The translations under genes and the position numbers were made by a program. The notes under the pieces were generated by a model. That model searched no databases, was not told where the DNA came from, and saw nothing but the letters and a program-made list of their open reading frames with translations. A stretch of DNA of 64,000 nucleotides, from positions 24,341 through 88,340 of the forward strand of contig JBAZIZ010000004.1 in the NCBI GenBank assembly GCA_041651535.1, written 5' to 3'. Position 1 is the first letter of the stretch; each line of letters begins with the position of its first letter. This document shows positions 1 to 64,000 of the stretch, one piece after another. The stretch comes from Patescibacteria group bacterium. Lineage in GTDB: Bacteria; Patescibacteriota; Patescibacteriia; Magasanikbacterales; UBA922.

Positions 1-1266
1 CTTATCGTATTCGTGCATCTTGATTTGAGAAGATATTTGTTTTGATGTTTCTATAGCAACTGAAACCACGATTAACAAACTAGTACCACCAATAACTAAA
101 GATTGTGATCCTGAGAAAGCTTGAAAAACAAAAGGTAAAATCGCTATTACAGCTAGAAAACTAGCTCCAGAAAAAAGTAATTTTGACATTGTTTTTTCCA
201 AATATTCTTCTGTCTGAGAACCAGGTCTGATACCAGGAATAAAGGCTCCTTGTCTTTGAAGATTTTCCGCCATTTTTTTTGGATGAAAAATAACTGCTGT
301 ATAAAAATAAGTAAAACCAAATACCAAGACAAAATATACTATTCCGTAAATTAATTGGTTGTTAAAAACTTTTATAGTAAAATTTGCTAATCTACCAATA
401 ATTCCACTATAATTTACAAAAAATTGAGAAATCATTGAAGGAAACAAAACAACAGAAATTGCAAAGATAATCGGTATAACCCCAGCCATATTTACTCGTA
501 AAGGTAAATGGGAACTATTTCCACCAAATGTTCTACCACCACGAGTTTGTCTAGCATAAGTTACTGGAATATTTCTTTGTCCTTCGCTTATAATAACCAC
601 ACCCACTATTGTTAATACAGCCAAACCAGCAAAAAGTAAGTACATGTATAATTGGGATGGATTATAGTTAATAATGAATTTTTGTAGAGTACCTGGAAAA
701 GAAGAAACTATTCCAGCAAAGATTAATAAAGAAACTCCATTGCCGATTTTATTTTCAGTTATAAGTTCTCCTATCCACATCAAAAACATTGTACCTGCAC
801 TGATAGTTAACATTATTGCTATATAAGTAAAAGTATTTAGATCAGCAAAAATATTTTGTTGTGATTGATTCAATAATTTAATCATAGCAAAAGCTTGTAA
901 CAAAGCTAAAGGAACAGTAGCTATTCTAGTGTAAGTATTAATTTTCTTTTGTCCTGATTCACCTTCTTTTGTTAATTCTTCAAGACTAGGAACTACCATT
1001 GCTAATAATTGGAAAATAATTGAAGCTGTAATATAAGGAGCTACACCAAGCATAACTATAGAAAAATTTTCCATAGTACCACCTGAAAACATATTTAATA
1101 AACCTAAAACTTGATTTCCTTCTAAAAAAGCTTTAAGATTTTCTGTATTTATTCCAGGAATTGGGATATGAGCTGCTAATCTAAATATAACAAGCATTGA
1201 GATAACAAAAATAATTTTCTTTCTCAAATCTTTTATCTTCCAAATTTTTCTTAAATTTTCGATCAT
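1..1266 (-). CDS. secY: Preprotein translocase SecY (partial; C-terminus truncated at window edge)
   Basis: No ORF in the supplied track. Reverse-strand translation from the ATG at 1264-1266 gives MIENLRKIWKIKDLRKKIIFVISMLVIFRLAAHIPIPGI, a typical SecY N-terminus. It lies directly downstream of rplO as in spc operons. Confidence 0.8.
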   Translation of the reverse strand, partial: MIENLRKIWKIKDLRKKIIFVISMLVIFRLAAHIPIPGINTENLKAFLEGNQVLGLLNMFSGGTMENFSIVMLGVAPYITASIIFQLLAMVVPSLEELTKEGESGQKKINTYTRIATVPLALLQAFAMIKLLNQSQQNIFADLNTFTYIAIMLTISAGTMFLMWIGELITENKIGNGVSLLIFAGIVSSFPGTLQKFIINYNPSQLYMYLLFAGLAVLTIVGVVIISEGQRNIPVTYARQTRGGRTFGGNSSHLPLRVNMAGVIPIIFAISVVLFPSMISQFFVNYSGIIGRLANFTIKVFNNQLIYGIVYFVLVFGFTYFYTAVIFHPKKMAENLQRQGAFIPGIRPGSQTEEYLEKTMSKLLFSGASFLAVIAILPFVFQAFSGSQSLVIGGTSLLIVVSVAIETSKQISSQIKMHEYDK

Positions 1267-1309
1267 AAAATTATTTCTACTTTAATTAATTTAACAACAA
1301 ACTGGCATT

Positions 1310-1753
1310 TTAGAATACCAGTTTACCGCCTGCCTTTTCTATAGCTTCGGCAGCTTTTTTTGTCGCAAGACAATTTTTTACAATAAGTTTTTTCTTTAAT
1401 TCTCCAGAGCCAACAATTTTAACTCCGTTTTTAATATTTTTAATTAAACCTTTTTCTTTTAAGAAAAAAATATTAATTTCTTTTCCGTCTACAGCATTTT
1501 TTTCCAACACTGTTAAAGTTATCACTTCAGGTTTATTTTTTATACTATTAAAACCTCTAACTTTAGGAATTTGTTGTATTTGTCTTTTAAGAGTATGTTT
1601 TGTAAGTCCACCTTTACCACCAGAACGAGCTTTTTGGCCTTTTAATCCTCTAGCAGAATAGCTCCCTTTTCCACTACCATTTCCTCTACCTAATCTCTTT
1701 ACATTTTTTTTAACTCTTTTACCAGATGAAATTTTTGATGCGTCTAAAATCAT
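1310..1753 (-). CDS. rplO: 50S ribosomal protein L15
   Basis: 147 aa, Gly/Lys/Arg-rich N-terminus (GRGNGSGKGSYSARG), in the conserved position between S5 and SecY. Confidence 0.9.
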   Translation of the reverse strand: MILDASKISSGKRVKKNVKRLGRGNGSGKGSYSARGLKGQKARSGGKGGLTKHTLKRQIQQIPKVRGFNSIKNKPEVITLTVLEKNAVDGKEINIFFLKEKGLIKNIKNGVKIVGSGELKKKLIVKNCLATKKAAEAIEKAGGKLVF

Positions 1754-1763
1754 ATAAATCTAA

Positions 1764-2405
1764 TTATTTTTTTGAATCTTTTTTCTTAGTTGATATTTTT
1801 GTAATTTCTTTTTTTACTTCAACATTTTCTTTAACATTTTTTTTGATTTTAGTTTCTTTTTTTATTTCTATTTTTTCTTCAACTTTTGAGTCAACTTTTG
1901 CTTTTCTACTGTTCATTATTCTAACAGCTTCTGGTTTAAAACTTTGTAAAGCTTCAAAAGCAGCTTTAACATTAACTATTTTGTTATTTGTCTTTCCTAA
2001 TAATTTAGCAGAAGCATTTGGTACTCCAGCTAATTCTAAAACCATTCTAACAGAACTTCCAGCAATAATACCACTTCCTTTAGGAGCTGGTTTGATCATT
2101 ACTTTTCCAGATTTAAATTTAGCTTCAACTCTATGAGGAATTGTTACATCATTAAAAGGTATATTAATAATATTCTTTTTTGCTTGTAACAATGCTTTTT
2201 CTACTGCGATTTGTACATCTTTTCCTTTTTGTATTCCATAACCTACACGTCCTTTTCTATCTCCGATCAAAATACAAGCTCGGAAACTTAGATGTTTTCC
2301 GCCTTTTGTAACACGAGTTACTCTAGCTAAATCTACTATAGCCTGATCAAATTCAGGTTTTTCTTTTTTTTCATTAGATTGTTTTTTTCTTTTAAAATTT
2401 GGCAT
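1764..2405 (-). CDS. rpsE: 30S ribosomal protein S5, with ~45-aa K/E-rich C-terminal extension
   Basis: S5 core (VTRVTKGGKHLSFRACILIGDRKGRVGYG) then the low-complexity tail KVEEKIEIKKETKIKKNVKENVEVKKE... Confidence 0.9.
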   Translation of the reverse strand: MPNFKRKKQSNEKKEKPEFDQAIVDLARVTRVTKGGKHLSFRACILIGDRKGRVGYGIQKGKDVQIAVEKALLQAKKNIINIPFNDVTIPHRVEAKFKSGKVMIKPAPKGSGIIAGSSVRMVLELAGVPNASAKLLGKTNNKIVNVKAAFEALQSFKPEAVRIMNSRKAKVDSKVEEKIEIKKETKIKKNVKENVEVKKEITKISTKKKDSKK

Positions 2406-2432
2406 ACTTTTTCAAAATTGTATATTTAAAAA

Positions 2433-2804
2433 TTAAAATTTTAAACCGCCATCACGAGCTCCTTCGGCTACAGCAGCTACTCTACCGTGATATAAATTTC
2501 CACCTCTATCAAAAACAACTTCAGTAATTTTAAGTTCTTTTGCTTTTTCTGCCAAAGCTCTACCTAATAAATAACTTTGAGCAATTTTGCCTTTTCTTTC
2601 TCCAACATCACCTTTTTTTATATCAGTATTTTTATCATTGACACAAGCTAAAGTTTTTCCTTCATTATCATCAATAAGTTGTATATTCAATTTTGTTAAA
2701 CTTCTAAAAACGCTAAGTCTAGGTCTTTGTTTTGTACCTTTTACGATAGCTCTAATTCTAGCATGTCTTCTGATTTTTTTTATTGTTTTTGTATTATTTT
2801 TCAT
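2433..2804 (-). CDS. rplR: 50S ribosomal protein L18
   Basis: 123 aa, conserved L18 sequence and spc-operon position. Confidence 0.9.
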   Translation of the reverse strand: MKNNTKTIKKIRRHARIRAIVKGTKQRPRLSVFRSLTKLNIQLIDDNEGKTLACVNDKNTDIKKGDVGERKGKIAQSYLLGRALAEKAKELKITEVVFDRGGNLYHGRVAAVAEGARDGGLKF

Positions 2805-2814
2805 ATTTTAAAAA

Positions 2815-3360
2815 TTATTCACCTTTAGATGCTGTTTTTCCGGCTTTTTTTCTAATTATTTCATCAAGATATTTTATTCCTTTTCCTTTGTATGGTTCTG
2901 GTTTTCTCAATGCTCTGATTTCAGCAGCTGTAATTCCTAACAATTCTTTGTCAGCTGAAAAAAGAGTAATTTGATTTTTTTCTACTTTTACTTCAACAAC
3001 TTCAGGTATTTTAAAAATTACTGGATGAGAAAAACCTAATTCTAATTTTAAATCTTTACCTTGCATCGCAACTTTATAACCAACTCCATTTATTTCTAAA
3101 ACTTTTGTAAAACCTTTTGTAACACCATCTATCATATTTTGTATATGACTAGCATATGTTCCCCAAAGAGATCTTTCTTTTTTATCTTCTTCATTTTTTA
3201 CAGAAACTGATAAAAAATTATCATTTTTATTTATAGTAATTAGATCATTTATTTTTCTTTCCAATTTACCTTTAGAACCTTGGACGAAAATTGTTTTGTC
3301 TTTTATTTCAACATTTACGCCTTGTGGTATTTCTATTGTCTTTTTTCCTATTCTGGACAT
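2815..3360 (-). CDS. rplF: 50S ribosomal protein L6
   Basis: 181 aa, MSRIGKKTIEIPQGV N-terminus typical of L6. Confidence 0.9.
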   Translation of the reverse strand: MSRIGKKTIEIPQGVNVEIKDKTIFVQGSKGKLERKINDLITINKNDNFLSVSVKNEEDKKERSLWGTYASHIQNMIDGVTKGFTKVLEINGVGYKVAMQGKDLKLELGFSHPVIFKIPEVVEVKVEKNQITLFSADKELLGITAAEIRALRKPEPYKGKGIKYLDEIIRKKAGKTASKGE

Positions 3361-3376
3361 AATAAAAAAATTAAAA

Positions 3377-3769
3377 TTAATAACAAGAGCAGATTATTTC
3401 GCCGCCAAGACCTTGTTTTTTTGCTTCTTTAGCTGACATAATTCCTTTCGAAGTTGAAACAACAGCTAATCCATAACCATTCAAAATATTAGGCATTTCT
3501 GTAGATTTTTTATAAACTCTGTGTCCAGGTTTACTCTCTCTAACCAAAGAAGTTATTGCCGGTTGTTTATTTTCCGCATATTTTAATTCAATACGAATCA
3601 TAGCAGGATTCTCTTCCGTTTTTTCTACTTTGTTTAAATAAGATTCTTTTAAAAGAATATTTGCTAGAGCAAATTTAAGCTTTGAAAAAGGTATTTCAAC
3701 ATTTTGCTTTTTTGACATCTGAGCATTTCTTATTCTTGTAAGCATGTCTGCTATTGGGTCAGTCATCAT
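3377..3769 (-). CDS. rpsH: 30S ribosomal protein S8
   Basis: 130 aa, DPIADMLTRIRNA motif. Confidence 0.9.
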   Translation of the reverse strand: MMTDPIADMLTRIRNAQMSKKQNVEIPFSKLKFALANILLKESYLNKVEKTEENPAMIRIELKYAENKQPAITSLVRESKPGHRVYKKSTEMPNILNGYGLAVVSTSKGIMSAKEAKKQGLGGEIICSCY

Positions 3770-3826
3770 AATGATATTTTATTAAAATTTTAAATTATTT
3801 TTTATTATTAATATATTAAAATCAGT

Positions 3827-4012
3827 CTACCAACTAGATTTTTTAACACCTGGAATCATTCCTTTATTAGCCATTTCTCTAAAACAGATACGGCAAATTC
3901 CAAATTTTCTCATATATCCTCTTTTTCTTCCGCATTTCCAACAACGATTAACTTTTCTAGTGCTAAATTTTGGTGTTCTATTTGATTTTGCTTTTTGTCC
4001 TTGTGTAGCCAT
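3827..4012 (-). CDS. rpsZ: 30S ribosomal protein S14 type Z (zinc-binding)
   Basis: 61 aa with CWKCGRK...CRIC zinc ribbon, between S8 and L5. Confidence 0.9.
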
Positions 4013-4019
4013 ATTTAAA

Positions 4020-4583
4020 TTACTTATCTTTTTTAAATGGTAAACCTATTTTTTCCAATAAAGCGCGTCCTGTTTTATTATCATTTGCGCTAGTACTGAT
4101 AACTACTTCTAAACCATGAATTTGATCAGCAGCATCACCACTAATTTCTGGAAAAGCTAATTGTTCTTTAAATCCAATTGTATAATTTCCTCTACCATCA
4201 AAACTTTTTGGATTCAATCCTCGAAAATCTTTTACACGAGGTAATGTAAAATTTATTAATTTATATAAAAAATCATACATTTTATCTCCTCTCAAAGTCA
4301 CTGATGAACCTACTGGAGCTCCTTCTCTAATTTTAAAGTTAGAGATTGATTTTTTTGCCAAATTTCTTATTGGTTTTTGGCTAGTAATTATTTTTATTGT
4401 TTCTTCTATTCTTTCAATATAAGCTTTTTCTTTATTATGTCTACCATAACCAACATTAATAATCACCTTTTCTATTTTTGGAACTTGCATTATATTTGCT
4501 AAACCCAGCTCATCTTTTAAGAGAGGTACTATTTCTTTATATTTTTTATATAAATTTGATTTCATAATTTTTTTATTAATCAA
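4020..4583 (-). CDS. rplE: 50S ribosomal protein L5
   Basis: 187 aa, conserved L5 core, spc order. Confidence 0.9.
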
Positions 4584-4896
4584 TTAATTCTTTTGTCTTT
4601 TTTGAAATTCTTTTTTTATCTTGTCCTTCTTTAGTATAACCGACTCTTGTTGTTTTTTTTGTTTTAGCTTCAATCAAAAGCACATTACTTATATCCATAG
4701 TAGCTGGTAATTCTATTACTTGACCCTTTTCTCCTCTTTTTCCGGAACGCATATGTTTTTTTAAAATATTTACTCCTTCTACTACAACTAAATTTTGTTG
4801 TTTTTTTTCATTAAACAAAACTTGGATAACTTTACCAGTTTTTCCTTTATCTTTTCCTGATAATATTTTTACATTGTCGCCTGTTTTTATTTTCAT
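4576..4896 (-). CDS. rplX: 50S ribosomal protein L24
   Basis: 106 aa, KOW-like N-terminus (KIKTGDNVKILSGKDKGKTGKV); 8-nt overlap with rplE. Confidence 0.9.
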   Translation of the reverse strand: MKIKTGDNVKILSGKDKGKTGKVIQVLFNEKKQQNLVVVEGVNILKKHMRSGKRGEKGQVIELPATMDISNVLLIEAKTKKTTRVGYTKEGQDKKRISKKTKELID

Positions 4897-4915
4897 ATTT
4901 TTTATTTTTTATAAA

Positions 4916-5287
4916 TTATACTACTTCCGGAGCCAATGAAACAATTTTCTGATATCCTTTTGTTCTAATTTCTCTAGCTATCGGTCCAAAAATACGAGTA
5001 CCTTTAGGCTCTTTATTTTTTTTGTCAATTATAACAGCAGCATTTTCATCAAAACGAATGTAAGTGCCGTCTTTTCTTCTTAATTCTTTTCTTTGTCTAA
5101 CTATAACCACATGAACCACTTCACCTTTTTTAACTGCGGCTCTTGGTATGGCCTCTTTTACACTACAAGTAACAATATCACCAATTATGGCAAAACGTTT
5201 TTTATAACCACCAAGAACTCTTATACACATAAGTTTTTTGGCTCCGCTATTGTCTGCTACTTTTAGTATGCTTCTGTGTTGAATCAT
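4916..5287 (-). CDS. rplN: 50S ribosomal protein L14
   Basis: 123 aa, [18 protein letters not shown]-terminus. Confidence 0.92.
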
Positions 5288-5296
5288 ATAAATATT

Positions 5297-5557
5297 TTAT
5301 TTTGTATTTAAAACTTTGCTTAGTTTCCATTTCTTTGTTTTACTAATTGGACGACATTCTTCAAATAAAACTAGATCGCCTTCTTTTGCTAAAGATTGTT
5401 CATCATGAACTGCAAATTTTTTTGATACTAAATATTGTTTTTTATATTTAGGATGCATTTTTTTTGTCTTAACCAAAACAGTGATAGTTTTTTCAGTTTT
5501 AGCACTGACTACCTGACCATCAAATTTTCTTTTATTTTTATTTTCTGTCTTTTCCAT
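5297..5557 (-). CDS. rpsQ: 30S ribosomal protein S17
   Basis: 86 aa, G(Q/K)VVS..MDKTI-like core, position after L29. Confidence 0.88.
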   Translation of the reverse strand: MEKTENKNKRKFDGQVVSAKTEKTITVLVKTKKMHPKYKKQYLVSKKFAVHDEQSLAKEGDLVLFEECRPISKTKKWKLSKVLNTK

Positions 5558-5565
5558 AAAATTAA

Positions 5566-5751
5566 TTATTTTTTAGAATTTATAAAAGTTAAAATTCTGG
5601 CGATATCTTTTTTTATTTTATCTATTTTTTTAACATTTTTTAATTGGTTTTCACTAGCTTCAAAACGCAAAGATCTGAGTTCTTCTCTATTTTCAGCCAA
5701 AGATTCGTGTAATTCTTTTAAACCTTTATTTTTTAATTCTTTATAATCCAT
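5566..5751 (-). CDS. rpmC: 50S ribosomal protein L29
   Basis: 61 aa helical protein, ELRSLRFE motif region, between L16 and S17. Confidence 0.85.
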
Positions 5752-5760
5752 ATGTTTGTC

Positions 5761-6174
5761 TTAATTTTTTTTAACTACCACAGCCTTTATTGGTAATTTA
5801 TGTTTTGCACTTTCTAAAGCTTCTTTAGCTTGGTCTTCTGGTATACCTGACATTTCAAACATAACAGTTCCAGGTTTAACTGTACAAACATAATGATCCG
5901 GAGAACCTTTACCTTTACCCATAGGTACTTCGCTACCTTTTTTTGTAACAGGTCTATCTGGAAAAATTCTAATCCAAATTTTTCCTGAACGTTTTATGTA
6001 GCGAGTCAAAACTCTACGAGCTGCTTCTATTTGTCTTGAAGTTACCCAAGAATGAGAAATAGCTTTCAAACCAAAAGCACCAAAAGCAACAGTATTAGTG
6101 CGTGAAGCACAACCTTTATTCATTCTTCTTGGTTTATGCCATTTTCTATGTTTTACTTTTTTTGGTATCAACAT
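5761..6174 (-). CDS. rplP: 50S ribosomal protein L16
   Basis: 137 aa, [17 protein letters not shown]-terminus. Confidence 0.92.
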
Positions 6175-6175
6175 A

Positions 6176-6895
6176 TTATTTATTTATATTTCTTCTATTA
6201 GTTTTTTTAAAACCTCTATCATTTTTTAGAGCTTCTTTTTTTTCAGCTAATTTATCAATTATTGAAAAAGATTCTCCTTTATAAATCCAAACTTTAACTC
6301 CAATTTTTCCATAAAGTGTGTCGGCTTCACGATTACTATAATCAACATTTGATCTTAAAGTAATTAAAGGTATTTTTCCAGAAGAAAGAGTTTCTCTACG
6401 AGCAATTTCAACTCCGTTTAATCTACCAGAAAGAGATATTTTTATACCTTCAACTCCTGATTTCATAACTCGTTCAATTGAATTTTTCATAACTCTTCTA
6501 AAAGGCATACGATTTTCGATATCTTTAGCAACCAATTGAGCTATAACTTCAGCTGAATGAGAAGGATTTTTTACTTCTTGAATATTTAATTTTACTTTTA
6601 CTGACATTTTTAAAAATTGTCTTTCAATATTTTTTCTTAAATCATCTAAACCTTGTCCACCTCTACCTATAATTATTCCAGGTTTTGCAGCAAAAATAGT
6701 TATGGTCATATTTTTTGGACCACGTTCAATGAATACTTCGTCTATCAATGCTTCTTTAAATATTTTTTTCAAATATTCACGAATATTAATATCTTCTTCC
6801 AAATAAGTTTTGTAGTTATTTTTTCCTACCCAACGTGAACTCCATGGAAACAAAACACCTATTCTGTGAATTTTTGGATGTACTTTATGACCCAT
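6176..6895 (-). CDS. rpsC: 30S ribosomal protein S3
   Basis: 239 aa, MGHKVHPKIHRIG N-terminus, KH domain core. Confidence 0.92.
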   Translation of the reverse strand: MGHKVHPKIHRIGVLFPWSSRWVGKNNYKTYLEEDINIREYLKKIFKEALIDEVFIERGPKNMTITIFAAKPGIIIGRGGQGLDDLRKNIERQFLKMSVKVKLNIQEVKNPSHSAEVIAQLVAKDIENRMPFRRVMKNSIERVMKSGVEGIKISLSGRLNGVEIARRETLSSGKIPLITLRSNVDYSNREADTLYGKIGVKVWIYKGESFSIIDKLAEKKEALKNDRGFKKTNRRNINK

Positions 6896-6898
6896 AAA

Positions 6899-7393
6899 CT
6901 ATTTATTATTTTCTTTTAAAATTTTTGTTTTTTTTGTTTTTGTGTCTTTTTTTTCAGTTTTTCTTTCTTTAACTATTGTCTTTGTTTTCTTTACAACTGT
7001 TTCTTTTTTAGCCTTTACTTTTTTTTCTTCATTTTTTGTTTCTTCTTTTTGTTCTTGATCGCCAACCAAAACTAAAATAATATGAGAATTTCTTTTTCTA
7101 AGTGGTGTAGCTCTTCCCATAGCCCTAGGCATCCATCTATACAAAGTTTTACCTTCATCAACTCTAATTGAATCAATTTTTAATGTTTCAATTTTTAAAT
7201 TATGATTATGTTTTGCATTAGCTATAGCCGATTTTAATAATTTTTTAACAGGCAAAGCAGCATTTTTAGATGAAAATTGTAACTGAGTTAATGCTTCTTC
7301 AACCGAAAGACCACGAATTAAATCAACAATCAATCTCACTTTTTGTGGACTCATTCTTAAATTGTTTAATTTTGCTGTTGTTTTTACTTGCAT
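6899..7393 (-). CDS. rplV: 50S ribosomal protein L22 with K/E-rich C-terminal extension
   Basis: L22 core followed by the EQKEETKNEEKKVKAKKETVVKK... tail. Confidence 0.88.
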   Translation of the reverse strand: MQVKTTAKLNNLRMSPQKVRLIVDLIRGLSVEEALTQLQFSSKNAALPVKKLLKSAIANAKHNHNLKIETLKIDSIRVDEGKTLYRWMPRAMGRATPLRKRNSHIILVLVGDQEQKEETKNEEKKVKAKKETVVKKTKTIVKERKTEKKDTKTKKTKILKENNK

Positions 7394-7404
7394 ATTTTTA
7401 TTTT

Positions 7405-7686
7405 TTATTTCTTTTCTTCTTTAGCCATTTTACCACCATGATTTATAAATTTTTTAGTAAAAGAAAATTCACCTAATTTATGACCAACCATATTTTCTTC
7501 AACAAATACATCAAGAAAATTCTTTCCATTGTGGACTAAAAAAGTAAAACCAACCATTTCAGGAGTAATAGTGCAAGCTCTCGCCCAAGTTTTAATTGGT
7601 TTTTTATCTTTTGTTTCAATTGCTTTTTTGACTTTATCAACCAATTTTTGATCGATATAAGGACCTTTTTTTAAACTTCTTGACAT
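7405..7686 (-). CDS. rpsS: 30S ribosomal protein S19
   Basis: 93 aa, [13 protein letters not shown]-terminus. Confidence 0.92.
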
Positions 7687-7694
7687 ATTTTTTA

Positions 7695-8537
7695 TTATTT
7701 TCTCTTATTTTTTCTTCTTTGTAAAATAAATTTATCACTAGTTCTTGGTTTTCTTGTTTTAACCCCCAAGGCTGGTTTACCCCATTTTGTTTTTGGAGCT
7801 TTTAAACCGATAGGAGAATGTCCTTCACCACCTCCATGTGGATGGTCTACCGGGTTCATATTTTTTCCTTTAACTGTTGGTCTAATACCTCTGTGTCTGC
7901 TGCGACCAGCTTTTCCCCATCTAATTAATTTCCAATCAGAATTACTTACTTGACCAATACTAGCTAAACATTCTTTTTTAACTATTCTTATTTCTGAAGA
8001 AGGCATTTTTAATTGAGCATATTTTCCTTCAATAACCATTAATTGTGCTCCTATTCCTGCTCCTCTTGCTATTTGTCCACCTTTTCCAGGTTCTAATTCA
8101 ACGTTATAAACAAACATACCAGCTGGAATATATTCCAAAGGCATTCTATAAGCTGTTTTAGGTTCAATTTTATTTTTTGAAGATATTACTAAATCACCAA
8201 CTTTTAATCCATCAGGGGCAATTACATAAGATTTTTCTTTATTGCTAACATATTCAATTAAAGCAATTCTTGAACTACGATTTGGATCATACTCAATTGC
8301 GATTACTTTTGCTTCCAAGTCATATTTGTTTTGTCTAAAATCTACTAGTCTATATAATTTTTTTACTCCAGCACCTTTATGACGAACGGTTATTCTACCT
8401 TGGTTATTTCTTCCAGCATGTGTTTTTAAGAAAACTGTTAATGATTTTTCTGGTTTTGTTTTTGTGATATCAGAAAAATCCTGAACACTTGATTTTCTTC
8501 TTCCTGCTGTTGTTGGTTTGTATAATTTTACTGCCAT
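7695..8537 (-). CDS. rplB: 50S ribosomal protein L2
   Basis: 280 aa, conserved [16 protein letters not shown] and HPHGGGEG motifs. Confidence 0.95.
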
Positions 8538-8560
8538 ATTATTTTTTTATTTCCTGTTTA

Positions 8561-8953
8561 TTATACTCCTTCATGGATATGAATAGATTTGCCTTTTGGC
8601 AAAGAAACGATAGCTTTTTTATAATCACTTTTTTTACCAGAAGTTACTCCAAATCTTTTCTTTTTACCTTCAACATTTATCATTGAAACTGATTTTGCTT
8701 GAATACCAAAAAGATTTTTAATTGCTTTTTTTACATCTTCTTTGGTAGCTTTTCTGTTTACAACAAAAACATATTTATTTTGCATTTCTAATCTAGTGGC
8801 TTTTTCACTAATAACTGTTTTTTGCAAAACTCTATAAGCCAAACCTGTTTTATTATTTTTTTTAACTTCTTTCTTTTCTTCATTTTTTACAGGTTTTTCA
8901 GCCTTTTTTATTTCTTTAGTTTTTGTTTTTGATAATTTATTTATAATACCCAT
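8561..8953 (-). CDS. rplW: 50S ribosomal protein L23 with K-rich N-terminal extension
   Basis: 130 aa; L23 core (YVFVVNRKATKEDVKKAIKNLFG) preceded by ~35 aa of Lys-rich sequence. Confidence 0.85.
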   Translation of the reverse strand: MGIINKLSKTKTKEIKKAEKPVKNEEKKEVKKNNKTGLAYRVLQKTVISEKATRLEMQNKYVFVVNRKATKEDVKKAIKNLFGIQAKSVSMINVEGKKKRFGVTSGKKSDYKKAIVSLPKGKSIHIHEGV

Positions 8954-8959
8954 ATAATT

Positions 8960-9592
8960 TTATTTTTTCGCTAAACGATTCTCTAAAATTTTAAATGAAT
9001 CTAAAGACATGATTAAATTTTTATTTGATAGAAGATTCAAAACATTCAAATCTTGAGCTCTGATAATATTTAAATCCTTTAAATTTCTTACAGCCAAAAC
9101 TGTTTTTGCATCATTTTCATTTGCTACAAACAAACTTTTTTTCAAAGAAATGTTAATTTTTTTAAATACATCTTCCATTTCTTTTGTTTTTGGTTCAGCA
9201 CCAAATTGTTCAAAAATAAATAATTTATCAGCTTTAATTTTATTATCAAGACACATTGCAAAAGCTTTTCTATTCATTTTTTTATTTATTTTTTGTTTGT
9301 AATTTCTTAAATTTGTTGGACCAAAAGTAATACCTCCACCAACCCAAATTGGTGATCTGTTTGAACCATGACGGGCTCTTCCAGTTCCTTTTTGTTTCCA
9401 AGGTTTTTTTCCACCTCCACTAACTTCTCCTCTGTCTTTTGTATAAGCCCAAGGTTGTCTAGCATTAGCACGCAAAGCTTCAAAAACTTGATGGATAAGA
9501 CTTTTTTTAATTTCAACATCAAAAACTTCTTTGTTTAAATCCAAATCTTTTACTTTGTCGCCTTTTAAATTATAAACTGCTATTTTTGTCAT
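8960..9592 (-). CDS. rplD: 50S ribosomal protein L4
   Basis: 210 aa, QKGTGRARHGS motif. Confidence 0.9.
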   Translation of the reverse strand: MTKIAVYNLKGDKVKDLDLNKEVFDVEIKKSLIHQVFEALRANARQPWAYTKDRGEVSGGGKKPWKQKGTGRARHGSNRSPIWVGGGITFGPTNLRNYKQKINKKMNRKAFAMCLDNKIKADKLFIFEQFGAEPKTKEMEDVFKKINISLKKSLFVANENDAKTVLAVRNLKDLNIIRAQDLNVLNLLSNKNLIMSLDSFKILENRLAKK

Positions 9593-9638
9593 ATTTTTTA
9601 TTTTAGCTTGAATTTTTCTCTTTTTAATTTATGATGTT

Positions 9639-10358
9639 TTATTTTGTTTCATTAACATTTTCTTCAACAGAATTTTCTACATTATTTACAGTTTCTGTTT
9701 TTTTATTATCTTTTCTTGGGTCTATTTTACCTTCATCTGTAAAAATATAAAGCAAAGAATTTCTTGCTCCTGGGACAGCTCCTTTTAAATAAATTTCGTT
9801 ATTGTTTAAATCAATTTTAACTACTTCTAAATTTTTTACAGTTACTTGAGCATCACCCATATGTCCGCCCATTCTCATACCTTTAAAAACTCTTTGTGGA
9901 CCAGTTGCTCCGATAGAACCAGGCATTCTTAATTGATCTTTATGACCATGTGTTGCTAAAGAACCAGAAAATCCATGTCTTTTAACGACACCTTGAAAAC
10001 CTTTTCCTTTACTCATTCCAGTAACTTGAACTTTTTCTCCAACAGAAAAAATTTCAGCCCCAAATATATCACCTTTTTTAAGATCATTATTATTTTTAAA
10101 TTCACGTAAAAAACGGACAGAATTATTTTTGTCCTCACTTAAATGAATATCTTTTAAATGTCCTTTTTGAGCTTGGTTAAATCTAAAAATTTTTTGACTG
10201 CCAAAACCCAATTGGACAGAATCATTATTGTCTTTTTCTTTTGTTTTTACTTGAGAAATAATGCAAGGGCCAGCCACAATTTTTGTGACAGGAACAACGG
10301 CTCCGTCTTCACGAAAAACCTGTGTCATTTCAATTTTTTTTCCGATGATAAATTTCAT
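9639..10358 (-). CDS. rplC: 50S ribosomal protein L3
   Basis: 239 aa, GKGFQGVVKRHGF motif. Confidence 0.92.
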   Translation of the reverse strand: MKFIIGKKIEMTQVFREDGAVVPVTKIVAGPCIISQVKTKEKDNNDSVQLGFGSQKIFRFNQAQKGHLKDIHLSEDKNNSVRFLREFKNNNDLKKGDIFGAEIFSVGEKVQVTGMSKGKGFQGVVKRHGFSGSLATHGHKDQLRMPGSIGATGPQRVFKGMRMGGHMGDAQVTVKNLEVVKIDLNNNEIYLKGAVPGARNSLLYIFTDEGKIDPRKDNKKTETVNNVENSVEENVNETK

Positions 10359-10395
10359 ATTTTTATAAACAATTTGTGTATAAATCTTCTAAACA

Positions 10396-10446
10396 AAAAA
10401 CTAGAAGTGAATATACAAAAAAAATAATATTCTCACTTCTAGCCTT
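10396..10446 (-). terminator. Hairpin (10-bp perfect stem CTAGAAGTGA/TCACTTCTAG, 22-nt loop) followed by a T-run on the minus strand, between rpsJ and rplC
   Basis: Inverted repeat read directly; the minus-strand RNA has the hairpin followed by UUUUUUGUUU. The long loop makes a classical terminator uncertain; an attenuator or leader structure is possible. Confidence 0.35.
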
Positions 10447-10594
10447 TAGCATTAATGGGTATAGGCTTTTTATTAAAAATTTATGTAATGAATTTTCTCC
10501 GACAGTTTTTTTTCTAACAAATGTTTTTCTCTTATTTTAGACAAGAAAATCTTATTTGTCTTTAAAAAAAATGTTTGATTTTTAATGTGAGATT

Positions 10595-10628
10595 ATTTTA
10601 TCTCAATTTTAACTTTTTGTCAATAGTA
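10595..10628 (-). promoter_or_regulatory. Sigma-70-like promoter (TTGACA-N17-TAAAAT) inside the rpsJ-rplC spacer
   Basis: Reverse complement of 10595-10628 reads TTGACAaaaagttaaaattgagaTAAAAT. Confidence 0.35.
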
Positions 10629-10662
10629 AATAACAAACAAATATCCACAACGCTTTTTTGTT

Positions 10663-10995
10663 TTAAATCATTTTGATTTCAACATCAACACCGCTAGGTA
10701 AATTTAAATTCATGAGAGCGTCAATAGCTTTTGGATTTGTTTCTAAAATATCAATTAGTCTTTTATGAGTTCTCATTTCGTATTGTTCTTGAGCTGTTTT
10801 ATGAACAAAAGTAGCTCTATTTACGCTAAATTTATTTATTGATGTTGGTAATGGTACTGGACCTAAAACTTTTGCGTTATTTCTTTCAGCTGTATCAATG
10901 ATAGTTTTGGTAGCTTCATCAATAATTTTATGATCATACGCTTTAATTTTTATGCGCATTTTTGGACCTTGTTCTTGTTTTTTATTTTCTGACAT
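10663..10995 (-). CDS. rpsJ: 30S ribosomal protein S10
   Basis: 110 aa, RIKIKAYDHKIIDEATKTIIDTA. Confidence 0.92.
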   Translation of the reverse strand: MSENKKQEQGPKMRIKIKAYDHKIIDEATKTIIDTAERNNAKVLGPVPLPTSINKFSVNRATFVHKTAQEQYEMRTHKRLIDILETNPKAIDALMNLNLPSGVDVEIKMI

Positions 10996-11070
10996 ATTTT
11001 AAATAATGAACTATTAAAAGATTTTTTTAATCCCGCCCTAGCAAAAGGACGGGATTAAATTATCTTTTTA

Positions 11071-12261
11071 TTAATTAATAATTTTTGTTACAACACCTGC
11101 ACCTACAGTTCTACCACCTTCACGGATAGCAAAACGCATTTGTTCTTCCATAGCTACTGGAACAATCAATTTTATTTTCAATTTTGCAGTATCTCCTGGC
11201 ATAACCATTTCTACTCCTTCAGGTAAAAATACTTCTCCAGTTACATCAGTTGTACGAATATAAAATTGAGGTTTATAACCATTAAAGAAAGGTTTGTGTC
11301 TTCCACCTTCTTCTTTTGTCAAAGCTACAACTTCAGCTTCAAATTCTGTATGAGGATGAATTGTGTTTGGTTTAGCTAAAACTTGACCACGTTCTACATC
11401 TTCTTTTTTTGTACCACGAAGTAAAATTCCAGCATTATCTCCAGCTTGTCCTTGACTTAAACTTTTGTTAAACATTTCAATACCAGTAACTGTTGTTTTT
11501 GAGGTTTCAGTTTTCATACCTACGATTTCAACTTCATCACCAATTTTAACAACTCCTCTTTCAATACGACCAGTTACTACAGTACCACGGCCTTCAATTG
11601 AAAATACATCTTCAATAGGTAATAAGAAATCTTTGTCTAAATCTCTTTTTGGTTCAGGAATATATTCGTCTAAAGCTTTTAATAATTCCATAATAGGAGC
11701 ACTAGCAGCTTCATCTTCTGGATTTTCTAAAGCTTTTAAAGCTGAACCACGGATAACAGGAGTTATATCTCCAGGGAATTCATATTTTTTTAATAAATCT
11801 TTTACTTCTTCTTCAACAAGGTCAATCAATTCTGGATCAGATACTTGATCTACTTTGTTTAAGAAAACTACGATATAAGGTACTCCTACTTGACGAGCTA
11901 ACAAAATATGTTCTCTAGTTTGAGGCATTGGACCGTCTGCAGCAGAAACAACAAGAATAGCTCCGTCCATTTGAGCGGCACCAGTAATCATGTTTTTTAC
12001 ATAATCAGCATGTCCTGGACAATCAACGTGTGCATAGTGACGTTTTTCAGTCTCATATTCAACGTGTGCTGTCGCAATAGTAATACCACGTTCTCTTTCT
12101 TCAGGTGCAGCGTCAATTTCATTTATATCTTTTTTTTGAGCAACTAAACCTTTAGCTGCAGCAACTTTCAAAATTGCTGCTGTGAGAGTAGTTTTACCAT
12201 GGTCTACGTGACCAATTGTTCCCACATTTACATGTGGTTTTGATCTTTGAAATTCTGCCAT
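11071..12261 (-). CDS. tuf: Elongation factor Tu
   Basis: 396 aa, [15 protein letters not shown]-loop, [12 protein letters not shown] motifs. Confidence 0.97.
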
Positions 12262-12413
12262 ATTATTATATGGTAGTTATGTTATACCGCACTATCCTGA
12301 ATGGTCAGATATAGTTTTTTATCCAACGGTGAATCTAAATTATTTTAAAAATTTTTTGTATAAAAAAATTTACAAAAAAATCACTTTTAAAATGACGAGA
12401 TAAATTATATTAA

Positions 12414-12442
12414 ATTTTTAAAAATAAGTCAAGAGGCAAAAC
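12414..12442 (-). promoter_or_regulatory. Promoter for tuf (TTGACT-N17-TATAAT)
   Basis: Minus-strand reading cTTGACTtatttttaaaaatttaaTATAAT, about 150 nt upstream of the tuf start. Confidence 0.45.
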
Positions 12443-12488
12443 AATTGTTTTCCCCAAATTAAAAACAGGTTAGCCCCTGTTTTTAATT

Positions 12489-13079
12489 TTATATTGGTTC
12501 TTCAAAAAAAATTGGTTCTTCATCGTCATTTTCATCTTCTTTTTTATCTTCAAAACTGCCAATAGTATCTTTTTCATCTTCTCGTTCAACAAAAGGTATA
12601 TTCCGTTTTTCACTATAATCTGTTTCATCTATCATTTTATCAATTTCAAATTCATTTTTATTTTGTTTTATTTCAAGCAGTTCATCAAGTTTTATTTCAC
12701 TACCATCTTTTTTTATGTTATTTTGTTTTTTTTCATTTAAAATTTCTGAGATACTATGCCATTCTTTTTTGAGAAATTCATTTTCAATATCAACAGCTTC
12801 TTCTTTTTGTTTTAATTCATCTTGTTTTGCTTTCCAAATAGCTATATCTTTATTTATTTTTTCGATCAATTGTTTTTCAGAAAGATTATTTTTTTTAATT
12901 AAATCAGAAACCCCACCATAATCTTTTAATTGTTCATCTATCTCTTCTTGAAATTCTACAATTTCTTCGTATTCTTTCCAATCAAGCAAAAGCATGTGTC
13001 TGCCTCCACATTTATCATAGATGAAAATTTTTCCATTTGTTTTTTGGGCTAATTTTAACAATCTATCAAAATCAGACAT
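12489..13079 (-). CDS. Hypothetical acidic coiled-coil protein (196 aa)
   Basis: Long ORF in AT-rich DNA between the 16S rRNA 3' end and tuf; Glu/Asp/Lys-rich; no family recognised. Confidence 0.55.
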   Translation of the reverse strand: MSDFDRLLKLAQKTNGKIFIYDKCGGRHMLLLDWKEYEEIVEFQEEIDEQLKDYGGVSDLIKKNNLSEKQLIEKINKDIAIWKAKQDELKQKEEAVDIENEFLKKEWHSISEILNEKKQNNIKKDGSEIKLDELLEIKQNKNEFEIDKMIDETDYSEKRNIPFVEREDEKDTIGSFEDKKEDENDDEEPIFFEEPI

Positions 13080-13302
13080 ATTTTTTTAAAAAAATTAAAA
13101 ATAAATTAAATACATTTTAACTTTTTTTTTATTTTAAGTCAAGAAAAAAAATAATAAAAAAAACTCCATTTTACAGGAGATTTTAATTCTTTACAACATG
13201 AACGTGACAAAAACACAATAAGAAATCGTTTAACTAAGCCTCATCCTGAATCATATTCAGAACAAGTCGACATTATTTTATCTTCCGATAAAATAACTCC
13301 AG

Positions 13303-14794
13303 AAAGGAGGTGATCCATCCACAGCTTCCGCTACGGATGCCTTGTTACGACTTCACCCTGATCACTGACCCTACCTTCGTCCCTCTAATGAGAGCCTTCG
13401 GGTATTGCCAACTTTCGTGGTGTGACGGGCGGTGAGTACAAGACCCGAGAACGTATTCAACGTGCCGTGTCTGATGCACGTTTACTAGCGATTCCAACTT
13501 CATGCAGACAAATTGCAGCCTGCAATCCGAACTGAGATCGGTTTTTTGGGATTAGCTCCACCTCGCGGTTTGGCAACCCTTTGTACCGACCATTGTATCA
13601 TGTGTGTAGCCCAAGACGTAAGAGCCATGCTGATTTGACGTCGTCCTCATCTTCCTCCTCCTTGCGGAGGCAGTCTCTTGTGTACATTTAACACAAGACG
13701 AGGGTTGCGCTCGTTACCCCACTTAAGGGTACACCTCACGGCACGAGCTGACGGCAACCATGCAGCACCTGTGTAGCGCCCTCGAAGGCGGCCCGATTTT
13801 CATCGGGCTTGCAGCTACATGTCAAGCCTTGGTAAGGTTCGCCGCGTATCATCGAATTAAACCACATGATCCACCGCTTGTGCGGGTCCCCGTCTATTCC
13901 TTTGAGTTTTAACCTTGCGGCCGTACTCCCCAGGCGGCGTACTTAACGCGTTAGCTTTTTAAAACGGCACTGGAAGGGTCGATACTTCCAATACCTAGTA
14001 CGCATTGTTTAGGGCGTGGACTACTGGGGTATCTAATCCCATTCGCTACCCACGCTTTGGTCCATGAGTGTCAGAGATGTCCTAGCACACTGCCTTCGCC
14101 TTTGGTGTTCCGGTTGATATCAACGCATTTTACTACTACACCAACCGTTCCGTGTGCCTCTTCCATCCTCTAGTCTAATAGTATCAACAGCAGTTTCCAA
14201 GTTAAGCCTGAAAATTTGACCATTGACTTATTAAACAACCTGCGGACGCTTTACGCCCAATGAATCCGGATAACGTTTGAGGTCTCTGTATTACCGCTGC
14301 TGCTGGCACAGAGTTAGCAACCTCTTATTCCTTAGGTACCGTCACAAATTCTTCCCTAAGAAAAGCAGTTTACGCCCCGAGGGGCTTCTTCCTGCACGCG
14401 GTGTCGCTCCATCACCCTTTCGGGCATTGTGGAATATTCTTGACTGCAGCCTCCCGTAGGAGTCTGGGCCGTATCTCAGTCCCAGTGAGCCGGGTCACGC
14501 TCTCACGCCCGGTACTGATCATTGCCTTGGTAAGCCATTACCTTACCAACTAGCTAATCAGACATAGGCCCCTCTCTAAGCACCGAAGTTTTACATAAGT
14601 AGATTTTCATCCCTTATGACTATCAGGTTTTAATTCATCTTTCGATGAGCTATTCCTGTCTTAGAGGTAGGTTACCAATGTGTTACTCTCCCGTTTGCCG
14701 CTCGTACCCTTTTAGCAAGCTAAAAGTACGTCGCTCGACTTGCATGCCTTAGACACACCGCCAACGTTCATCCTGAGCCAGGATCAAACTCTCA
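13303..14794 (-). rRNA. rrs: 16S ribosomal RNA (about 1.49 kb)
   Basis: The + strand carries the reverse complement of the 16S 3' end (AAAGGAGGTGATCCATCCACAGCTTCCGCTACGGATGCCTTGTTACGACTT, from 13303) and of the 5' end (GGATCAAACTCT at 14781-14792). Internal conserved blocks are also present (GTATTACCGCTGCTGCTGGCAC, GTACAAGACCCGAGAACGTATTCAACG). Confidence 0.95.
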
Positions 14795-15088
14795 ATTAAA
14801 TTGAGATTTTTTCTTGAAATTAATCAAGAATTGATCATCTTATTTCCTAAAGAAATAAGTTAAAAATTTTTGTTATTTAGAATAAACGATTCAATTTGGT
14901 TTTTGTCACATTTATATTGTAAAGTGCCGGTTTTCTTTTTATAAAAAAAGAGAAACCTGTTTCACACTTTAATTCAATGAAAATTAAAAGGTGAATTAGT
15001 TACTCTTTCCTTTTACTTAGTTTCCTTTTTAAAGGACTTTAGAAAAGTTTAAATTGTAATAAATTTATAATACTTTAACGTGAGCTTT

Positions 15089-15117
15089 ATGATATATAAA
15101 ATTGTTTTTTTTGTCAA
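15089..15117 (-). promoter_or_regulatory. Candidate rRNA promoter (TTGACA-N17-TATCAT), about 295 nt upstream of the 16S 5' end
   Basis: Minus-strand reading cTTGACAaaaaaaacaattttataTATCAT. Confidence 0.35.
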
Positions 15118-15215
15118 GTGATTTTTTATACACAACTTGGGGATAACTCTGGCAATTCAAAATTAAAAATTCAAAAGTCAAAAAATGATGAATAAAAATG
15201 GTCTTTTTTAACTTA

Positions 15216-15944
15216 TTATTTTCTAGAAAATACTAGTACAGCTGAATTAAATTCATTATTTTTAATATATTTTTTTTCTATTAAACTAAAATCATTTTTC
15301 AAAAATAAATCAATATAAAATTGTTCAGATCTCCGATAACCGGCTATGTTTCCAACATTTTTTATTTTAGTTGTATGAAGAAATTGTTTATATTTTTTAC
15401 CTTTAAAAACAAAGTCTTCTTGATTGATAAAATTATATTTTTTGTCATTCACTATTTCATTATTTTTTAGATCTAAATCTTTACTAATAACTAATATAAA
15501 TTTACCTTTCTTTTCTAACATTATCTTTATTTTTTTAATAATTTTTGAAAAATCTTTTACAACAAAATGAGGAAAAACATAAATTGCTGCTATGTAATTA
15601 AATTTATTTTTAAAACTAGTTTCCAAAAAAGATTTGTTAGAAATTTTTAATTTTATATTTTTAAATTTTGTTATTTTATTTTTAACAAATTTATAATTTT
15701 TTATTGCTGGTTCACATCCAGCTATAATATTTTTTTTAGAAAAATTATTTATTTTATTTTCTATTTTTTCAAAAAAATTTCCTGTTCCAAAACCTATATC
15801 AAAAATCTTTATATTTTCAATTTTATCCTTCAAAAAAATATTATCAATAATAAAATCCATGACTGAATAATTTATTTTATTATTTTTCTGTTTAATCCAA
15901 TTTAATTTATTATATTGTTCGTAAAAAAAATTACCATCTTTCAT
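15216..15944 (-). CDS. Class I SAM-dependent methyltransferase
   Basis: 242 aa; motif I DIGFGTGNF (D/ExGxGxG); sits between trmD and the 16S rRNA. Confidence 0.7.
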   Translation of the reverse strand: MKDGNFFYEQYNKLNWIKQKNNKINYSVMDFIIDNIFLKDKIENIKIFDIGFGTGNFFEKIENKINNFSKKNIIAGCEPAIKNYKFVKNKITKFKNIKLKISNKSFLETSFKNKFNYIAAIYVFPHFVVKDFSKIIKKIKIMLEKKGKFILVISKDLDLKNNEIVNDKKYNFINQEDFVFKGKKYKQFLHTTKIKNVGNIAGYRRSEQFYIDLFLKNDFSLIEKKYIKNNEFNSAVLVFSRK

Positions 15945-15947
15945 AAT

Positions 15948-16667
15948 TTATTTTTCATTATTTTCTCGCCATTCCTTTATCTTTTTATGATCTCCACTAA
16001 GTAAAACTTCTGGAACTTTTAACCCCAAAAAATTTTCTGGTTTTGTATATTGAGGATATTCTTTTTTTCCAATTTCATTATGACTTTCTTCCAACAAAGA
16101 TTCTTCATTCCCGAGCACTCCATTTATAAGTCTTGAAGTTGCTTCAATTATGATTAATGCCCCGAGTTCACCTCCAGCCAAAACAAAATCACCAACAGAA
16201 ATTTCTTCGTCAATCATATTATCAACTACTCTTTGATCTACACCTTCATAACGTCCACAAATCATTGTTAATTCATCAAGCCCAGAAAATTTTTCTGCCA
16301 TTTTTTGATCAAATTTTTTTCCCCGAGGAGATAATAAAATTGTTTTTTTCTTTTTCTTAATATCACCGTTAAAAATCTTTTTTATTTTATTTAATCCATT
16401 TGTTTTAGCAAAAGGAATTGCTCCAATTGATTTTAATGCCTCATAAATAGGTTCTGGTTTCATAAGCATTCCAGCTCCTCCACCGTAAATAGTATCATCA
16501 ACTTTATTATGTTTATTATTTGAAAAATCTCGAATATCAATCGTTTGTATTTTTATAAAATTATTTTTTTGAGCACGGCCAAGAATAGATTCGTCTGAAT
16601 AATTTTTTATTATATTTGGAAAAATTGTTAAAATATTAAAATTCATATATTTCATTTTTAAAATCAA
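15948..16667 (-). CDS. trmD: tRNA (guanine37-N1)-methyltransferase TrmD
   Basis: NFNILTIFPNII...RDFSNNKHNKVDDTIYGGGAGMLMKPEP is characteristic of TrmD; the true start is probably the internal Met at about 16646. Confidence 0.88.
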   Translation of the reverse strand: MILKMKYMNFNILTIFPNIIKNYSDESILGRAQKNNFIKIQTIDIRDFSNNKHNKVDDTIYGGGAGMLMKPEPIYEALKSIGAIPFAKTNGLNKIKKIFNGDIKKKKKTILLSPRGKKFDQKMAEKFSGLDELTMICGRYEGVDQRVVDNMIDEEISVGDFVLAGGELGALIIIEATSRLINGVLGNEESLLEESHNEIGKKEYPQYTKPENFLGLKVPEVLLSGDHKKIKEWRENNEK

Positions 16668-16758
16668 AATGAGTATATAAAATTAAAAATAAAAAGTCAA
16701 AATATTATCTAAACAAAAACAGACCTTTTTTATAAGATCTGTTTTTTTTTAAAAATGA

Positions 16759-18837
16759 TTATTTTTTTCTACCTTCCGCAATAGCTGCTTCTACATTTTT
16801 TGGACATTCAGAATATTTTTCAAATTCCATAGAATATGTAGCGCGACCTTGAGTCATAGAACGTAAAGATGTTGCATAACCAAACATACTAGCAAGTGGG
16901 ACTAAAGCTTTTACAACTTTTGAAGTTCCTCTATCAGTCATTTCTTCGATTTGTCCTCTTTTTGAAGATAAATCTCCAATAACATCACCCATATAATTTT
17001 CAGGTGTAACAACTTCAACTTTCATAATTGGTTCAAGTAAAACTGGATTAGCTTTTCTAACTGCTGCTTGGAAACCCATGCTAGCTGCTAATTTGAAAGC
17101 AATTTCTGATGAATCAACTTCATGGTAACTTCCATCAAAACAAGAAACTTTGATATCAAGTAAAGGATAGCCAGCGACAACACCTTTGTCCATAGCTTCT
17201 CTGACACCTTTTTGAATTGCTGGAATATATTCTCTAGGAACTACACCGCCTTTGATCTCATCGACAAATTCAAAACCAGTGCCTTGTTCTTTTGGTTCAA
17301 CTTTAAGCCAACAATGACCATATTGTCCACGACCACCAGATTGTTTAACATATTTTCCTTCAGCTTCAGCACTTTGTCTGATAGTTTCTTTGTATGCTAC
17401 TTGAGGAGCTCCAACTTGAGCAACTACACCAAATTCTCTTTTCATACGATCAACAATGATATCTAAATGTAATTCTCCCATTCCAGAAATAATTGTTTGA
17501 AGAGTTTCTTCATCTGTGTGTACTCTAAAGGTTGGGTCTTCTTCAGCTAATTTTTGTAATGCTAAACTCATTTTTTCAGCATCAGCTTTTGAGGCAGGTT
17601 CAATAGCAATATGAATAACTGGTTCAGGGAAAACCATTTTTTCTAAAACAACTGGTCTATTTTCCGCACAAATTGTATCTCCAGTTGTAGTTTCCTTCAA
17701 ACCAATAGCAGCTGCAATTTCTCCAGCATATACTTCATCTACTTCTTCACGATTATTAGCGTGCATTCTCACAATACGACCGATTCTTTCTTTTTTTCCG
17801 TTACTAGCATTCAAAACATAACTACCTGATTTTAAAATTCCAGAGTAAACTCTGAAAAAAGCTAATTTTCCAACAAAAGGATCAGTAGCAATTTTAAATG
17901 CTAAAGCTGTAAATGGTTCATTATCCGCAGCTTTAACTGTTATTCTTTTTTCTTCATCATCAGGATCATGAGCTTCAATATTTGGAATGTCTAATGGTGA
18001 TGGTAAATATTCAACAACTTTATCAAGCATTAATTGAACTCCAATATTTTGCAAAGCTGTTCCACATAAAACAGGATACATTTCATCTTTAACAACCAAC
18101 GTTCTGATACCTTTATTTATTTCTTCAATAGAAAATTCTTCACCACTTAAATATTTATTCATCAATTCATCACTAGCTTCAGCAATTTTTTCAACTAAAG
18201 AAGCACGGTATTCTTCAACTTTACTTTTCATATCTTCTGGAACAGGAATTTCAATAATATTTATTCCATGATCTCCTTCAAATTTGTAAGCTTTTCTATC
18301 AATAATATCAATTATTCCAGAAAATTCTGATTCTGAACCAATTGGTAATTGAATTGCAAAAGCGTTTGGAGATAAACGATCTTTAATTGAGTTCAAACTC
18401 ATAAAAAAGTCAGCTCCAGTTTTGTCCATTTTGTTTACAAAACAAAGACGAGGAACATTGTATTTATCAGCTTGTTTCCAAACTGTTTCAGATTGTGGTT
18501 CTACACCTTGTGATCCATCGAATACAGCACAAGCACCATCTAAAACACGGAGTGATCTTTCTACTTCAACAGTAAAATCAACGTGTCCTGGTGTATCAAT
18601 AATATTGATTCTGTGATTTTTCCAAAAACAAGTTGTAGCAGCAGAAGTTATAGTAATACCACGTTCTTTTTCTTGAGCCATCCAATCCATATCAGCTGCA
18701 CCATCATGAGTTTCACCGATTTTATGTTTTTTTCCAGTATAAAATAAGACACGTTCAGTTACTGTCGTTTTACCAGCATCAATGTGAGCCATGATACCTA
18801 TGTTTCTTATTTTCTCTAAAGGATAATCTCTACCCAT
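16759..18837 (-). CDS. fusA: Elongation factor G
   Basis: 692 aa, [10 protein letters not shown]-loop and full EF-G domain structure. Confidence 0.97.
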
Positions 18838-18862
18838 ATTTTTATTTAATTTATTAAATTAA

Positions 18863-19342
18863 TTATTTGCTGAAACGAGCAAAATGGGCAAAAGCTTTAT
18901 TAGCTTCAGCCATACGATGAACATCTTCTTTTTTCTTAAATGCTCCACCTGTTCCTTCTAAAGCATCAAGTAATTCAGCAGCTAATTTTTCTTTCATATC
19001 TTTTCCTTTTCTAGCTTTTGCAGCTAAAGTAACCCAACGAAAAGCTAAAGCATTTTGACGACTATTTGAAACTGGCATTGGAACTTGATAATTTGCTCCA
19101 CCAACACGACGAGATCTTACTTCTACTTGTGGTTTAATTACTTCTAAAGCATCTTCAAAAACTTTTAAAGCATTGGCTTTTTTCTTATCTGCTAAAACTT
19201 CCAAAGCACCATATACTATTTTTTGAGCAATGGATTTTTTTCCGTCTTCCATTATGAAATTTATAAATTTAGCCAACAATTCACTGTTGTAAATCGAATC
19301 CGGCGCAATAATGCGTTTTGGAGCTCTTTTTCCTCTTGGCAT
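18863..19342 (-). CDS. rpsG: 30S ribosomal protein S7
   Basis: 159 aa, conserved S7 sequence and position after S12. Confidence 0.93.
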   Translation of the reverse strand: MPRGKRAPKRIIAPDSIYNSELLAKFINFIMEDGKKSIAQKIVYGALEVLADKKKANALKVFEDALEVIKPQVEVRSRRVGGANYQVPMPVSNSRQNALAFRWVTLAAKARKGKDMKEKLAAELLDALEGTGGAFKKKEDVHRMAEANKAFAHFARFSK

Positions 19343-19370
19343 ATTTGTATTTTATTATTAAATTAATAAA

Positions 19371-19790
19371 TTATTTTTTTGGTCTCTTTGTTCCGTAAAC
19401 AGAACGACTTCTTTTTCGACCTTCTATACCTTGGGTATCATAAACACCACGTACAATATGATAACGAACACCTGGTAAATCTTTTACACGACCACCACGA
19501 ATAAGAACGATTGAATGTTCTTGTAAATTATGACCTTCACCTGGAATGTAAGCGATAACTTCTGTTCCATTTGAAAGACGAACTTTGGCAACTTTACGTA
19601 AAGCTGAGTTCGGTTTTTTTGGAGTAGCTGTATAAACTTTTGTACAAACTCCTCTTTTGAAAGGACAACCCCTTCTTAAATAAGTTTTCTCACGATGTAA
19701 ACTATCGTAAGTAAATTGCATAGCAGGAGAAGCAGATTTTGTTTTTTTGCTGATTCTTCCTTTACGCAATATTTGATTCATTGTAGGCAT
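19371..19790 (-). CDS. rpsL: 30S ribosomal protein S12
   Basis: 139 aa, [12 protein letters not shown]-terminus, [10 protein letters not shown] motif. Confidence 0.95.
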
Positions 19791-19984
19791 AGTTTTATGC
19801 TTAAAATTATGAATATTAAATAAATTAAAAATACCCTATAAGGGTACGCTCGGAAATTTTTTCTATTATGGCAAGAAAATTATTCCTAGCGTTAAATTTT
19901 ATCTTTATAAAAAATAAAATTTTTCTTCACCTTAATTTGATAAATTAAGATTACTCCGCTTTATGTTTTTAAAAGCTTTTCTAA

Positions 19985-20020
19985 TATACATTAAACAACA
20001 AAAAATGTCAAGGGATTAAA
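19985..20020 (-). promoter_or_regulatory. Promoter for the rpsL-rpsG-fusA cluster (TTGACA-N17-TATATT), about 200-nt leader
   Basis: Minus-strand reading cccTTGACAttttttgttgtttaatgTATATT. Confidence 0.35.
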
Positions 20021-20059
20021 AAGTAAGTAAAAGTAAAAAAACTTAAATAAAAAAAGGGC

Positions 20060-20434
20060 TCATTTCTGAACCCCGATATAACCTTTTTCTTCTAGCCAGC
20101 GAACTGGCCAGTAAAAATCCATTGCAACGATATCAAAAGTGTTGCAATAGATATCTGTCCAACCAGTCAAACTGGCTGAAACAGAGAAAATTTGTACTCC
20201 TTTTTCTCTGTTATTTTTTATTGTTTTTTCTGTTTCTTCAAAAAGATTTTTAAAATAGTCTCCACATTGGATTTTTCCCGAAATTCTCTCACAATTTCGA
20301 GTCCAATCTTTTCCAACAAAATCCTCTGCAAGGACTTTATTTTTTTCATAAACAAGAGAAGATCCATTCCAAAAACCAATTGACACATAAAAGTAAACAA
20401 GAACGAAAAAAAATACAGCAAGAAACTTTCTCAT
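20060..20434 (-). CDS. Hypothetical small secreted/membrane-anchored protein
   Basis: ORF 20060..20467; likely start MRKFLAVFFFVLVYF (signal peptide or TM), then a Cys-containing soluble domain. A minus-strand TTGACA-N17-TATAGT promoter at 20505-20535 supports it being real. Confidence 0.5.
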   Translation of the reverse strand: MRKFLAVFFFVLVYFYVSIGFWNGSSLVYEKNKVLAEDFVGKDWTRNCERISGKIQCGDYFKNLFEETEKTIKNNREKGVQIFSVSASLTGWTDIYCNTFDIVAMDFYWPVRWLEEKGYIGVQK

Positions 20435-20568
20435 TTCACTCTCCAATAAAAAATTATAAAAAAACAATTTATTTCAAAAGAACAACGCAAAACTATACAA
20501 CAAAATTCTTATTTTGTCAATAGTATTTACTCTTTTTTAGCTAAATTAAGCTATTTTTTATAAAAAAA

Positions 20569-21171
20569 TTAAATAAACAAATTAGTTAAAAAATCAATAA
20601 TCGGAATAATCAGCTCAAATCCAAAAAATATAAAAAACAATAAAATAACAAAACTATATTGCTGTAAAAATTGTTTTATTTGCCACATTGAATCTGGAAG
20701 TACTGCATATAAAATCTTTGATCCATCAAGCGGCGGAATCGGAACTAAATTAAAAATAGCTAAAAGTACATTGGCGTAAACTATGAGATAAATAAAAGAA
20801 AGTATTTCATAACTAAATGGAACAAATTTTATTAATAACCCAAAAGAAAAAGCTAATAATAAATTTGATAATGGACCGGCTATTGCCACCAAAGCTGGAC
20901 CCCATTTTTGATTTTTTAAATTATAAGGATTATAAGGCACTGGTTTAGCATAGGCAAACAAAAATCGGCCACCAGTTAAAAATAATAGAATAAGTGGCAT
21001 AAAAATTGTTCCCCATTTATCAATATGAACTTTTGGATTTAAACTAAGACGACCTGCATATTTTGCAGTTGGATCACCAAGCTCATTTGCCGCCCAAGCA
21101 TGAGCATATTCATGAAAAATTGAAGATGGAACTATAATTAAGAAAAAAAATAACATTTGGATAATTTCCAT
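20569..21171 (-). CDS. Peptidase M50 (site-2 protease family) membrane metalloprotease
   Basis: HEYAHAW (HExxH) in a TM segment and a later NLVPIPPLDGS (LDG) motif, with multiple hydrophobic segments. Confidence 0.75.
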   Translation of the reverse strand: MEIIQMLFFFLIIVPSSIFHEYAHAWAANELGDPTAKYAGRLSLNPKVHIDKWGTIFMPLILLFLTGGRFLFAYAKPVPYNPYNLKNQKWGPALVAIAGPLSNLLLAFSFGLLIKFVPFSYEILSFIYLIVYANVLLAIFNLVPIPPLDGSKILYAVLPDSMWQIKQFLQQYSFVILLFFIFFGFELIIPIIDFLTNLFI

Positions 21172-21285
21172 AATAATTAAATTAAAAATGCAAAATTAAA
21201 AAATTTTATTCACTTATCAATTTCTGACTTTAAAACAAGAAATATTTAAAAATCTTTTAACTTTTAAATCTTAACTCTTAAGAGT

Positions 21286-21318
21286 ATTGACAAAAAATCT
21301 TTATTATTATAATATATA
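21286..21318 (+). promoter_or_regulatory. Promoter for rpmB (TTGACA ... TATAAT)
   Basis: TTGACAaaaaatctttattatTATAAT, read directly. Confidence 0.35.
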
Positions 21319-21359
21319 TTTATTAAAAAAACAATTTTATTATCTTAAACAAGAAAAAT

Positions 21360-21527
21360 ATGGCAAAATGCGAAATCTGTGGAAAAAAATCACAAAAATC
21401 AGCCAGCCGCAGCCACTCAAAAATAAAAACTTTAAAAAGACAAAAAGTCAATTTGCAAAAATTGGATGGAAAAAAAGTTTGTGCCGGTTGTCGTCGTACT
21501 ATCGCAAAAAAAATCAACAAACAATAA
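21360..21527 (+). CDS. rpmB: 50S ribosomal protein L28
   Basis: Not an ORF in the supplied track (its 21287..21553 ORF is in another frame). Hand translation: MAKCEICGKKSQKSASRSHSKIKTLKRQKVNLQKLDGKKVCAGCRRTIAKKINKQ, 55 aa, typical L28 with the C-x2-C...C-x2-C pattern. Confidence 0.85.
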   Translation: MAKCEICGKKSQKSASRSHSKIKTLKRQKVNLQKLDGKKVCAGCRRTIAKKINKQ

Positions 21528-21540
21528 ACAAAAAAAATAT

Positions 21541-21568
21541 AAAAATCCGCTAAATAAGCGGATTTTTA
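21541..21568 (+). terminator. Rho-independent terminator after rpmB
   Basis: AAATCCGC-taaataa-GCGGATTT hairpin followed by TTTTT. Confidence 0.7.
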
Positions 21569-21599
21569 TAATCCCAGATGAAACAGGTTTAAATACTAC

Positions 21600-21640
21600 C
21601 CCTAAAAAATTAGGTGGGTGAACTCACATTCAGCCCACGA
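21600..21640 (-). terminator. Probable terminator of argS (hairpin plus T-run on minus strand)
   Basis: Minus-strand reading GTGGGCTGAATGTGAGTTCACCCAC followed by CTAATTTTTTAG. Confidence 0.4.
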
Positions 21641-21757
21641 GCTGAAAAAATATTGTTCTCCCTTTGTAGTAAAATTGTAGAATAGTATTAACCTTTTTAT
21701 TTCATCTAAGATATTTAAAGTATAATATTTTTTTATTATTTATGCAACTAAAAAATT

Positions 21758-23449
21758 TTACATTTCTTTTACTGTTTTAATTGTTAAAATTTTTAAAGCA
21801 TCAGCTAAAATTGTCTGTGTAGCCTTGATCAAATACAAACGACTTTGTTTTAAATTTTCTTCACTATTTAAAATATTATATTTAGCGTAAAAATCATTAA
21901 AAGCTTGGGCTAAATCAAAAGTATATTTTGTAATTACAGCCGGATTATAATTTTCTCGAGCTTTAATTATTATTTCATCATAAATATTTAACAAAGCTAA
22001 TATCTTTTTTTCTTCTGCTTCTTTTAAAAGCGAAAAATCAATTTGTTTTAAATTTTTTAGATTTTTAATTTTTTTAAAAATACTATTAATTCGCACAAAA
22101 GAATACAAAACATAAAGAGCATTATAACCTTCAAAACTAACCGCTTCTTTTATGTCAAAAATAATATTTTTTTTCGCTTCATGCTTTTGCATATAAAATT
22201 TTAAAACAGCATCAGTTAATATTTCAACTGTTTTTTTTATTTTATCTTCTGACCAATTTTGATTTTTTTGTTTTGTTTCCAAAAAAATTTTAGCAAAAAT
22301 TTCATTTTTTAGATCTTCATACAAAATTACATTGCCCGCACGAGAAGACATTTTTCCACTTGCTAAATTTATTAAACCATAAGAGATATGGGTCATTTTC
22401 TTTTTAAAACCTGACAATTCCAAAATTTTAAACAATTGTTTAAAATAAAATTCTTGTTCCAATCCTGTGATATAAACACTTTCTTCAATTTTATATTTTT
22501 TGAATTTTTTTTCAGCTAAAGCTAAATCTCCAGTAATATATAAACCAGCTCCACTACTTTTTCTTAATAAAGCAATATCCAAATTATATTTATTTAAATC
22601 AACAATCACTGCCCCGCCTTCACCAATTTTGGCAATTTTATTTTTTAATAATTTATCAACTATTTTTTTTCCATCGTTTTTTACTTCTGATTCATAAATA
22701 ATGGCATCATGTTTTAAATCCAAATCTTTCATAATTTTTGTAAAACCTTTTATGCTCCAGTCACGAGTTTCTTGCCAAACTTTTTGAATTTGTTTATCTT
22801 GATTTTCAAATTTGACTTGAAAATCTTTGACATTGTTTTCAATTTCAGGATGATCTTTGATAAAATTATTTGCTTCAGAGTAAATTTCGCCTAAAAATTT
22901 TTGATTATGTTTATTTTTATCTTTTAAAATTTCCGGATGATAATTTAAAATATACCATAAACACTTTACAACATGATTTCCATAATCATTTATATAATTC
23001 ATGGTAATAACTTTAAAATCAGTTTTTTTATAAAGTTCAACCAAAGTATTTCCGATTGCTACATTACGCAAATGACCAATATGAAATTCTTTATGAGTAT
23101 TTTGTGAAGGATATTCAAATAATACTTTTCTTTTTTTACCAATATTTAAAAATTTATTTTGTTTATTTTGCAAAATATCCCCTAATATTTTTTGTGCTAA
23201 TTTTTCATAATCAAAATAAAAATTTACATAAGGACCAAAATTTTTTACTTCTTTTATAAAAGCTATTTTTTCTTTATTCAAAAGCTGAGCCAGTTCGGTA
23301 GCTTTTTCCACTGGTGAATCAGTTAGATTAAAACAAGCAAAAGCTAAATCGCCCATTTCACTTTTTGGTGGAATTAATAAATCAATTTTTTCTAGAGAAG
23401 AAAATTTATTTATTTTTTTTAATATATTTTTTTTAATTTCAATCATCAT
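21758..23449 (-). CDS. argS: Arginine--tRNA ligase
   Basis: 563 aa class I aaRS with the HIGH-type motif (EFHIGHLRN) and ArgRS-like N- and C-terminal domains. Confidence 0.9.
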   Translation of the reverse strand: MMIEIKKNILKKINKFSSLEKIDLLIPPKSEMGDLAFACFNLTDSPVEKATELAQLLNKEKIAFIKEVKNFGPYVNFYFDYEKLAQKILGDILQNKQNKFLNIGKKRKVLFEYPSQNTHKEFHIGHLRNVAIGNTLVELYKKTDFKVITMNYINDYGNHVVKCLWYILNYHPEILKDKNKHNQKFLGEIYSEANNFIKDHPEIENNVKDFQVKFENQDKQIQKVWQETRDWSIKGFTKIMKDLDLKHDAIIYESEVKNDGKKIVDKLLKNKIAKIGEGGAVIVDLNKYNLDIALLRKSSGAGLYITGDLALAEKKFKKYKIEESVYITGLEQEFYFKQLFKILELSGFKKKMTHISYGLINLASGKMSSRAGNVILYEDLKNEIFAKIFLETKQKNQNWSEDKIKKTVEILTDAVLKFYMQKHEAKKNIIFDIKEAVSFEGYNALYVLYSFVRINSIFKKIKNLKNLKQIDFSLLKEAEEKKILALLNIYDEIIIKARENYNPAVITKYTFDLAQAFNDFYAKYNILNSEENLKQSRLYLIKATQTILADALKILTIKTVKEM

Positions 23450-23452
23450 ATT

Positions 23453-24148
23453 TTATTCATTAAATTTTTGATAATTATTTTTTGCCCATTCTAATCTTTC
23501 TGGAACCCCAATATCAATCCAATCTTTATCAGATTCATAAACAAATAGATTAGTTATAAAAGGAAAAACATCGTATTCTAAACTAAATGTTTCAACTTTC
23601 GGAAAATATTTTTTTATGGCTGAATTAAAAATATAAATTCCACCATTAATAAAACCAGCTTTTTTAACACCTTCTTTTTCTTTAAAAGATTTCAATAAAT
23701 AATTTTCATCATAATCCAAAGTTCCATAATTTGAGGCGTCAATAACTTTTGTCCCTAAAACAAGTCCATCACTATTATTTTTTAAATTATTTACCATTTC
23801 TTGCAAATCAACCGTAGTTAAAATATCACCATTCAAAATTATAGATGCTTCGGCATTTTCTTTCACAAAATTTAAAGCATTTTTAATTGCTCCTCCTGTG
23901 CCTAATTTTTTTTCTTCTATCGCATAAATAATTTTAACACCACAACATTCATCACCAACTTGTCTTTTTAAAACTTCAGACAAATGACCAGCCGCTAAAA
24001 CAACTTCTGTAATATTTATTTTTTTTAATTTTTCAATTTGCCATTCTAAAATAGTTTTGCCACCAATTTCAAGCAAAACTTTTGGCATTTCCTTAGTAAT
24101 TTCCCCTAATCTGGTGGAAAGTCCACCACATAAAATAATGGCATTCAT
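23453..24148 (-). CDS. Sugar-phosphate nucleotidyltransferase (NTP_transferase family)
   Basis: N-terminal AIILCGGLSTRL motif (G-x-G-T-R-x signature). Confidence 0.75.
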   Translation of the reverse strand: MNAIILCGGLSTRLGEITKEMPKVLLEIGGKTILEWQIEKLKKINITEVVLAAGHLSEVLKRQVGDECCGVKIIYAIEEKKLGTGGAIKNALNFVKENAEASIILNGDILTTVDLQEMVNNLKNNSDGLVLGTKVIDASNYGTLDYDENYLLKSFKEKEGVKKAGFINGGIYIFNSAIKKYFPKVETFSLEYDVFPFITNLFVYESDKDWIDIGVPERLEWAKNNYQKFNE

Positions 24149-24150
24149 AT

Positions 24151-24723
24151 TTAAAAAAATAAAACTTTCAGATAATTATACAGCACTTGGGTAATATTTT
24201 CCAATAACCAAAAAGAAGATAGGGACAAAAATAAAGCAACAAAAAAACCACCAATTATATCTCGTGGATAATGAACTCCCACATAAACTCGTCCAACTGA
24301 AACCAAAAAAGCTAACAAAAATAAAAAAATTCCAAAATAAATATTTATTCCCAAAAAAACAGGAATAAAGAAAAAAATAAAAGAAACTGTCGCATGATCA
24401 GAAGGAAATGATTTCCAATTGACTAAAGGTTGTAAAGAGACTTTTATAAAATTTTTTTCTAAAATTGGTCGAGGATGACGCCAAATCAAAGCTATAGAAT
24501 AATTAAAAATAAAAGCAAAAAAAACAGTAGTCAAAAGTAATTTTAATAAAAAATCAAATTTTGTCGGATCAATTTCAAATAAGAAAAAAGCACCCCAAAA
24601 TAAAACAATAGCAATCAAAATATAAATTAGAGCATGAGCAAAAAAATACATCACAAAATCAAGACTTTTATTTTTACCAACTATAGAATTTATTTTTAAA
24701 AAAAGTTTTTCTGACCAAGACAT
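24151..24723 (-). CDS. PAP2-family phosphatase (undecaprenyl-diphosphatase-like membrane phosphatase)
   Basis: Three PAP2 motifs: RPILEKN (KxxxxxxRP), SFPSDH (PSGH), GRVYVGVHYPRDIIGG (SRxxxxxHxxxD); membrane protein. Confidence 0.75.
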   Translation of the reverse strand: MSWSEKLFLKINSIVGKNKSLDFVMYFFAHALIYILIAIVLFWGAFFLFEIDPTKFDFLLKLLLTTVFFAFIFNYSIALIWRHPRPILEKNFIKVSLQPLVNWKSFPSDHATVSFIFFFIPVFLGINIYFGIFLFLLAFLVSVGRVYVGVHYPRDIIGGFFVALFLSLSSFWLLENITQVLYNYLKVLFF

Positions 24724-24726
24724 ATT

Positions 24727-25815
24727 TTATTTTTTATTTTTTAAAACACTCACAATAATTTCATCTAAATCTCCGTCTAAAATTTTTTCAGTATCAGTGG
24801 TTTCCCATTCACTACGCAGATCTTTTACTAATTTATAAGGATTTAAAACATAAGAACGAATTTGACTTCCCCACTCAGGAATTTGGTAATCACCTTTAAG
24901 TTTCATTATTTTATTTTCTTCTTCTATTTCTTTAATTTTTTGTAACTTTGCTTTTAAAATTTTTAAAGCAGTTAGTTTGTTTTGTAATTGTGATCTTTCA
25001 TTTTGACAACTAACTGAAATTCCTGATGGTACATGAGTTATCCGCACAGCGCTATAAGTTGTGTTTACACTTTGACCACCATGACCACCTGACATAAAAG
25101 TATCAATTCTCAAATCTTTTTCATTTATTTCAATTTCACTATTTTCAATTTCTGGAATTACTTCTACTAAAGCAAAAGAAGTGTGACGCATTTTTTCGGC
25201 ATCAAATGGTGAAATTCTAACCAAACGATGAGTACCTTGTTCTGACTTCAAAAATCCATAAACATAATTTCCAGTAATTCTAACGGAAACTGATTTTAAA
25301 CCAGCTTCGTTACCAAAAGTTTCATCTAAAATAAAAGATTTCCAAGATTTCTTTTCTGCATAACGTAAATACATGCGAAGTAAAATTTCTGTCCAGTCTT
25401 GTGCATCTGTGCCACCGCTACCAGCATGAATTGATATGATTGCATTTTCCTGATCATGTTTTCCAGACATAAATGCTAAAAATTCAATTTTGTCATATTT
25501 TTCTTGTAAAATTTTTATTTGTTCTTCAATTTGTAAATTTAGTTCAGCATCATATTTTTTTTCCAATTCAAGTGATAACTGAAACAAATCTTTAGTTTCA
25601 GAAAATAGTTCTTGCCAGTTTTGAATTTCTTTATTTAGAGATTCATATTTTTGGGATATTTGTTTTGCTTTTTCTTGATTTTGCCAAAAATTTTTTTCTT
25701 TCATTATGTTTTCTAATTCATCTTTTTTTATTTTTTTATTTGAAATTTCAAGTAAAGCTTCAATTTCTTGTGCTTGATCTAACATCTTTGCTAATTGTTT
25801 TTTATATTCAGCCAT
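24727..25815 (-). CDS. prfB: Peptide chain release factor 2 (no programmed frameshift)
   Basis: GGQ motif (SGGHGGQSVNTT) and SPF tripeptide (RISPFDA) typical of RF2; the ORF is uninterrupted over 362 aa. Confidence 0.88.
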   Translation of the reverse strand: MAEYKKQLAKMLDQAQEIEALLEISNKKIKKDELENIMKEKNFWQNQEKAKQISQKYESLNKEIQNWQELFSETKDLFQLSLELEKKYDAELNLQIEEQIKILQEKYDKIEFLAFMSGKHDQENAIISIHAGSGGTDAQDWTEILLRMYLRYAEKKSWKSFILDETFGNEAGLKSVSVRITGNYVYGFLKSEQGTHRLVRISPFDAEKMRHTSFALVEVIPEIENSEIEINEKDLRIDTFMSGGHGGQSVNTTYSAVRITHVPSGISVSCQNERSQLQNKLTALKILKAKLQKIKEIEEENKIMKLKGDYQIPEWGSQIRSYVLNPYKLVKDLRSEWETTDTEKILDGDLDEIIVSVLKNKK

Positions 25816-25906
25816 ATTGATTTTATATTAACTTAAAATGACATAAAAATCAAGCAAAAAAATAAAAAAATCCCGCAAATTAAGCGAGATTTTTGGTTTA
25901 AAATTT

Positions 25907-27547
<1,641 letters not shown>

Positions 27548-27556
27548 TTATTATTT

Positions 27557-27841
27557 TTATTTTTCTAAAATAGCAATTATATCTTCATGACTTAAAATCT
27601 TTGCTTCTGCTCCGGATTCCAATTCTATTTCATCACCTCCCCATTTTTTAAATAAAACCAACATGCCTTTTTGTAAATTTAATTTGCGAATTTCTTCGCC
27701 TTCACCAATTTCCAAAATTTCTCCAGTAGCTTTTTCTTTTTTTTGAGCTGAATCTGGTAAAATAATTCCAAAAGAAGTTTTTTCTTCTTTTTCTTCCAAT
27801 ATTTTTACGAGAACTCTGTCTCCAATGGGTTTGATTTTCAT
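27557..27841 (-). CDS. groES: Co-chaperonin GroES
   Basis: Track ORF 27557..27880; the real start is likely [13 protein letters not shown] (27841). Confidence 0.9.
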
Positions 27842-27872
27842 ATTATGAATTAAATAATTAAAAATAATTTTT

Positions 27873-27899
27873 ATTATCACTCTTACTGTCTGAGTGATA
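27873..27899. promoter_or_regulatory. CIRCE-like inverted repeat (HrcA operator) upstream of groES-groEL
   Basis: TTATCACTC-N9-GAGTGATAA at 27873-27899, against the CIRCE consensus TTAGCACTC-N9-GAGTGCTAA. It lies between the promoter and the groES start. Confidence 0.7.
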
Positions 27900-27913
27900 A
27901 TATCTTTTTGATT

Positions 27914-27957
27914 ATAATAATACTTAGAAAAAAAATTGTCAATAAAAAAACAAGTGG
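27914..27957 (-). promoter_or_regulatory. groESL promoter (TTGACA-N17-TATTAT) with upstream TTATCCACTTGTT motif
   Basis: Minus-strand reading aaaattATCCACTTGTTtttttatTGACAattttttttctaagtatTATTAT. Confidence 0.55.
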
Positions 27958-27973
27958 ATAATTTTCCACTTTT

Positions 27974-28687
27974 TTAAGCCCAATCTTTTATTTTCTTTTC
28001 GCAATGAAAACAGGCAAAATTATAAATTATTTTATGAATTTCTTCATAATCAGCTTTTTCAATTTCCAAATCTTTAAAATCATAAACTAAAATATCTTTC
28101 AATTTTTTTATTATTTTTGGTTTAATTGAAATATAATTTTTTGCTAAGATTTTATTTGTTTCTAAACATTGAGGACACGCCAAACCTCCTCCATAATAAA
28201 AATTATTCAAAGAATCTTCTTTGGAACAAAAAACACAAGAATTCAAAATCGGTTCAAAACCGAAAAAAACTAAAATTTTAAAAATAAAAATGTCTATAAA
28301 AAATTTTTTAAAATCCGCTGTTTCCTCTGAAAAATTTAAAAAAGAAAGCAAAAGAAAAAAAATATTTTTATCACCTGCCCGTTCTTCTAACTGTTGATTT
28401 AAAAAAGAAAGTAAAAACAAAATATAAAGAGATTTTTTAAGATCTCTTCTATTTTTAGGAAAATAATCAATCATTTGCACCCCAGTTAAATATTCAAACT
28501 CTTTGCCAGAAACACTTTCTATATCTACAAAAGACATTGGCTCTAAATAAGCTGAATTTTTGCTCGAAATTTTTTTTACACCTTTCGCCAAAAGATCTAT
28601 TTTGCCTTTTTCCCAAGTGTAAAAACTAATAATTTGATCGTTTTCTCGAAAGTTTCTCCTTTTTAAAACTATCGCTTTCATAAACAA
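27974..28687 (-). CDS. recO: DNA repair protein RecO
   Basis: N-terminal OB-fold region (AIVLKRRNFRENDQIISFYT) and C-terminal zinc motif (CVFCSKE...ACPQC). Confidence 0.8.
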   Translation of the reverse strand: MFMKAIVLKRRNFRENDQIISFYTWEKGKIDLLAKGVKKISSKNSAYLEPMSFVDIESVSGKEFEYLTGVQMIDYFPKNRRDLKKSLYILFLLSFLNQQLEERAGDKNIFFLLLSFLNFSEETADFKKFFIDIFIFKILVFFGFEPILNSCVFCSKEDSLNNFYYGGGLACPQCLETNKILAKNYISIKPKIIKKLKDILVYDFKDLEIEKADYEEIHKIIYNFACFHCEKKIKDWA

Positions 28688-28688
28688 A

Positions 28689-29051
28689 TTATTTTTTTAA
28701 ATAATCACGTAAAATAACAATAGCCGCTTTTTCATCAATACTAGCGTCACCAGGAATTTTTTTGGCTTCAGCTGTACTAAAACTTTCATTTTGAAAATCA
28801 ATTTCAATTGTGCTCAAAATATTTTTTATTTTTTCTGCAATGTCTCTAATCTGTTTTGTTTTTTCATTTTCTTCACCACCAAGATCAAAAGGTAAACCAA
28901 AAACTATTTTGGCAATTTTTTCTTTTTTTATAATACTAATAAGTTCATCAATATTACTAGCAATTCCAAAAGCTAAAACTAAATCTAAATCAGTTGAAGA
29001 CCAAGACAAACCAATTCTTTTTTTACCATAATCAACACCTAAAATATTCAT
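28689..29051 (-). CDS. ruvX: Putative pre-16S rRNA nuclease / Holliday junction resolvase-like YqgF (RuvX)
   Basis: 120 aa, ILGVDYGKKRIGLS N-terminus and GLPFDLGGEENE motif. Confidence 0.85.
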   Translation of the reverse strand: MNILGVDYGKKRIGLSWSSTDLDLVLAFGIASNIDELISIIKKEKIAKIVFGLPFDLGGEENEKTKQIRDIAEKIKNILSTIEIDFQNESFSTAEAKKIPGDASIDEKAAIVILRDYLKK

Positions 29052-29057
29052 ATTTTT

Positions 29058-29891
29058 TTATTTTAATTCTTTTGGACGACGAGTGGCAACAATCAAACCT
29101 TTTTCAGTAAAAACTAATGTATGTTCAAAATGAGCACTTAAACTTTTATCAACTGTTGAAAAACTCCAACCATCTTTGGAAACATCAACTCTATAATTTC
29201 CTAAAGTAATCATTGGTTCAACAGCTAAAACCACACCTGGTGTTATTTTCCAAGCATTTAATGATGGTTCATAATAATTTGGTACAGAAGGTTCTTCATG
29301 AACTTCATGACCAACACCATGACCAACAAGATCACGGACTATACCATAACCAAAAGGCTGTATATAATTTTCAATTGTTTTTCCAATATCTGAAATACTA
29401 TCACCAATTTTTATTTCTGAAATTACTTTTTCTAAAGAATTTTTTGTCGCATCTAATAATTTTTTTGTTTCTTCATTTATTTTTCCAACAGCAATAGTCA
29501 AAGCTGTATCAGTAAAAAATCCGTTTCCACCTTTACCTAAACCTGAGTTAACAGGATATTGCATACCAATATCTATACTAAAAATATCGCCTTCTTTCAA
29601 GAAACGATCTTTTTTAGGAATTCCATGAACAACTTCTTCATTTATAGAAGCACAGATTGTTCCAGGAAATGGAATATCATCTCTAGAACTACGATAATTT
29701 TTAAAAGCTGGACGGCCACCAACTGCTTTTATCATTTTTTCTGCTTCTACATCTATTTTCCAAGTACTAATTCCAGGTTCGACTAAATCAGCAAGTTTTT
29801 CTAAAATCTCACCCAAAAGTTTACCGCCTTCTAAAATATATTTTATTTCTTCTTGTTTTTTTATAATACTCATATAGAAATATGTTAACAC
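29058..29891 (-). CDS. map: Methionine aminopeptidase type I
   Basis: Metal-binding residues in conserved context (HGVGHEVHEEP, DIGMQY); the start may be the internal Met near 29873. Confidence 0.88.
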   Translation of the reverse strand: MLTYFYMSIIKKQEEIKYILEGGKLLGEILEKLADLVEPGISTWKIDVEAEKMIKAVGGRPAFKNYRSSRDDIPFPGTICASINEEVVHGIPKKDRFLKEGDIFSIDIGMQYPVNSGLGKGGNGFFTDTALTIAVGKINEETKKLLDATKNSLEKVISEIKIGDSISDIGKTIENYIQPFGYGIVRDLVGHGVGHEVHEEPSVPNYYEPSLNAWKITPGVVLAVEPMITLGNYRVDVSKDGWSFSTVDKSLSAHFEHTLVFTEKGLIVATRRPKELK

Positions 29892-30009
29892 TATTTTTTT
29901 TAAAAGACAAGCTGAATAATTTTTGATTTTAGATTTAGAATTTTTTAAAATTTATTTTTAATTCAAAATTTAGATTCTAAAATCTAAAATTCTAAATCTT
30001 AAATAAAAA

Positions 30010-30040
30010 AACCCACTTTTCAGTAGGTTTTTTAATTTTT
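30010..30040 (-). terminator. Terminator-like hairpin plus T-run downstream of the 30045..30548 gene
   Basis: Minus-strand reading AAACCTAC-tgaaaag-TGGGTTT followed by TTTTTATTT. Confidence 0.4.
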
Positions 30041-30044
30041 AATT

Positions 30045-30548
30045 TTAATGGAGTTTCCATTTTCTCGCAATAAAATCACTTAGTGGTTCGTCTTCTTGTT
30101 TCAAATCTTCTTCTAAAAAATTTAATAAAGTTTTTCTAATTTGAGTTGGATCTTCATCTACTAATGGAATTCGAAGTCGTGGTTTAAGCCCAGTTGTTTC
30201 AAAAAATAACATTTTTACTTCTTCTTTTGGATTATAGATAATAAAAAAATCGCGCAGTTCTCCGTATTTATAAAATTTATTATTAATAGAAATTCCTAAT
30301 CTGGTAATTTTAAAAGGTAAAATTATTGGTTTTTGGATTGATTGTAAAAAAATTATTATTGAAAAAAGTGTAATAATCAAAATGAATAAATAATTATCAG
30401 TAAAAATTGAATAAAAAATCAAAAGAACTGCTAACAATAACATAAAAATTAACCAACTTTTTGGTCTCTGATTTTCATTATATTCTGGGATACTCCATTC
30501 GTGAAGAACATCACCCAAAATAGATTCATTGTTTATTTTTTCTGGCAT
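30045..30548 (-). CDS. Hypothetical membrane protein
   Basis: 167 aa, two hydrophobic segments (LIFMLLLAVLLIFYSIF, LFILIITLFSIIIFL); no family recognised. Confidence 0.5.
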   Translation of the reverse strand: MPEKINNESILGDVLHEWSIPEYNENQRPKSWLIFMLLLAVLLIFYSIFTDNYLFILIITLFSIIIFLQSIQKPIILPFKITRLGISINNKFYKYGELRDFFIIYNPKEEVKMLFFETTGLKPRLRIPLVDEDPTQIRKTLLNFLEEDLKQEDEPLSDFIARKWKLH

Positions 30549-30675
30549 ATATTAAAATTAATATGCTTTTATTATAACACAAAATCTAAAATAAAAGAAA
30601 TAATATAAACTTGAAAAAAAATAAAAAATAATATAGACTAAAACATATTAACTAATAAAATAATTTTAAAAAAAT

Positions 30676-32809
<2,134 letters not shown>

Positions 32810-32838
32810 TTCAGCCGTTTTTTTGTATATTTTAGTTT

Positions 32839-33282
32839 TTAAAAAGTATTTCTTTTTTTAATTGAATATATGAAGTTTAATGGTCTTTCATGATTTTTTT
32901 CTTCGACTTCTCTAAACATCATTTCTTTTATTTTATTTTTAAAATGTTCGTCTTCAGAAATTCTTTTTAAAAAATCTTGATCAGTTTCAGCTTCAAATCT
33001 TGCAGGAGCAGATATTTCTAATGAAGGTCCATCGTATTCATTTAATTGAAATTCAATTAAAAACTTGTCTTGTTTAAAACCAAAATCATCTTTTTTTTCC
33101 AAAATCACTGAAGTCATAATTGGTCTTTCTGATTCTAAATTTGTTTTAGATTTGTTTTCTTTTGAATCTGCATCTGGTTTTTTTATTATTTGACCAATTC
33201 TATTTTCTTGATTATTTTCATTCATATTAAAAATTAAATTTAAACTTTTATAGATTGTAAGACTTTTTTTAAAAAATGTCAA
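32839..33282 (-). CDS. Hypothetical acidic protein
   Basis: 147-aa ORF; no family recognised. Confidence 0.4.
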   Translation of the reverse strand: MTFFKKSLTIYKSLNLIFNMNENNQENRIGQIIKKPDADSKENKSKTNLESERPIMTSVILEKKDDFGFKQDKFLIEFQLNEYDGPSLEISAPARFEAETDQDFLKRISEDEHFKNKIKEMMFREVEEKNHERPLNFIYSIKKRNTF

Positions 33283-33322
33283 AACTTGATTTTATTTTTC
33301 TAAGGTATTAAAATATTTTTAT

Positions 33323-33790
33323 ATGATTATAAATATAATAGTTGTCGGAAAATTTAAAGAAAAATATTGGGAAGAGGCTGAAAAAGAATATCTTAAACGT
33401 CTTTCAGCTTGGTTTAAAATCAATATTTTAGAATTAAAAGAAGAATCTTTTTCTGAAAAAGATATTAAAAATAAAATTAAACAAAAAGAAGCACAAAATA
33501 TTTTAGCTAAAATACCAAAAAATTCTTTTGTCATTGTACTAGACGAAAACGGAACAGAATTTACTAGTGAAGATTTTTCTGAAAAATTAAAAACTTGGTT
33601 AGAAACTGAAAATAATCTTACTTTTATTCTCGGTGGACCACTGGGTTTGCATGAATCTATATTAAAAAAAGCTAATTTTAAAGTAGCTTTATCACAAATG
33701 ACTTTTACACATCAAATGGCTCGGGTTTTTCTTCTTGAACAGATATATCGGGGACAAATGATAAATCAAAATAGAAAATATCATTATTAA
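33323..33790 (+). CDS. rlmH: 23S rRNA (pseudouridine1915-N3)-methyltransferase RlmH (SPOUT)
   Basis: 155 aa, IINIIVVGK N-terminus and ILGGPLGL (SPOUT knot) motif. Confidence 0.85.
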   Translation: MIINIIVVGKFKEKYWEEAEKEYLKRLSAWFKINILELKEESFSEKDIKNKIKQKEAQNILAKIPKNSFVIVLDENGTEFTSEDFSEKLKTWLETENNLTFILGGPLGLHESILKKANFKVALSQMTFTHQMARVFLLEQIYRGQMINQNRKYHY

Positions 33791-33823
33791 AAAAGCCTAC
33801 AGAATCGTAGACTTTTTTTAAAT

Positions 33824-34108
33824 TTATTTTTTTTCTAACTCTTGGTGATCTAATGATAATTCTGTTGTTTTAGTAGAGTTATTTTCTAAATTTTGTTTTG
33901 AATCAACTGGCAAAATATTTTGTTTCCAGCTAATATCATCTATCAGATCACCGGTTTCTTCTTCATCTTCAACTAAACTTTCTTCAACTTCATCTTCTAT
34001 TTCTAAATTTTGTTTTTCCACGTTAGGGTCATCTTCAGCATCATCAAAATTACCTCTCATAACTTTTGGAAGATTTGACTGTGATTCAAAAAAATTTCTT
34101 TCTGACAT
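33824..34108 (-). CDS. Hypothetical highly acidic small protein
   Basis: 94 aa, Asp/Glu-rich; no family recognised. Confidence 0.35.
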   Translation of the reverse strand: MSERNFFESQSNLPKVMRGNFDDAEDDPNVEKQNLEIEDEVEESLVEDEEETGDLIDDISWKQNILPVDSKQNLENNSTKTTELSLDHQELEKK

Positions 34109-34264
34109 ATATAATTATTAATTTCATTTTTAATATATCATAGTTTTTTTTTACTTTCAAATAAAAAAGTCGTTTTTTTGAGCTTTATCCACTGTTTTTT
34201 TAGATAAGCAAAAGGTTTTACTTTTGACTTTTTTTCCTGTAAAATACAGATATAATCAATTTTT

Positions 34265-35689
34265 ATGTCACTAAAAAAACAAATCGCTCACAATACGATT
34301 TTACAAATCATAGGCAAAATTATTTCCACTGCTCTCGGTCTTATTGCTCTCGGTATGTTAACTAGATACTTAGGAACAGAAAAATATGGTTGGTATACTA
34401 CAACTTTAGCTTTTTTACAATTTGTTGGTATTTTAATTGATTTTGGCTTAATACCTGTCTCTGCTCAAATGTTAGGAGAAGCTAAATTTGAAAAAAACAA
34501 ACTTTTTAATAATTTATTTTCTTATCGTTTTTTTAGTGCTTTAATTTTTTTGGCCTTAGCACCTCTAATTTCTCTGTTTTTCCCTTATCCGACTGAAGTA
34601 AAAATAGCCATTGGTTTTTCTACTATTTCTTTTTTATCAATAGCTCTTAACCAAATTTTAGTTGGTAATTATCAAACAAAATTAAAAATGTTAGTTCAGG
34701 TAATTGGTGAAAATATTGGCCGTTTATTTCTAGTCATTGGTTTATATTTCTTAATCAAGAAACAAGCTGATTTTTTACCAATTATGTTTTTAATGGTGAT
34801 TTCAAATTTGGCTTATACCGCTGTTATGTTTATTCACACTCATTTAAAAGAATATAAAATAAGATTTTCTTTTGACAAAACAATTTGGTTAGCAATTACA
34901 AAAAAAATGTGGCCAGTGGCGATTTCTATAATTTTTAATGTGGTTTATTTAAAAGGTGATACTTTACTTTTAACTTTTTTTAGTAGCCAAACCGAAGTCG
35001 GTTTCTATGGAGCAGCTTATAAAGTTTTAGATGTTTTGACCCAAACAGCTATGATGCTTATGGGATTGTTTTTACCACTTTTAGCTTTTTCTTGGGGACA
35101 AAATTTAAAACAAGAATTCAAAGAAAGATGGCAATTAAGTTTTGATGCTATGATGATTTTAGCAGTACCTATGACTGCGGGACTATATGCTCTAGCCGAT
35201 AAAACAATGTTTTTAATTGCTGGACAAAATTTTGCTCCAGCTGGACAAGTTTTAAAAATTTTATCTTTAGCAATTTTTGGAGTCTATCTGGGAGCAATTT
35301 TTGGACATAGTGCAGTTGCTATAAACAGACAAAAAGAAACTATAAAAATTTATTTGATAAGTGCTATTGTGACACTTATCGGCTATTTAATTTTTATTCC
35401 AAAATACGGTATGTATGGAGCAGCCTGGATGAGTGTGTTTTCTGAATTTTTTACTGGCTTTGGATTATATTTTATAATCAAAAAATATATTAAAGAAAAA
35501 ATAACACTAAAAACATTTTATAAAATAATTTTTTCGTCTTTCATCATGATTTTATTTTTAAATTATTTTCAAAATTTAAATATTTTTATTTTAGTTTTTA
35601 TTGGCATTATTGTTTATTCACTTATGATTATCATAACCAAAGCTGTAGCTAGAGAAACTATTTGGGAAATTTTCAATCTAAAAAAATAA
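34265..35689 (+). CDS. Lipid-linked oligosaccharide flippase (Wzx/MurJ-like, MOP superfamily polysaccharide biosynthesis protein)
   Basis: 474 aa, about 12-14 TM segments, N-terminal pattern typical of PST-family flippases. Confidence 0.65.
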   Translation: MSLKKQIAHNTILQIIGKIISTALGLIALGMLTRYLGTEKYGWYTTTLAFLQFVGILIDFGLIPVSAQMLGEAKFEKNKLFNNLFSYRFFSALIFLALAPLISLFFPYPTEVKIAIGFSTISFLSIALNQILVGNYQTKLKMLVQVIGENIGRLFLVIGLYFLIKKQADFLPIMFLMVISNLAYTAVMFIHTHLKEYKIRFSFDKTIWLAITKKMWPVAISIIFNVVYLKGDTLLLTFFSSQTEVGFYGAAYKVLDVLTQTAMMLMGLFLPLLAFSWGQNLKQEFKERWQLSFDAMMILAVPMTAGLYALADKTMFLIAGQNFAPAGQVLKILSLAIFGVYLGAIFGHSAVAINRQKETIKIYLISAIVTLIGYLIFIPKYGMYGAAWMSVFSEFFTGFGLYFIIKKYIKEKITLKTFYKIIFSSFIMILFLNYFQNLNIFILVFIGIIVYSLMIIITKAVARETIWEIFNLKK

Positions 35690-35690
35690 T

Positions 35691-36935
35691 ATGTTTTATT
35701 TTTTAATTTTTCTATTTTTATCATTATTTTTTTATCTAACTTATAAAAATTTTTTTAATGCTTTGTTTTTATTTTTATTTTTGATCCCAGTTTATTTAAT
35801 TAGATTTAAAATTTTAAGTATTCCAACTACATTACTTGAAATGATGCTAATCATAATTTTTATAAATTGGATTTTTAAATATAAAAAAGATTTTTTAACA
35901 AAAACAAAAGAATTTTATAAAAAAAACAAATTATTTTTTTATTCTCTAATCATTTTTTTAATCAGTGCGACTCTAGCAATTGTTGTAAGTTCAAATACCA
36001 AATCAGCTCTCGGTGAATGGAAAGCTTTTTATCTTGAACCAATTCTATTTTTTATAATTTTATTGACTAGTATAAAAACAAAAAAAGAAATCAATAATTT
36101 ATTTTTTGCTCTAGTTTTGTCTGGTACAATTACTTCAATTTTAGCAATTTATCAACATTTTACTGGTTTTTTTGTCCCTTATAGTTTTTGGGAAAATCAA
36201 AATACTTATCGGGTAACTGCTTGGTATGGTTTTCCAAACGCTGTCGGACATTTTTTAGGAGTTATTTTTCCATTAGCTATTTATTTAATTATTTCCAATT
36301 TTAAAGAAAATAATTTAAAAAAAATCATTTCAAGTCTTTTTGTTTTTTTAGCTATTTTAGCAATTTTCTTTGCCAAATCTACTGGTGCTATAATAGGAAT
36401 TTTAGCTAGTATATTTTTACTTTTAATTTACTATAAAAAAACTAGATTAGTTACAATTATTTTTTCTAGCGTCACTTTAATTATTTTTACTTTTATACCG
36501 CTAAATAATCCGATAAAACAAGAATTATTATTTCAAGACAGATCCGGACAGATCAGATTAAACATATGGAATGAAACCTCAGAATTTTTAAAAGTTAATC
36601 CAATTTTTGGAGCAGGGCTAGCAAGTTATAGCCAAAAAATTATTCCTTTTCACAAACAAGTTAATGGCGAAAATATAGAGATTTTTCATCATCCGCATAA
36701 TATATTTTTAACTATGTGGGTAAACTTGGGAATCCTTGGATTGATAAGTTTTGTATTTTTAAATTTATATTGTTTTTATAAATATTTTAAAGAAAAAAAT
36801 ATTTTAAAATTTTTTGCGCTTACTACTCTTAGTTGTTTTCTTGTCATGGGACTAGTTGATAGCCCATATATAAAAAATGATTTATCTTTTATTTATTGGT
36901 TTGTCTTATTTTTATTTTTTGTAAGATATGAATAA
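35691..36935 (+). CDS. O-antigen ligase/polymerase-like (Wzy_C domain) membrane protein
   Basis: 414 aa polytopic membrane protein with an FHHPHNIFL-containing loop, as in the Wzy_C family. Confidence 0.6.
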   Translation: MFYFLIFLFLSLFFYLTYKNFFNALFLFLFLIPVYLIRFKILSIPTTLLEMMLIIIFINWIFKYKKDFLTKTKEFYKKNKLFFYSLIIFLISATLAIVVSSNTKSALGEWKAFYLEPILFFIILLTSIKTKKEINNLFFALVLSGTITSILAIYQHFTGFFVPYSFWENQNTYRVTAWYGFPNAVGHFLGVIFPLAIYLIISNFKENNLKKIISSLFVFLAILAIFFAKSTGAIIGILASIFLLLIYYKKTRLVTIIFSSVTLIIFTFIPLNNPIKQELLFQDRSGQIRLNIWNETSEFLKVNPIFGAGLASYSQKIIPFHKQVNGENIEIFHHPHNIFLTMWVNLGILGLISFVFLNLYCFYKYFKEKNILKFFALTTLSCFLVMGLVDSPYIKNDLSFIYWFVLFLFFVRYE

Positions 36936-37626
36936 AATTATTCAAGAATTAGACAGGCTCAAAAATAAAGAAAAAGCAAAAATTTTACAAAGATTTTTTA
37001 AAACTGCCAAAGGTGAATATGGCGAAGGTGATTTATTTTTAGGAATTACAGTTCCGCAAATTAGACAAATTGCAAAAAATAATTTAAATACATCTTTGGA
37101 GGAACTGCAAAAATTATTAAACAGTAAAATTCATGAGTATCGCCTTGTGGCTTTATTGATTTTAGTAGAAAACTATAAAAAAACTGAGCAAAAAGACAAA
37201 ATATTTAAATTCTATTTAAAAAATTTCAAAAATATAAATAATTGGGATTTGGTAGATTTATCAGCTCCAAAAATTATTGGGGATTATATTTTTCACCATA
37301 AAATTTTAGATAAAAAATTATTAAAATGGGCAAATTCAAAGCATCTTTGGACAAAAAGAATTTCTATTGTCTCTACTTATTTTTTTATCAAAGAAAATAA
37401 TTTTAAACATACTTTAGTAATTTCTAAAATTCTTTTAAACGATAAACATGATTTAATTCATAAAGCTGTCGGCTGGATGCTCCGTGAACTTGGAAAAAAA
37501 GATAAAAAAGTTTTAGAAAATTTTTTAAATGAAAATTTAACTAAAATGCCGAGAAACTCACTGCGTTATGCAATTGAAAAATTTCCCGAAAATCAAAGAA
37601 AAGAATATCTTAAAAAAAGCAAATAA
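36928..37626 (+). CDS. DNA alkylation repair protein (AlkC/AlkD-like HEAT-repeat glycosylase family)
   Basis: 232 aa helical-repeat protein with pattern typical of the DNA_alkylation family. Confidence 0.65.
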   Translation: MNKIIQELDRLKNKEKAKILQRFFKTAKGEYGEGDLFLGITVPQIRQIAKNNLNTSLEELQKLLNSKIHEYRLVALLILVENYKKTEQKDKIFKFYLKNFKNINNWDLVDLSAPKIIGDYIFHHKILDKKLLKWANSKHLWTKRISIVSTYFFIKENNFKHTLVISKILLNDKHDLIHKAVGWMLRELGKKDKKVLENFLNENLTKMPRNSLRYAIEKFPENQRKEYLKKSK

Positions 37627-37737
37627 AATAATTTAGGATTTTAGATTTATAATTTTAGATTTAATTTTTTTAAAAATTTATATTTAATTCAAAAAAACAA
37701 ACTAAAAAAATAAATTTTCTTTAAAACAAATTTCATC

Positions 37738-37903
37738 CACTTTGTCATTCTGAATCCTCCGACGTCATGTCGGAGGTGAAGAGTCCCCCTGCCTACCGGC
37801 AGGCAGGTTAAACTTTTTTAATTTAATAATTGTTGAATTAAAATGGTTGGTGATAATTCACTATTTAAGGGACTCTTCGTCTTCGCCTCAGAGTGACAAA
37901 ATG
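37738..37903. ncRNA. Candidate structured ncRNA: GC-rich nested-hairpin element (closing stem, two GC hairpins, AT-rich apical hairpin)
   Basis: Compensatory pairing read directly: GTCATTCTGA (37744-53) with TCAGAGTGAC (37888-97); GAAGAGTCCC (37779-88) with GGGACTCTTC (37869-78). Local hairpins CCTCCGAC-gtcat-GTCGGAGG and CCTGCC-n8-GGCAGG. It sits in a 375-nt spacer of a compact genome and is a GC island in AT-rich DNA. Confidence 0.45.
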
Positions 37904-38001
37904 TAGATTATTTGTTTTTCTATTTGTTTATTTATTTTTGTATGTTAATCTTACTTAAAAAAAATTATTTTAAAAAATACTAACTACCAACAATATTTTA
38001 T

Positions 38002-38781
38002 ATGAAAATAACATCTTGGAATATCAATGGCATCAGAGCTATAACTAAAAAAGGGTTTTATGATTTTTTAAAAAAAGAAAAAGCTGATATTATCTGTCTT
38101 CAAGAAATTAAAATAGATAATGACAAAAAAATACAAGAAAAATTTGATTTTAAAAATTATAAAGAATTTTGGAATTCGGCTATTCGTCCTGGTTACGCTG
38201 GAACTTTATTCCTTGTAAAAGAAAAATCTGTTATTTATAAACAAATTATAAAACATACAACTGGGATAAATAATGAAATTTTTGATAATGAAGGTCGTGT
38301 CCAAACTTTAGAATTTAAAAATTTCTTTTTAATAAATGCTTATTTCCCAAATTCTCGTGATGATTTATCTAGACTAAAATTCAAACAAGAATTTGATAAA
38401 AAAATATTACTTTATTTAAAAAAACTTTCAAAGAAAAAACCCATAATTTTAGTTGGTGATCTGAATATTGCTCATCAAGAAATAGATCTAGCCCGACCAA
38501 AAGAAAATGAGAAAACTAATGGTTTTACTTACGAAGAACGTCAAGATTTTTCTTTTTTTGTTAAAAATAATTTTATTGATACTTTCCGTCATTTTAATCC
38601 ACAAACCATAAAATATTCTTGGTGGAGTTTCCGTGCTCGTGCTAGAGAACGTAATGTCGGTTGGCGTCTTGATTATGTTTTATGTGATAAAAAATTATTA
38701 AAAAAAATTAAAAAAACTTTTATTCAGAATGAAATTTACGGCTCGGATCATTGTCCAGTCGGAATTGAAATTGATTTATAA
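38002..38781 (+). CDS. xth: Exodeoxyribonuclease III (AP endonuclease)
   Basis: 259 aa, MKITSWNINGIRA N-terminus and SDHCPV C-terminal motif. Confidence 0.9.
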   Translation: MKITSWNINGIRAITKKGFYDFLKKEKADIICLQEIKIDNDKKIQEKFDFKNYKEFWNSAIRPGYAGTLFLVKEKSVIYKQIIKHTTGINNEIFDNEGRVQTLEFKNFFLINAYFPNSRDDLSRLKFKQEFDKKILLYLKKLSKKKPIILVGDLNIAHQEIDLARPKENEKTNGFTYEERQDFSFFVKNNFIDTFRHFNPQTIKYSWWSFRARARERNVGWRLDYVLCDKKLLKKIKKTFIQNEIYGSDHCPVGIEIDL

Positions 38782-38790
38782 CTTATTTTT

Positions 38791-40068
38791 ATGCGTTTAA
38801 AAATAGAAAAGCTTGTCTTTGGTGGACAAGGTTTAGCCAGAAAAGATAACAAAATTTTTTTTATTTGGAATGCTTTGCCAGGTGAAGAAATCGAGGCTGA
38901 TATAATTAAAAATAAAAAAGATTTTGGCGAAGGTTTGGCAACCAAAATTATTCATGCAGCCAAAGAAAGAATAGAAGCTAGAGATAAAAATTTTATTTCT
39001 ACCAGCCCTTGGCAAATAATTGATTACAAAACTGAAAACAAATGGAAAAAAGAAATTAGTTTAGAAACTCTAAAAAAAATTGGCGGTCAAATTTTTGATA
39101 ATATTGAACCTGAAATTATTTATCCTCAAGAAGAATATAATTATCGCAACAAAATGGAATTTTCTTTTTTTGAAGACGATACAAATCCAGGAAAATTCCA
39201 ACTAGCTTTTTTTAATCGTGGACAAAAAATAAAATACCCAATTGAAAATTCTGAATTAGCCGAAAAATGTATAAATGAAACTGCTCATAAAATATTAAAC
39301 TGGGTAAATGAACAAAATTTAGAAAGAAGAAATTTAAAAACTTTAATTGTCAGATCTGATGGTAATGAAAATACGATTGCCAGTTTATTTTTAAAAGATA
39401 AAATATCTTTTAAAAAATATCCAAAATTAAATAAAAATTTTTTAGGTTTTCAAATTTATTATTCCACTCACAAATCCCCTGCCTCGGTTCCAACTGAACT
39501 CTTGTATAATGATGGCCAAAATTATTTAATAACTAATTTAAACAATACACAATTAAAATTTGGTTTACTTAGTTTTTTTCAAATTCATATTCCAATTTTT
39601 AAATTAGCTTTGGAAAAAATTTCTTCTGAAATTGATAAAAATTCAGAAATAATTGATTATTATTCTGGAGTTGGGGCTATTGGTTTAACTCTAGCCGATA
39701 AAGTTAAAAAAGTTTTTTGTGTTGATAACAATCAAGAAGCGATCGGGTATGCTAAAGAAAATATTAAATTAAACAAATTAAAAAATTGTGAAGCTACTTG
39801 TTTGCCAGCAGAAAAAATAACTGAAATTATTACTAAAAATAAAATAATAATTTTAGATCCACCTCGTGCTGGTTTACATCCAGATATTATCGAAAAACTT
39901 TTACAAGAATCCCCTAAAAAAATTATTTATTTATCTTGTAATATTTCCACTCAAGCCCGAGATGTAAAATTATTATCAGAAAAATATAAAATCAAAAATA
40001 CAACGCTTTATAATTTTTTTCCTCGCACACCGCATATTGAAAGTTTGATTATATTAGAAAAAAAATAA
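38791..40068 (+). CDS. RNA (uracil-5)-methyltransferase, TrmA/RlmD (RumA) family, with N-terminal TRAM domain
   Basis: TRAM-like N-terminus (LVFGGQGLARKDNKIFFIWNALPGEE), SAM motifs DYYSGVGAIGL and DPPRAGL. Confidence 0.75.
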   Translation: MRLKIEKLVFGGQGLARKDNKIFFIWNALPGEEIEADIIKNKKDFGEGLATKIIHAAKERIEARDKNFISTSPWQIIDYKTENKWKKEISLETLKKIGGQIFDNIEPEIIYPQEEYNYRNKMEFSFFEDDTNPGKFQLAFFNRGQKIKYPIENSELAEKCINETAHKILNWVNEQNLERRNLKTLIVRSDGNENTIASLFLKDKISFKKYPKLNKNFLGFQIYYSTHKSPASVPTELLYNDGQNYLITNLNNTQLKFGLLSFFQIHIPIFKLALEKISSEIDKNSEIIDYYSGVGAIGLTLADKVKKVFCVDNNQEAIGYAKENIKLNKLKNCEATCLPAEKITEIITKNKIIILDPPRAGLHPDIIEKLLQESPKKIIYLSCNISTQARDVKLLSEKYKIKNTTLYNFFPRTPHIESLIILEKK

Positions 40069-40122
40069 ACCAAAAACAAAAACACCCAGATTTCCTGAGT
40101 GTTTTTTGTTTGTTTCTTTTGA

Positions 40123-43100
40123 TTATTCTTCTGTTTTTTCTTCTTTGCTTTCTATATTTTCTGCAAAAATTTCTTTTTCATTATTTTCTAATTCAGAAAT
40201 ACCTTTTACACCTGTACCAGCTGGGATTAGTCGTCCGATAATAACATTTTCTTTTAATCCTTCTAAATAATCCATTTTACCAGTTATAGCAGCATTTACT
40301 AGAACACGAGATGTCTCTTGGAAAGAAGCTGAAGATAAGAAACTTTGAGTAGATAAAGAAATTTTACTGATACCCATAAGCATATCTCGAGCTTTAGCCA
40401 ATTTTTTATTTTCTTTTTTAGCTTGTCTATTAGCAATAATTAATTGGGATCTTTCGACGATTTCTCCTGGAAGTAAATCAGTATCTCCTGGATCTTCGAC
40501 AAAGACACGACTAAACATTTGTTTAATTATAATTTCAATATGTTTATCATTTAATCTTTGACCTTGGGAAGCATAGATTTCTTGAATTTCTGTTAAAATA
40601 TATCTTTTAACAGCATCCATTCCTTTAAATTGGAATAATTCTTGCAAATCAACGGCTCCTTCTGTTAATTGATCGCCTTTTTCAATTACATCTCCATCTT
40701 TTACCCAAAGTTTATAACCTATAGGGATGATATATTCTTTGGTTGTTTTTCCATCATAATTCAAAATTATTTTTTCATCTGAAATTTCAATTGCACCATT
40801 GTATTCTGCTTTAATAATTTCTCCACTACCGCCACGAATCAAAAGTTTATCTCCTTTCTTAACTTTATCGCCAATAGCAACTTTTACATCATCTTCTTCA
40901 TTAATTTCAATTTCTATTCTTTCATCTCCTTCATGATGAACTTTGATTATTTTTTGGCCTCGACGACCTTCAAAAATTTTTCTACCTGTAGAATTTGTAA
41001 TTACTTTTCCATCAGCATCTTCAATTTCTATAACTCCGGAAACTTCAGACAAAATAGCTTTTCTTTTTGGAGTACGACATTCAAATAATTCTTCAACTCG
41101 AGGCAAACCTTGTGTAATATCAGCACTACTAGCAACACCTCCAGTATGGAAAGTTCTCATTGTCAATTGAGTACCAGGTTCACCAATAGATTGAGCAGCG
41201 ATTGTACCAACAGCAACTCCATTATCTACAACTTTTCTATTACCTAAATCAAAACCATAACATTTTGAACAAACTCCTTTTGGTAATTTACATTGAAGAA
41301 CTGAACGAACATGGATATTATCAATTTTTTCTTTTTCAATAATACGAGATGCTTTTTCGTCAATAACTTCTCCAGCTTTGACAATTATTTTTTTACCAAG
41401 TTTAACATCTTCCAAGACAAAACGTCCCAAAACTCTTTCTGAAAGTTTTTCACCCATTTGTTCTGATTGTTCTATTGTAAACATTTCTCCAACTGTATCA
41501 CCACAATCTTCTTCTTTTACAACAACTTCTTGCGCGACATCAACTAGACGACGAGTTAAATATCCAGCATTTGCTGTACGTAAAGCTGTATCTGACAAAC
41601 CTTTACGAGTACCATGAGATGAGATAAAAAATTCCAAAACTCCAAATCCTTCTTTAAAATTTCCTTTTACAGGAAGTTCTATAATATCACCACTAGGAGA
41701 AGCAACTAATCCTTTCATAGCAATAACTTGTCCAAGTTGTCCCCAAGAACCACGAGCTCCAGAATCAATCATCGCATAAACAGATTTATTATGATCTAAA
41801 ACTTCTTTAGATTTTGATAATAAAGCATCTTTTGTATTAGCCCAAATTTCAACTACTTTTGATTTTCTTTCTGAGTCAGTCAAAAGTCCTTCTTCATATT
41901 GTTTTTGTACAGTCTGTACTTCTTCATCGGCTTTAGCTAATAATTCATCTTTAATATCAATTGAAGGAAAATCATCTTTACCTAAAGAATAACCTGATTT
42001 TGTAACATATTTATAACCTAAATCTTTTATTTTATCTAGATGAACAGCGGTTATTTCTTGTCCATATAATTCAAGTAAAAGTTGAATTATATTGCTTAAA
42101 TGTTTTTTAGTTACAGTTTCATTATAATAAGGTAATTTATTAGGTAAAATTTCATTAAAGAAAATTCTACCGATACTAGTTTCAATTAAATTACTATGAC
42201 CTTCTTCAAATTTATCAAGATTATCAAATCGTACAATTATTTTTTCTTTTAAAGTAATTAAACGATCTTTATACGCATATTTTGCTTCCCGAATATTTGA
42301 AAAATATTTTGTGGCTTTTTTATCAACATCTTCTTCATTATATTTTGTCATGTAATAACAACCAAGTACGATATCTTGAGCTGGAGTAATCACTGGATTT
42401 CCAGTTGCTGGTTTTAACAAGTTTTTTTCTGAAGCCATCAAATTTTCTGCTTCCCATTTTGCTTGTTCTGATAAAGGTAAATGAACAGCCATTTGATCTC
42501 CATCAAAATCGGCATTAAACGCTGGACAAACTAGAGGATGCAAACGAATTGCTTTACCTTCAACTAAAACTGGTTTAAAAGCTTGGATACCAAGTCTGTG
42601 TAAGGTTGGAGCACGATTTAAAAGTACTCTGGTTTTTTTAGTTAAATTTTCTAATATATCCCAAACTTCAGGATCATTAGTTTCAATAAACCGACTAGCA
42701 CTACGAACATTATGTGCTAACTCTCTTTTAATAATTTCACTCATGACAAACGGTTTAAAAAGTTCCAAAGCAATTATTTTTGGCAAACCACATTCGTTAA
42801 TTTTTAATTTTGGACCAACAACGATTACTGAACGTCCAGAATAATCAACACGTTTTCCTAACAAATTTTGTCTGAAACGGCCTTGTTTTCCTTTTAAAAT
42901 ATCTGCAAGTGAGCGTAATTGTCTTTTTTGTCCAGTTGAAGCTTTTACAGTTTTACTAGCTCGAGCACTGTTATCAATCAAAGCATCAACAGCTTCTTGT
43001 AACATTCTTTTTTCATTACGACAAATTACTTCTGGAGCATTCAATTCTTTTAATCTTTTTAAACGATTATTTCTATTGATTACTCTTCGGTACAAATCAT

Positions 43101-44055
43101 TTAAATCAGAAGTAGCAAAACGACCACCATCTAAAGCAACCATTGGTCTTAAATCTGGTGGAATCACAGGAATATTTGTTAATATCATCCATTCTGGACG
43201 TATATCGTTTTTTGCTAAAGATTTTAAAAGTTTAATACGACGCATTATTCTTTCTCTTTTAGCACCTTTTGATTTTTTTAATAATTTTTCTAATTGTTTT
43301 ACAGTTTCGTCTAAATTTAATTTTTCCAAAAGATAACGAACCGCTTCAGCTCCGATACTAGCTTCAAATAAATGACTATAACGTAAAGATAATTCCTGAT
43401 ATCTCATTTCAGAAATTATATTCATCATAGAAATTTCATCGAGTTCATCGACTGCACTTTTATAATCTTCTTCTAAAGCAGATAATTTATTATTTTTTTC
43501 TTGTTCAATGTCTTTTTTATCTTTTGCATTTTCTATTTTTTTAGAATATTCATCTTCAATTTGTTTTTTCTTACTTTTATATTCTTTTTTCAAAAGTTCT
43601 ACAGTATTTTTCTTTTGTTCTTCATCAACTTTAGTAATTATAAAAGCAGCAAAATAAATAACTTTTTCTAAAGCTTGAATTGATAAATCTAAAACTAACC
43701 CAACACGAGAAGGAATGGTACGTAAAAACCAAATATGAGAAACTGGAGTTGCTAATTCTATATGTCCCATTCTTTCACGTCTAACTTGTGAATGAGTTAC
43801 TTCTACTCCACATTTATCACAGACAATACCTTTGTATCTAATTTTTTTATATTTTCCACAATAACATTCCCAATCTTTGGTAGGTCCAAAAATTTCTTCA
43901 GCAAAAAGTCCGCCTTTTTCTGGTTTTTGAGTACGATAATTTATCGTCTCAGGTTTGTGAACTTCTCCATAAGACCATTTTCTGATGATATCTGGTGAAG
44001 CGATTTTTAGTCGAATCGCATCAAAGTTCATTGAATGATGTAAGTCGCGTGCCAT
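40123..44055 (-). CDS. rpoC: DNA-directed RNA polymerase subunit beta'
   Basis: 1310 aa, NADFDGDQM catalytic motif and zinc-binding Cys clusters. Confidence 0.97.
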   Translation of the reverse strand: MARDLHHSMNFDAIRLKIASPDIIRKWSYGEVHKPETINYRTQKPEKGGLFAEEIFGPTKDWECYCGKYKKIRYKGIVCDKCGVEVTHSQVRRERMGHIELATPVSHIWFLRTIPSRVGLVLDLSIQALEKVIYFAAFIITKVDEEQKKNTVELLKKEYKSKKKQIEDEYSKKIENAKDKKDIEQEKNNKLSALEEDYKSAVDELDEISMMNIISEMRYQELSLRYSHLFEASIGAEAVRYLLEKLNLDETVKQLEKLLKKSKGAKRERIMRRIKLLKSLAKNDIRPEWMILTNIPVIPPDLRPMVALDGGRFATSDLNDLYRRVINRNNRLKRLKELNAPEVICRNEKRMLQEAVDALIDNSARASKTVKASTGQKRQLRSLADILKGKQGRFRQNLLGKRVDYSGRSVIVVGPKLKINECGLPKIIALELFKPFVMSEIIKRELAHNVRSASRFIETNDPEVWDILENLTKKTRVLLNRAPTLHRLGIQAFKPVLVEGKAIRLHPLVCPAFNADFDGDQMAVHLPLSEQAKWEAENLMASEKNLLKPATGNPVITPAQDIVLGCYYMTKYNEEDVDKKATKYFSNIREAKYAYKDRLITLKEKIIVRFDNLDKFEEGHSNLIETSIGRIFFNEILPNKLPYYNETVTKKHLSNIIQLLLELYGQEITAVHLDKIKDLGYKYVTKSGYSLGKDDFPSIDIKDELLAKADEEVQTVQKQYEEGLLTDSERKSKVVEIWANTKDALLSKSKEVLDHNKSVYAMIDSGARGSWGQLGQVIAMKGLVASPSGDIIELPVKGNFKEGFGVLEFFISSHGTRKGLSDTALRTANAGYLTRRLVDVAQEVVVKEEDCGDTVGEMFTIEQSEQMGEKLSERVLGRFVLEDVKLGKKIIVKAGEVIDEKASRIIEKEKIDNIHVRSVLQCKLPKGVCSKCYGFDLGNRKVVDNGVAVGTIAAQSIGEPGTQLTMRTFHTGGVASSADITQGLPRVEELFECRTPKRKAILSEVSGVIEIEDADGKVITNSTGRKIFEGRRGQKIIKVHHEGDERIEIEINEEDDVKVAIGDKVKKGDKLLIRGGSGEIIKAEYNGAIEISDEKIILNYDGKTTKEYIIPIGYKLWVKDGDVIEKGDQLTEGAVDLQELFQFKGMDAVKRYILTEIQEIYASQGQRLNDKHIEIIIKQMFSRVFVEDPGDTDLLPGEIVERSQLIIANRQAKKENKKLAKARDMLMGISKISLSTQSFLSSASFQETSRVLVNAAITGKMDYLEGLKENVIIGRLIPAGTGVKGISELENNEKEIFAENIESKEEKTEE

Positions 44056-44092
44056 ATAATATTTATTTTATTTTATTTATTTTATTAAATTT

Positions 44093-47000
44093 TTATTCTT
44101 CATCATTTTCCCTTTGTCTGCTATTTTCGACAGCATTTCCATAATGTTTTGGCCCCATTTCTCGAACTTGAGAAACTTCTTCAACTGGAGTGTATTGTTC
44201 TTCTTCCATTTTTTTCATCAATTCAACATCAAGAGCCAAACCTTTCATTTCTCTAATTAAAACATTAAAGGATTCTGGCAAGTTAATTTTATTTATTGGT
44301 TCGCCTTTAATAATTGCTTCATAAGCTTTTGCTCTTCCAGGAACATCATCAGATTTGATAGTTAAAATTTCTTGAAGAGTGTGTGCAGCTCCATAAGCTT
44401 GGAGTGCCCAAACTTCCATTTCTCCAAATCTTTGACCACCAAATTGAGCTTTACCACCTAAAGGTTGTTGAGTGATTAAACTGTAAGGACCGATAGAACG
44501 TTGGTGAATTTTATCTTCTACCATGTGATTCAATTTTAACATATAACTGTAACCAACAGTTGTTTTGTTATCATATGCTTCACCTGTTCGGCCATCAAAT
44601 AATTGTAGTTGTCCATCAGTTGAAAATCCAGCTTTCTTAAGTTCTTCTTCAATTTGTTTTTCAGTAATTCCGTTTAAAACTGGGGTAGCAACTTTATAAC
44701 CTAAAGCATTAGCTGCTAAACCTAAGTGATTTTCTAAAATTTGTCCCAAATTCATACGAGAAACAACTCCGAGAGGAGATAAAATTATATCAACAGGAGT
44801 ACCATCTTCTAAAAATGGCATGTCTTCACTAGGGACAACTTTAGAAATAACACCTTTATTTCCATGACGACCGGCCATTTTATCTCCAACTTGAATTTTT
44901 CTCATATCAGCCACTGTAACTTGGACTTGTTTCATAACTCCAGGTTGTAATTTATCACCCGCTTCAGCAGAAAACACTTTTATATCAATTACTTTTCCTT
45001 TTTCGCCATGTTCCAAATACATAGAAGAATCACGAACATCACGAGCTTTTTCTCCAAAAATTGCACGAAGCAATCTTTCTTCTGGAGTTAATTCAGTTTC
45101 TCCTTTTGGGGTAATTTTTCCAACTAAAATATCGCCAGAATGTACTTCAGCTCCAATTCTAACAATTCCTTCAGAATCTAAATTTCTTAATTTTTCTTCG
45201 CCAACATTTGGGATATCATTAGTAATAACTTCTTCTCCTAATTTTGTTTCACGTACATCAATTTTATAATCTTCAATATGAATCGAAGTATAACGATCTT
45301 TTCTAACAAGTCTATCAGAAATAATTACAGCATCTTCATAATTGAAACCATCCCAAACCATATAAGCAACCAAAACATTTTGGCCTAAAGCTAATTCGCC
45401 ATCTTTAATACTAGGACCATCAGTCATTGGATCGCCTTTTTTTAATTTTTGATTTAATTCAACACAAGGTCTTTGATTTAAACAACTTGAAGCGTTGGAA
45501 CGTACATATTTTCCAATATTATAATTATATGTTTTACCTTTTTTATCAGTAAATTCTATTTTTGAACCATCAACATAAGTTACAATTCCATCAGCTGGTG
45601 CAGGAATAACATAACCACTATTAAAAGCAGCAGCTTTTTCCATACCAGTTCCAACTAAAGGTGGTTCTGGCATGATACAAGGAACTGATTGACGTTGCAT
45701 GTTTGTTCCCATCAAAGCACGAGTAGCATCATCATGTTCCAAAAATGGAATAATACTAGTAGCCACTGATAAAATTTGATTTGAAGCAACATCTACATAA
45801 CAAATATTTTCTACTTCTGTAACTTGAGCTTCACCATGAACACGAGCAGAAATTCTTTCATCAATAAAATATCCTTTTTCATCAATAGGAGTAGTGGCAC
45901 TAGCAGTAATAGTTCTTTCTTCTTCAAAAGAATTTAAATAAACAACTTCATTAGAAACACGAGGTTTTATTTTTATTTCTTTTTCTTTACATTCTTTTGC
46001 TATTTTTTTTGCAATATCTGCAGTAATTTTTTCACCTTTTTTAACAATATTTTTTATAGTTTCTCCAGCTATTTCTCCTTCAGTAAATTTTTCATTATTT
46101 TGAACTAAATTCAAAACTTTTCGATAAGGAGTTTCTATAAAACCAAATTGATTAACTTTAGCAAATGATGATAAATGGTTTACCAAACCGATATTTGGTC
46201 CTTCTGGAGTAGCAATTGGACAAATTCTACCATAATGAGTTTTGTGAACATCACGAACTTCAAATCCTGCTCGATCACGACTTAAACCACCAGGTCCTAA
46301 AGCTGAGATACGTCGTTTATGTTCAAGTTCAGCCAAAGGATTTACTTGGTCCATGAATTGAGATAATTGAGAACTCATAAAAAATTCTCTGATCACAGAA
46401 ATAACTGGACGAGCATTTATAAGTTTACTTGGTGAAATTGATTCTAAATCTATAGTACTCATTCTATCTTTAACAATTCTTTCCATTCTGGCCATACCAA
46501 TTCTAAAACGATTTTGAACTAATTCACCAACACCACGAATACGTCTATTTCCTAAATGATCTATATCATCAGCTTCTTCTTGGGTAACATTTAATCTAAT
46601 AACTTCTTTTAAAACTTGAATCAATTTTTCTGGAGACAAAACTCTTTGTTCTTTATTATCAAAATCTTCTTCTTTAAGACCAATTTTAAATTTAGTATTA
46701 AATTTATAAACACCAACTTTACCTAAATCATAACGATCAAAATTAAAAAACATTGAGTGAATCAAACTTTTTGCATTATCAGCTGTAGCTAAATCACCTG
46801 GTCGAATACGACGATATACTTCTATTAAACCTTCGTCTTCATTTGAAGCAACATCTTTTTTCAAAGTTTCTTCAATAAAATCAATATGTGGATGATTATT
46901 TACATCAGCAAAAATCTTTTTTATTTCTTCATTATCTGAAACACCAAAAGCTTTAAGCAAAGAAGTAGCTGCCACTTTTCTTTTTCGATCAACTTTTATC

Positions 47001-47545
47001 CAAAGTACATTATTTTGATCAGTTTCTATTTCTATCCAAGCACCTCGATTTGGAATAATTTTAGCTCCATAAAATCTTCTGCCACGGACAGTTTCATCAG
47101 TAAAAAATGCTCCAGCACTTCTAATTAATTGAGAAACGACAACTCTTTCAATACCGTTAATTACAAAAGTACCTCTGCTAGTCATTAAAGGAACATCACC
47201 TAAATAAATTTCTTGTTTTTCTGTTTTACCAGTTCTTTTATTTGTTAATCTAACATTAACCCGTAATGGTGCTTCATAAGTAATATTTTTGTTACGACAC
47301 ATCACTTCATCAAATTTTGCCTCATCTAAATAATATTCTTCAAAATATAATTCTAAATCTCTGCCAGTAAAATCAATAACTGGAGAAATTTCATCAAAAA
47401 TTTCTCTTAAACCTTCTTTGAAAAACCAATCATAAGATGATTGCTGTACTTCTATTAAATTAGGAACTTCTATTACATCTCTTACTGAAGTAAAAAATTT
47501 TCGCTCTAAGGTCTTCAGAGCTTGTCTTTTGTAAACTGGAGCCAT
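44093..47545 (-). CDS. rpoB: DNA-directed RNA polymerase subunit beta
   Basis: 1150 aa, conserved beta-subunit sequence throughout. Confidence 0.97.
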   Translation of the reverse strand: MAPVYKRQALKTLERKFFTSVRDVIEVPNLIEVQQSSYDWFFKEGLREIFDEISPVIDFTGRDLELYFEEYYLDEAKFDEVMCRNKNITYEAPLRVNVRLTNKRTGKTEKQEIYLGDVPLMTSRGTFVINGIERVVVSQLIRSAGAFFTDETVRGRRFYGAKIIPNRGAWIEIETDQNNVLWIKVDRKRKVAATSLLKAFGVSDNEEIKKIFADVNNHPHIDFIEETLKKDVASNEDEGLIEVYRRIRPGDLATADNAKSLIHSMFFNFDRYDLGKVGVYKFNTKFKIGLKEEDFDNKEQRVLSPEKLIQVLKEVIRLNVTQEEADDIDHLGNRRIRGVGELVQNRFRIGMARMERIVKDRMSTIDLESISPSKLINARPVISVIREFFMSSQLSQFMDQVNPLAELEHKRRISALGPGGLSRDRAGFEVRDVHKTHYGRICPIATPEGPNIGLVNHLSSFAKVNQFGFIETPYRKVLNLVQNNEKFTEGEIAGETIKNIVKKGEKITADIAKKIAKECKEKEIKIKPRVSNEVVYLNSFEEERTITASATTPIDEKGYFIDERISARVHGEAQVTEVENICYVDVASNQILSVATSIIPFLEHDDATRALMGTNMQRQSVPCIMPEPPLVGTGMEKAAAFNSGYVIPAPADGIVTYVDGSKIEFTDKKGKTYNYNIGKYVRSNASSCLNQRPCVELNQKLKKGDPMTDGPSIKDGELALGQNVLVAYMVWDGFNYEDAVIISDRLVRKDRYTSIHIEDYKIDVRETKLGEEVITNDIPNVGEEKLRNLDSEGIVRIGAEVHSGDILVGKITPKGETELTPEERLLRAIFGEKARDVRDSSMYLEHGEKGKVIDIKVFSAEAGDKLQPGVMKQVQVTVADMRKIQVGDKMAGRHGNKGVISKVVPSEDMPFLEDGTPVDIILSPLGVVSRMNLGQILENHLGLAANALGYKVATPVLNGITEKQIEEELKKAGFSTDGQLQLFDGRTGEAYDNKTTVGYSYMLKLNHMVEDKIHQRSIGPYSLITQQPLGGKAQFGGQRFGEMEVWALQAYGAAHTLQEILTIKSDDVPGRAKAYEAIIKGEPINKINLPESFNVLIREMKGLALDVELMKKMEEEQYTPVEEVSQVREMGPKHYGNAVENSRQRENDEE

Positions 47546-47788
47546 AAATAAATTTGATTAAAATATTTATTAATTTGATAATTTTATAGATTCTTTTTTT
47601 AAGTACAATTATTTAAAAACAAAAAAATTCCTTGTTTTTAAGGATTAAAAAAGAAATGATTAGTTGTTGAAAGATTTTGATCTCATGTAATATCCGGATA
47701 ATAGGCTTTTGCCTTGCTCTAAAACCAGAATTTTTCGCTTAATAAAGCGAAAATTTGCATCTAAAACGAGTATTTTTCTAGTGAATTT

Positions 47789-47831
47789 ATAATACACTAA
47801 TAAAAAGTTCTTGTCAAATAAGAACAAGTGG
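47789..47831 (-). promoter_or_regulatory. rpoBC promoter (TTGACA-N17-TATTAT) with upstream TTATCCACTTGTT motif
   Basis: Minus-strand reading agttATCCACTTGTTcttatTTGACAagaactttttattagtgTATTAT; about 245-nt leader to rpoB. Confidence 0.5.
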
Positions 47832-47994
47832 ATAACTTTTTGTCAATTTTTTTATTTTTTCGCTAATTATAGATAAAAAAATAAAAATAATTTTTAAAAA
47901 AATAATTTTATTCACAATTTTATCCACAGCTTGGCTAATTTTAGGCAAAAAAAATAATTTGACAAAAAAAATTAAATATACAAATACCTGATAT

Positions 47995-49827
47995 TTAATT
48001 TTTAAAATCCATAATTTCTTCAAATTCTTTTTGTTCAACTGTTTCTTTTTCTATAAGATGTTTAACTAGATTATCCATTTGACTGCGTTTTTCTTTAATT
48101 AATTTTTCAGCTCTATTTTCAGCATTTTTAAGCAAACTATTTATTTCTCCGTCTATTATTTCAGCTGTTTTTTCTGAATAATTTGTTTTTTCATGAATTT
48201 CTTGTGCTAAAAAAATCAATTCTTCATTTTCAGAATATTGTCTTGGTCCAAGTTTATCGCTCATACCATATTTCAAAACCATTGTTTTGGCAATTTGAGT
48301 AGCTTTTTTTAAATCACTTGAAGGACCAGTACTAAGATTTTCTTTACCATAAATCATTTTTTCAGTTACATAACCACCTAAAATCATAGCTAAATCATCT
48401 TCAAATTGTGCATAAGTTTTGTATAACACATCTTTTTCTGGTGTGCTCAAAGTATAACCACCAGCTAGACCACGACCAATAATAGATACTTTACGAATTG
48501 GATGGCAATTTGGTAAAAAATGCCCAACAATTGCATGGCCAGCTTCATGATAAGCAGTCATTTCTTTTTCTTTTTCAGTCATTATTTTTGATTTTTTTTC
48601 TGGACCTAAAATAACTTTTTCAATTGCTTCAAAAACATCATTTTCTTCTATAATTTTTTTATTTTTTCTAACAGCTAAAATTGCAGCTTCATTTAATAAA
48701 TTTTCCAATTCTGCTCCAGAAAATCCTGGAGTTCTTTCAGCAATTTTTCTAATAGAAATTTTCTTTTCTAAAGGTTTATTTTTTGCGTGTACTTCTAAAA
48801 TTTCTAATCTGTCTTCTAAATCTGGCATATCAATAACTATACGACGATCAAATCTGCCAGGTCTTAATAAAGCTGGATCCAAAACATCAGGACGATTTGT
48901 TGCCGCAACGACAATTACTCCTAAATTTGGTTCAAAACCATCCATTTCAACCAAAATTTGATTCAAAGTTTGTTCTCTTTCATCATGACTTCCCCCAAGT
49001 CCAGATCCTCTTTTTCGGCCAACAGCATCTATTTCATCAATAAAAACTATGGCTGGAGTTGATTTTTTTGCATTATCAAATAAATCTCTGACACGACTTG
49101 CACCAACTCCAACAAACATTTCTACAAACTCTGAACCAGAAATATGAAAAAAAGGCACTCCAGCTTCACCAGCAACTGCTTTAGCTAAAAGTGTTTTTCC
49201 TGTTCCAGGAGCACCCATAAGTAAAACTCCTTTAGGAATTTTTGCACCCATATTAGAAAATTTCTTTGGATCTTTCAAAAAATCAACTATTTCTAACAAT
49301 TCTTCTTTTGCCTCTTTTGCTCCAGCAACATCTTTGAAAGTTTTTTTATTTTTATCGTCTGGTTTAGAAATTTTAGCGTTAGTCTTTCCAAAACCCATCG
49401 CTTTATTATTTGCTCCTTGGACTTGTCGAGAAAAAAAATAAATTAAAAAAATAAAAAGTAATAATGGCATTATCCAAGGCACAATCAAAGAAAGCCAGAA
49501 AGAAAAACCAGATTCTTCTTTGACACTGATATTTATTTTGTCAATTTTGTTTTTATCTAAATTATAACTAGCAATCAATTCATAAAAAGATTGATTTGCT
49601 AATAGTTTTATTTTTAAATCTGCACTGTCTGTGCCTTTTAGATCCAAGACAACATAATTATTATGAAGAGAGATATTTTCAACATTTTCATTATTGATTT
49701 CACTGATCATTTTTGTTATATCAGCTTCTTCTGTTTTATTTTTTGATAATTCAAAAGAACTTACTAATGTGGCAATTATTAGTAAAGCCAAAAAAATAAA
49801 CAGAAAATTTTTAAACAAATTTTTCAT
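47995..49827 (-). CDS. ftsH: ATP-dependent zinc metalloprotease FtsH
   Basis: N-terminal TM, AAA+ module (GAPGTGKT), HEAGHA zinc site. Confidence 0.95.
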
Positions 49828-50198
49828 AAATTTATGATTATTTTAGTTATTTATTAGTTGAATTATAGAAAAAAAAAACCGCAAAGTCAAATAACTTATA
49901 ATTTAAGAATTAAGGGCTGAGAATTAAGATTTATGATTCTTGATTTATGATTTAAGTAAAACATTTTATAAGTCCTAAGTCGAAAGTCAAATGTCAAAAG
50001 TCATATTCTAAAAAATTTTTAAATAAAAAAACCTTACTTTTGAAAAACGAAGCTTTTATTTTTTTAATTCTAAAATTTAAAATCCTAAATCTACAATTAT
50101 TTGTTTTCCACTCTCTCTACTTGTTTACTAACTTTTTTAACTAAATTAAAAAAGGAATAAATAATATGCTGGGCAAGATATTGACAAAATAGAAAAAA

Positions 50199-50227
50199 AT
50201 GCTAATATAAAAATAATTTTTTTATCA
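50199..50227 (+). promoter_or_regulatory. Promoter (TTGACA-N16-TAATAT) for the zinc-ribbon gene
   Basis: TTGACAaaatagaaaaaaatgcTAATAT, followed by a strong AAGGAG Shine-Dalgarno at 50231-50236. Confidence 0.4.
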
Positions 50228-50243
50228 ATTAAGGAGAGAAAAA

Positions 50244-50624
50244 ATGAATGATCAACGTTTGTGTGAATGCCCCGAGTGTGGGAGGGTATGGTTTTCAAGG
50301 AGTCTTTACCCATATTGCCAACAATGTGGTGTAAGAGCAGAAAAGAAAAAAATAGGTATGTCTCATGCAGAAGCATGCGAATGGAATGAAAAAAGGAGAA
50401 TAGAGGAGGAAAAAAAGAAACTAGAAAGTATGCGCAAACTCCAGCTCGAAAACAAAGAGTTATCACAAAAATATTTATCGGATAGAGAAGAACTATTCGA
50501 AAAATATTTTTCTCTTATACAAACGCCAGCGGATTTTTTTCAGGAAGCTATGAATTTATCTGAGCGTGACATAAACAAGTTACGACAGATAGTTGCAGAA
50601 TGGGATAAAATTAACAAAAAATAA
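50244..50624 (+). CDS. Hypothetical zinc-ribbon protein (126 aa) with coiled-coil C-terminus; compositionally atypical
   Basis: CECPECG...CQQCG zinc ribbon; strong SD (AAGGAG) where native genes lack one; visibly higher GC and AAG/CGT/AGG codons. Confidence 0.6.
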   Translation: MNDQRLCECPECGRVWFSRSLYPYCQQCGVRAEKKKIGMSHAEACEWNEKRRIEEEKKKLESMRKLQLENKELSQKYLSDREELFEKYFSLIQTPADFFQEAMNLSERDINKLRQIVAEWDKINKK

Positions 50625-50656
50625 CCAAGAAACTTGTATTGGTTATGATCGTTTTA

Positions 50657-50682
50657 TGGGGACTCTCGAAGTCCCTTTTTTA
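50657..50682 (+). terminator. Rho-independent terminator
   Basis: GGGACT-ctcga-AGTCCC hairpin followed by TTTTTT. Confidence 0.7.
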
Positions 50683-50790
50683 ATTCAAAAATTTTTTTGT
50701 TCACCAATTTTTTTATTTTTTTAATTTTGAATTTTTAATCTTATTATGTTATAATACCAAAATCTTAAATTACGATACTTATTTTTTTAT

Positions 50791-53355
50791 ATGTCTAAAC
50801 GTGGACGTCCAATCAAAAAACAAAACTATTCTTCATCTTCTTTGAATCCTCATCTTTCTACTGGAATAATTGCTGTGCTTCTCATAATTTTTGCAGCAAT
50901 TATTTTTTTAAGTTTTTATGAAAAAGCTGGAGTTATTGGAAAAATTATTAATGAATATATTCTAAGTTTTTTGTTTGGTAATATAAAATACACAGTACCT
51001 TTTGTAATTATTGCTCTTGCTGGTTATATGATAAAAGGTAAAGATGAAGAAACCGAATCAACACAAGGAATCGGTGCTTTACTATTTTTTATTTCACTGG
51101 CTGGGATTATGCATTTAAAATTTCCTACATCTGAAATGTGGACAAAATCTTTAGATGGACAAGGTGGTGGTTTATTTGGAATGTCAGCTTGGCTTGCTAA
51201 AACTTATTTAGGCGATATAGCTGCTTATGTTTTATTTTTTGGTTTAGTTTTGATTTCGTTTTTTTTAATTTTTACACCTTCAGTAAAACTATTTATTTCT
51301 TTTTATAAATACTTAACAAATTTCGTAAAATCCACAATTATTTTTTTCTTAAATATCCTTAAAAAACTTTTTATACCAACAATCAGAGATACACAAAATT
51401 TACCTGATGAAATTGATGAAGATGAAGATGATGAATCAGATGATGAGGAAATTGAAAAACATAATTTTAAACATTTAGAAAAAACTGAACAAAATGAAAA
51501 TGACGATGAGGATGAAGAAAAAAAGATTTTAGAAAAAAGAAAAATGATAGAAAAAGAAAATGAAGAAAAAGAAATAAATTCTAATGTAAAAAAAGAAGAA
51601 GATGAAGAAGACGATAGCATTTGGTCAAAAAGAGTAATTATCAAAAAATTACCTCCTTTAGATTTATTAGTTCAGAAAAAAAGTAAACCAACTAGTGGTG
51701 ACATAAAAGCAAATTCTTTAATTATCAGAAATACTTTGCATGAATTTAATATTGATGTTGAAATGGGAGAAATTCAAGTTGGTCCAACAGTAACTCAATT
51801 TACTTTGAAACCACCAAAAGGAGTAAAATTAACCAAAATTACTAGTCTTTCAAATGATTTAGCTTTAGCTCTTGCTGCCCATCCTATCAGAATCGAAGCA
51901 CCTATTCCAGGAAAATCTTTAGTTGGCATAGAAGTTCCAAATCAAAAAACTGCCATGGTTACTTTCAAAGAATTACTTGAATCTAATGAGTTTAGAAAAA
52001 GACCAAATGATGTGATGATTGCTTTGGGAAAAGATGTCGCTGGAAAAACTTGGTTTGCTGATTTACCAAAAATGCCTCACTTACTTATTGCTGGAACTAC
52101 AGGAAGTGGAAAAACAGTTTGTGTAAATACGATTATCATGAGTTTACTTTATGAAAATACAGCCGAAAGTTTAAGATTTATTATGGTTGATCCAAAAAGA
52201 GTTGAACTTACAATGTATAATGGTATTCCTCATTTACTTACTCCTGTAATTACAAATACGCAAAAAACTGTTAATGCTTTGAAATGGACTATTGGCGAAA
52301 TGGAAAGAAGATTTGAATTATTTTCCAAAGTAGGATCACGCAATATTGATTCTTATAATGAAAAATATCCAAATAAAAAAATACCTCACATTGTATTTAT
52401 TATTGACGAACTTGCCGATCTTATGGCTACAGCAGCAAGTGATGTTGAAGCTGGAATTATTCGTTTAGCCCAAATGGCTCGAGCTGTTGGTATTCATTTA
52501 GTTGTAGCTACTCAAAGACCTAGTGTAGATGTTATCACTGGACTTATGAAAGCAAATATACCAGCGAGAATAGCTTTTTCTGTTGCTTCATCAATAGATT
52601 CTAGAACTATTTTAGATTCTCCTGGAGCAGAAAAATTGATTGGAAAAGGAGACATGCTTTTTCAAACTGCAGAACTTGGTAAACCAGTCAGAATACAAGG
52701 TGCTTTTATATCTGAAACTGAATTAAAAAATGTTGTTAGTTATTTAAAAGGAGATGAGGAACCAGAATATGATGAAAGTATTGTGGAAGGAAATAGTAAA
52801 ACTGGAACAGCTAGTATGTTTGGTGGAGCAAATGATAGTCAAGATCCTTTATTTCTTGAAGCTAAACAAGCAATTATTGAAGCAGGAAAAGCCAGTGCTT
52901 CTCTACTTCAACGTCGTCTAAAAGTTGGTTATGCACGAGCCGCTAGAATTTTAGATGAAATGGAAGAAGCAGGAATTATTGGTCCAGCACAAGGAGCAAA
53001 ACCACGTGATATTTTAATAACCGAAGAAGATGCTGCTCAAGATTTTTATTTAAAAAAATTACAAAAAACTAATGATGCTGGTGCAGAAGCAAATTTCTTT
53101 GACAATGATTTTTCAAAAGAAGAAGAAAAAGAAGATGAGGAATTTGAAGATGAATTAGAAAATACAGAAGACGCAGAAAATGAAATGACAAAAATAGAAG
53201 AAGATTTAAATGAAGAAGAAACAGAAGAATCTTTTGATGAAATTATAGAAAATGATACTGAAAAAAATGACGATGAAGAAATTGCTGAAAATGAAGATGA
53301 AGAATTTGATGATGAAGACAAAAAAGAAGAAAAACCTAAAAACATTTTTTTCTAA
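50791..53355 (+). CDS. ftsK: DNA translocase FtsK/SpoIIIE with ~110-aa acidic C-terminal tail
   Basis: N-terminal TM segments, acidic linker, motor domain with Walker A (AGTTGSGKT), gamma-like winged helix (LLQRRLKVGYARAARILDEMEEAGI), then a Glu/Asp-rich tail. Confidence 0.92.
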   Translation: MSKRGRPIKKQNYSSSSLNPHLSTGIIAVLLIIFAAIIFLSFYEKAGVIGKIINEYILSFLFGNIKYTVPFVIIALAGYMIKGKDEETESTQGIGALLFFISLAGIMHLKFPTSEMWTKSLDGQGGGLFGMSAWLAKTYLGDIAAYVLFFGLVLISFFLIFTPSVKLFISFYKYLTNFVKSTIIFFLNILKKLFIPTIRDTQNLPDEIDEDEDDESDDEEIEKHNFKHLEKTEQNENDDEDEEKKILEKRKMIEKENEEKEINSNVKKEEDEEDDSIWSKRVIIKKLPPLDLLVQKKSKPTSGDIKANSLIIRNTLHEFNIDVEMGEIQVGPTVTQFTLKPPKGVKLTKITSLSNDLALALAAHPIRIEAPIPGKSLVGIEVPNQKTAMVTFKELLESNEFRKRPNDVMIALGKDVAGKTWFADLPKMPHLLIAGTTGSGKTVCVNTIIMSLLYENTAESLRFIMVDPKRVELTMYNGIPHLLTPVITNTQKTVNALKWTIGEMERRFELFSKVGSRNIDSYNEKYPNKKIPHIVFIIDELADLMATAASDVEAGIIRLAQMARAVGIHLVVATQRPSVDVITGLMKANIPARIAFSVASSIDSRTILDSPGAEKLIGKGDMLFQTAELGKPVRIQGAFISETELKNVVSYLKGDEEPEYDESIVEGNSKTGTASMFGGANDSQDPLFLEAKQAIIEAGKASASLLQRRLKVGYARAARILDEMEEAGIIGPAQGAKPRDILITEEDAAQDFYLKKLQKTNDAGAEANFFDNDFSKEEEKEDEEFEDELENTEDAENEMTKIEEDLNEEETEESFDEIIENDTEKNDDEEIAENEDEEFDDEDKKEEKPKNIFF

Positions 53356-53364
53356 AATTTTGTT

Positions 53365-54021
53365 ATGAATGTTTTTAACAAAAAATGTATTTTACCATCA
53401 AAAAGAATTTGTTTAAGATTAAAAAGTTTGCGTTTGGCAAAAAAAATTTCTTTAGAACAAATGGAAAAATGTACAAAAATAAACAAAGAATATTTATTAG
53501 CAATTGAAAATTGTGATTTTGAAAAAATTAATGCAGCCGGAATATACAAAAAAAACTTCATAAAAAAATATGCACAATGTCTAAATGAAGATCCAGAACC
53601 GTTTATCAGACAATTTGAAAATGAAGAAGAAAATAACAATGCTAAATTACAGACAACTAAAATAAATAAATATCAATTAGGAAATTTACCTTTAACTTTA
53701 CGTTATCTTTTAAGTATAGCTTTGATAGCTATTTTTATTTTTTATCTTTTTGGACATATAAATAATATTTTGCGTTCCCCAGCTCTCACAGTTATAACCC
53801 CACAAGATGGTAGTATTGTAAATGAAAACACAATTATAATCAGTGGCGCCACTGAAAAAGAAACTAAAGTTAGTATTAATAAAGAATCAGTCAAAATAAA
53901 TGAAGAAGGTTATTTTAATCAAGAAATAATTTTGTCTCCTGGTATAAATACCATTATAATCAGCGCTGAAAGTAAACACGGCAAAATAACTAAACAAACT
54001 TTAAATATTATATTCAAATAA
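53365..54021 (+). CDS. RodZ-like protein: XRE-type HTH, single TM, extracytoplasmic C-terminal domain
   Basis: HTH region (LRLAKKISLEQMEKCTKINKEYLLAIEN), TM (LLSIALIAIFIFYLF), beta-rich C-terminus; topology as in RodZ. Confidence 0.5.
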   Translation: MNVFNKKCILPSKRICLRLKSLRLAKKISLEQMEKCTKINKEYLLAIENCDFEKINAAGIYKKNFIKKYAQCLNEDPEPFIRQFENEEENNNAKLQTTKINKYQLGNLPLTLRYLLSIALIAIFIFYLFGHINNILRSPALTVITPQDGSIVNENTIIISGATEKETKVSINKESVKINEEGYFNQEIILSPGINTIIISAESKHGKITKQTLNIIFK

Positions 54022-54050
54022 AAAACCCGCTTTACAGCGGATTTTTTTAT
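54022..54050. terminator. Bidirectional rho-independent terminator (RodZ-like gene on +, rplS on -)
   Basis: CCGCT-ttac-AGCGG hairpin flanked by A-run and T-run. Confidence 0.65.
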
Positions 54051-54403
54051 TTTGTTTCTTCAGTTTTTTTAACTGGTTTAATTTCTTTTAATTTCTTTTT
54101 GTAAGTTCTGATATAATAAGGTCTTGATTGTCTAACTTTCATTTGACGAACAAGTTCTATTTTATCAACAACTGGTGAATTTATTGGATAAATTTTTTCT
54201 ACACCATAACCATCAGCATTTTTTCTAACAGTAACGGTTGCTCCAACTTCAGTCCCGTGTTTGATAGCAATTATTATTCCTTCAAAAATCTGTATACGTT
54301 CTTTTTCTTCACCTTTTTTATTTAATTCTTTAATTTTTTGGTGAACACGAACTTCCATACCTGGCTTTAGTTCTTGACGTATATCTTTAATTTCTTTTGA
54401 CAT
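54047..54403 (-). CDS. rplS: 50S ribosomal protein L19
   Basis: 118 aa, conserved L19 sequence. Confidence 0.9.
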   Translation of the reverse strand: MSKEIKDIRQELKPGMEVRVHQKIKELNKKGEEKERIQIFEGIIIAIKHGTEVGATVTVRKNADGYGVEKIYPINSPVVDKIELVRQMKVRQSRPYYIRTYKKKLKEIKPVKKTEETK

Positions 54404-54514
54404 ATTTATTTTTTTAGGGAGAGGTTAATCTATGCAAAACTAACGTCACTTTTTATTTTTAAACTTGAAAATATACTACTATAATTTATATTTTTTGTCA
54501 AGTATTTTGCTTAA

Positions 54515-55570
54515 TTATTCTTCAATTTGTTCAATTTTCCCTGGTTTGCCATTTTCTTCTTCTGGGGCTTCGCCTCTTTTTATAACTTCCCAAATTCCTT
54601 TATTTATTTCTAACATTAATTTAGGATTTTCTTTTAAAAATACTTTGGCTTTTTCACGTCCAACACCTAATTTTATATCATTATATGAATAACTACTACC
54701 TGATTTGCTGACAATTTTGTAAAAAACTCCAGTATCTAATAAATCACCAGCAATAGAAATTCCTTCATTATACATAATATCAAATTCTGTAGTTTTGAAT
54801 GGAGCGGCTACTTTATTTTTGACAACTTTAGCTTTTACACGATTTCCAATTATTTTATCGCCTTGTTTTATTTGGGCTGAGCGACGAACTTCAATTCTAA
54901 CTGATGAATAAAATTTTAAAGCATTTCCACCAGTTGTAGTTTCAGGATTTCCAAAAAATACTCCGATTTTTTGTCTGGTTTGATTGATAAAAACAACAAT
55001 AGTATTTGTCTTACTAACTATACCAGTAAGTTTTCTCAAAGCTTGACTCATAAGTCTAGCTTGAAGTCCCATGTGTGAATCCCCCATTTCACCTTCAATT
55101 TCAGCTTTTGGAACCAAAGCAGCCACTGAATCAACAACTACAACTTCAACAGCATTTGATCTGACTAAAGTTTCCAAAATTTCCAAAGCTTGTTCGCCTG
55201 TATCTGGTTGGGAAATAAATAAATTATTTACATCAACACCAATCTTTCTAGCATAATCTGGATCTAAAGCATGTTCAGCATCGATAAAAGCAGCAACTCC
55301 GCCTTTTTTTTGCACTTCAGCTACGATATGTTGGGCTAAAGTTGTCTTTCCACTAGATTCTGGTCCAAAAATTTCAATTATTCTACCTCTTGGAACTCCG
55401 CCTACTCCTAAAGCAATATCCAATGAAATTGAACCAGTAGTCACTGAATCAACACTAGTTGAATGAGCTTCACCAAAACGCATTATAGAACTATTGCCAT
55501 ATTTTTCTTTTATTTGTTCAATAGCTAAAGCAGCCGCTTCCATTTTTGGATTTTCCGTTTTTTTTGCCAT
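54515..55570 (-). CDS. recA: Recombinase RecA
   Basis: 351 aa, Walker A (GPESSGKTT), conserved RecA core. Confidence 0.97.
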
Positions 55571-55602
55571 ATTTTTTTATTTAAAATAAGTATTATTTAA
55601 TA

Positions 55603-55649
55603 ATTTTACTATTTTTAGGTTTTAGTGTCAAATAAAGATATCTTTATTT
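55603..55649 (-). promoter_or_regulatory. recA promoter (TTGACA-N17-TAAAAT) overlapped by a perfect 20-bp palindrome (candidate operator)
   Basis: -35 at 55626-31 (minus). The palindrome AAATAAAGATATCTTTATTT at 55630-55649 covers the -35 and upstream flank. Confidence 0.4.
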
Positions 55650-55707
55650 ACTTTATAAAATTATAGTGTTAAAATAAATAAAACTAATATATTATTTAAT
55701 TTTTCTT

Positions 55708-56328
55708 ATGAATATTTTTTTTAGCCCAGAAAGAGGTGGCTCACACGAAACAAAAAAACAACCTTTAAATTTAATTGAAAATTTTGAACAGATATTGTCT
55801 AAAGCCAAACAAGAAAATCAAGGAAAAGAAAATTTGATAAACGAAAAAGTTTTAATACAAATAGAAAAAAACAAAAAAAATGTAGAAAAAAATGAGCAAG
55901 ATTTTAAAGAATTGTTTGAAGATTTTTCAACACGAATTTTAAAATTTTTGGAAAATCCAAAAAATCAATTGAACGATGACAAAGCTGATTTTTTCCAATA
56001 CGGCGGAAGTGGAACAGAATTTGGCATGCTTAATAAAAATGGAAATTTTGAAAATGTTTACACCCATGGAAAAATCGTTGTGGTCAAACAAAACATGATA
56101 AAAATATTTTTAAGTACTATACGTTCTTTAAATGAAGATAATAAATTGGATCAATTACACATTGATTCTTTAAATATGGAATTTGGGGATAATACAATTT
56201 CTCGTTCCCCTTTTGCTGCAGAATTTTCTTTAAATAGAAGGCAAACAGAAAATTTAAAAAAAATTTTAAAAGAAGAACTAAATGAGTATTCTACAAAATT
56301 ACAAAAATCGTTAGACCTTTTAAAATAA
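55708..56328 (+). CDS. Hypothetical protein (206 aa)
   Basis: Long ORF; no recognisable family; its terminator is immediately downstream. Confidence 0.5.
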   Translation: MNIFFSPERGGSHETKKQPLNLIENFEQILSKAKQENQGKENLINEKVLIQIEKNKKNVEKNEQDFKELFEDFSTRILKFLENPKNQLNDDKADFFQYGGSGTEFGMLNKNGNFENVYTHGKIVVVKQNMIKIFLSTIRSLNEDNKLDQLHIDSLNMEFGDNTISRSPFAAEFSLNRRQTENLKKILKEELNEYSTKLQKSLDLLK

Positions 56329-56343
56329 AAAAATAATTTACTA

Positions 56344-56382
56344 AAAAAACCACCTCTTATATTTCAGGTGGTTTTTTATTTT
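56344..56382 (+). terminator. Terminator, copy 1 of an identical 39-nt repeat (CCACCT-cttatatttc-AGGTGG plus T-run)
   Basis: AAAAAACCACCTCTTATATTTCAGGTGGTTTTTTATTTT. Confidence 0.7.
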
Positions 56383-56453
56383 ACTTTTTATTTTTTAGAT
56401 GGTAAAATTAAACTAGACGATTAAAAAGTCTCGACAATATTTAAATAAACAAT

Positions 56454-57086
56454 ATGAGTGAAAAACTGGAAATCTATGACTTAAATTCTAATTTAATAAA
56501 AATAGAAGACAGAAAAAAATTCTATTCAGATATTAGAGAAGAATACAAGAAAAAAAACAAAATTTCTAAGAAAGTAAAATCAATAAGACTAATCTTGATG
56601 AATTCTTCAGGTAGAATTTATTTACAAAAAAGAAGCAAAATAAAGTCAGAAAATTCAGGATTATATGACAAAACTGTTGGTGGACATGTATCTGCAGGAG
56701 ATAGCTTTGATATGACTGTAATACGAGAATGTGCTGAAGAATTAGGTTTTCCAGCAACTGTTTTATCGCCAGAAGAATTTGAAAAATCAATCAAAGTAAC
56801 TAACCTGGAAATTATTGGGATTTTTAAAAAAATTGAATATATCCCTAACTTAATATCAGAGAGAATAATGAAAAATAAATCTAAATTTATTCAACCGTTT
56901 ATGAATTCTTTCTACATTGGATATTATGATGGTCCGATAAAATTTGCAGACGGAGAAAGCTCAGGTATCGAAGTTTTTTCTCTAGATGAATTAAAAAAAG
57001 AAATCAAACAAAATCCAGACAAATTTACTGAAGATATAAAATACATGATTAACAGATACGAAAAATATTTAATTCCTATAAAATAG
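56454..57086 (+). CDS. NUDIX hydrolase
   Basis: Nudix box GGHVSAGDSFDMTVIRECAEELGF (GX5EX7REUXEEXGU). Confidence 0.8.
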   Translation: MSEKLEIYDLNSNLIKIEDRKKFYSDIREEYKKKNKISKKVKSIRLILMNSSGRIYLQKRSKIKSENSGLYDKTVGGHVSAGDSFDMTVIRECAEELGFPATVLSPEEFEKSIKVTNLEIIGIFKKIEYIPNLISERIMKNKSKFIQPFMNSFYIGYYDGPIKFADGESSGIEVFSLDELKKEIKQNPDKFTEDIKYMINRYEKYLIPIK

Positions 57087-57106
57087 AATTTGAAATTAAT
57101 TTATCA

Positions 57107-57145
57107 AAAAACCACCTCTTATATTTCAGGTGGTTTTTTATTTTC
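57107..57145 (+). terminator. Terminator, copy 2 of the identical 39-nt repeat
   Basis: Same 39-nt string as 56344-56382. Confidence 0.7.
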
Positions 57146-57192
57146 TTTAAATTTCTTCCCCCTAATAGGGGGAAGTCAGAAGGGGGTTATTC

Positions 57193-59619
57193 TTATTTTT
57201 TTCCAAACAAACTTCCAATCAATCCTTTCTTTTCTTTTTTCTCTTCAACTTTTACTACTGGTTTTTCTCCGGTTCTTTTAGAATCTGAATGATTTCTATT
57301 AAAATTATTATTTGGTCTTCCGTTATTTCTATCATTATTTCTATCATTATTTCTATTTCCATGACGATAATCATTTCTTCTATCATTATTTCTAAAATTT
57401 CCATTTCCTCTATTATTTCGATCACTATTTCTTGGACCTCTATCTTCTCTATTATTTTCTGTAAAATTTTCTGGTTTATCTTTCAAAATTTTCATGCTTA
57501 AATTTACTCTGCCCATGTTGTCTATTTCTTTGACTTTTACTTTTACAACATCACCTAATTTTAAAACATCACTAGGTTTATTTGTTCTTTCCCAAGAAAT
57601 TTCACTCACATGTACTAAACCGTCTTTTCCAGGAAGCAATTCTACAAAAGCACCAAAATCTTCCAATCTAACAACTTTTCCATCATAAATTTCACCAGCT
57701 TCAATTTCTTTTGTTAAATCAGTAACCATTTTTATAGCTTTTTTCATTCCTTCACCATCTGAAGAAGTGATAAGAACACGGCCGTCTTGTTCAATATCAA
57801 TTTGAACACCAGTTTCAGCAATAATTTTATTAATTACTTTTCCACCAGGACCGATTACATCTTTTATTTTTTCTGGATTAATTTGAATAGTTTCAATTCT
57901 TGGAGCATATTTTGATAGTTCTGCTCGAGGAGAAACAATCGCACTATTCATAACTCCTAAAACTTGTAATCTGGCTTCACGAGCTTGTTTAATTGTTTGT
58001 TTTACTAAATCCCAATTTAAACCATTTGTTTTTGTATCCATTTGGATAGCAGTAATTCCATCAGCAGTACCAGCAATTTTAAAATCCATGCCACCTTTTC
58101 CATCTTCTACATCTTGGAGGTCAGTCAAAACTTTCCAATTACCATTTTCATCAGAAGCAAGTCCCATTGCTATACCAGCAACAGCTTTTTTTATTGGTAC
58201 ACCTGCAGCCATAAGTGACAAACTTGAACCACAAGTTGATGCCATTGAACTAGAACCATTTGAACCCATAACTTCAGAAACTACACGGATAGCATAAGGA
58301 AATTCTTCTTCGCTTGGCAAAACTGCGAGTAAAGCTTTTTCTGCAAGTGCTCCATGTCCAACGGCTCGACGTGAAGGTCCGCGCATTGGAGCTGCTTCTC
58401 CATAAGCAAAAGGAGAATCATTATAATGATGCATATATCTTTTTGTGCCATCTTCTTCCATTGAATCTAAAGTCTGCACGTCACCAGGAGCGCCCAAAGT
58501 TACGATAGAGACAACTTGTGTGTCACCACGCATAAACATTGCACTACCATGAACACGAGGTAATAGATCTATTTCAGAATATAATTCACGTATATCAGTT
58601 AATTTTCTACCATCTAATCTTTGATCTTTTTCTAAAATTCTTTTACTAATTTCACTGCAAATATATTCTTTAATATTTTTTAAAGAATTTTCAATTAAAT
58701 TTTCTCCGATAACTATTGCACCATCTTTATCAGTTTTAATTTCTTTTCCTGTTAAAAATTCTTTTAAATCATGTTTTAATTCATCAATCATTTTGTTTCT
58801 TTCATCTTTAGAAACTTTTGGAGAATTAAAAATTTTGCTATCAGTTTGGGCAGCGATAAAATCTTTTGTCATTTGATTGACGATTTCTTTTGGATCTTGT
58901 AAATCAGTTACAGTTTTTTCTTCTTTAACTACACCGAGTTCTTCTTGAATTTTTTTAATTAAATCCACAACTGCTTTCATTTGTTCACAGCCCCATTTCA
59001 TAGCTGAAAACATTTGTTCTTCTGGAATTTCACTAGCTCGAGCTTCTACCATAACTAATTTTTCTGGAGTACCTGCAACTAATAAATCTAATTTGTTATT
59101 TATTTCTAATTCTTGGTCTGTAATATTTAAAACAAATTCATCATTTGCATTTAAACCAATTCTAGCTCCAGCAATAGGACCATGCCAATTTATTTTTGAA
59201 ATTGACAAAACAACACTAGCTGCAAGCAATCCAACAAAAGAAGCATCATTTTCATTATCAACAGACAAGGCTGTCAAAACAACTTGTACATCATTTCTAA
59301 TACTTTCATCAAACAAAGGACGGATAGCTCTATCAATCATCCGAGCTGATAAAATTGCTTCATCACTTGGACGTCCTTCTCTTTTTATAAAACGAGAACC
59401 TTTTATTTTTCCAGCTGCATATAATCTTTCTTCAAACTCAGTCATGAGTGGAAAAAAATCTATATCACGGACATTTTTGCTCTTAACTACAGTAGCCAAA
59501 ATGGTAGTTTCACCATATTGTACTAGACAAGAGGCATCGGCTTGAAAAGCCATTTTATTTATTTCGATTGAAAGTTTTCTTCCACCCCAATCGATAGACC
59601 AACTTTTTGGTTTTAACAT
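57193..59619 (-). CDS. pnp: Polyribonucleotide nucleotidyltransferase (PNPase) with ~100-aa Arg/Asn/Asp-rich C-terminal tail
   Basis: Two RNase PH domains, KH and S1 domains, then NREDRGPRNSDRNNRGNGNFRNNDRRNDYRHGNRNNDRNNDRNNGRPNNNF... encoded by a 12-nt tandem repeat (ATCATTATTTCT) around 57300-57440. Confidence 0.95.
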   Translation of the reverse strand: MLKPKSWSIDWGGRKLSIEINKMAFQADASCLVQYGETTILATVVKSKNVRDIDFFPLMTEFEERLYAAGKIKGSRFIKREGRPSDEAILSARMIDRAIRPLFDESIRNDVQVVLTALSVDNENDASFVGLLAASVVLSISKINWHGPIAGARIGLNANDEFVLNITDQELEINNKLDLLVAGTPEKLVMVEARASEIPEEQMFSAMKWGCEQMKAVVDLIKKIQEELGVVKEEKTVTDLQDPKEIVNQMTKDFIAAQTDSKIFNSPKVSKDERNKMIDELKHDLKEFLTGKEIKTDKDGAIVIGENLIENSLKNIKEYICSEISKRILEKDQRLDGRKLTDIRELYSEIDLLPRVHGSAMFMRGDTQVVSIVTLGAPGDVQTLDSMEEDGTKRYMHHYNDSPFAYGEAAPMRGPSRRAVGHGALAEKALLAVLPSEEEFPYAIRVVSEVMGSNGSSSMASTCGSSLSLMAAGVPIKKAVAGIAMGLASDENGNWKVLTDLQDVEDGKGGMDFKIAGTADGITAIQMDTKTNGLNWDLVKQTIKQAREARLQVLGVMNSAIVSPRAELSKYAPRIETIQINPEKIKDVIGPGGKVINKIIAETGVQIDIEQDGRVLITSSDGEGMKKAIKMVTDLTKEIEAGEIYDGKVVRLEDFGAFVELLPGKDGLVHVSEISWERTNKPSDVLKLGDVVKVKVKEIDNMGRVNLSMKILKDKPENFTENNREDRGPRNSDRNNRGNGNFRNNDRRNDYRHGNRNNDRNNDRNNGRPNNNFNRNHSDSKRTGEKPVVKVEEKKEKKGLIGSLFGKK

Positions 59620-59634
59620 ACATTTTTAAATTAA

Positions 59635-59694
59635 GTTGATCTTGATACTATAGACCCTTATTCTTTTTAGGGATCTAGCTGTCTCAAGACCAAC
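59635..59694 (-). promoter_or_regulatory. Long imperfect hairpin (~60 nt) immediately upstream of the pnp start codon / downstream of the NYN gene
   Basis: GTTGATCTTGATA...GACCCT...AGGGATC...TCTCAAGACCAAC inverted symmetry read directly. Confidence 0.4.
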
Positions 59695-59706
59695 AATGAA
59701 TAAATT

Positions 59707-60225
59707 TTAAATTAAAAATTTTTTTGGATTTTCACTTAGATCAATAAAATCATCGGCCAATTCCATTAATTTATTTGAAGAAGTTTCGCCAAAAGCTACA
59801 ACTTCAACTTGTTTTCCCATACTTTGTAAATATTCAACTAATGGAAGATAATCACCATCTCCTGATACAATAACTATGGAATCAAGTGAATTTGATAATC
59901 TAATCGCGTCAACAGTCAATCCTACATCCCAATCAGCTTTTTTATTTCCTCCATTAAAAATCTGTAAATCTTTTTCTCTAGTTTCTATTCCTAAATTATA
60001 TAAAGCCTCAAAAAAAGGTTGTTCTTCTTTACCTTCGGTACTAATAACATAAGCAATAGCTCGAATTAATTTTCTTTCAGCTAAAGCTTCGCTAACTATA
60101 TTACCAAAATTAACCTTTTTGTGAAAAAGATTTTTGGCAGAATAATACATATTCTGTACATCTATAAACACCCCAACGCGTTGATCGGGGTGTTTTAGAG
60201 GATTTTTTTTATTCTTCATTTTCAT
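59707..60225 (-). CDS. NYN-domain (LabA-like, PIN-related) putative ribonuclease
   Basis: VGVFIDVQNMYY and VIVSGDGDYLPLV motifs of NYN/LabA proteins; start probably at one of the MKMKNKK methionines. Confidence 0.7.
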   Translation of the reverse strand: MKMKNKKNPLKHPDQRVGVFIDVQNMYYSAKNLFHKKVNFGNIVSEALAERKLIRAIAYVISTEGKEEQPFFEALYNLGIETREKDLQIFNGGNKKADWDVGLTVDAIRLSNSLDSIVIVSGDGDYLPLVEYLQSMGKQVEVVAFGETSSNKLMELADDFIDLSENPKKFLI

Positions 60226-60544
60226 TTTCTTCAATATTATCATCTAAATCTATATCTTCTTCTTGAATATATTGTTTTGTTTGTTTAAGTTTTAAACTTT
60301 TAACCAAATTTTCGTAAGAACTTGCGTTTTCTCTTTGTAAATATTTCAATAATCTTCTTCTTTCACCAACTTTTCTTAACAAACCACGACGAGAAGAATG
60401 ATCTTTATGGTGTTTTTTTAGATGTCCAATCAAATCATCTATCTCAGCTGATAATATTGCCACTTGAACTTCAGTGGAGCCAGTATCGCCTTCATGAGTT
60501 TGATATTTCTTAATTATGTTTTTCTTTTTTATTTTAGTAAGCAT
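60209..60544 (-). CDS. rpsO: 30S ribosomal protein S15 with acidic C-terminal extension
   Basis: Start taken at MLTKIKKK; S15 core (TGSTEVQVAILSAEIDDLIGHLKKHHKDHSSRRGLLRKVGERRRLLKYL); tail EEDIDLDDNIEENENEE. Confidence 0.85.
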   Translation of the reverse strand: MLTKIKKKNIIKKYQTHEGDTGSTEVQVAILSAEIDDLIGHLKKHHKDHSSRRGLLRKVGERRRLLKYLQRENASSYENLVKSLKLKQTKQYIQEEDIDLDDNIEENENEE

Positions 60545-60629
60545 AACATGCAAATTAATTAGCGGGCTATAGATACGCATGTGAATCCAAGTCCGTATCG
60601 CTAAAAGCGATTTTATAAATTAGGCCTCT

Positions 60630-60658
60630 ACTTTAACATATAAGCAAAAATATGTCAA
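60630..60658 (-). promoter_or_regulatory. rpsO promoter (TTGACA-N17-TAAAGT) followed by a GC-enriched structured leader (60545-60629)
   Basis: Minus-strand reading aTTGACAtatttttgcttatatgtTAAAGT; leader hairpins ATCGC-tttta-GCGAT and GATACG-n16-CGTATC. Confidence 0.4.
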
Positions 60659-60704
60659 TAATGATAGTGATTTTTTTGCTTAATTTAGATAAAAAAAGTG
60701 GGTT

Positions 60705-61130
60705 TTAACCCACAATATTTGTCAATTTTTTATGTCTTTTTTTCTTTCTTTTTAAAGAAAGAAAATTAAAATCATCATCAGAACTGGTAGAGTCAGAATC
60801 GTTTTTAAAGTCCTTTAAGCCTTTTTTTGTGATTCTTTTTTTCCTCAGCTTTTCCCAAGCTAAGCACAGATTTTGCTTAGCTTTTTCTTTTTTTGCTAAG
60901 AGTAAAATTTCTTTCTCTTTTTTTTGTTTAAAAAGAGAAATTATTTTATTCACATTAATTTGAATGCACTGTTTATTTTTCTTTTCTTCAAACAGATTAT
61001 CCAAAAAAAATTTTATGGTTTTTTCGCCTTGGTTTAGATATATATCTATCCAAGGTTCTTTTATTTCAAAAACTTTTATAGTTTTTAAAACAAACCTGAG
61101 AAATTCTTCTGTATAAAAACCCTTTCTCAT
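60705..61130 (-). CDS. Hypothetical basic protein (141 aa)
   Basis: Long ORF in AT-rich DNA; Lys-rich; weak similarity to the adjacent ORF; terminator hairpin GTGGGTT-tt-AACCCAC overlaps its stop. Confidence 0.45.
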   Translation of the reverse strand: MRKGFYTEEFLRFVLKTIKVFEIKEPWIDIYLNQGEKTIKFFLDNLFEEKKNKQCIQINVNKIISLFKQKKEKEILLLAKKEKAKQNLCLAWEKLRKKRITKKGLKDFKNDSDSTSSDDDFNFLSLKRKKKRHKKLTNIVG

Positions 61131-61154
61131 TGTATCCTCCTTTTTTTTCTGTAA

Positions 61155-61535
61155 TCAAATATTTTTCCAGCTGGAAATTTCTTCCAGTTTTTTATTTACC
61201 TCTTCTCCTTTGCTTTCTCCTAAGAGAAAAGAAGAAAGTCCTTTTTTGTTCAACTCTTTTTTCAAAGAGTTAACTGAAAGAACTTTAAAAAGAGAAAAAA
61301 TAAAACCTTTTTTTTCAGGAGAAATTTTTATAAAAATCTCCTGAAACCCCGACACACTTTGAAGTGTGTCAAGAACTTTTACAGTAACACAAAAGTTCAA
61401 AAGAATTGTTTTATCTTCTTTCTGAGGAAGATACAAAAAAATCTTTTTTTTAAATTTTCCTCTCATTTTTGATTCTCCTTTATTTAAAGTGCTATTAAGT
61501 AGATTAGTCTTTTTTAATTTTTCTGTCAATAACAA
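61155..61535 (-). CDS. Hypothetical basic protein (126 aa; possibly starts at MRGKF)
   Basis: Long ORF; weak N-terminal similarity to the 60705..61130 product. Confidence 0.4.
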   Translation of the reverse strand: MLLTEKLKKTNLLNSTLNKGESKMRGKFKKKIFLYLPQKEDKTILLNFCVTVKVLDTLQSVSGFQEIFIKISPEKKGFIFSLFKVLSVNSLKKELNKKGLSSFLLGESKGEEVNKKLEEISSWKNI

Positions 61536-61607
61536 AAAAATGAATTATAAAAATTTATCTTAGACATTTTATTTTTTTGTGCTATAATAAAAAAATAAAA
61601 AAAATTT

Positions 61608-62489
61608 ATGATTAAACCAATTATTGAAACAATTAAATCAAATACTAATTATTCTCTTGTGGACAGTGGTGACGGAGAAAAATTAGAAAGATATGGAAAA
61701 ATAATTTTACGTCGTCCAGACCCACAAGCTTTATGGCCAAAAAATTTACCAGAAAAAAAATGGCAAGAAGCTGATGCTTTTTTTGAAAGAAGTGGTGAAA
61801 ACGCAGATTGGCTTTATAAAAAAAATATTGAAAAAAAATGGCAAATAGAATATGAGGGGTTAAAATTATGGATCAAACCAAGTGCTTTTAAACATACTGG
61901 ACTTTTTCCTGAACAAGCTACAAATTGGCAATGGTTTGGTGAATTGATTGAAAACGAATGTAAAAAAGGCAAAGAAATTAGTGTACTTAATCTTTTTGGT
62001 TATACGGGTGGAGCTAGTCTCTATGCTGCCAAAAAAGGAGCTAAAGTTTGTCATGTTGATGGTAGCAAAAGTGCTATCAATTGGGGAAAAGAAAACGCTG
62101 AAATTTCTGGTTTATTGGAAAAACCAATACGCTGGATTTTGGATGATGCCATGACTTTTGTTCAAAGAGAAATTAAACGTGGCAAAAAATATGATGGTAT
62201 TATTATGGATCCACCAGCTTTTGGACATGGACCAAACGGAGAAATGTGGAAAATAGAAAAAGATTTTTTGAAATTATTATCAGCTACAAAACAAATTTTA
62301 ACTGAAAAACCTCTTTTTTATTTAATAAATGGTTACGCCTCTGGTTATTCAGCTTTAGCTTATGGAAATTGCCTCTTACCTTTACAAAAACAACTTGGGG
62401 GCAAAATAGAAATTGGAGCTTTAACTATTTCTGAAGAAAATGGACAAAGAGTTTTGCCATGCGGAATTTTTGGCCGCTGGTCAAAATAA
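61608..62489 (+). CDS. Class I SAM-dependent RNA methyltransferase (RlmI/YccW-like catalytic domain, no PUA domain)
   Basis: NLFGYTGGASLYAAKKGA (motif I) and DPPAFGHG (motif IV DPPxF). Confidence 0.7.
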   Translation: MIKPIIETIKSNTNYSLVDSGDGEKLERYGKIILRRPDPQALWPKNLPEKKWQEADAFFERSGENADWLYKKNIEKKWQIEYEGLKLWIKPSAFKHTGLFPEQATNWQWFGELIENECKKGKEISVLNLFGYTGGASLYAAKKGAKVCHVDGSKSAINWGKENAEISGLLEKPIRWILDDAMTFVQREIKRGKKYDGIIMDPPAFGHGPNGEMWKIEKDFLKLLSATKQILTEKPLFYLINGYASGYSALAYGNCLLPLQKQLGGKIEIGALTISEENGQRVLPCGIFGRWSK

Positions 62490-62495
62490 AAAAAT

Positions 62496-63260
62496 ATGTT
62501 TATAGATAATTTAAACCCGATTTTATTCCAATTCGGTTTTATCACTATTCGTTGGTATGGTGTTTTTTTAGCCTGTGGAATTTTAACTTGTTTTTTTATT
62601 TATCAAAAATTATGGCAAGAAAAAAAATATAATCTTGATTTACTTTATGATCTTTTAATTTGGTTAATCATTGGCGGACTTATTGGCGCCAGACTCGGAC
62701 ATATTATTTTTTATAATTTAACATTTTTTTTAAACAATCCTTGGGAAATTATTTTTATCAATCATGGTGGTTTGTCTAGTCATGGTCTAACTATCGGACT
62801 TTTACTGACTTTGTATTTTTTTGTTAAAAAGAAAAAAATAAATATACAAAAATATATTGATATTTTAATTTTACCAATCCCACTTCTAGCGTTTTTTATC
62901 CGAATTGGAAATTTTTTTAATTCTGAAATTATTGGTAAAGCAAGCGAGCTACCTTGGTGTGTATATTTTCCAAAAAATAATCTAGAACTTGTTTGTCGTC
63001 ACCCAAGCCAATTGTATGAAGCCCTAATTACACTTACTATATTTTTTATTTGTCTTTATACTTATAAAAAAATAAAGTATAGACCTTATTTTATTTTAAA
63101 TTTATTTTTACTTCTTTATTTTTCTACCAGATTTTTAGTTGAATTTGTAAAAGAAAGACATATTTTATTTGACTTCCCGCTCAGTATGGGACAAATTCTT
63201 AGTATTCCTTTTATTATTTATTCTGTTTATTGGTTTTTTAAAAAGCGAGTAAATAAATAG
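62496..63260 (+). CDS. lgt: Prolipoprotein diacylglyceryl transferase
   Basis: 254 aa polytopic protein; RWYGVFLACG and GGLIGARLGH signature. Confidence 0.85.
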   Translation: MFIDNLNPILFQFGFITIRWYGVFLACGILTCFFIYQKLWQEKKYNLDLLYDLLIWLIIGGLIGARLGHIIFYNLTFFLNNPWEIIFINHGGLSSHGLTIGLLLTLYFFVKKKKINIQKYIDILILPIPLLAFFIRIGNFFNSEIIGKASELPWCVYFPKNNLELVCRHPSQLYEALITLTIFFICLYTYKKIKYRPYFILNLFLLLYFSTRFLVEFVKERHILFDFPLSMGQILSIPFIIYSVYWFFKKRVNK

Positions 63261-63273
63261 GTAAGTAAAAAAC

Positions 63274-63305
63274 CTTGACAAAAACCTCAAAAAATGATTA
63301 TATTT
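63274..63305 (+). promoter_or_regulatory. Promoter (TTGACA-N18-TATATT) for the 63345 cassette gene
   Basis: ccTTGACAaaaacctcaaaaaatgatTATATT; strong SD AAAGGAG at 63331-63337. Confidence 0.4.
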
Positions 63306-63344
63306 AGTTAGCTCGTTATCAATTTATTAAAAGGAGAATTACAA

Positions 63345-63668
63345 ATGAGAGTATTCGTTTGGTTTCCAGAAGAAGAACAGAAAATAAAAATACCTGGAAA
63401 AAATGGAAAAGCTCTTTATCTCGAAATTAACTCTGAGGCTAAAGACTTACTTATAGGCACTCTTATAGTGTTTTACACTAGAAGAGGAAATAAAGGAAGT
63501 AAGATAGTCTTTAAAATTAAAGATGAGCCAACTTATGATTCAGGCACAAGCCGACTTTTTTTTAGAGTTGTGCTTGATGAAAATGAAGCCACGACGAAAC
63601 AAATTGAGTTTTTTTTCAGAAAATGGAAATATACTCCCAGAGAGTTCGACCAGAGAGTTCGACGCTAA
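63345..63668 (+). CDS. Hypothetical protein (107 aa) in a self-contained promoter-SD-ORF-terminator cassette
   Basis: Strong SD unusual for this genome; beta-rich predicted sequence; no family recognised. Confidence 0.5.
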   Translation: MRVFVWFPEEEQKIKIPGKNGKALYLEINSEAKDLLIGTLIVFYTRRGNKGSKIVFKIKDEPTYDSGTSRLFFRVVLDENEATTKQIEFFFRKWKYTPREFDQRVRR

Positions 63669-63702
63669 AAAGAAATAAGTCTCTCAATTTTCTTTGCCTT
63701 TC

Positions 63703-63729
63703 CGCCTGGATTCGTCCAGGTCTTTTTTT
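63703..63729 (+). terminator. Rho-independent terminator
   Basis: CCTGGA-ttcg-TCCAGG hairpin followed by TCTTTTTTT. Confidence 0.65.
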
Positions 63730-63804
63730 ATATTTAAAAAAACAACCATATTTCAGATTGCTTTTCAGCAAAAAACTTTTGACTTTTTACTTTCAACTTT
63801 TGAC

Positions 63805-64000
63805 TTATAGCAGTGGTTTCCCTGTCATTTCATTTGGAATCTCTAAACCAGCGTGTTTCAAAATCGTTGGTGCAATATCAGCTAAAATTCCTACAGGAGT
63901 CAAAAGAGAAATATCTATTTTTTTTATATCCAAAATATTTTGTCCAACAAAACGATTACCAATAACTAAAAATGGTACTGGATGATTATTATGTTCTTTA
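63805..64000 (-). CDS. gpmI: 2,3-bisphosphoglycerate-independent phosphoglycerate mutase (partial, C-terminal end only)
   Basis: Minus-strand translation ...HNNHPVPFLVIGNRFVGQNILDIKKIDISLLTPVGILADIAPTILKHAGLEIPNEMTGKPLL* matches the conserved iPGM C-terminus; runs off the window edge. Confidence 0.7.
   Translation of the reverse strand, partial: KEHNNHPVPFLVIGNRFVGQNILDIKKIDISLLTPVGILADIAPTILKHAGLEIPNEMTGKPLL

Follow-up and report, generated by a model that had tools for sequence, protein, structure and literature searches.

In E. coli, as in the canonical bacterial arrangement, the str operon rpsL-rpsG-fusA-tufA leads into the S10 operon. In the locus described here, from Candidatus Magasanikbacteria and relatives (Patescibacteria), a group of ultra-small uncultured bacteria, a full-length 16S rRNA gene lies inside this cluster. 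Is the rRNA transcribed together with the mRNAs of translation factors and ribosomal proteins, or does it form a unit of its own? We analysed the surrounding stretch of 64 kb (the window). The order on its minus strand is rpsL, rpsG, fusA, trmD, a class-I methyltransferase gene, 16S rRNA, ORF196, tuf and rpsJ, and about 4.5 kb separate the stop of fusA from the start of tuf. Every element named in an initial annotation is present, in position and strand, by profile matches to Pfam, NCBIfam and Rfam or, for ORF196, by family alignments:

16759..19790, minus strand: rpsL (19371-19790), rpsG (18863-19342) and fusA (16759-18837), Pfam and NCBIfam equivalog matches above cut-off
15948..16667, minus strand: trmD, tRNA (m1G37) methyltransferase, NCBIfam TrmD equivalog (280 bits, cut-off 220)
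15216..15944, minus strand: class-I SAM methyltransferase of 242 aa, generic methyltransferase Pfam matches only
13303..14799, minus strand: full-length 16S rRNA, Rfam RF00177 SSU_rRNA_bacteria (1444 bits, model 1-1533, no insertions)
12489..13079, minus strand: ORF196, 196 aa, from family alignments and an AF2 model
11071..12261, minus strand: tuf (EF-Tu), NCBIfam EF-Tu (702-722 bits)
10663..10995, minus strand: rpsJ (S10), opening gene of the S10 cluster, NCBIfam and Pfam matches

The true start of trmD is probably the ATG at 16655. After rpsJ comes rplC (9639-10358); rpoBC is detached from the str cluster, 20 kb upstream, and neither rpsP nor khpA was found anywhere in the 64 kb. RNA searches of the window returned no 23S, 5S or tRNA, and its 16S gene is the sole one, as first annotated: the stretch free of 23S extends over 13 kb on its 3′ side and 49 kb on its 5′ side.

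The str cluster is indeed split, and related genomes share the split. The closest GTDB relatives (L014-L017), one of which (L016, OZ246405.1) is a complete chromosome, have the order rpsL-rpsG-fusA-trmD-16S-ORF-tuf-rpsJ-rplC. The core trmD-16S-ORF-tuf-rpsJ is found again in dozens of MAG and metagenome contigs that are independent of one another; most bear the label Candidatus Magasanikbacteria, and their 16S genes are only 83-91% identical to that of the window. Among metagenome loci anchored on the ORF, tuf lies downstream in 31 of 35, 16S upstream in 39 of 46, trmD upstream of 16S in 18 of 21 and fusA upstream of trmD in 6 of 12; as related loci were fetched with trmD or ORF196 as bait, such frequencies favour genomes carrying those genes. 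Short Logan contigs repeat the succession of 16S end, trailer, hairpin, promoter, ORF, promoter and tuf, and the 16S-ORF gaps of related loci contain no 23S, 5S or tRNA. A contiguous str cluster with 16S elsewhere is not the arrangement of these genomes: 16S between fusA and tuf is a conserved, lineage-specific gene order.

Outgroup Magasanikbacteria have the order SMC-rpsP-khpA-(x)-trmD-16S-tRNA-tRNA; no 23S lies within 7.5 kb. Because these other Magasanikbacteria keep rpsP-khpA in front of trmD and 16S, the trmD-16S adjacency, to judge by gene order, predates the link to fusA. The evolutionarily stable core runs from trmD through 16S, the ORF196 family and tuf to rpsJ, and its upstream partner varies: fusA in the sub-lineage of the window, rpsP-khpA in others. 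The trmD-16S and 16S-ORF spacers measure about 0.2 to 5 kb and hold unrelated genes; they may serve as landing sites for accessory genes, the methyltransferase being an example.

In our reading, given a probability of roughly 0.75, the region is not one operon but a conserved series of separate transcription units, all in the same orientation, one of them a stand-alone 16S. This reading draws on gene identities, synteny in independent assemblies, covariation in each of two RNA helices and conserved promoter- and terminator-like sites, from which we infer that the sites are functional and the units independently expressed. The promoters and terminators are all sequence predictions, and AT-rich consensus matches are common in a genome of 28% GC: the region holds 71 sigma-70 consensus matches for 48.7 expected. 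The predicted signals are, in the direction of transcription:

19983..20011, minus strand: predicted rpsL-rpsG-fusA promoter, TTGACA-17-TATATT, 11/12 sigma-70 consensus match, intergenic
16708..16756, minus strand: intrinsic terminator 3′ of fusA, with A-tract, 13-bp stem and U-run
16672..16700, minus strand: predicted trmD promoter, TTGACT-17-TATACT, 10/12 match, after the fusA terminator and before the trmD start
15089..15117, minus strand: predicted 16S promoter, TTGACA-17-TATCAT, 11/12 match
14946..14956, minus strand: pyrimidine-rich leader element GGUUUCUCUUUUUU, boxA-like in position, conserved across 16S leaders
14899..14924, minus strand: 5′ (leader) strand of the 16S processing helix, from leader/trailer cofolding, pairing continuing to about 14878
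13189..13214, minus strand: 3′ (trailer) strand of the same helix, from the same cofolding, pairing continuing to about 13237
13156..13179, minus strand: weak post-16S hairpin (CUCC/GGAG) with U8 at the 16S terminator position, from folding and conserved position in relatives
13114..13142, minus strand: predicted ORF196 promoter, TTGACT-17-TAAAAT, 10/12 match
12456..12489, minus strand: intrinsic terminator 3′ of ORF196, MFE -16.1 kcal/mol, z = -5.6
12404..12432, minus strand: predicted tuf promoter, TTGACT-17-TATAAT, 11/12 match
12286..12330, minus strand: structured RNA motif in the tuf 5′ UTR, from covariation across loci
11026..11059, minus strand: strong tuf-rpsJ hairpin, MFE -22.1 kcal/mol, z = -6.0

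The first unit would comprise rpsL-rpsG-fusA, with a leader of about 190 nt between its predicted promoter and rpsL, closed by the strong fusA terminator (MFE -16.2 kcal/mol, z = -5.0; none of 200 shuffles equally stable). The second would be trmD, carrying a recently gained methyltransferase gene as a passenger: since only 3 nt separate the two, they are probably co-transcribed.

The third unit would be the lone 16S; its predicted sigma-70 promoter is close to consensus, and its leader, some 290 nt long, contains the pyrimidine-rich element. That promoter is placed about 290-320 nt ahead of the mature 5′ end. A match of at least 10/12 is found upstream of 16S in 31 of 38 related loci, compared with 0.036 per 300 nt in coding sequence, and its -35 is an exact TTGACA in all but one of them (L103: TTAACA). 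The GGUUUCUCUUUUUU element occurs in 24 of 34 distinct 16S leaders and in 9 of 600 control segments; by resemblance to boxA it may act in antitermination.

Leader and trailer pair in a 26-bp helix that encloses 16S alone. Across 21 loci it is 91.8% paired, against 35-51% with the partner slid, a value inflated in the central 12 bp, not in the flanks, by a 12-nt motif search through which the loci were picked. This selection cannot generate compensatory changes, which are present at 16 of the 26 pairs; the helix was matched by 0 of 500 shuffles. The z-scores of the duplex have a median of -3.6 across loci, with -6.0 in the window. It is the kind of rRNA-precursor substrate that RNase III cuts, and by analogy this enzyme would process it. 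A terminator would end the unit: a hairpin and U-run directly follow the trailer helix in 22 of 23 relatives (controls: 46/400, 11.5%), and the feature is kept in L007 and L012. The window’s own version is weak or degenerate (-6.3 kcal/mol, z = -0.9).

The fourth unit would consist of the gene of a small acidic Phd/YefM-like protein, ORF196, between a promoter of its own and a strong terminator. In 44 of 47 loci a promoter match of at least 10/12 is placed 51-94 nt (in one case 171) upstream of the family’s gene. The protein is indeed acidic and helical, as first described (pI 4.55; 55 D+E, 33 K+R; long helices in the AlphaFold model). Its family counts 177 cluster representatives at E<=1e-3, and its gene is almost always just upstream of tuf. 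Those members that carry a name are listed as ‘hypothetical protein’, most of them from Magasanikbacteria; the protein family is real, unannotated and centred on this group. The architecture combines a Phd/YefM-like N-terminal domain, an acidic helical or disordered middle and an invariant C-terminal tail, D/E-E-P-I/V-F-F/Y-E-E-P (EEPIFFEEP). With type II antitoxins of the Phd/YefM type (PF02604), the N-terminal ~50 residues share a helix-strand-strand-helix pattern: 34 of 50 members match PF02604 at E<=1 (best 3.3e-5), all below threshold, no member of the window’s sub-family reaching the Pfam gathering score, and Foldseek matches to YefM are weak (42 columns, rmsd 2.6-2.8). Unlike these antitoxins, ORF196-family proteins are twice as long, carry the acidic region and the invariant tail, and have no adjacent toxin gene; the downstream gene is tuf.

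The fifth unit would be tuf, which has a predicted promoter to itself and a structured 5′ UTR; the S10 cluster comes next. In 44 of 44 loci a tuf promoter is predicted between -127 and -221, and in 39 of them the match is 11/12 or better. The 5′ UTR motif has a P1 stem CCGC/GCGG, an internal loop UGGAUUACAAA, a variable P2 and a CCAC/CCAU loop. Over 37 loci its 14 pairs are 92.7% paired, falling to 30-49% when slid, and compensatory changes affect 9 pairs, with 0 of 500 shuffles matching; a search of Rfam gave no match even at E<=10. The hairpin between tuf and rpsJ could be either a terminator or an attenuator; its termination efficiency is uncertain because its tail opens with A residues.

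The best-placed alternative is a partially mixed operon: transcripts from the trmD promoter would cross the methyltransferase gene into the 16S leader, 16S transcripts would pass the weak hairpin into ORF196, and the mRNAs would be freed by processing at the leader-trailer helix. The genes are all co-oriented, and no terminator was found from the methyltransferase stop (15216) to the 16S promoter (z = -0.3); because of this, and of the weak hairpin after 16S, local read-through is possible from trmD and the methyltransferase gene into 16S, and from 16S into ORF196. Weak terminators would be bypassed if the conserved boxA-like element acts in antitermination of the rRNA type. A precedent exists in the E. 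coli thrU-tyrU-glyT-thrT-tufB operon, where stable-RNA genes are co-transcribed with tuf. However, ORF196 has its own conserved promoter, nearly all relatives have a proper hairpin and U-run right after the trailer helix, and spacers of such variable size and content argue against a selected co-transcript. Read-through would also add little to the rRNA output of a near-consensus promoter. We consider a partially mixed operon unlikely, if worth keeping in mind.

A different question is whether the methyltransferase serves specifically to modify rRNA or tRNA, functionally tied to trmD and 16S, as its neighbours had first suggested. Its closeness to trmD fits this idea, and Trm9 and an mRNA cap methyltransferase figure among its many fold neighbours. 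Yet the gene is missing from all 137 related loci (80 + 57), and its GC of 17.0% is the lowest among the window’s 59 ORFs (z = -3.1). Homologues with 38-48% identity sit in unrelated contexts: beside GluRS on a Nanoarchaeota-labelled contig, with DndB or miscellaneous genes, and beside PHP/PNPase genes. Methyltransf_11 is its sole methyltransferase Pfam match above cut-off (23.2 bits, cut-off 21.2), and Pfam and NCBIfam searches gave no RsmG/RsmD/RlmN-type match. The AF2 model (pLDDT 85.9) has ToxA, XrdM, MtfA, TylM1 and GNMT as top fold matches, and the best sequence and fold matches are small-molecule methyltransferases, including histamine NMT and CFA synthase. Neither the sequence nor the modelled fold points to an RNA substrate, and an rRNA or tRNA enzyme is quite improbable here. 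The gene is a genome-specific insertion in the variable trmD-16S spacer, probably a recently acquired passenger.

As to transcription, the initial annotation had proposed either one unit mixing rRNA with factor and ribosomal-protein mRNAs or a tight series of units; the second wording is the fitting one, the first is not supported. A single long unit from rpsL to fusA, trmD, 16S, ORF196, tuf and the S10 genes would suit tightly packed genes on one strand. It is very hard to reconcile with the strong terminators after fusA and ORF196, with the promoters of 16S, ORF196 and tuf, each conserved independently and in position, with a covarying helix that brackets 16S alone and, in nearly all relatives, is followed by a terminator, and with the lineage-dependent partner of trmD, fusA or rpsP-khpA. 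A mixed rRNA/mRNA operon is probably not the case for this 16S. That assembly or binning misjoined 16S into this MAG’s str cluster is scarcely credible: 16S genes are classic points of metagenome mis-assembly and several short contigs end exactly inside 16S, but both junctions recur in the same gene order in dozens of assemblies made independently in different projects, at the 16S divergence given above, among them the complete chromosome and contigs of 100-900 kb, and leader and trailer covary across loci, which is impossible for a chimeric join.

With the canonical str and S10 operons of E. coli, the locus shares genes, order and orientation, tuf standing directly before rpsJ, rplC and the following genes. 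It differs by the ~4.5 kb between fusA and tuf, occupied by a terminator, trmD, the methyltransferase gene, the 16S unit and an extra protein gene, by the own promoter and structured leader of tuf, and by the detached rpoBC. The usual setting of trmD is the rpsP-(khpA)-rimM-trmD-rplS operon. The window’s trmD is orthologous (NCBIfam equivalog) and rpsP-khpA still precede it in outgroup Magasanikbacteria and most other loci, whereas here fusA comes before trmD, and 16S after it, where rplS would normally be.

As in the E. coli tufB operon, a stable-RNA gene lies upstream of tuf on the same strand, but it is 16S rRNA instead of tRNAs. Co-transcription of 16S with tuf is unlikely, because the two are separated by a protein gene with a strong terminator and by a promoter dedicated to tuf. 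In Rickettsia prowazekii, the str operon is reportedly split, with fus apart from tuf, and 16S unlinked from 23S-5S, as Syvanen et al. 1996 and Andersson et al. 1995 are said to have described. That would likewise be a reduced genome with both operons broken; its two rearrangements, however, are at different places, whereas the lone 16S of the window fills the fusA-tuf gap, in an order conserved across a deep clade.

According to Brewer et al. (bioRxiv 10.1101/705046), who call a gene unlinked when more than 1500 bp lie between it and the 23S, unlinked rRNA genes are common in Patescibacteria, Rickettsiales and Deinococcus-Thermus, among others. The text of that paper has 0 occurrences of tuf, and a text search likewise found no genomic address for a lone 16S. 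The 16S of the window is similarly full-length and free of 23S in the whole 64 kb; in its lineage, by comparison, it has a specific address that is conserved, within the ribosomal-protein supercluster between trmD and tuf, and comparative analysis documents the promoter, processing helix and terminator of the lone gene. Altogether, unlinked rRNA genes and rearranged str operons are known themes, and this locus is a variant of both.

The str cluster is split in the window, which belongs to a 28% GC Patescibacteria MAG contig of 147,906 bp. The gene order described in the initial annotation holds up in the ORF list and in Pfam/NCBIfam and Rfam searches: trmD, a class-I methyltransferase gene, a 16S rRNA gene and an acidic 196-aa ORF (ORF196, NCBI locus tag WC414_02735) lie between rpsL-rpsG-fusA and tuf.

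Features of the split str cluster, in order of transcription
19371-19790, minus strand, rpsL (ORF list, Pfam/NCBIfam)
18863-19342, minus strand, rpsG (ORF list, Pfam/NCBIfam)
16759-18837, minus strand, fusA (ORF list, Pfam/NCBIfam)
15948-16667, minus strand, trmD (ORF list, Pfam/NCBIfam)
15216-15944, minus strand, class-I methyltransferase, 242 aa (ORF list, Pfam/NCBIfam)
15117-15089, minus strand, predicted 16S promoter TTGACA-17-TATCAT (sigma-70-like match)
13303-14799, minus strand, 16S rRNA, full-length, without insertions (Rfam, 1444 bits)
12489-13079, minus strand, ORF196, acidic, 196 aa, pI 4.55 (ORF list)
12330-12286, minus strand, structured, covarying RNA motif of the tuf 5' UTR (alignment of 37 distinct loci)
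11071-12261, minus strand, tuf (ORF list, Pfam/NCBIfam)
10663-10995, minus strand, rpsJ (ORF list, Pfam/NCBIfam)

The SSU rRNA is the only rRNA that Rfam recognizes across the whole 64 kb; no 23S, 5S or tRNA was found there. The rpoB-rpoC genes occupy positions 40123-47545, about 20 kb upstream of rpsL, with unrelated genes (GroEL, release factor, ArgRS, RecO and others) in between at 19791-40122; the rif-str linkage is therefore broken too.

The same order recurs in related Patescibacteria. In a TrmD search of genomes, one for each GTDB species, we found trmD followed by 16S in all four closest relatives: L014 (Candidatus Magasanikbacteria UBA922), L015, L016 (a complete 1.23-Mb chromosome) and L017. 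The genes rpsL-rpsG-fusA precede trmD in L015-L017 (the L014 sequence begins at trmD), and the ORF196 homologue and/or tuf-rpsJ-rplC follow 16S in L014, L015 and L017 (the L016 sequence ends within 16S). Across all trmD loci with enough downstream sequence, a same-strand 16S gene, confirmed by Rfam, lies downstream in 11 of 73. Homologues of ORF196 were initially only three, all on short contigs that carry the 16S 3' end, trailer, hairpin, promoter, ORF, promoter and tuf as in the window; an exhaustive profile search extended the family to 177 cluster representatives. With this family as bait, JGI metagenomes yielded 57 loci, in which tuf is downstream of the ORF in 31 of 35 testable cases, same-strand 16S upstream of it in 39/46, trmD upstream of 16S in 18/21 and fusA upstream of trmD in 6/12. 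Related 16S genes are 83-91% identical to that of the window; given these identities and the many independent assemblies carrying the order, it has been kept over deep divergence. An assembly chimera, the caveat attached to the initial annotation, is ruled out by this recurrence in independent loci and by the leader-trailer covariation of the 16S gene. The arrangement is genuine, and it is conserved as a clade-specific trait.

Several relatives depart from it. Other Magasanikbacteria (L021 and L037; also L018-L020 and L069) have SMC-rpsP-khpA-(x)-trmD-16S; in L021 and L037, 16S is followed by two tRNAs without 23S, and no 23S occurs within 7.5 kb of the L037 16S gene. Loci L108 (1095-6853) and L109 read SMC-rpsP-khpA-ORF-tuf, without trmD or 16S. 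In L151 (4613-6149), a tyrosine recombinase/integrase is directly upstream of ORF-tuf and 16S is missing there, and in L152 (2560-9488) a 6-kb block of opposite-strand genes separates the ORF from tuf. The stable core is therefore trmD, 16S, the ORF196 family, tuf and rpsJ, and the fusA-trmD junction of the window is one variant among several arrangements. Spacers range across loci from 51 to 2172 nt for fusA-trmD, 294 to 5333 nt for trmD-16S, 195 to 5166 nt for 16S-ORF and 142 to 3012 nt for ORF-tuf; they behave as insertion sites. Where relatives have 2-5 kb between 16S and the ORF, Rfam recognizes no 23S, 5S or tRNA in the gap, as a disrupted full rrn operon would have left.

The methyltransferase ORF (15216-15944, minus strand; METHYLTRANSFERASE) occupies one such variable spacer and is incidental to the gene order. 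It is absent from all 137 related loci, and its GC content of 17.0% is the lowest of 59 ORFs (z = -3.1). Its 24 homologues, at 38-48% identity, are found in unrelated contexts; none of the contexts checked links them to rRNA or trmD. The closest (L001-L006) include a Nanoarchaeota-labelled (DPANN) protein, which suggests either that ultra-small bacteria and archaea have exchanged the gene or that a contig was mis-binned. Profile matches are generic only (Methyltransf_11/12/23/25 and CMAS), and a BioC match reaches 19 bits against a cut-off of 185. Matches to PDB profiles are with ToxA/XrdM, MM_2633, histamine NMT (HNMT) and CFA synthase (CFAS). The confident AF2 model (pLDDT 85.9, pTM 0.88) has small-molecule methyltransferases as its best fold matches; Trm9 and an mRNA cap enzyme match at the same generic level only. 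The rRNA- or tRNA-modifying role first proposed for this enzyme thus finds neither a family-specific profile match (RsmG, RsmD, RlmN and similar) nor a conserved genomic association with rRNA or tRNA-modification genes. An RNA substrate is possible but has no support; a passenger gene, acquired recently and probably co-transcribed with trmD, is the best reading. At this locus, neighbouring genes are a poor guide to function.

The best minus-strand sigma-70-like matches are all intergenic: 20011 (rpsL), 16700 (trmD), 15117 (16S), 13142 (ORF196) and 12432 (tuf). In related loci, where we required a sigma-70-like match of at least 10/12, a predicted promoter lies upstream of 16S in 31 of 38 loci (with exact TTGACA in all but L103, which has TTAACA), upstream of the ORF in 44 of 47 (at 51-94 nt, one at 171) and upstream of tuf in 44 of 44 (at 127-221 nt; at least 11/12 in 39), compared with a control rate of 0.036 such matches per 300 nt of coding sequence. 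Strong hairpins with a U-run follow fusA (-16.2 kcal/mol, z = -5.0) and ORF196 (-16.1 kcal/mol, z = -5.6). The tuf-rpsJ hairpin is very stable (-22.1 kcal/mol), and since its tail starts with A residues it may be an attenuator.

The reading best supported by these predicted signals is a tandem array of autonomous units, which would include a self-contained, unlinked 16S gene, and not a mixed rRNA/mRNA operon. Limited read-through is possible at two weak boundaries. From the methyltransferase gene into 16S, no terminator is predicted between the methyltransferase stop and the 16S promoter (z = -0.3). From 16S into ORF196, the post-16S hairpin of the window is degenerate (CUCC/GGAG with U8, z = -0.9), but 22 of 23 relatives have a hairpin and U-run 10-25 nt past the trailer strand (62 nt in L125), against 11.5% of control segments. 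A single primary transcript spanning 16S and the neighbouring protein genes, as the initial annotation suggested, is argued against for fusA and tuf by the predicted terminators after fusA and ORF196 and by the conserved predicted promoter of tuf.

A predicted 11/12 sigma-70 match (10623-10595, minus strand) falls in the rpsJ-rplC spacer of about 300 nt (10359-10662), and a gap of 0.25-0.95 kb recurs at this place in loci reaching rplC; The spacer may thus contain a leader, or S10 may be expressed separately from the remaining genes of its cluster. The rpsL leader of about 190 nt (19791-19982, minus strand) contains a terminator-like hairpin, GUACCCUUAUAGGGUAU, with a U-run (19831-19847, minus strand) about 40 nt before the start codon, possibly an attenuator or r-protein leader.

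The tandem-array reading is also consistent with the flanks of the 16S gene itself. A 16S gene counts as unlinked when no 23S lies within 1.5 kb (Brewer et al., bioRxiv 10.1101/705046); in the window, a full-length 16S has no 23S within that distance by Rfam over 64 kb, and it has its own predicted promoter. Its leader (14924-14878) pairs with its trailer (13237-13189) in a helix that encloses no gene but 16S; a processing stem would be expected to do so if pre-16S RNA is made independently. As z-scores of the leader-trailer duplex are crude (whole-flank duplexes, mononucleotide shuffles), we relied on the covariation count instead. In 21 distinct loci, 91.8% of cells of the 26-bp core are paired, compared with 35-51% with a slid partner; the loci were chosen with a 12-nt motif, which favours central pairing but neither the flanks nor compensatory substitutions. 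Compensatory changes occur in 16 of the 26 pairs, and none of 500 shuffles matched these values.

An element, GGUUUCUCUUUUUUCUUU, is present in 24 of 34 16S leaders against 9 of 600 controls, and in the window at 14946-14956. It is boxA-like in position; any function is one we infer. In many leaders a purine-rich stretch complementary to it, AGAAAAGAGCAACU, comes just before, and a hairpin of the two would resemble the boxB/boxA region that serves antitermination in rrn leaders.

Some related 16S genes exceed the usual 1.5 kb (L135, 1803 nt; L120, 1616 nt; L125, 1588 nt; L136, 1560 nt; L052, 2587 nt) and align to the window 16S as two pieces. CPR rRNA genes are known to carry insertions or introns, and the longer genes are consistent with either; the window 16S has none.

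The structured motif in the tuf 5' UTR sits about 25 nt upstream of the start codon, at homologous positions in L014 and L094-L150. Its order is CCGC-UGGAUUACAAA-stem-CCAC loop-stem-GCGG: P1 pairs CCGC with GCGG, the internal loop UGGAUUACAAA is invariant, P2 varies, and the loop reads CCAC/CCAU. Over 37 loci, 92.7% of cells are paired, compared with 30-49% when slid; nine pairs have compensatory changes, and none of 500 shuffles did as well. Rfam returned only noise for the tuf leader and the 16S trailer, whether the window was searched at gathering thresholds or positions 12200-13320 at E<=10. The motif may be a new cis-regulatory RNA that acts on EF-Tu. Base pairing is possible between two invariant triplets, UGG in the internal loop and CCA in the hairpin loop, and in some loci the AUG start lies within a small CCAUA/UAUGG hairpin.

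ORF196 represents a real, conserved, unannotated protein family; nearly every named member is recorded as 'hypothetical protein [Candidatus Magasanikbacteria]'. With 177 members that share conserved motifs, it is not a spurious reading frame of a degenerate spacer. The N-terminal domain, FDRLLxLAQKTGDxLIVHDxxGRDMVIMDVDEYE, is predicted by AF2 as helix-strand-strand-helix; acidic helices with the conserved motifs DKINRDIAVWR, DWHxAGxVL and IPF are present, and the C-terminus is invariant (D/E-E-P-I/V-F-F/Y-E-E-P). Sub-threshold matches to PF02604 (Phd/YefM) occur in 34 of 50 members at E<=1 (best 3.3e-5); two distant members carry a precomputed PF02604, and the window ORF196 itself has no match. 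A PDB sequence search with the family profile gave nothing meaningful, and Foldseek on the AF2 model gave non-significant YefM and MarR matches (E ~2). Unlike a Phd/YefM type II antitoxin, which has an adjacent cognate toxin (Doc, YoeB or similar), the family has no toxin gene next to it: in 31 of 35 loci tuf comes next, beyond a predicted terminator and promoter. The most economical guess is a DNA-binding or partner-binding regulator.

It is conceivable, if improbable, that the trmD-16S-ORF196-tuf core is a regulatory module in which ORF196 and the tuf-leader RNA adjust how much EF-Tu is made to the output of 16S rRNA and ribosomes. The core would then be more than a frozen rearrangement, and the tuning would act in minimal cells. 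ORF196 would contribute its DNA-binding-type N-domain and the invariant EEPIFFEEP tail as a partner-binding segment; the leader RNA would contribute its invariant UGG and CCA, for which a pseudoknot or tRNA-end mimicry is conceivable. If true, the two would make up a new circuit by which a translation factor regulates itself. Two uncharacterised conserved elements beside tuf, an acidic Phd/YefM-like protein family and a covarying 5' UTR RNA, are candidate EF-Tu regulators. The gene order is also a clade-specific synteny marker, which helps to tie 16S sequences to MAGs because flanking single-copy marker genes survive binning, and it offers a natural case for the expression and processing of unlinked rRNA genes.

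Unlinked 16S and 23S genes are common in Patescibacteria and already documented (bioRxiv 10.1101/705046); a location of 16S next to tuf is not discussed there, and in the literature we found no description of 16S inside a str cluster or of a Magasanikbacteria rRNA operon. The only 16S gene of one deep Candidate Phyla Radiation branch has a fixed address in a supercluster of ribosomal-protein and elongation-factor genes, yet would be an autonomous unit. Unlike trmD of the rpsP-rimM-trmD-rplS operon, that of the window is flanked by fusA upstream and by the methyltransferase gene and 16S downstream; an explicit search for S16 (rpsP) and KhpA gave no matches in the window. The canonical str order rpsL, rpsG, fusA, tuf is preserved on one strand, but fusA and tuf are neither adjacent nor, by prediction, co-transcribed: four elements, about 4.5 kb, intervene, with predicted terminators after fusA and ORF196 and tuf's own predicted promoter. 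The gene order combines known phenomena, unlinked rRNA genes and a rearranged str operon.

Follow-up and report, generated by a model that had tools for sequence, protein, structure and literature searches.

In this genome a GC-rich, hairpin-forming element lies between a DNA-alkylation-repair gene (alkD, 36928-37626) and an exodeoxyribonuclease III gene (xth, 38002-38781), which raises the question of whether it is the gene of a structured RNA, a mobile repeat or a DNA-level signal of another kind. The alkD stop at 37626 and the xth start at 38002 leave a gap of 375 nt between the genes. The window, by which we mean the whole stretch of 64,000 nt that was analysed, is 29% GC, and the spacer contains an island of up to 62% GC in 60-nt windows, a value exceeded only by the 16S gene. 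The initial annotation had described a GC-rich nested-hairpin element in this gap; the length of the gap and the local GC island were both confirmed, and all the pairings that it listed are real when checked in the sequence. A second GC island at 58308-58539 was rejected as a candidate, as it is ordinary coding sequence inside an 808-aa ORF (PNPase domains in L150).

Anatomy and fold of the element

The element is built around two long-range helices. In the outer one, GTCATTCTGA (37744-37753) pairs with TCAGAGTGAC (37888-37897) through nine Watson-Crick pairs and one G-U/G-T pair; in the inner one, GAAGAGTCCC (37778-37787) pairs perfectly with GGGACTCTTC (37869-37878). The local hairpins are a GC hairpin CCTCCGAC-GTCAT-GTCGGAGG (37756-37776), a second GC hairpin CCTGCCT-ACCGGC-AGGCAGG (37788-37807), an AT-rich hairpin (37811-37848) and a small hairpin GTGA-TAAT-TCAC (37850-37861). 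The outermost 16 nt had been called imperfect terminal inverted repeats, and these arms are indeed present, as CACTTTGTCATTCTGA and CATTTTGTCACTCTGA (reverse complement). Their outward extensions, CACTTT on the left (37738-37743, + strand) and AAAATG on the right (37898-37903, + strand), pair with each other with one C-A mismatch; positions 37738-37743 are not conserved in the family described below, except that T is favoured before GTCA. The predicted fold of the + strand has an energy of -76.5 kcal/mol, compared with -37.95 +/- 4.18 kcal/mol for shuffled sequences (z = -9.22, with 0 of 200 shuffles equalling it), and the - strand folds nearly as strongly (-68.1 kcal/mol, z = -8.55). The minimum free energy (MFE) structure is a multibranch fold.

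The key to this anatomy came from another genome. Among GTDB species representatives, a 21-mer of the 3' arm is matched exactly once, by a contig (L008) of Candidatus Daviesbacteria whose element is shorter (81 nt) and has the same ends. The stretch GACTCTTCGTCTTCGCCTCAGAGTGACA is the 28 identical nucleotides that the window organism and the Daviesbacteria genome have in common. From the comparison of the window with L008, each window arm could be recognised as a copy of one module. Module 1 (37744-37785, + strand) reads GTC-ATTCT-GA-(24-nt insert)-GA-AGAGT-C and module 2 (37871-37897, - strand) reads GTC-ACTCT-GA-GGCGAAGAC-GA-AGAGT-C, both being of the Ssn-related hairpin type discussed below. 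The window holds exactly these two modules, in convergent orientation, with pattern matches at 37744-37784 (+) and 37872-37897 (-). The two long-range helices exist because the element consists of two inverted copies of one module: the outer helix, P1 (GTCAYTCTGA), and the inner helix, P3 (GAAGAGTCCC), are module halves that pair across the inverted copies.

The two copies are not alike in detail. The stem of module 2 (ACTCT/AGAGT) is perfect, and by nearest-neighbour DNA energies this short stem alone is no more stable than shuffles. The stem of module 1 (ATTCT/AGAGT) contains one G-T pair; the module fits the relaxed pattern GTCAYYCTGA-N(3-50)-GAAGRRT, with one of its variable pairs G-T and the other Watson-Crick, and it has GTC 5' and C 3' of its palindrome. 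The hairpin CCTCCGAC-GTCAT-GTCGGAGG (37756-37776, + strand) is an extended apical hairpin at the loop position of module 1 and self-folds as DNA (-9.5 kcal/mol, z -3.2); about one family member in four has a comparably long loop insert (3-50 nt), L068 and L070 among them. The inter-module spacer (37786-37870) contains the three other hairpins (37788-37807, 37811-37848 and 37850-37861), and as DNA its portion 37786-37868 has a folding energy of -14.3 kcal/mol (z -4.0).

Searches for further copies gave little. Mismatch-tolerant probes, blastn at word size 7 and a covariance model found no second copy in the 64-kb window, and the next-best match of the covariance model, at 63822-63844, was dismissed as a chance match within coding sequence. 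No further modules turned up in the window or in an additional 10.6 kb or so of this genome, which gives one composite copy in about 75 kb. Exact words from the window element had 0 matches in viral sequences and 0 in a metagenome scan, blastn of the canonical module pair against plasmids gave no match, and a search of the literature for the motif as a text string returned only unrelated primers.

The hairpin module family and its GIY-YIG gene partner

In the 5' to 3' direction of the strand that carries it, the module has the layout GTC-AYYCT-GA-(variable mini-stem/loop)-GA-AGRRT-C. The pattern GTCAYYCTGAG-N6-CGAAGRRTC is present at at least 120 metagenome loci, on contigs of 33-68% GC, where a rough estimate of the chance expectation is about 15. 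Among the matches listed, the relaxed pattern gives 230 modules in 651 kb, and both variable stem pairs, whose pairing is not forced by the pattern, are Watson-Crick in 222 of them. In the 128 distinct modules among the matches listed, stem pair 7-26 is UA in 109 and CG in 19, stem pair 8-25 is CG in 85, UA in 41 and UG in 2, with neither pair ever unpaired, and the apical pair 14-19 is CG in 87, GC in 11, UA in 4 and UG in 3, and unpaired in 23. The covariation score of the module stem, computed on these distinct modules, was matched by 0 of 500 shuffles, and slid controls collapsed. The inner part is usually a G-C and a C-G pair closing a GNNA loop between two GA steps, and it may also be 3-50 nt long. 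Sixteen positions are fixed by the search pattern, so that conservation at these positions is partly by construction in the 137 pattern-ascertained modules. In nearby family copies in which these bases were not forced, GTC is kept in about 81 of 90 (about 90%) and the trailing C in about 84 of 90 (about 93%).

A covariance model (R1) built from the 128 distinct metagenomic modules was used to place the window modules in the family. Its top match anywhere in the window is module 2 (28.7 bits, E 4e-5), which has 28 nt identical to a module in L008. Only a local alignment is obtained for module 1 (13.9 bits, E 0.22) because of its 24-nt loop insertion, and nothing else in the window matches the model.

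The modules are associated with a gene. Among the matches listed, four pattern-ascertained loci have an ORF of about 94 aa between a + module and an inverted module, with the + module about 20-45 nt ahead of the start codon and the inverted module just past the stop; L009 and L112 have a degenerate module on the downstream side. The product is a GIY-YIG domain protein (PF01541, E 2e-16), and, housekeeping families such as ABC transporters aside, this is the only protein family among the matches listed that adjoins modules in four independent loci. A larger protein cluster beside modules is confined to four closely related gut-metagenome contigs. The metagenomic GIY-YIG protein is 53% identical to the ssnA product of Neisseria gonorrhoeae (E 5e-29) and matches the UPF0213 structural-genomics entries 1ZG2 and 1YWL.

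The association was examined independently with homologs chosen by protein alone, on contigs from four lineages. CTGAG-type modules were present on both sides of the gene in all of them (Candidatus Aquicultor, Burkholderiales, Chloroflexota and Nitrospirae). Annotated plasmid and chromid records of Planktothrix, Rhizobium, Azospirillum and Spirosoma were also inspected. The Planktothrix homolog has CTGAG-type modules on both sides, arranged in arrays, and the flanks of the Rhizobium, Azospirillum and Spirosoma homologs are variants of the same GTCA-hairpin-TC plan, GTCATCCCCGCGAAGGCGGGGATCC being an example. The N. gonorrhoeae homolog is flanked by GTCATTCCCGCGcagGCGGGAATC, a further variant of this plan. 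The gene is bracketed by CTGAG-type modules in L009, L082, L112, L115 and L129-L144, and the module or a sequence variant of it brackets the GIY-YIG gene of about 94 aa in every lineage sampled. As to the window itself, tblastn found no ssn homolog in the 64 kb and no similarity to ssn genes in the inter-module spacer; the extra 10.6 kb or so of the same genome was screened with the module model only.

Relation to Ssn-related motifs and other repeats

A system of this kind, NTS/SRM-Ssn, was described by Chenal et al. (Nat Commun 2025; PMC11893778), who defined the Neisseria Transformation Sequence (NTS) as CGTCATTCCCGCGMAVGCGGGAATCYRG and the broader class as Ssn-related motifs (SRM). The nuclease SsnA has 94 aa (cd10448), and an SRM lies nearby in 71% of SsnA homologs and on both sides in 42% (PMC11893778). 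For SsnA and three homologs, binding requires that the hairpin be single-stranded DNA and is confined to one strand; the cut falls a few nucleotides upstream, and neither double-stranded DNA nor RNA is a substrate (PMC11893778). For binding, the base that counts most is the C that follows the palindrome, and for cleavage it is the three nucleotides that precede it, while no particular loop sequence is needed and the loop position can accommodate extensions (PMC11893778). In Neisseria the Ssn system modulates natural transformation, and the NTS-ssnA-NTS layout was likened by its authors to an insertion sequence and compared with REP/RAYT (PMC11893778).

The properties of the Ssn system map one-to-one onto our module: GTC, an A...T palindrome and C, a variable loop, and a convergent layout. 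Both window modules have an oriented GTC immediately 5' of a palindrome that starts with A, and both end in ...AGAGT-C, with a cytosine immediately 3' of the palindrome. The palindrome forms a hairpin, lies in the 20-50 nt range of SRM and NTS palindromes, and has a stem that covaries in the family; the loop varies in length, as in module 1; and modules of this type sit convergently around a single-domain GIY-YIG gene of about 94 aa, with many ORF-less copies in addition. There are also differences. The stem of the NTS is continuous (ATTCCCGCG), whereas that of the window type is composed of AYYCT, GA/GA and a mini-stem. The host is a CPR/Patescibacteria bacterium, placed near Magasanikbacteria by the proteins of the window, and neither 'Patescibacteria' nor 'Candidate Phyla' occurs in the main text of PMC11893778. 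The window genome has one copy in about 75 kb, with no ssn found in 64 kb; SRM copy number varies widely between species (PMC11893778), so that a single copy here is compatible with membership of the class.

The published SRM search string, HGTCWYN(0-2)YYVSBRHN(0-5)WNVSBRGN(0-2)RNCYNB, was derived by hand from 29 genomes (PMC11893778). It has 0 matches in the window, so neither module fits it, and among the CTGAG-type loci it fits only 4 of the 120 listed. The string fits the NTS and the Rhizobium and Azospirillum flanks, and misses the CTGAG-type consensus and the Spirosoma variant. Judged by its sequence, the element can be classed as a putative orphan, ORF-less pair of SRM type, of a sequence type that lies outside the published string and with a putative function in the host.

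Other repeats resemble the element in part. It has in common with dRS3 and NIMEs (Neisseria intergenic mosaic elements) that these are short palindromic repeats clustering in intergenic DNA, and the dRS3-type repeats of Neisseria, with the NTS, are counted in the Ssn-related-motif class; dRS3 (ATTCCC-N8-GGGAAT) is the core of the NTS (PMC11893778). However, dRS3 is a symmetric 20-bp palindrome with hundreds of copies, whereas the window motif is oriented, of another sequence and single-copy. A further parallel is with the REP/REPIN repeats of RAYT transposases and with BIMEs. In these a hairpin follows a conserved short 5' tag and inverted doublets form a larger hairpin; the REP/RAYT arrangement has a small nuclease gene flanked by its own repeats, with recognition presumed to take place on single-stranded DNA. 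Modules of the window type have the corresponding 5' tag, inverted doublets, flanked small nuclease gene and presumed recognition as single-stranded DNA, but the enzyme is a GIY-YIG nuclease and not an HUH tyrosine transposase, and the tag is GTC and not GTAG. REPs are typically species-specific, whereas a near-identical module sequence is found again and again, both on contigs spanning 33-68% GC and among named organisms from several phyla.

Strain distribution, rival readings and meaning

The spacer was compared with those of related genomes. L006 is conspecific with the window organism (its xth protein is identical, and nucleotide identity is 98.0-98.6% on either flank), and in it an unrelated 95 nt (L006 865-959) replaces 327 nt of the window (37631-37957), which is the strain-variable part of the alkD-xth spacer and carries the element. 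The contrast between the window and L006 is that of a replaced spacer, without a clean insertion or a recognisable empty site. A second assembly, L007, is 100% identical to the window and ends inside the element. In L001, the closest other species (xth 79% identical), alkD and xth overlap by 4 nt, and in two more distant relatives (L003 and L004) the gap between them is about 16-17 nt. The element is absent from L006, L001, L003 and L004. This absence from a strain of the same species and from relatives makes the element a strain-level variable, unlike a housekeeping RNA such as 6S.

Pairing of modules follows a regular layout. Among the matches listed, the convergent arrangement (+ then -) is dominant, with 43 of 69 neighbouring module pairs, and 42 compact convergent pairs are found including that of the window, the other 41 being 54-128 nt long. 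The window pair, with 154 nt, is the longest compact pair among the matches listed, and its spacer measures 87 nt between pattern matches (37784 and 37872), compared with 5-71 nt in the other compact pairs listed. Partner modules differ in stem type in 24 of the 42 convergent pairs and in their inner parts in 41 of the 42, again among the matches listed. The local module hairpins covary across the family and the long-range pairs do not. Since the partners of a pair usually differ, it is the local hairpins that selection maintains, and not the long-range pairing that is dominant in the window's MFE fold.

These results bear directly on the RNA reading of the initial annotation, according to which the element is the gene of a structured non-coding RNA, 6S-like or of a new class, on the + strand and with a nested four-helix fold. 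The predicted fold is very stable (z -9.2), the element is a GC island within an AT-rich genome, and an RNA encoded on the same strand as the flanking genes would agree with the G-U pair of P1 and with the + strand folding slightly better. As alkD and xth are co-oriented, the element between them is probably transcribed; transcription from alkD to xth probably reads through it, and an RNA-level side effect on the mRNA may exist. A gene of its own is another matter. No consensus sigma-70-like promoter or intrinsic terminator was predicted at 37500-38100. The statement that the element matches no recognised RNA family was borne out, and Rfam is silent on it: no family, 6S included, was found on the spacer even at E <= 10, at gathering thresholds the whole window yields only the 16S rRNA, and in 15 family loci nothing covers the modules. 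Together with the absence from the same-species strain and from the nearest relatives, in which alkD and xth overlap or stand about 16-17 nt apart, this speaks against a divergent structured RNA. The proposed 6S-like architecture fares no better. The predicted fold does have a long closing helix and internal loops as in 6S RNA, but it is branched and not a rod with a central bubble, has no RF00013 match and is not conserved in relatives, and its long-range helices arise simply because two copies of a DNA repeat stand inverted to each other; this pairing is unconserved, given that most partners differ. Further, the Ssn-type proteins associated with such motifs show no RNA binding (PMC11893778). 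We regard an RNA gene as very improbable. A hammerhead reading of CUGA...GAA...GUC was also rejected on inspection: the CUGAUGA core is missing, stem I would have no space, and Rfam gives no match.

The fallback of the initial annotation, a MITE-like mobile hairpin, is closer to the truth than the RNA reading. What stood of it is the notion of a dispersed repeat family whose parents have an IS-like repeat-gene-repeat form; what did not are the multiple near-identical copies, which were not found in about 75 kb. A classical MITE, that is, a deletion derivative of an insertion sequence with a DDE transposase that moved via its terminal inverted repeats, would be short, ORF-less and strain-variable as the element is, would explain the 16-nt imperfect terminal inverted repeats, and would fit two related-strain assemblies ending just upstream of xth or inside the element. 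We nevertheless find it very improbable: no direct repeat lies beside 37738/37903 or 37744/37897, so no target-site duplication is visible; there is a single copy in about 75 kb and no DDE parent, the only recurrent gene between such ends being that of a 94-aa GIY-YIG nuclease and not of a transposase; and the ends are self-folding, covarying hairpins, which DDE terminal inverted repeats do not need. Nor is the element easily explained as a decayed and now inert module-ssn-module cassette that lost its GIY-YIG ORF through a local deletion. Full cassettes share the convergent layout and the window spacer of 87 nt is the longest among the compact pairs listed, but this spacer resembles no ssn gene by tblastn and has significant hairpins of its own. 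Moreover, most of the pairs among the matches listed lack an ORF and have short spacers, so that a local deletion need not be assumed, and such a history seems to us quite improbable.

The element is thus most likely a repeat at the DNA level, a convergent pair of hairpin modules of the Ssn-related-motif type, and not an RNA gene. ORF-less pairs like that of the window are the common derivative form, and this copy would have arrived by recombination or horizontal transfer within the replaced spacer. The recognisable orientation of module 1 is that of the top strand and the recognisable orientation of module 2 that of the bottom one, so that whichever strand becomes single-stranded presents one recognisable module; during uptake, replication or conjugation, module 1 (top) or module 2 (bottom) would be shown to an Ssn-type nuclease. 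A cognate Ssn, if present in the cell, the donor or the recipient, would be expected to cut the window copy. The additional hairpins, those of the spacer and the one at the loop of module 1, would be passengers, and the window copy would have no function as a discrete RNA.

Beyond this locus, we think it rather unlikely, taking both parts jointly, that the CTGAG/CGAAG type is a major SRM subfamily missed by the published string and that its ORF-less pairs move horizontally between distant CPR lineages and act without a resident ssn. The subfamily may be marked by a tandem G-A step and a GNNA mini-hairpin in most of its copies. Pairs without a resident ssn might mark DNA for the nuclease of a donor or neighbour during uptake, or they might serve as recombination breakpoints at which whole spacers are swapped.

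The candidate non-coding RNA does not hold up, and a false lead is thereby removed. In its place, the recently described Ssn/NTS class of hairpins, the targets of a single-stranded DNA nuclease, is extended to a CPR genome, and a very abundant sequence type of the motif is seen to escape the published search string. The window and L006 provide a contrast within one species in which a whole intergenic spacer has been exchanged together with the pair that it carries. CPR bacteria probably rely on taking up DNA, and if Ssn-type motifs influence uptake or recombination in them as they do in Neisseria, pairs such as this one would be relevant to the biology of these organisms.

The alkD-xth spacer and its surroundings

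The same-species strain L006 carries a different spacer here (865-959), unrelated to that of the window. This spacer contains no module and includes an imperfect inverted repeat of its own, AGTAAGCTAGTAG ... CTTACCTGCTTAC. Two Logan assemblies, from the window strain or from related strains, break off at or near this site: L007, a contig identical to the window, has its position 1 at window 37793, inside the hairpin element, and position 1 of L002 is ~98 nt upstream of xth. It appears that the de Bruijn-graph assembly was broken here, either by the palindromic hairpins or by variation at the alkD-xth site.

To the left of the hairpin element, and within the strain-variable spacer, lies an AT-rich stretch of ~50 nt (37645-37694) that reads ATTT..GATTTTAGATTTA..TTTTTAAAATTTAT.TTTAATTCAAAA and is 86% identical, in direct orientation, to 29919-29968. 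Occurring in two unrelated intergenic regions, the stretch is perhaps another small repeat of such regions, or else a regulatory sequence common to both. The only Rfam match in the window is a 16S rRNA gene (13303-14799, minus strand); no 23S or 5S gene was detected by Rfam anywhere in the 64 kb, and ARAGORN found no tRNA gene in them.

A module pair within a Daviesbacteria reading frame

A related 81-nt module pair was found in a contig of Candidatus Daviesbacteria (L008, MFCV01000027.1) at 543-623, in frame within an ORF of 447 amino acids (57-1400). Across the pair the ORF reads ...DPSVILKAEGAASSASEGYNLDSSSSPQSDT..., with plausible protein sequence flanking both sides, and its product has no match in Pfam or NCBIfam. 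The pair may be an in-frame insertion, for which the Rickettsia palindromic elements offer a possible parallel, or else the ORF may have been miscalled.

Module arrays and the published search string

Tandem arrays of half-modules, in which a unit consists of GTCAYYCTGAG or TCAGRRTGAC plus 11-15 nt with a period of 21-32 nt, adjoin full modules in five loci. Copy number varies among near-identical strains; L129 (about 1370-1450), for example, has four half-modules and L131 (about 1370-1430) three. Among the metagenome loci, L115 has an array at 836-1052 and L126 one at 796-1080, the latter with at least 7 modules head-to-tail at a 32-nt period (six exact pattern matches and eight GTCAYYCTGA half-sites). 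The fifth locus, L144 (17347-20616 of the Planktothrix agardhii plasmid NZ_LR882964.1), holds arrays at 1181-1500 and 1830-2090 together with an ssn-like GIY-YIG gene. On one side of the gene and its arrays lies a type IIL MmeI restriction-modification gene, and on the other drmA, which encodes the DISARM helicase; this is a defence-island context.

The published search string for Ssn-related motifs (SRM), HGTCWYN(0-2)YYVSBRHN(0-5)WNVSBRGN(0-2)RNCYNB (PMC11893778), does not match the Spirosoma variant GTCATCCCGAGGAACGAGGGATC. In the 120 metagenome loci among the matches listed (L009-L128), which contain 230 CTGAG-type modules, it matched only 4 sites. Surveys relying on the published string probably give too low a count for the class.

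Follow-up and report, generated by a model that had tools for sequence, protein, structure and literature searches.

[quoted passage not shown] Parcubacteria are frequently without any anti-SD (PMC9297842), and the organism studied here has kept it. A uridine at position -1 of the start codon pairs with A37 of the initiator tRNA, favouring initiation (PMC10018350). The organism analysed in this work, an uncultured CPR bacterium of the Magasanikbacteria, resembles the Bacteroidia in its SD-less core, its retained anti-SD and its handful of SD-led genes, one of which encodes a 126-aa orphan protein and lies between ftsH and ftsK in the 64-kb stretch of DNA that was analysed (hereafter the window; GC 28.9%).

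The ftsH-ftsK spacer and its single-gene unit

The genes ftsH (47995..49827, minus strand), with the AAA and Peptidase_M41 domains of Pfam, and ftsK (50791..53355, plus strand), with the FtsK 4TM, alpha, SpoIIIE and gamma domains of Pfam, are divergent and leave between them a spacer of 963 nt, in agreement with the approximately 960 nt given in the preliminary description of this DNA. The closest FtsK proteins come from Candidatus Magasanikbacteria MAGs and are at most 63% identical in the genome scan, the nearest one in the metagenome scan being 59% identical. The spacer carries one complete single-gene unit, composed of a promoter, an SD, the ORF of the 126-aa protein (WC414_02900 in the NCBI annotation of a 147.9-kb contig) and a terminator. 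The near-consensus promoter proposed earlier could be placed at TTGACA-16-TGcTAATAT (50181..50208, plus strand), in which 10 of the 12 consensus positions match and the -10 box is extended by an upstream TG. It is followed by a leader predicted to be unstructured and by the SD AAGGAG (50231..50236, plus strand), located 7 nt 5' of the ATG, with an A at position -1. The coding sequence (50244..50624, plus strand), which encodes an N-terminal zinc ribbon and helices, begins at this ATG, and an in-frame TAA at 50214 blocks any start farther upstream. The strong terminator that had been claimed is seen at 50658..50682 (plus strand) as GGGGACU-CUCGA-AGUCCCU followed by U6, a 7-bp stem with four GC pairs and a 5-nt loop, whose centroid hairpin has an energy of -9.9 kcal/mol. 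A lone gene flanked in this way by a promoter and a terminator of its own corresponds to the autonomous unit of a prophage moron.

The ftsH promoter TTGACT-17-TATAAT (49862..49890, minus strand; 11 of 12 consensus matches) is a host element outside the cassette, and the ftsK promoter TTGAAT-17-TG-TATAAT (50727..50755, plus strand) is a host element as well; judged from its own transcription signals, the cassette is insulated from both genes. The same arrangement was recovered in a second assembly, the Logan assembly of run SRR8542065. The antisense ORF of 106 aa (50146..50466) is regarded as spurious, as had been supposed, given its GTG start, the lack of an SD, its overlap with the promoter and its richness in F, L and S. 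A search of the spacer with Rfam covariance models gave no match even at E values up to 1, and a non-coding RNA in the spacer was dropped on this ground. A replication origin inside the spacer was likewise discarded, the cluster of DnaA boxes being placed outside it, at 47.8-47.93 kb. Across the window the GC skew tracks gene orientation.

Inspection of the 126-aa protein showed the two CxxCG knuckles of the N-terminal zinc ribbon described earlier, C9-P-E-C12-G and C25-Q-Q-C28-G. In the AF2 model, computed from the single sequence without alignment (mean pLDDT 84.9, pTM 0.37), short beta strands at residues 5-8 and 15-18 frame the knuckles, and the ribbon is followed by a long, charged helix (residues 41-91) and by two further helices (95-103 and 107-124). 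A fold composed of a zinc ribbon and helices is thus predicted with moderate confidence. The protein has neither a hydrophobic segment nor a signal-peptide-like start. From the model one may tentatively picture a zinc-ribbon docking factor that oligomerises via its helices, a role which is possible rather than probable.

The homology searches returned no homologue beyond the protein itself, which was the sole match both among 5.8 billion clustered proteins (word-indexed search) and among 1.84 billion representatives (exhaustive HMMER). It was unmatched in IMG/VR, and in INPHARED and PLSDB at E<=1; nothing scored above threshold in Pfam, PHROGs, NCBIfam, PADLOC (in which no defence-system family was matched) or the PDB sequences, and fold searches with the model gave generic matches only. 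The FmdB-type zinc ribbon (TIGR02605) scored 10.3 bits, the curated cutoff being 31.3. A weak match to the Lar-like restriction-alleviation PHROG 599 (E=0.006, 17.7 bits) extends over the ribbon and into the helix, with no support from BFVD. Relative to DksA/TraR and YabA, in which a coiled coil precedes a C-terminal C4 zinc finger, the domain order is reversed in the AF2 model, and no match to these proteins was obtained in Pfam or NCBIfam. A zinc ribbon joined to a long helix without a known family represents a previously unseen combination.

Codon usage and start signals of the host and of the cassette

The GC content of the 126-aa ORF is 0.357, compared with 0.289 for the window and a native maximum of 0.355; overall GC was therefore rejected as evidence of foreignness, the value lying within 0.002 of the GC-richest native genes. 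The third codon positions give a different picture. The GC3 of 0.307 is the highest among the 63 ORFs (mean 0.149, native approximately 0.14), and against a null of 20,000 random 125-codon windows drawn from native genes it corresponds to z=+5.1, with 0 of the 20,000 length-matched windows as extreme. The synonymous-codon log likelihood is the lowest of the 63 ORFs (z=-5.7; again 0 of 20,000 windows as extreme). The outlier position of the gene in GC3 and codon usage is due to G/C-ending codons that are nearly absent from host genes: AAG encodes 3 of the 15 Lys residues (native share 4%) and AGG 3 of the 10 Arg residues (native share 0.9%), and GAG (native 4%), CAG (6%) and TGC (9%) are also over-used. 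By GC3 and codon likelihood the ORF falls within the compositional definition of a horizontally acquired gene. The preliminary description of a GC-richer coding sequence rich in AAG, CGT and AGG holds for GC3, AAG and AGG, but overall GC is only at the upper native edge and CGT is an ordinary native codon (31%); similarly, its foreign "island" is reduced to the atypical coding sequence, as the non-coding flanks are AT-rich like host intergenic DNA. Elsewhere in the window, the ORF at 20060..20467 (minus strand; 135 aa, TTG start) has a GC3 of 0.243, a poor codon fit, no SD and no Pfam match, and is possibly a further acquired gene, if not a spurious ORF.

The 16S rRNA of the organism ends in GGAUCACCUCCUUUCU, with an intact CCUCC anti-SD. 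The predicted duplex between this tail and the AAGGAG of the 126-aa gene has an energy of -8.2 kcal/mol, compared with a native median of +0.4, and bears out the earlier contrast between a perfect SD and SD-less native genes. Duplex energies of -6 kcal/mol or lower are found in just 3-4 of the 63 ORFs, each of them codon-atypical. Native starts follow another pattern: among the 50 ATG-started native genes, 48 have U at position -1 and none has A, and G accounts for 0-8% at each position from -15 to -1. In relatives with a GC content of 35 to 55%, the same base stands at -1 of 115 out of 123 starts anchored by homology (ftsK, recA, rpoB and the rodZ-like gene), and these genes of the relatives are likewise without an SD. 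The U(-1), a nearly G-free leader of 15 nt and the missing SD together constitute a clade-wide start signature irrespective of genome GC. Since the core genes of relatives are also devoid of SDs, the SD signal is foreign to the whole clade. The 126-aa gene violates both native rules, with AAGGAG at ideal spacing and A at -1.

When AAGGAG-type motifs placed 4-10 nt 5' of a start codon were sought on either strand, with intragenic sites set aside, exactly four ORFs of the window were obtained: 50244..50624, 61466..61155, 61130..60705 and 63345..63668. The second and third of these form a second unit (60698..61529, minus strand; GC3 0.23, A at -1) of two SD-led orphan ORFs. The first of the pair, 61466..61155, starts with ATG behind the SD AAAGGAGAA, so that the start of 61155..61535, annotated as TTG, belongs at the ATG at 61466; the other, 61130..60705, is led by the SD AAAGGAGGA. 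The unit ends at its own terminator (60713->60698). The third unit (63275..63727, plus strand) has a promoter TTGACA-18-TATATT, the SD AAAGGAGAA and its own terminator (63704-63721), and contains the 107-aa ORF 63345..63668 (plus strand; GC3 0.27, A at -1). The adjacent ORF 63623..63985 (plus strand) overlaps this terminator and the 3' end of the minus-strand iPGM gene, and is probably spurious. A fourth unit, with three adjacent small SD-led ORFs, is located at 8611..9410 (minus strand) of L162, the 10-kb stretch that adjoins the window on its right.

The class therefore amounts to seven ORFs in four units over approximately 74 kb (window and L162), all of 70-141 aa, with A at -1 and a GC3 of 0.23-0.33. 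A GC3 of at least 0.22 is found in all seven, compared with 1 of 67 other genes (Fisher P=4e-9), and U(-1) in none of them, compared with 48 of 50 native starts (P=1.4e-7). None of the seven matches any Pfam or significant PHROG family. Two of the other members were searched for homologues: one has none, and the second has a single match (61%) on a contig of 583 bp. SD, -1 base and GC3 represent three independent signals of foreignness which separate the genes almost perfectly, and a screen combining them offers a simple way of listing accessory genes in Magasanikbacteria and perhaps in other SD-poor CPR genomes.

Repeats and synteny around the cassette

Two of the flanking tandem repeats of the preliminary description correspond to heptamer arrays. 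The WTCATAA array (49924..49957, minus strand; TTATGAT on the plus strand, TRF period 7, 4.4 copies at 49924-49954), previously noted as GATTTATGATT x2, is found with at least four units only here and in the ftsH-ftsK spacer of L021, within 1.69 Mb of fetched loci. It is the sole element common to both spacers and is therefore ancestral, not an island border. The AAGTCAA array (49970..50003, plus strand; period 7, 3.9 copies at 49977-50003), previously AAGTC x4, has similar arrays in L048, L071 and L111 and at 63780..63806 (minus strand) and 15154..15180 of the window, and is therefore a generic intergenic repeat. These phased (A)AAGTCA arrays are intergenic in several CPR genomes, and their opposite strand reads as a tandem series of TTGACT -35-like boxes. 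In the window, two of the arrays adjoin SD-led cassettes, and AAGTCnnAAGTC gives 10 matches compared with 4.4 expected. The repeats exist as claimed, but they do not serve as evidence of mobility, being placed upstream of the ftsH promoter and not at the borders of the unit. An att-like role was rejected for both arrays, as the first is an ancestral part of the spacer and the second a generic repeat.

A candidate for a border was found in a 19-nt direct repeat, TTTTTTAATTCTAAAATTT, whose left copy (50060..50078, plus strand) is identical at 18 of 19 positions to the right copy (50676..50694, plus strand), the latter overlapping the T-tract of the terminator; a weaker, degenerate third copy is placed at 50717..50735 (plus strand). 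This pair brackets the unit, as the att-like repeats sought in the preliminary description should do and the short repeats cited there do not. It is the sole such pair in the spacer, one arises in approximately 0.7% of the spacer sequences simulated under a Markov-1 model, and no further copy with at most one mismatch is present in the 64 kb. The remaining members of the class have no flanking direct repeats. The 19-nt repeat is suggestive as the only candidate border of the unit, but may not be a target duplication, in view of its A/T-richness, the overlap with the terminator tail and the degenerate third copy. As terminal inverted repeats only A/T-rich arms with 72% complementarity were seen. 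The window contains no tRNA and the spacer no recombinase ORF, and with a 19-nt repeat of only moderate significance the unit does not have the composition of a genomic island; nor does it have that of an integron cassette, since it carries its own promoter and its sole downstream hairpin is a plain terminator. The vicinity of the cassette contains no integrase, transposase, tRNA or phage gene, and the donor was not found.

In approximately 40 relatives rpoC-rpoB (minus strand) faces ftsK, the rodZ-like gene and recA (plus strand). The ancestral arrangement is rpoB<->ftsK, and this genome and L021 are the only ones in which ftsH separates the two genes. A tblastn search with the 126-aa gene gave no match in 160 ftsK loci of Magasanikbacteria and Patescibacteria, L021 included. 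Absence at the syntenic site, by which acquisition is defined phyletically, is what was observed, the nearest relative having an FtsK only 63% identical; on a definition based on an identified donor, the searches return only the 126-aa gene itself.

L021 (2516..3532), from a marine biofilm Patescibacteria MAG, contains the other divergent ftsH-ftsK spacer, of approximately 1 kb. It contains a near-consensus promoter, a unit that consists of a 77-aa ORF or a small RNA and ends in a strong terminator, and then a hairpin approximately 160 nt long (3219-3386). This content is unrelated to the cassette of the window. The ftsH-ftsK slot seems to tolerate insertions. On the other side of ftsK, recA is co-directional with it in every relative holding the gene (L002-L081) and is on the opposite strand in the window (54047..55570 region), where rplS is inserted before recA and the GC skew is negative; this arrangement suggests that the DNA on the right-hand side of the rodZ-like gene has been locally inverted or rearranged.

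A non-coding element of approximately 350 nt (47546..47994 of the window) was found in the gap that separates rpoB from the ftsH 3' end, conserved in at least 14 Magasanikbacteria (relatives L002-L073) and the window (nhmmer E=3.7e-6) and without a match in Rfam. On the rpoB strand it displays a -10 and two TTGACA boxes that are invariant. The transcript read from this strand, approximately 150 nt long, contains a helix UUCUGG..CCGGA around a variable hairpin, a conserved AUCCCAUGCCUCGAUUCCAU and an intrinsic terminator with compensatory changes, placed 70-100 nt 5' of the rpoB ATG. Three to five DnaA-box 9-mers adjoin the element, among which TTATCCACA is invariant, with a perfect copy at 47920. 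The element could be an rpoBC leader or attenuator, or a small RNA, together with a DnaA-regulated promoter or oriC.

Origin of the cassette and comparison with known systems

The 126-aa gene is probably a horizontally acquired, self-sufficient orphan cassette. It looks imported because its SD, its A(-1) and its G/C-ending codons differ from the host regime, and the horizontal reading follows from the extreme codon usage together with the absence of homologues and of the gene itself from the 160 related ftsK loci. Of the horizontal and possibly phage-derived origin put forward in the preliminary description, the first part is upheld by codons, absence, SD and A(-1), and the second finds no phage match and no mobility gene nearby. 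The findings named there as contrary evidence did not appear either: the codon statistics are far outside the range of the genome, and all the related loci and databases that were searched lack the gene. In the proposed scenario the spacer would have arisen by rearrangement in this lineage, with the cassette sitting within it. The extended -10 sigma-70 promoter would start a short unstructured leader, the AAGGAG would pair with the retained 16S CCUCC and set the ribosome on the ATG, and the hairpin and U-tract would end transcription 50 nt 5' of the ftsK promoter. The gene would have been acquired horizontally from a donor that uses SDs and has a higher third-position GC than the host (a phage, a plasmid or another bacterium being candidates), with amelioration yet to occur. 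With low confidence, the product may be a small cytoplasmic protein whose ribbon docks on nucleic acid or on a host protein and whose helices self-associate, and, again with low confidence, an accessory factor originating in a mobile element or a phage-host conflict, not a core cell-division factor.

A native origin deserves the closest consideration among the alternatives, even if it is judged unlikely. The gene would then be a lineage-specific, fast-evolving member of a host class that depends on the SD and forms a translational channel of its own. Its codons would be the product of selection, for instance of rare codons that make translation slow or conditional, and not a legacy of a donor, and the retention of the anti-SD would be explained. 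The recurrence of such genes (seven ORFs in four units), a 16S rRNA retaining a CCUCC that core genes do not use, the absence of mobility genes and the precedent of Bacteroidia, where rare SD-led genes such as rpsU are native regulatory targets (PMC9976891), all speak for it. However, the AT pressure at third positions should make weakly constrained native genes more AT-rich, the class ORFs searched have no homologue or just one, none of the members is a ribosomal or translation gene, and A(-1) breaks a rule held in 93-96% of native and relatives' starts. The idea that the ORF is spurious or decaying, and the spacer simply non-coding promoter DNA for ftsH and ftsK, is very improbable: homologues are lacking, a 126-codon ORF is expected by chance about once per 64-kb AT-rich window by our own estimate, and antisense ORFs of 100-300 aa do exist in the window, but here the SD is ideal and placed at 7 nt, the promoter has TG and matches at 10/12 positions, and a canonical terminator comes directly after the stop, in addition to a two-knuckle CPxCG/CxxCG motif, a confident single-sequence AF2 model, a GC1 > GC2 ~ GC3 periodicity and an in-frame TAA at 50214 that bars upstream extension.

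A dedicated regulator or partner of ftsH/ftsK or of replication, placed for co-regulation, is suggested by the position between both genes, 2.3 kb from the conserved DnaA-box cluster, and by an architecture of zinc and helix which loosely resembles that of YabA and DksA. This possibility is remote: the gene is absent from 160 of 160 related ftsK loci, including that of L021 with its shared ftsH-ftsK pair, the domain order is opposite to that of YabA/DksA with no Pfam or NCBIfam match, and the cassette is not co-transcribed with ftsH or ftsK because it has its own promoter and terminator. The source being a metagenome-assembled genome, foreign reads could also have been joined into the contig. 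Such a chimera is hardly credible, since the Logan assembly of SRR8542065 gives the identical arrangement, both flanks are host-like with host promoters and three more units of the same kind lie among native genes.

By itself, the probable recent acquisition of one orphan gene is nothing out of the ordinary. The question raised is whether an anti-SD retained in an SD-independent system is used solely by imported genes. A broader proposal, that two initiation regimes coexist, the native code of U(-1) and a G-free A/U leader without SD, and an SD-dependent channel for small, codon-atypical orphan genes, is speculative and on balance doubtful. If true, the otherwise unused anti-SD would be maintained for, or exploited by, accessory genes, and core genes would be naturally partitioned in translation from acquired or conflict genes, in a manner analogous to, yet distinct from, the bS21/rpsU system of Bacteroidia.

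Like prophage morons and ORFans, the cassette consists of one small gene inserted amid unrelated genes, which is transcribed independently from a promoter to a terminator of its own, is atypical in composition and has no homologues. Unlike morons, its neighbours are ftsH and ftsK, with no prophage, phage or mobility gene beside it. ORFans are usually AT-richer than their hosts, whereas this gene is GC-richer than its host at third positions, and it differs from both groups in being further marked by an initiation signal that host genes do not use. It resembles genomic islands and integron cassettes in its foreign composition and in the short direct repeat found at either end; however, the unit measures 0.6 kb compared with more than 10 kb for islands and has neither a tRNA target nor an integrase, and in contrast to integron cassettes it has no attC and carries its own promoter. 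The N-terminal two-knuckle CPxCG...CxxCG ribbon of approximately 30 residues is similar to those of FmdB (CxxC_CxxC_SSSS), the Lar-like PHROG 599 and DUF7479, and it is on this ribbon that the weak profile and fold matches are located, but the scores remain below the thresholds of these small zinc-ribbon families (E 0.006-0.57) and the helical tail of 90 residues is unmatched. With respect to Bacteroidia, the SD-led genes found here are small orphan ORFs with foreign codons and not rpsU or rpsR, their SDs are ordinary (-6 to -12 kcal/mol, not below -13) and the host signal includes a near-invariant U at position -1.
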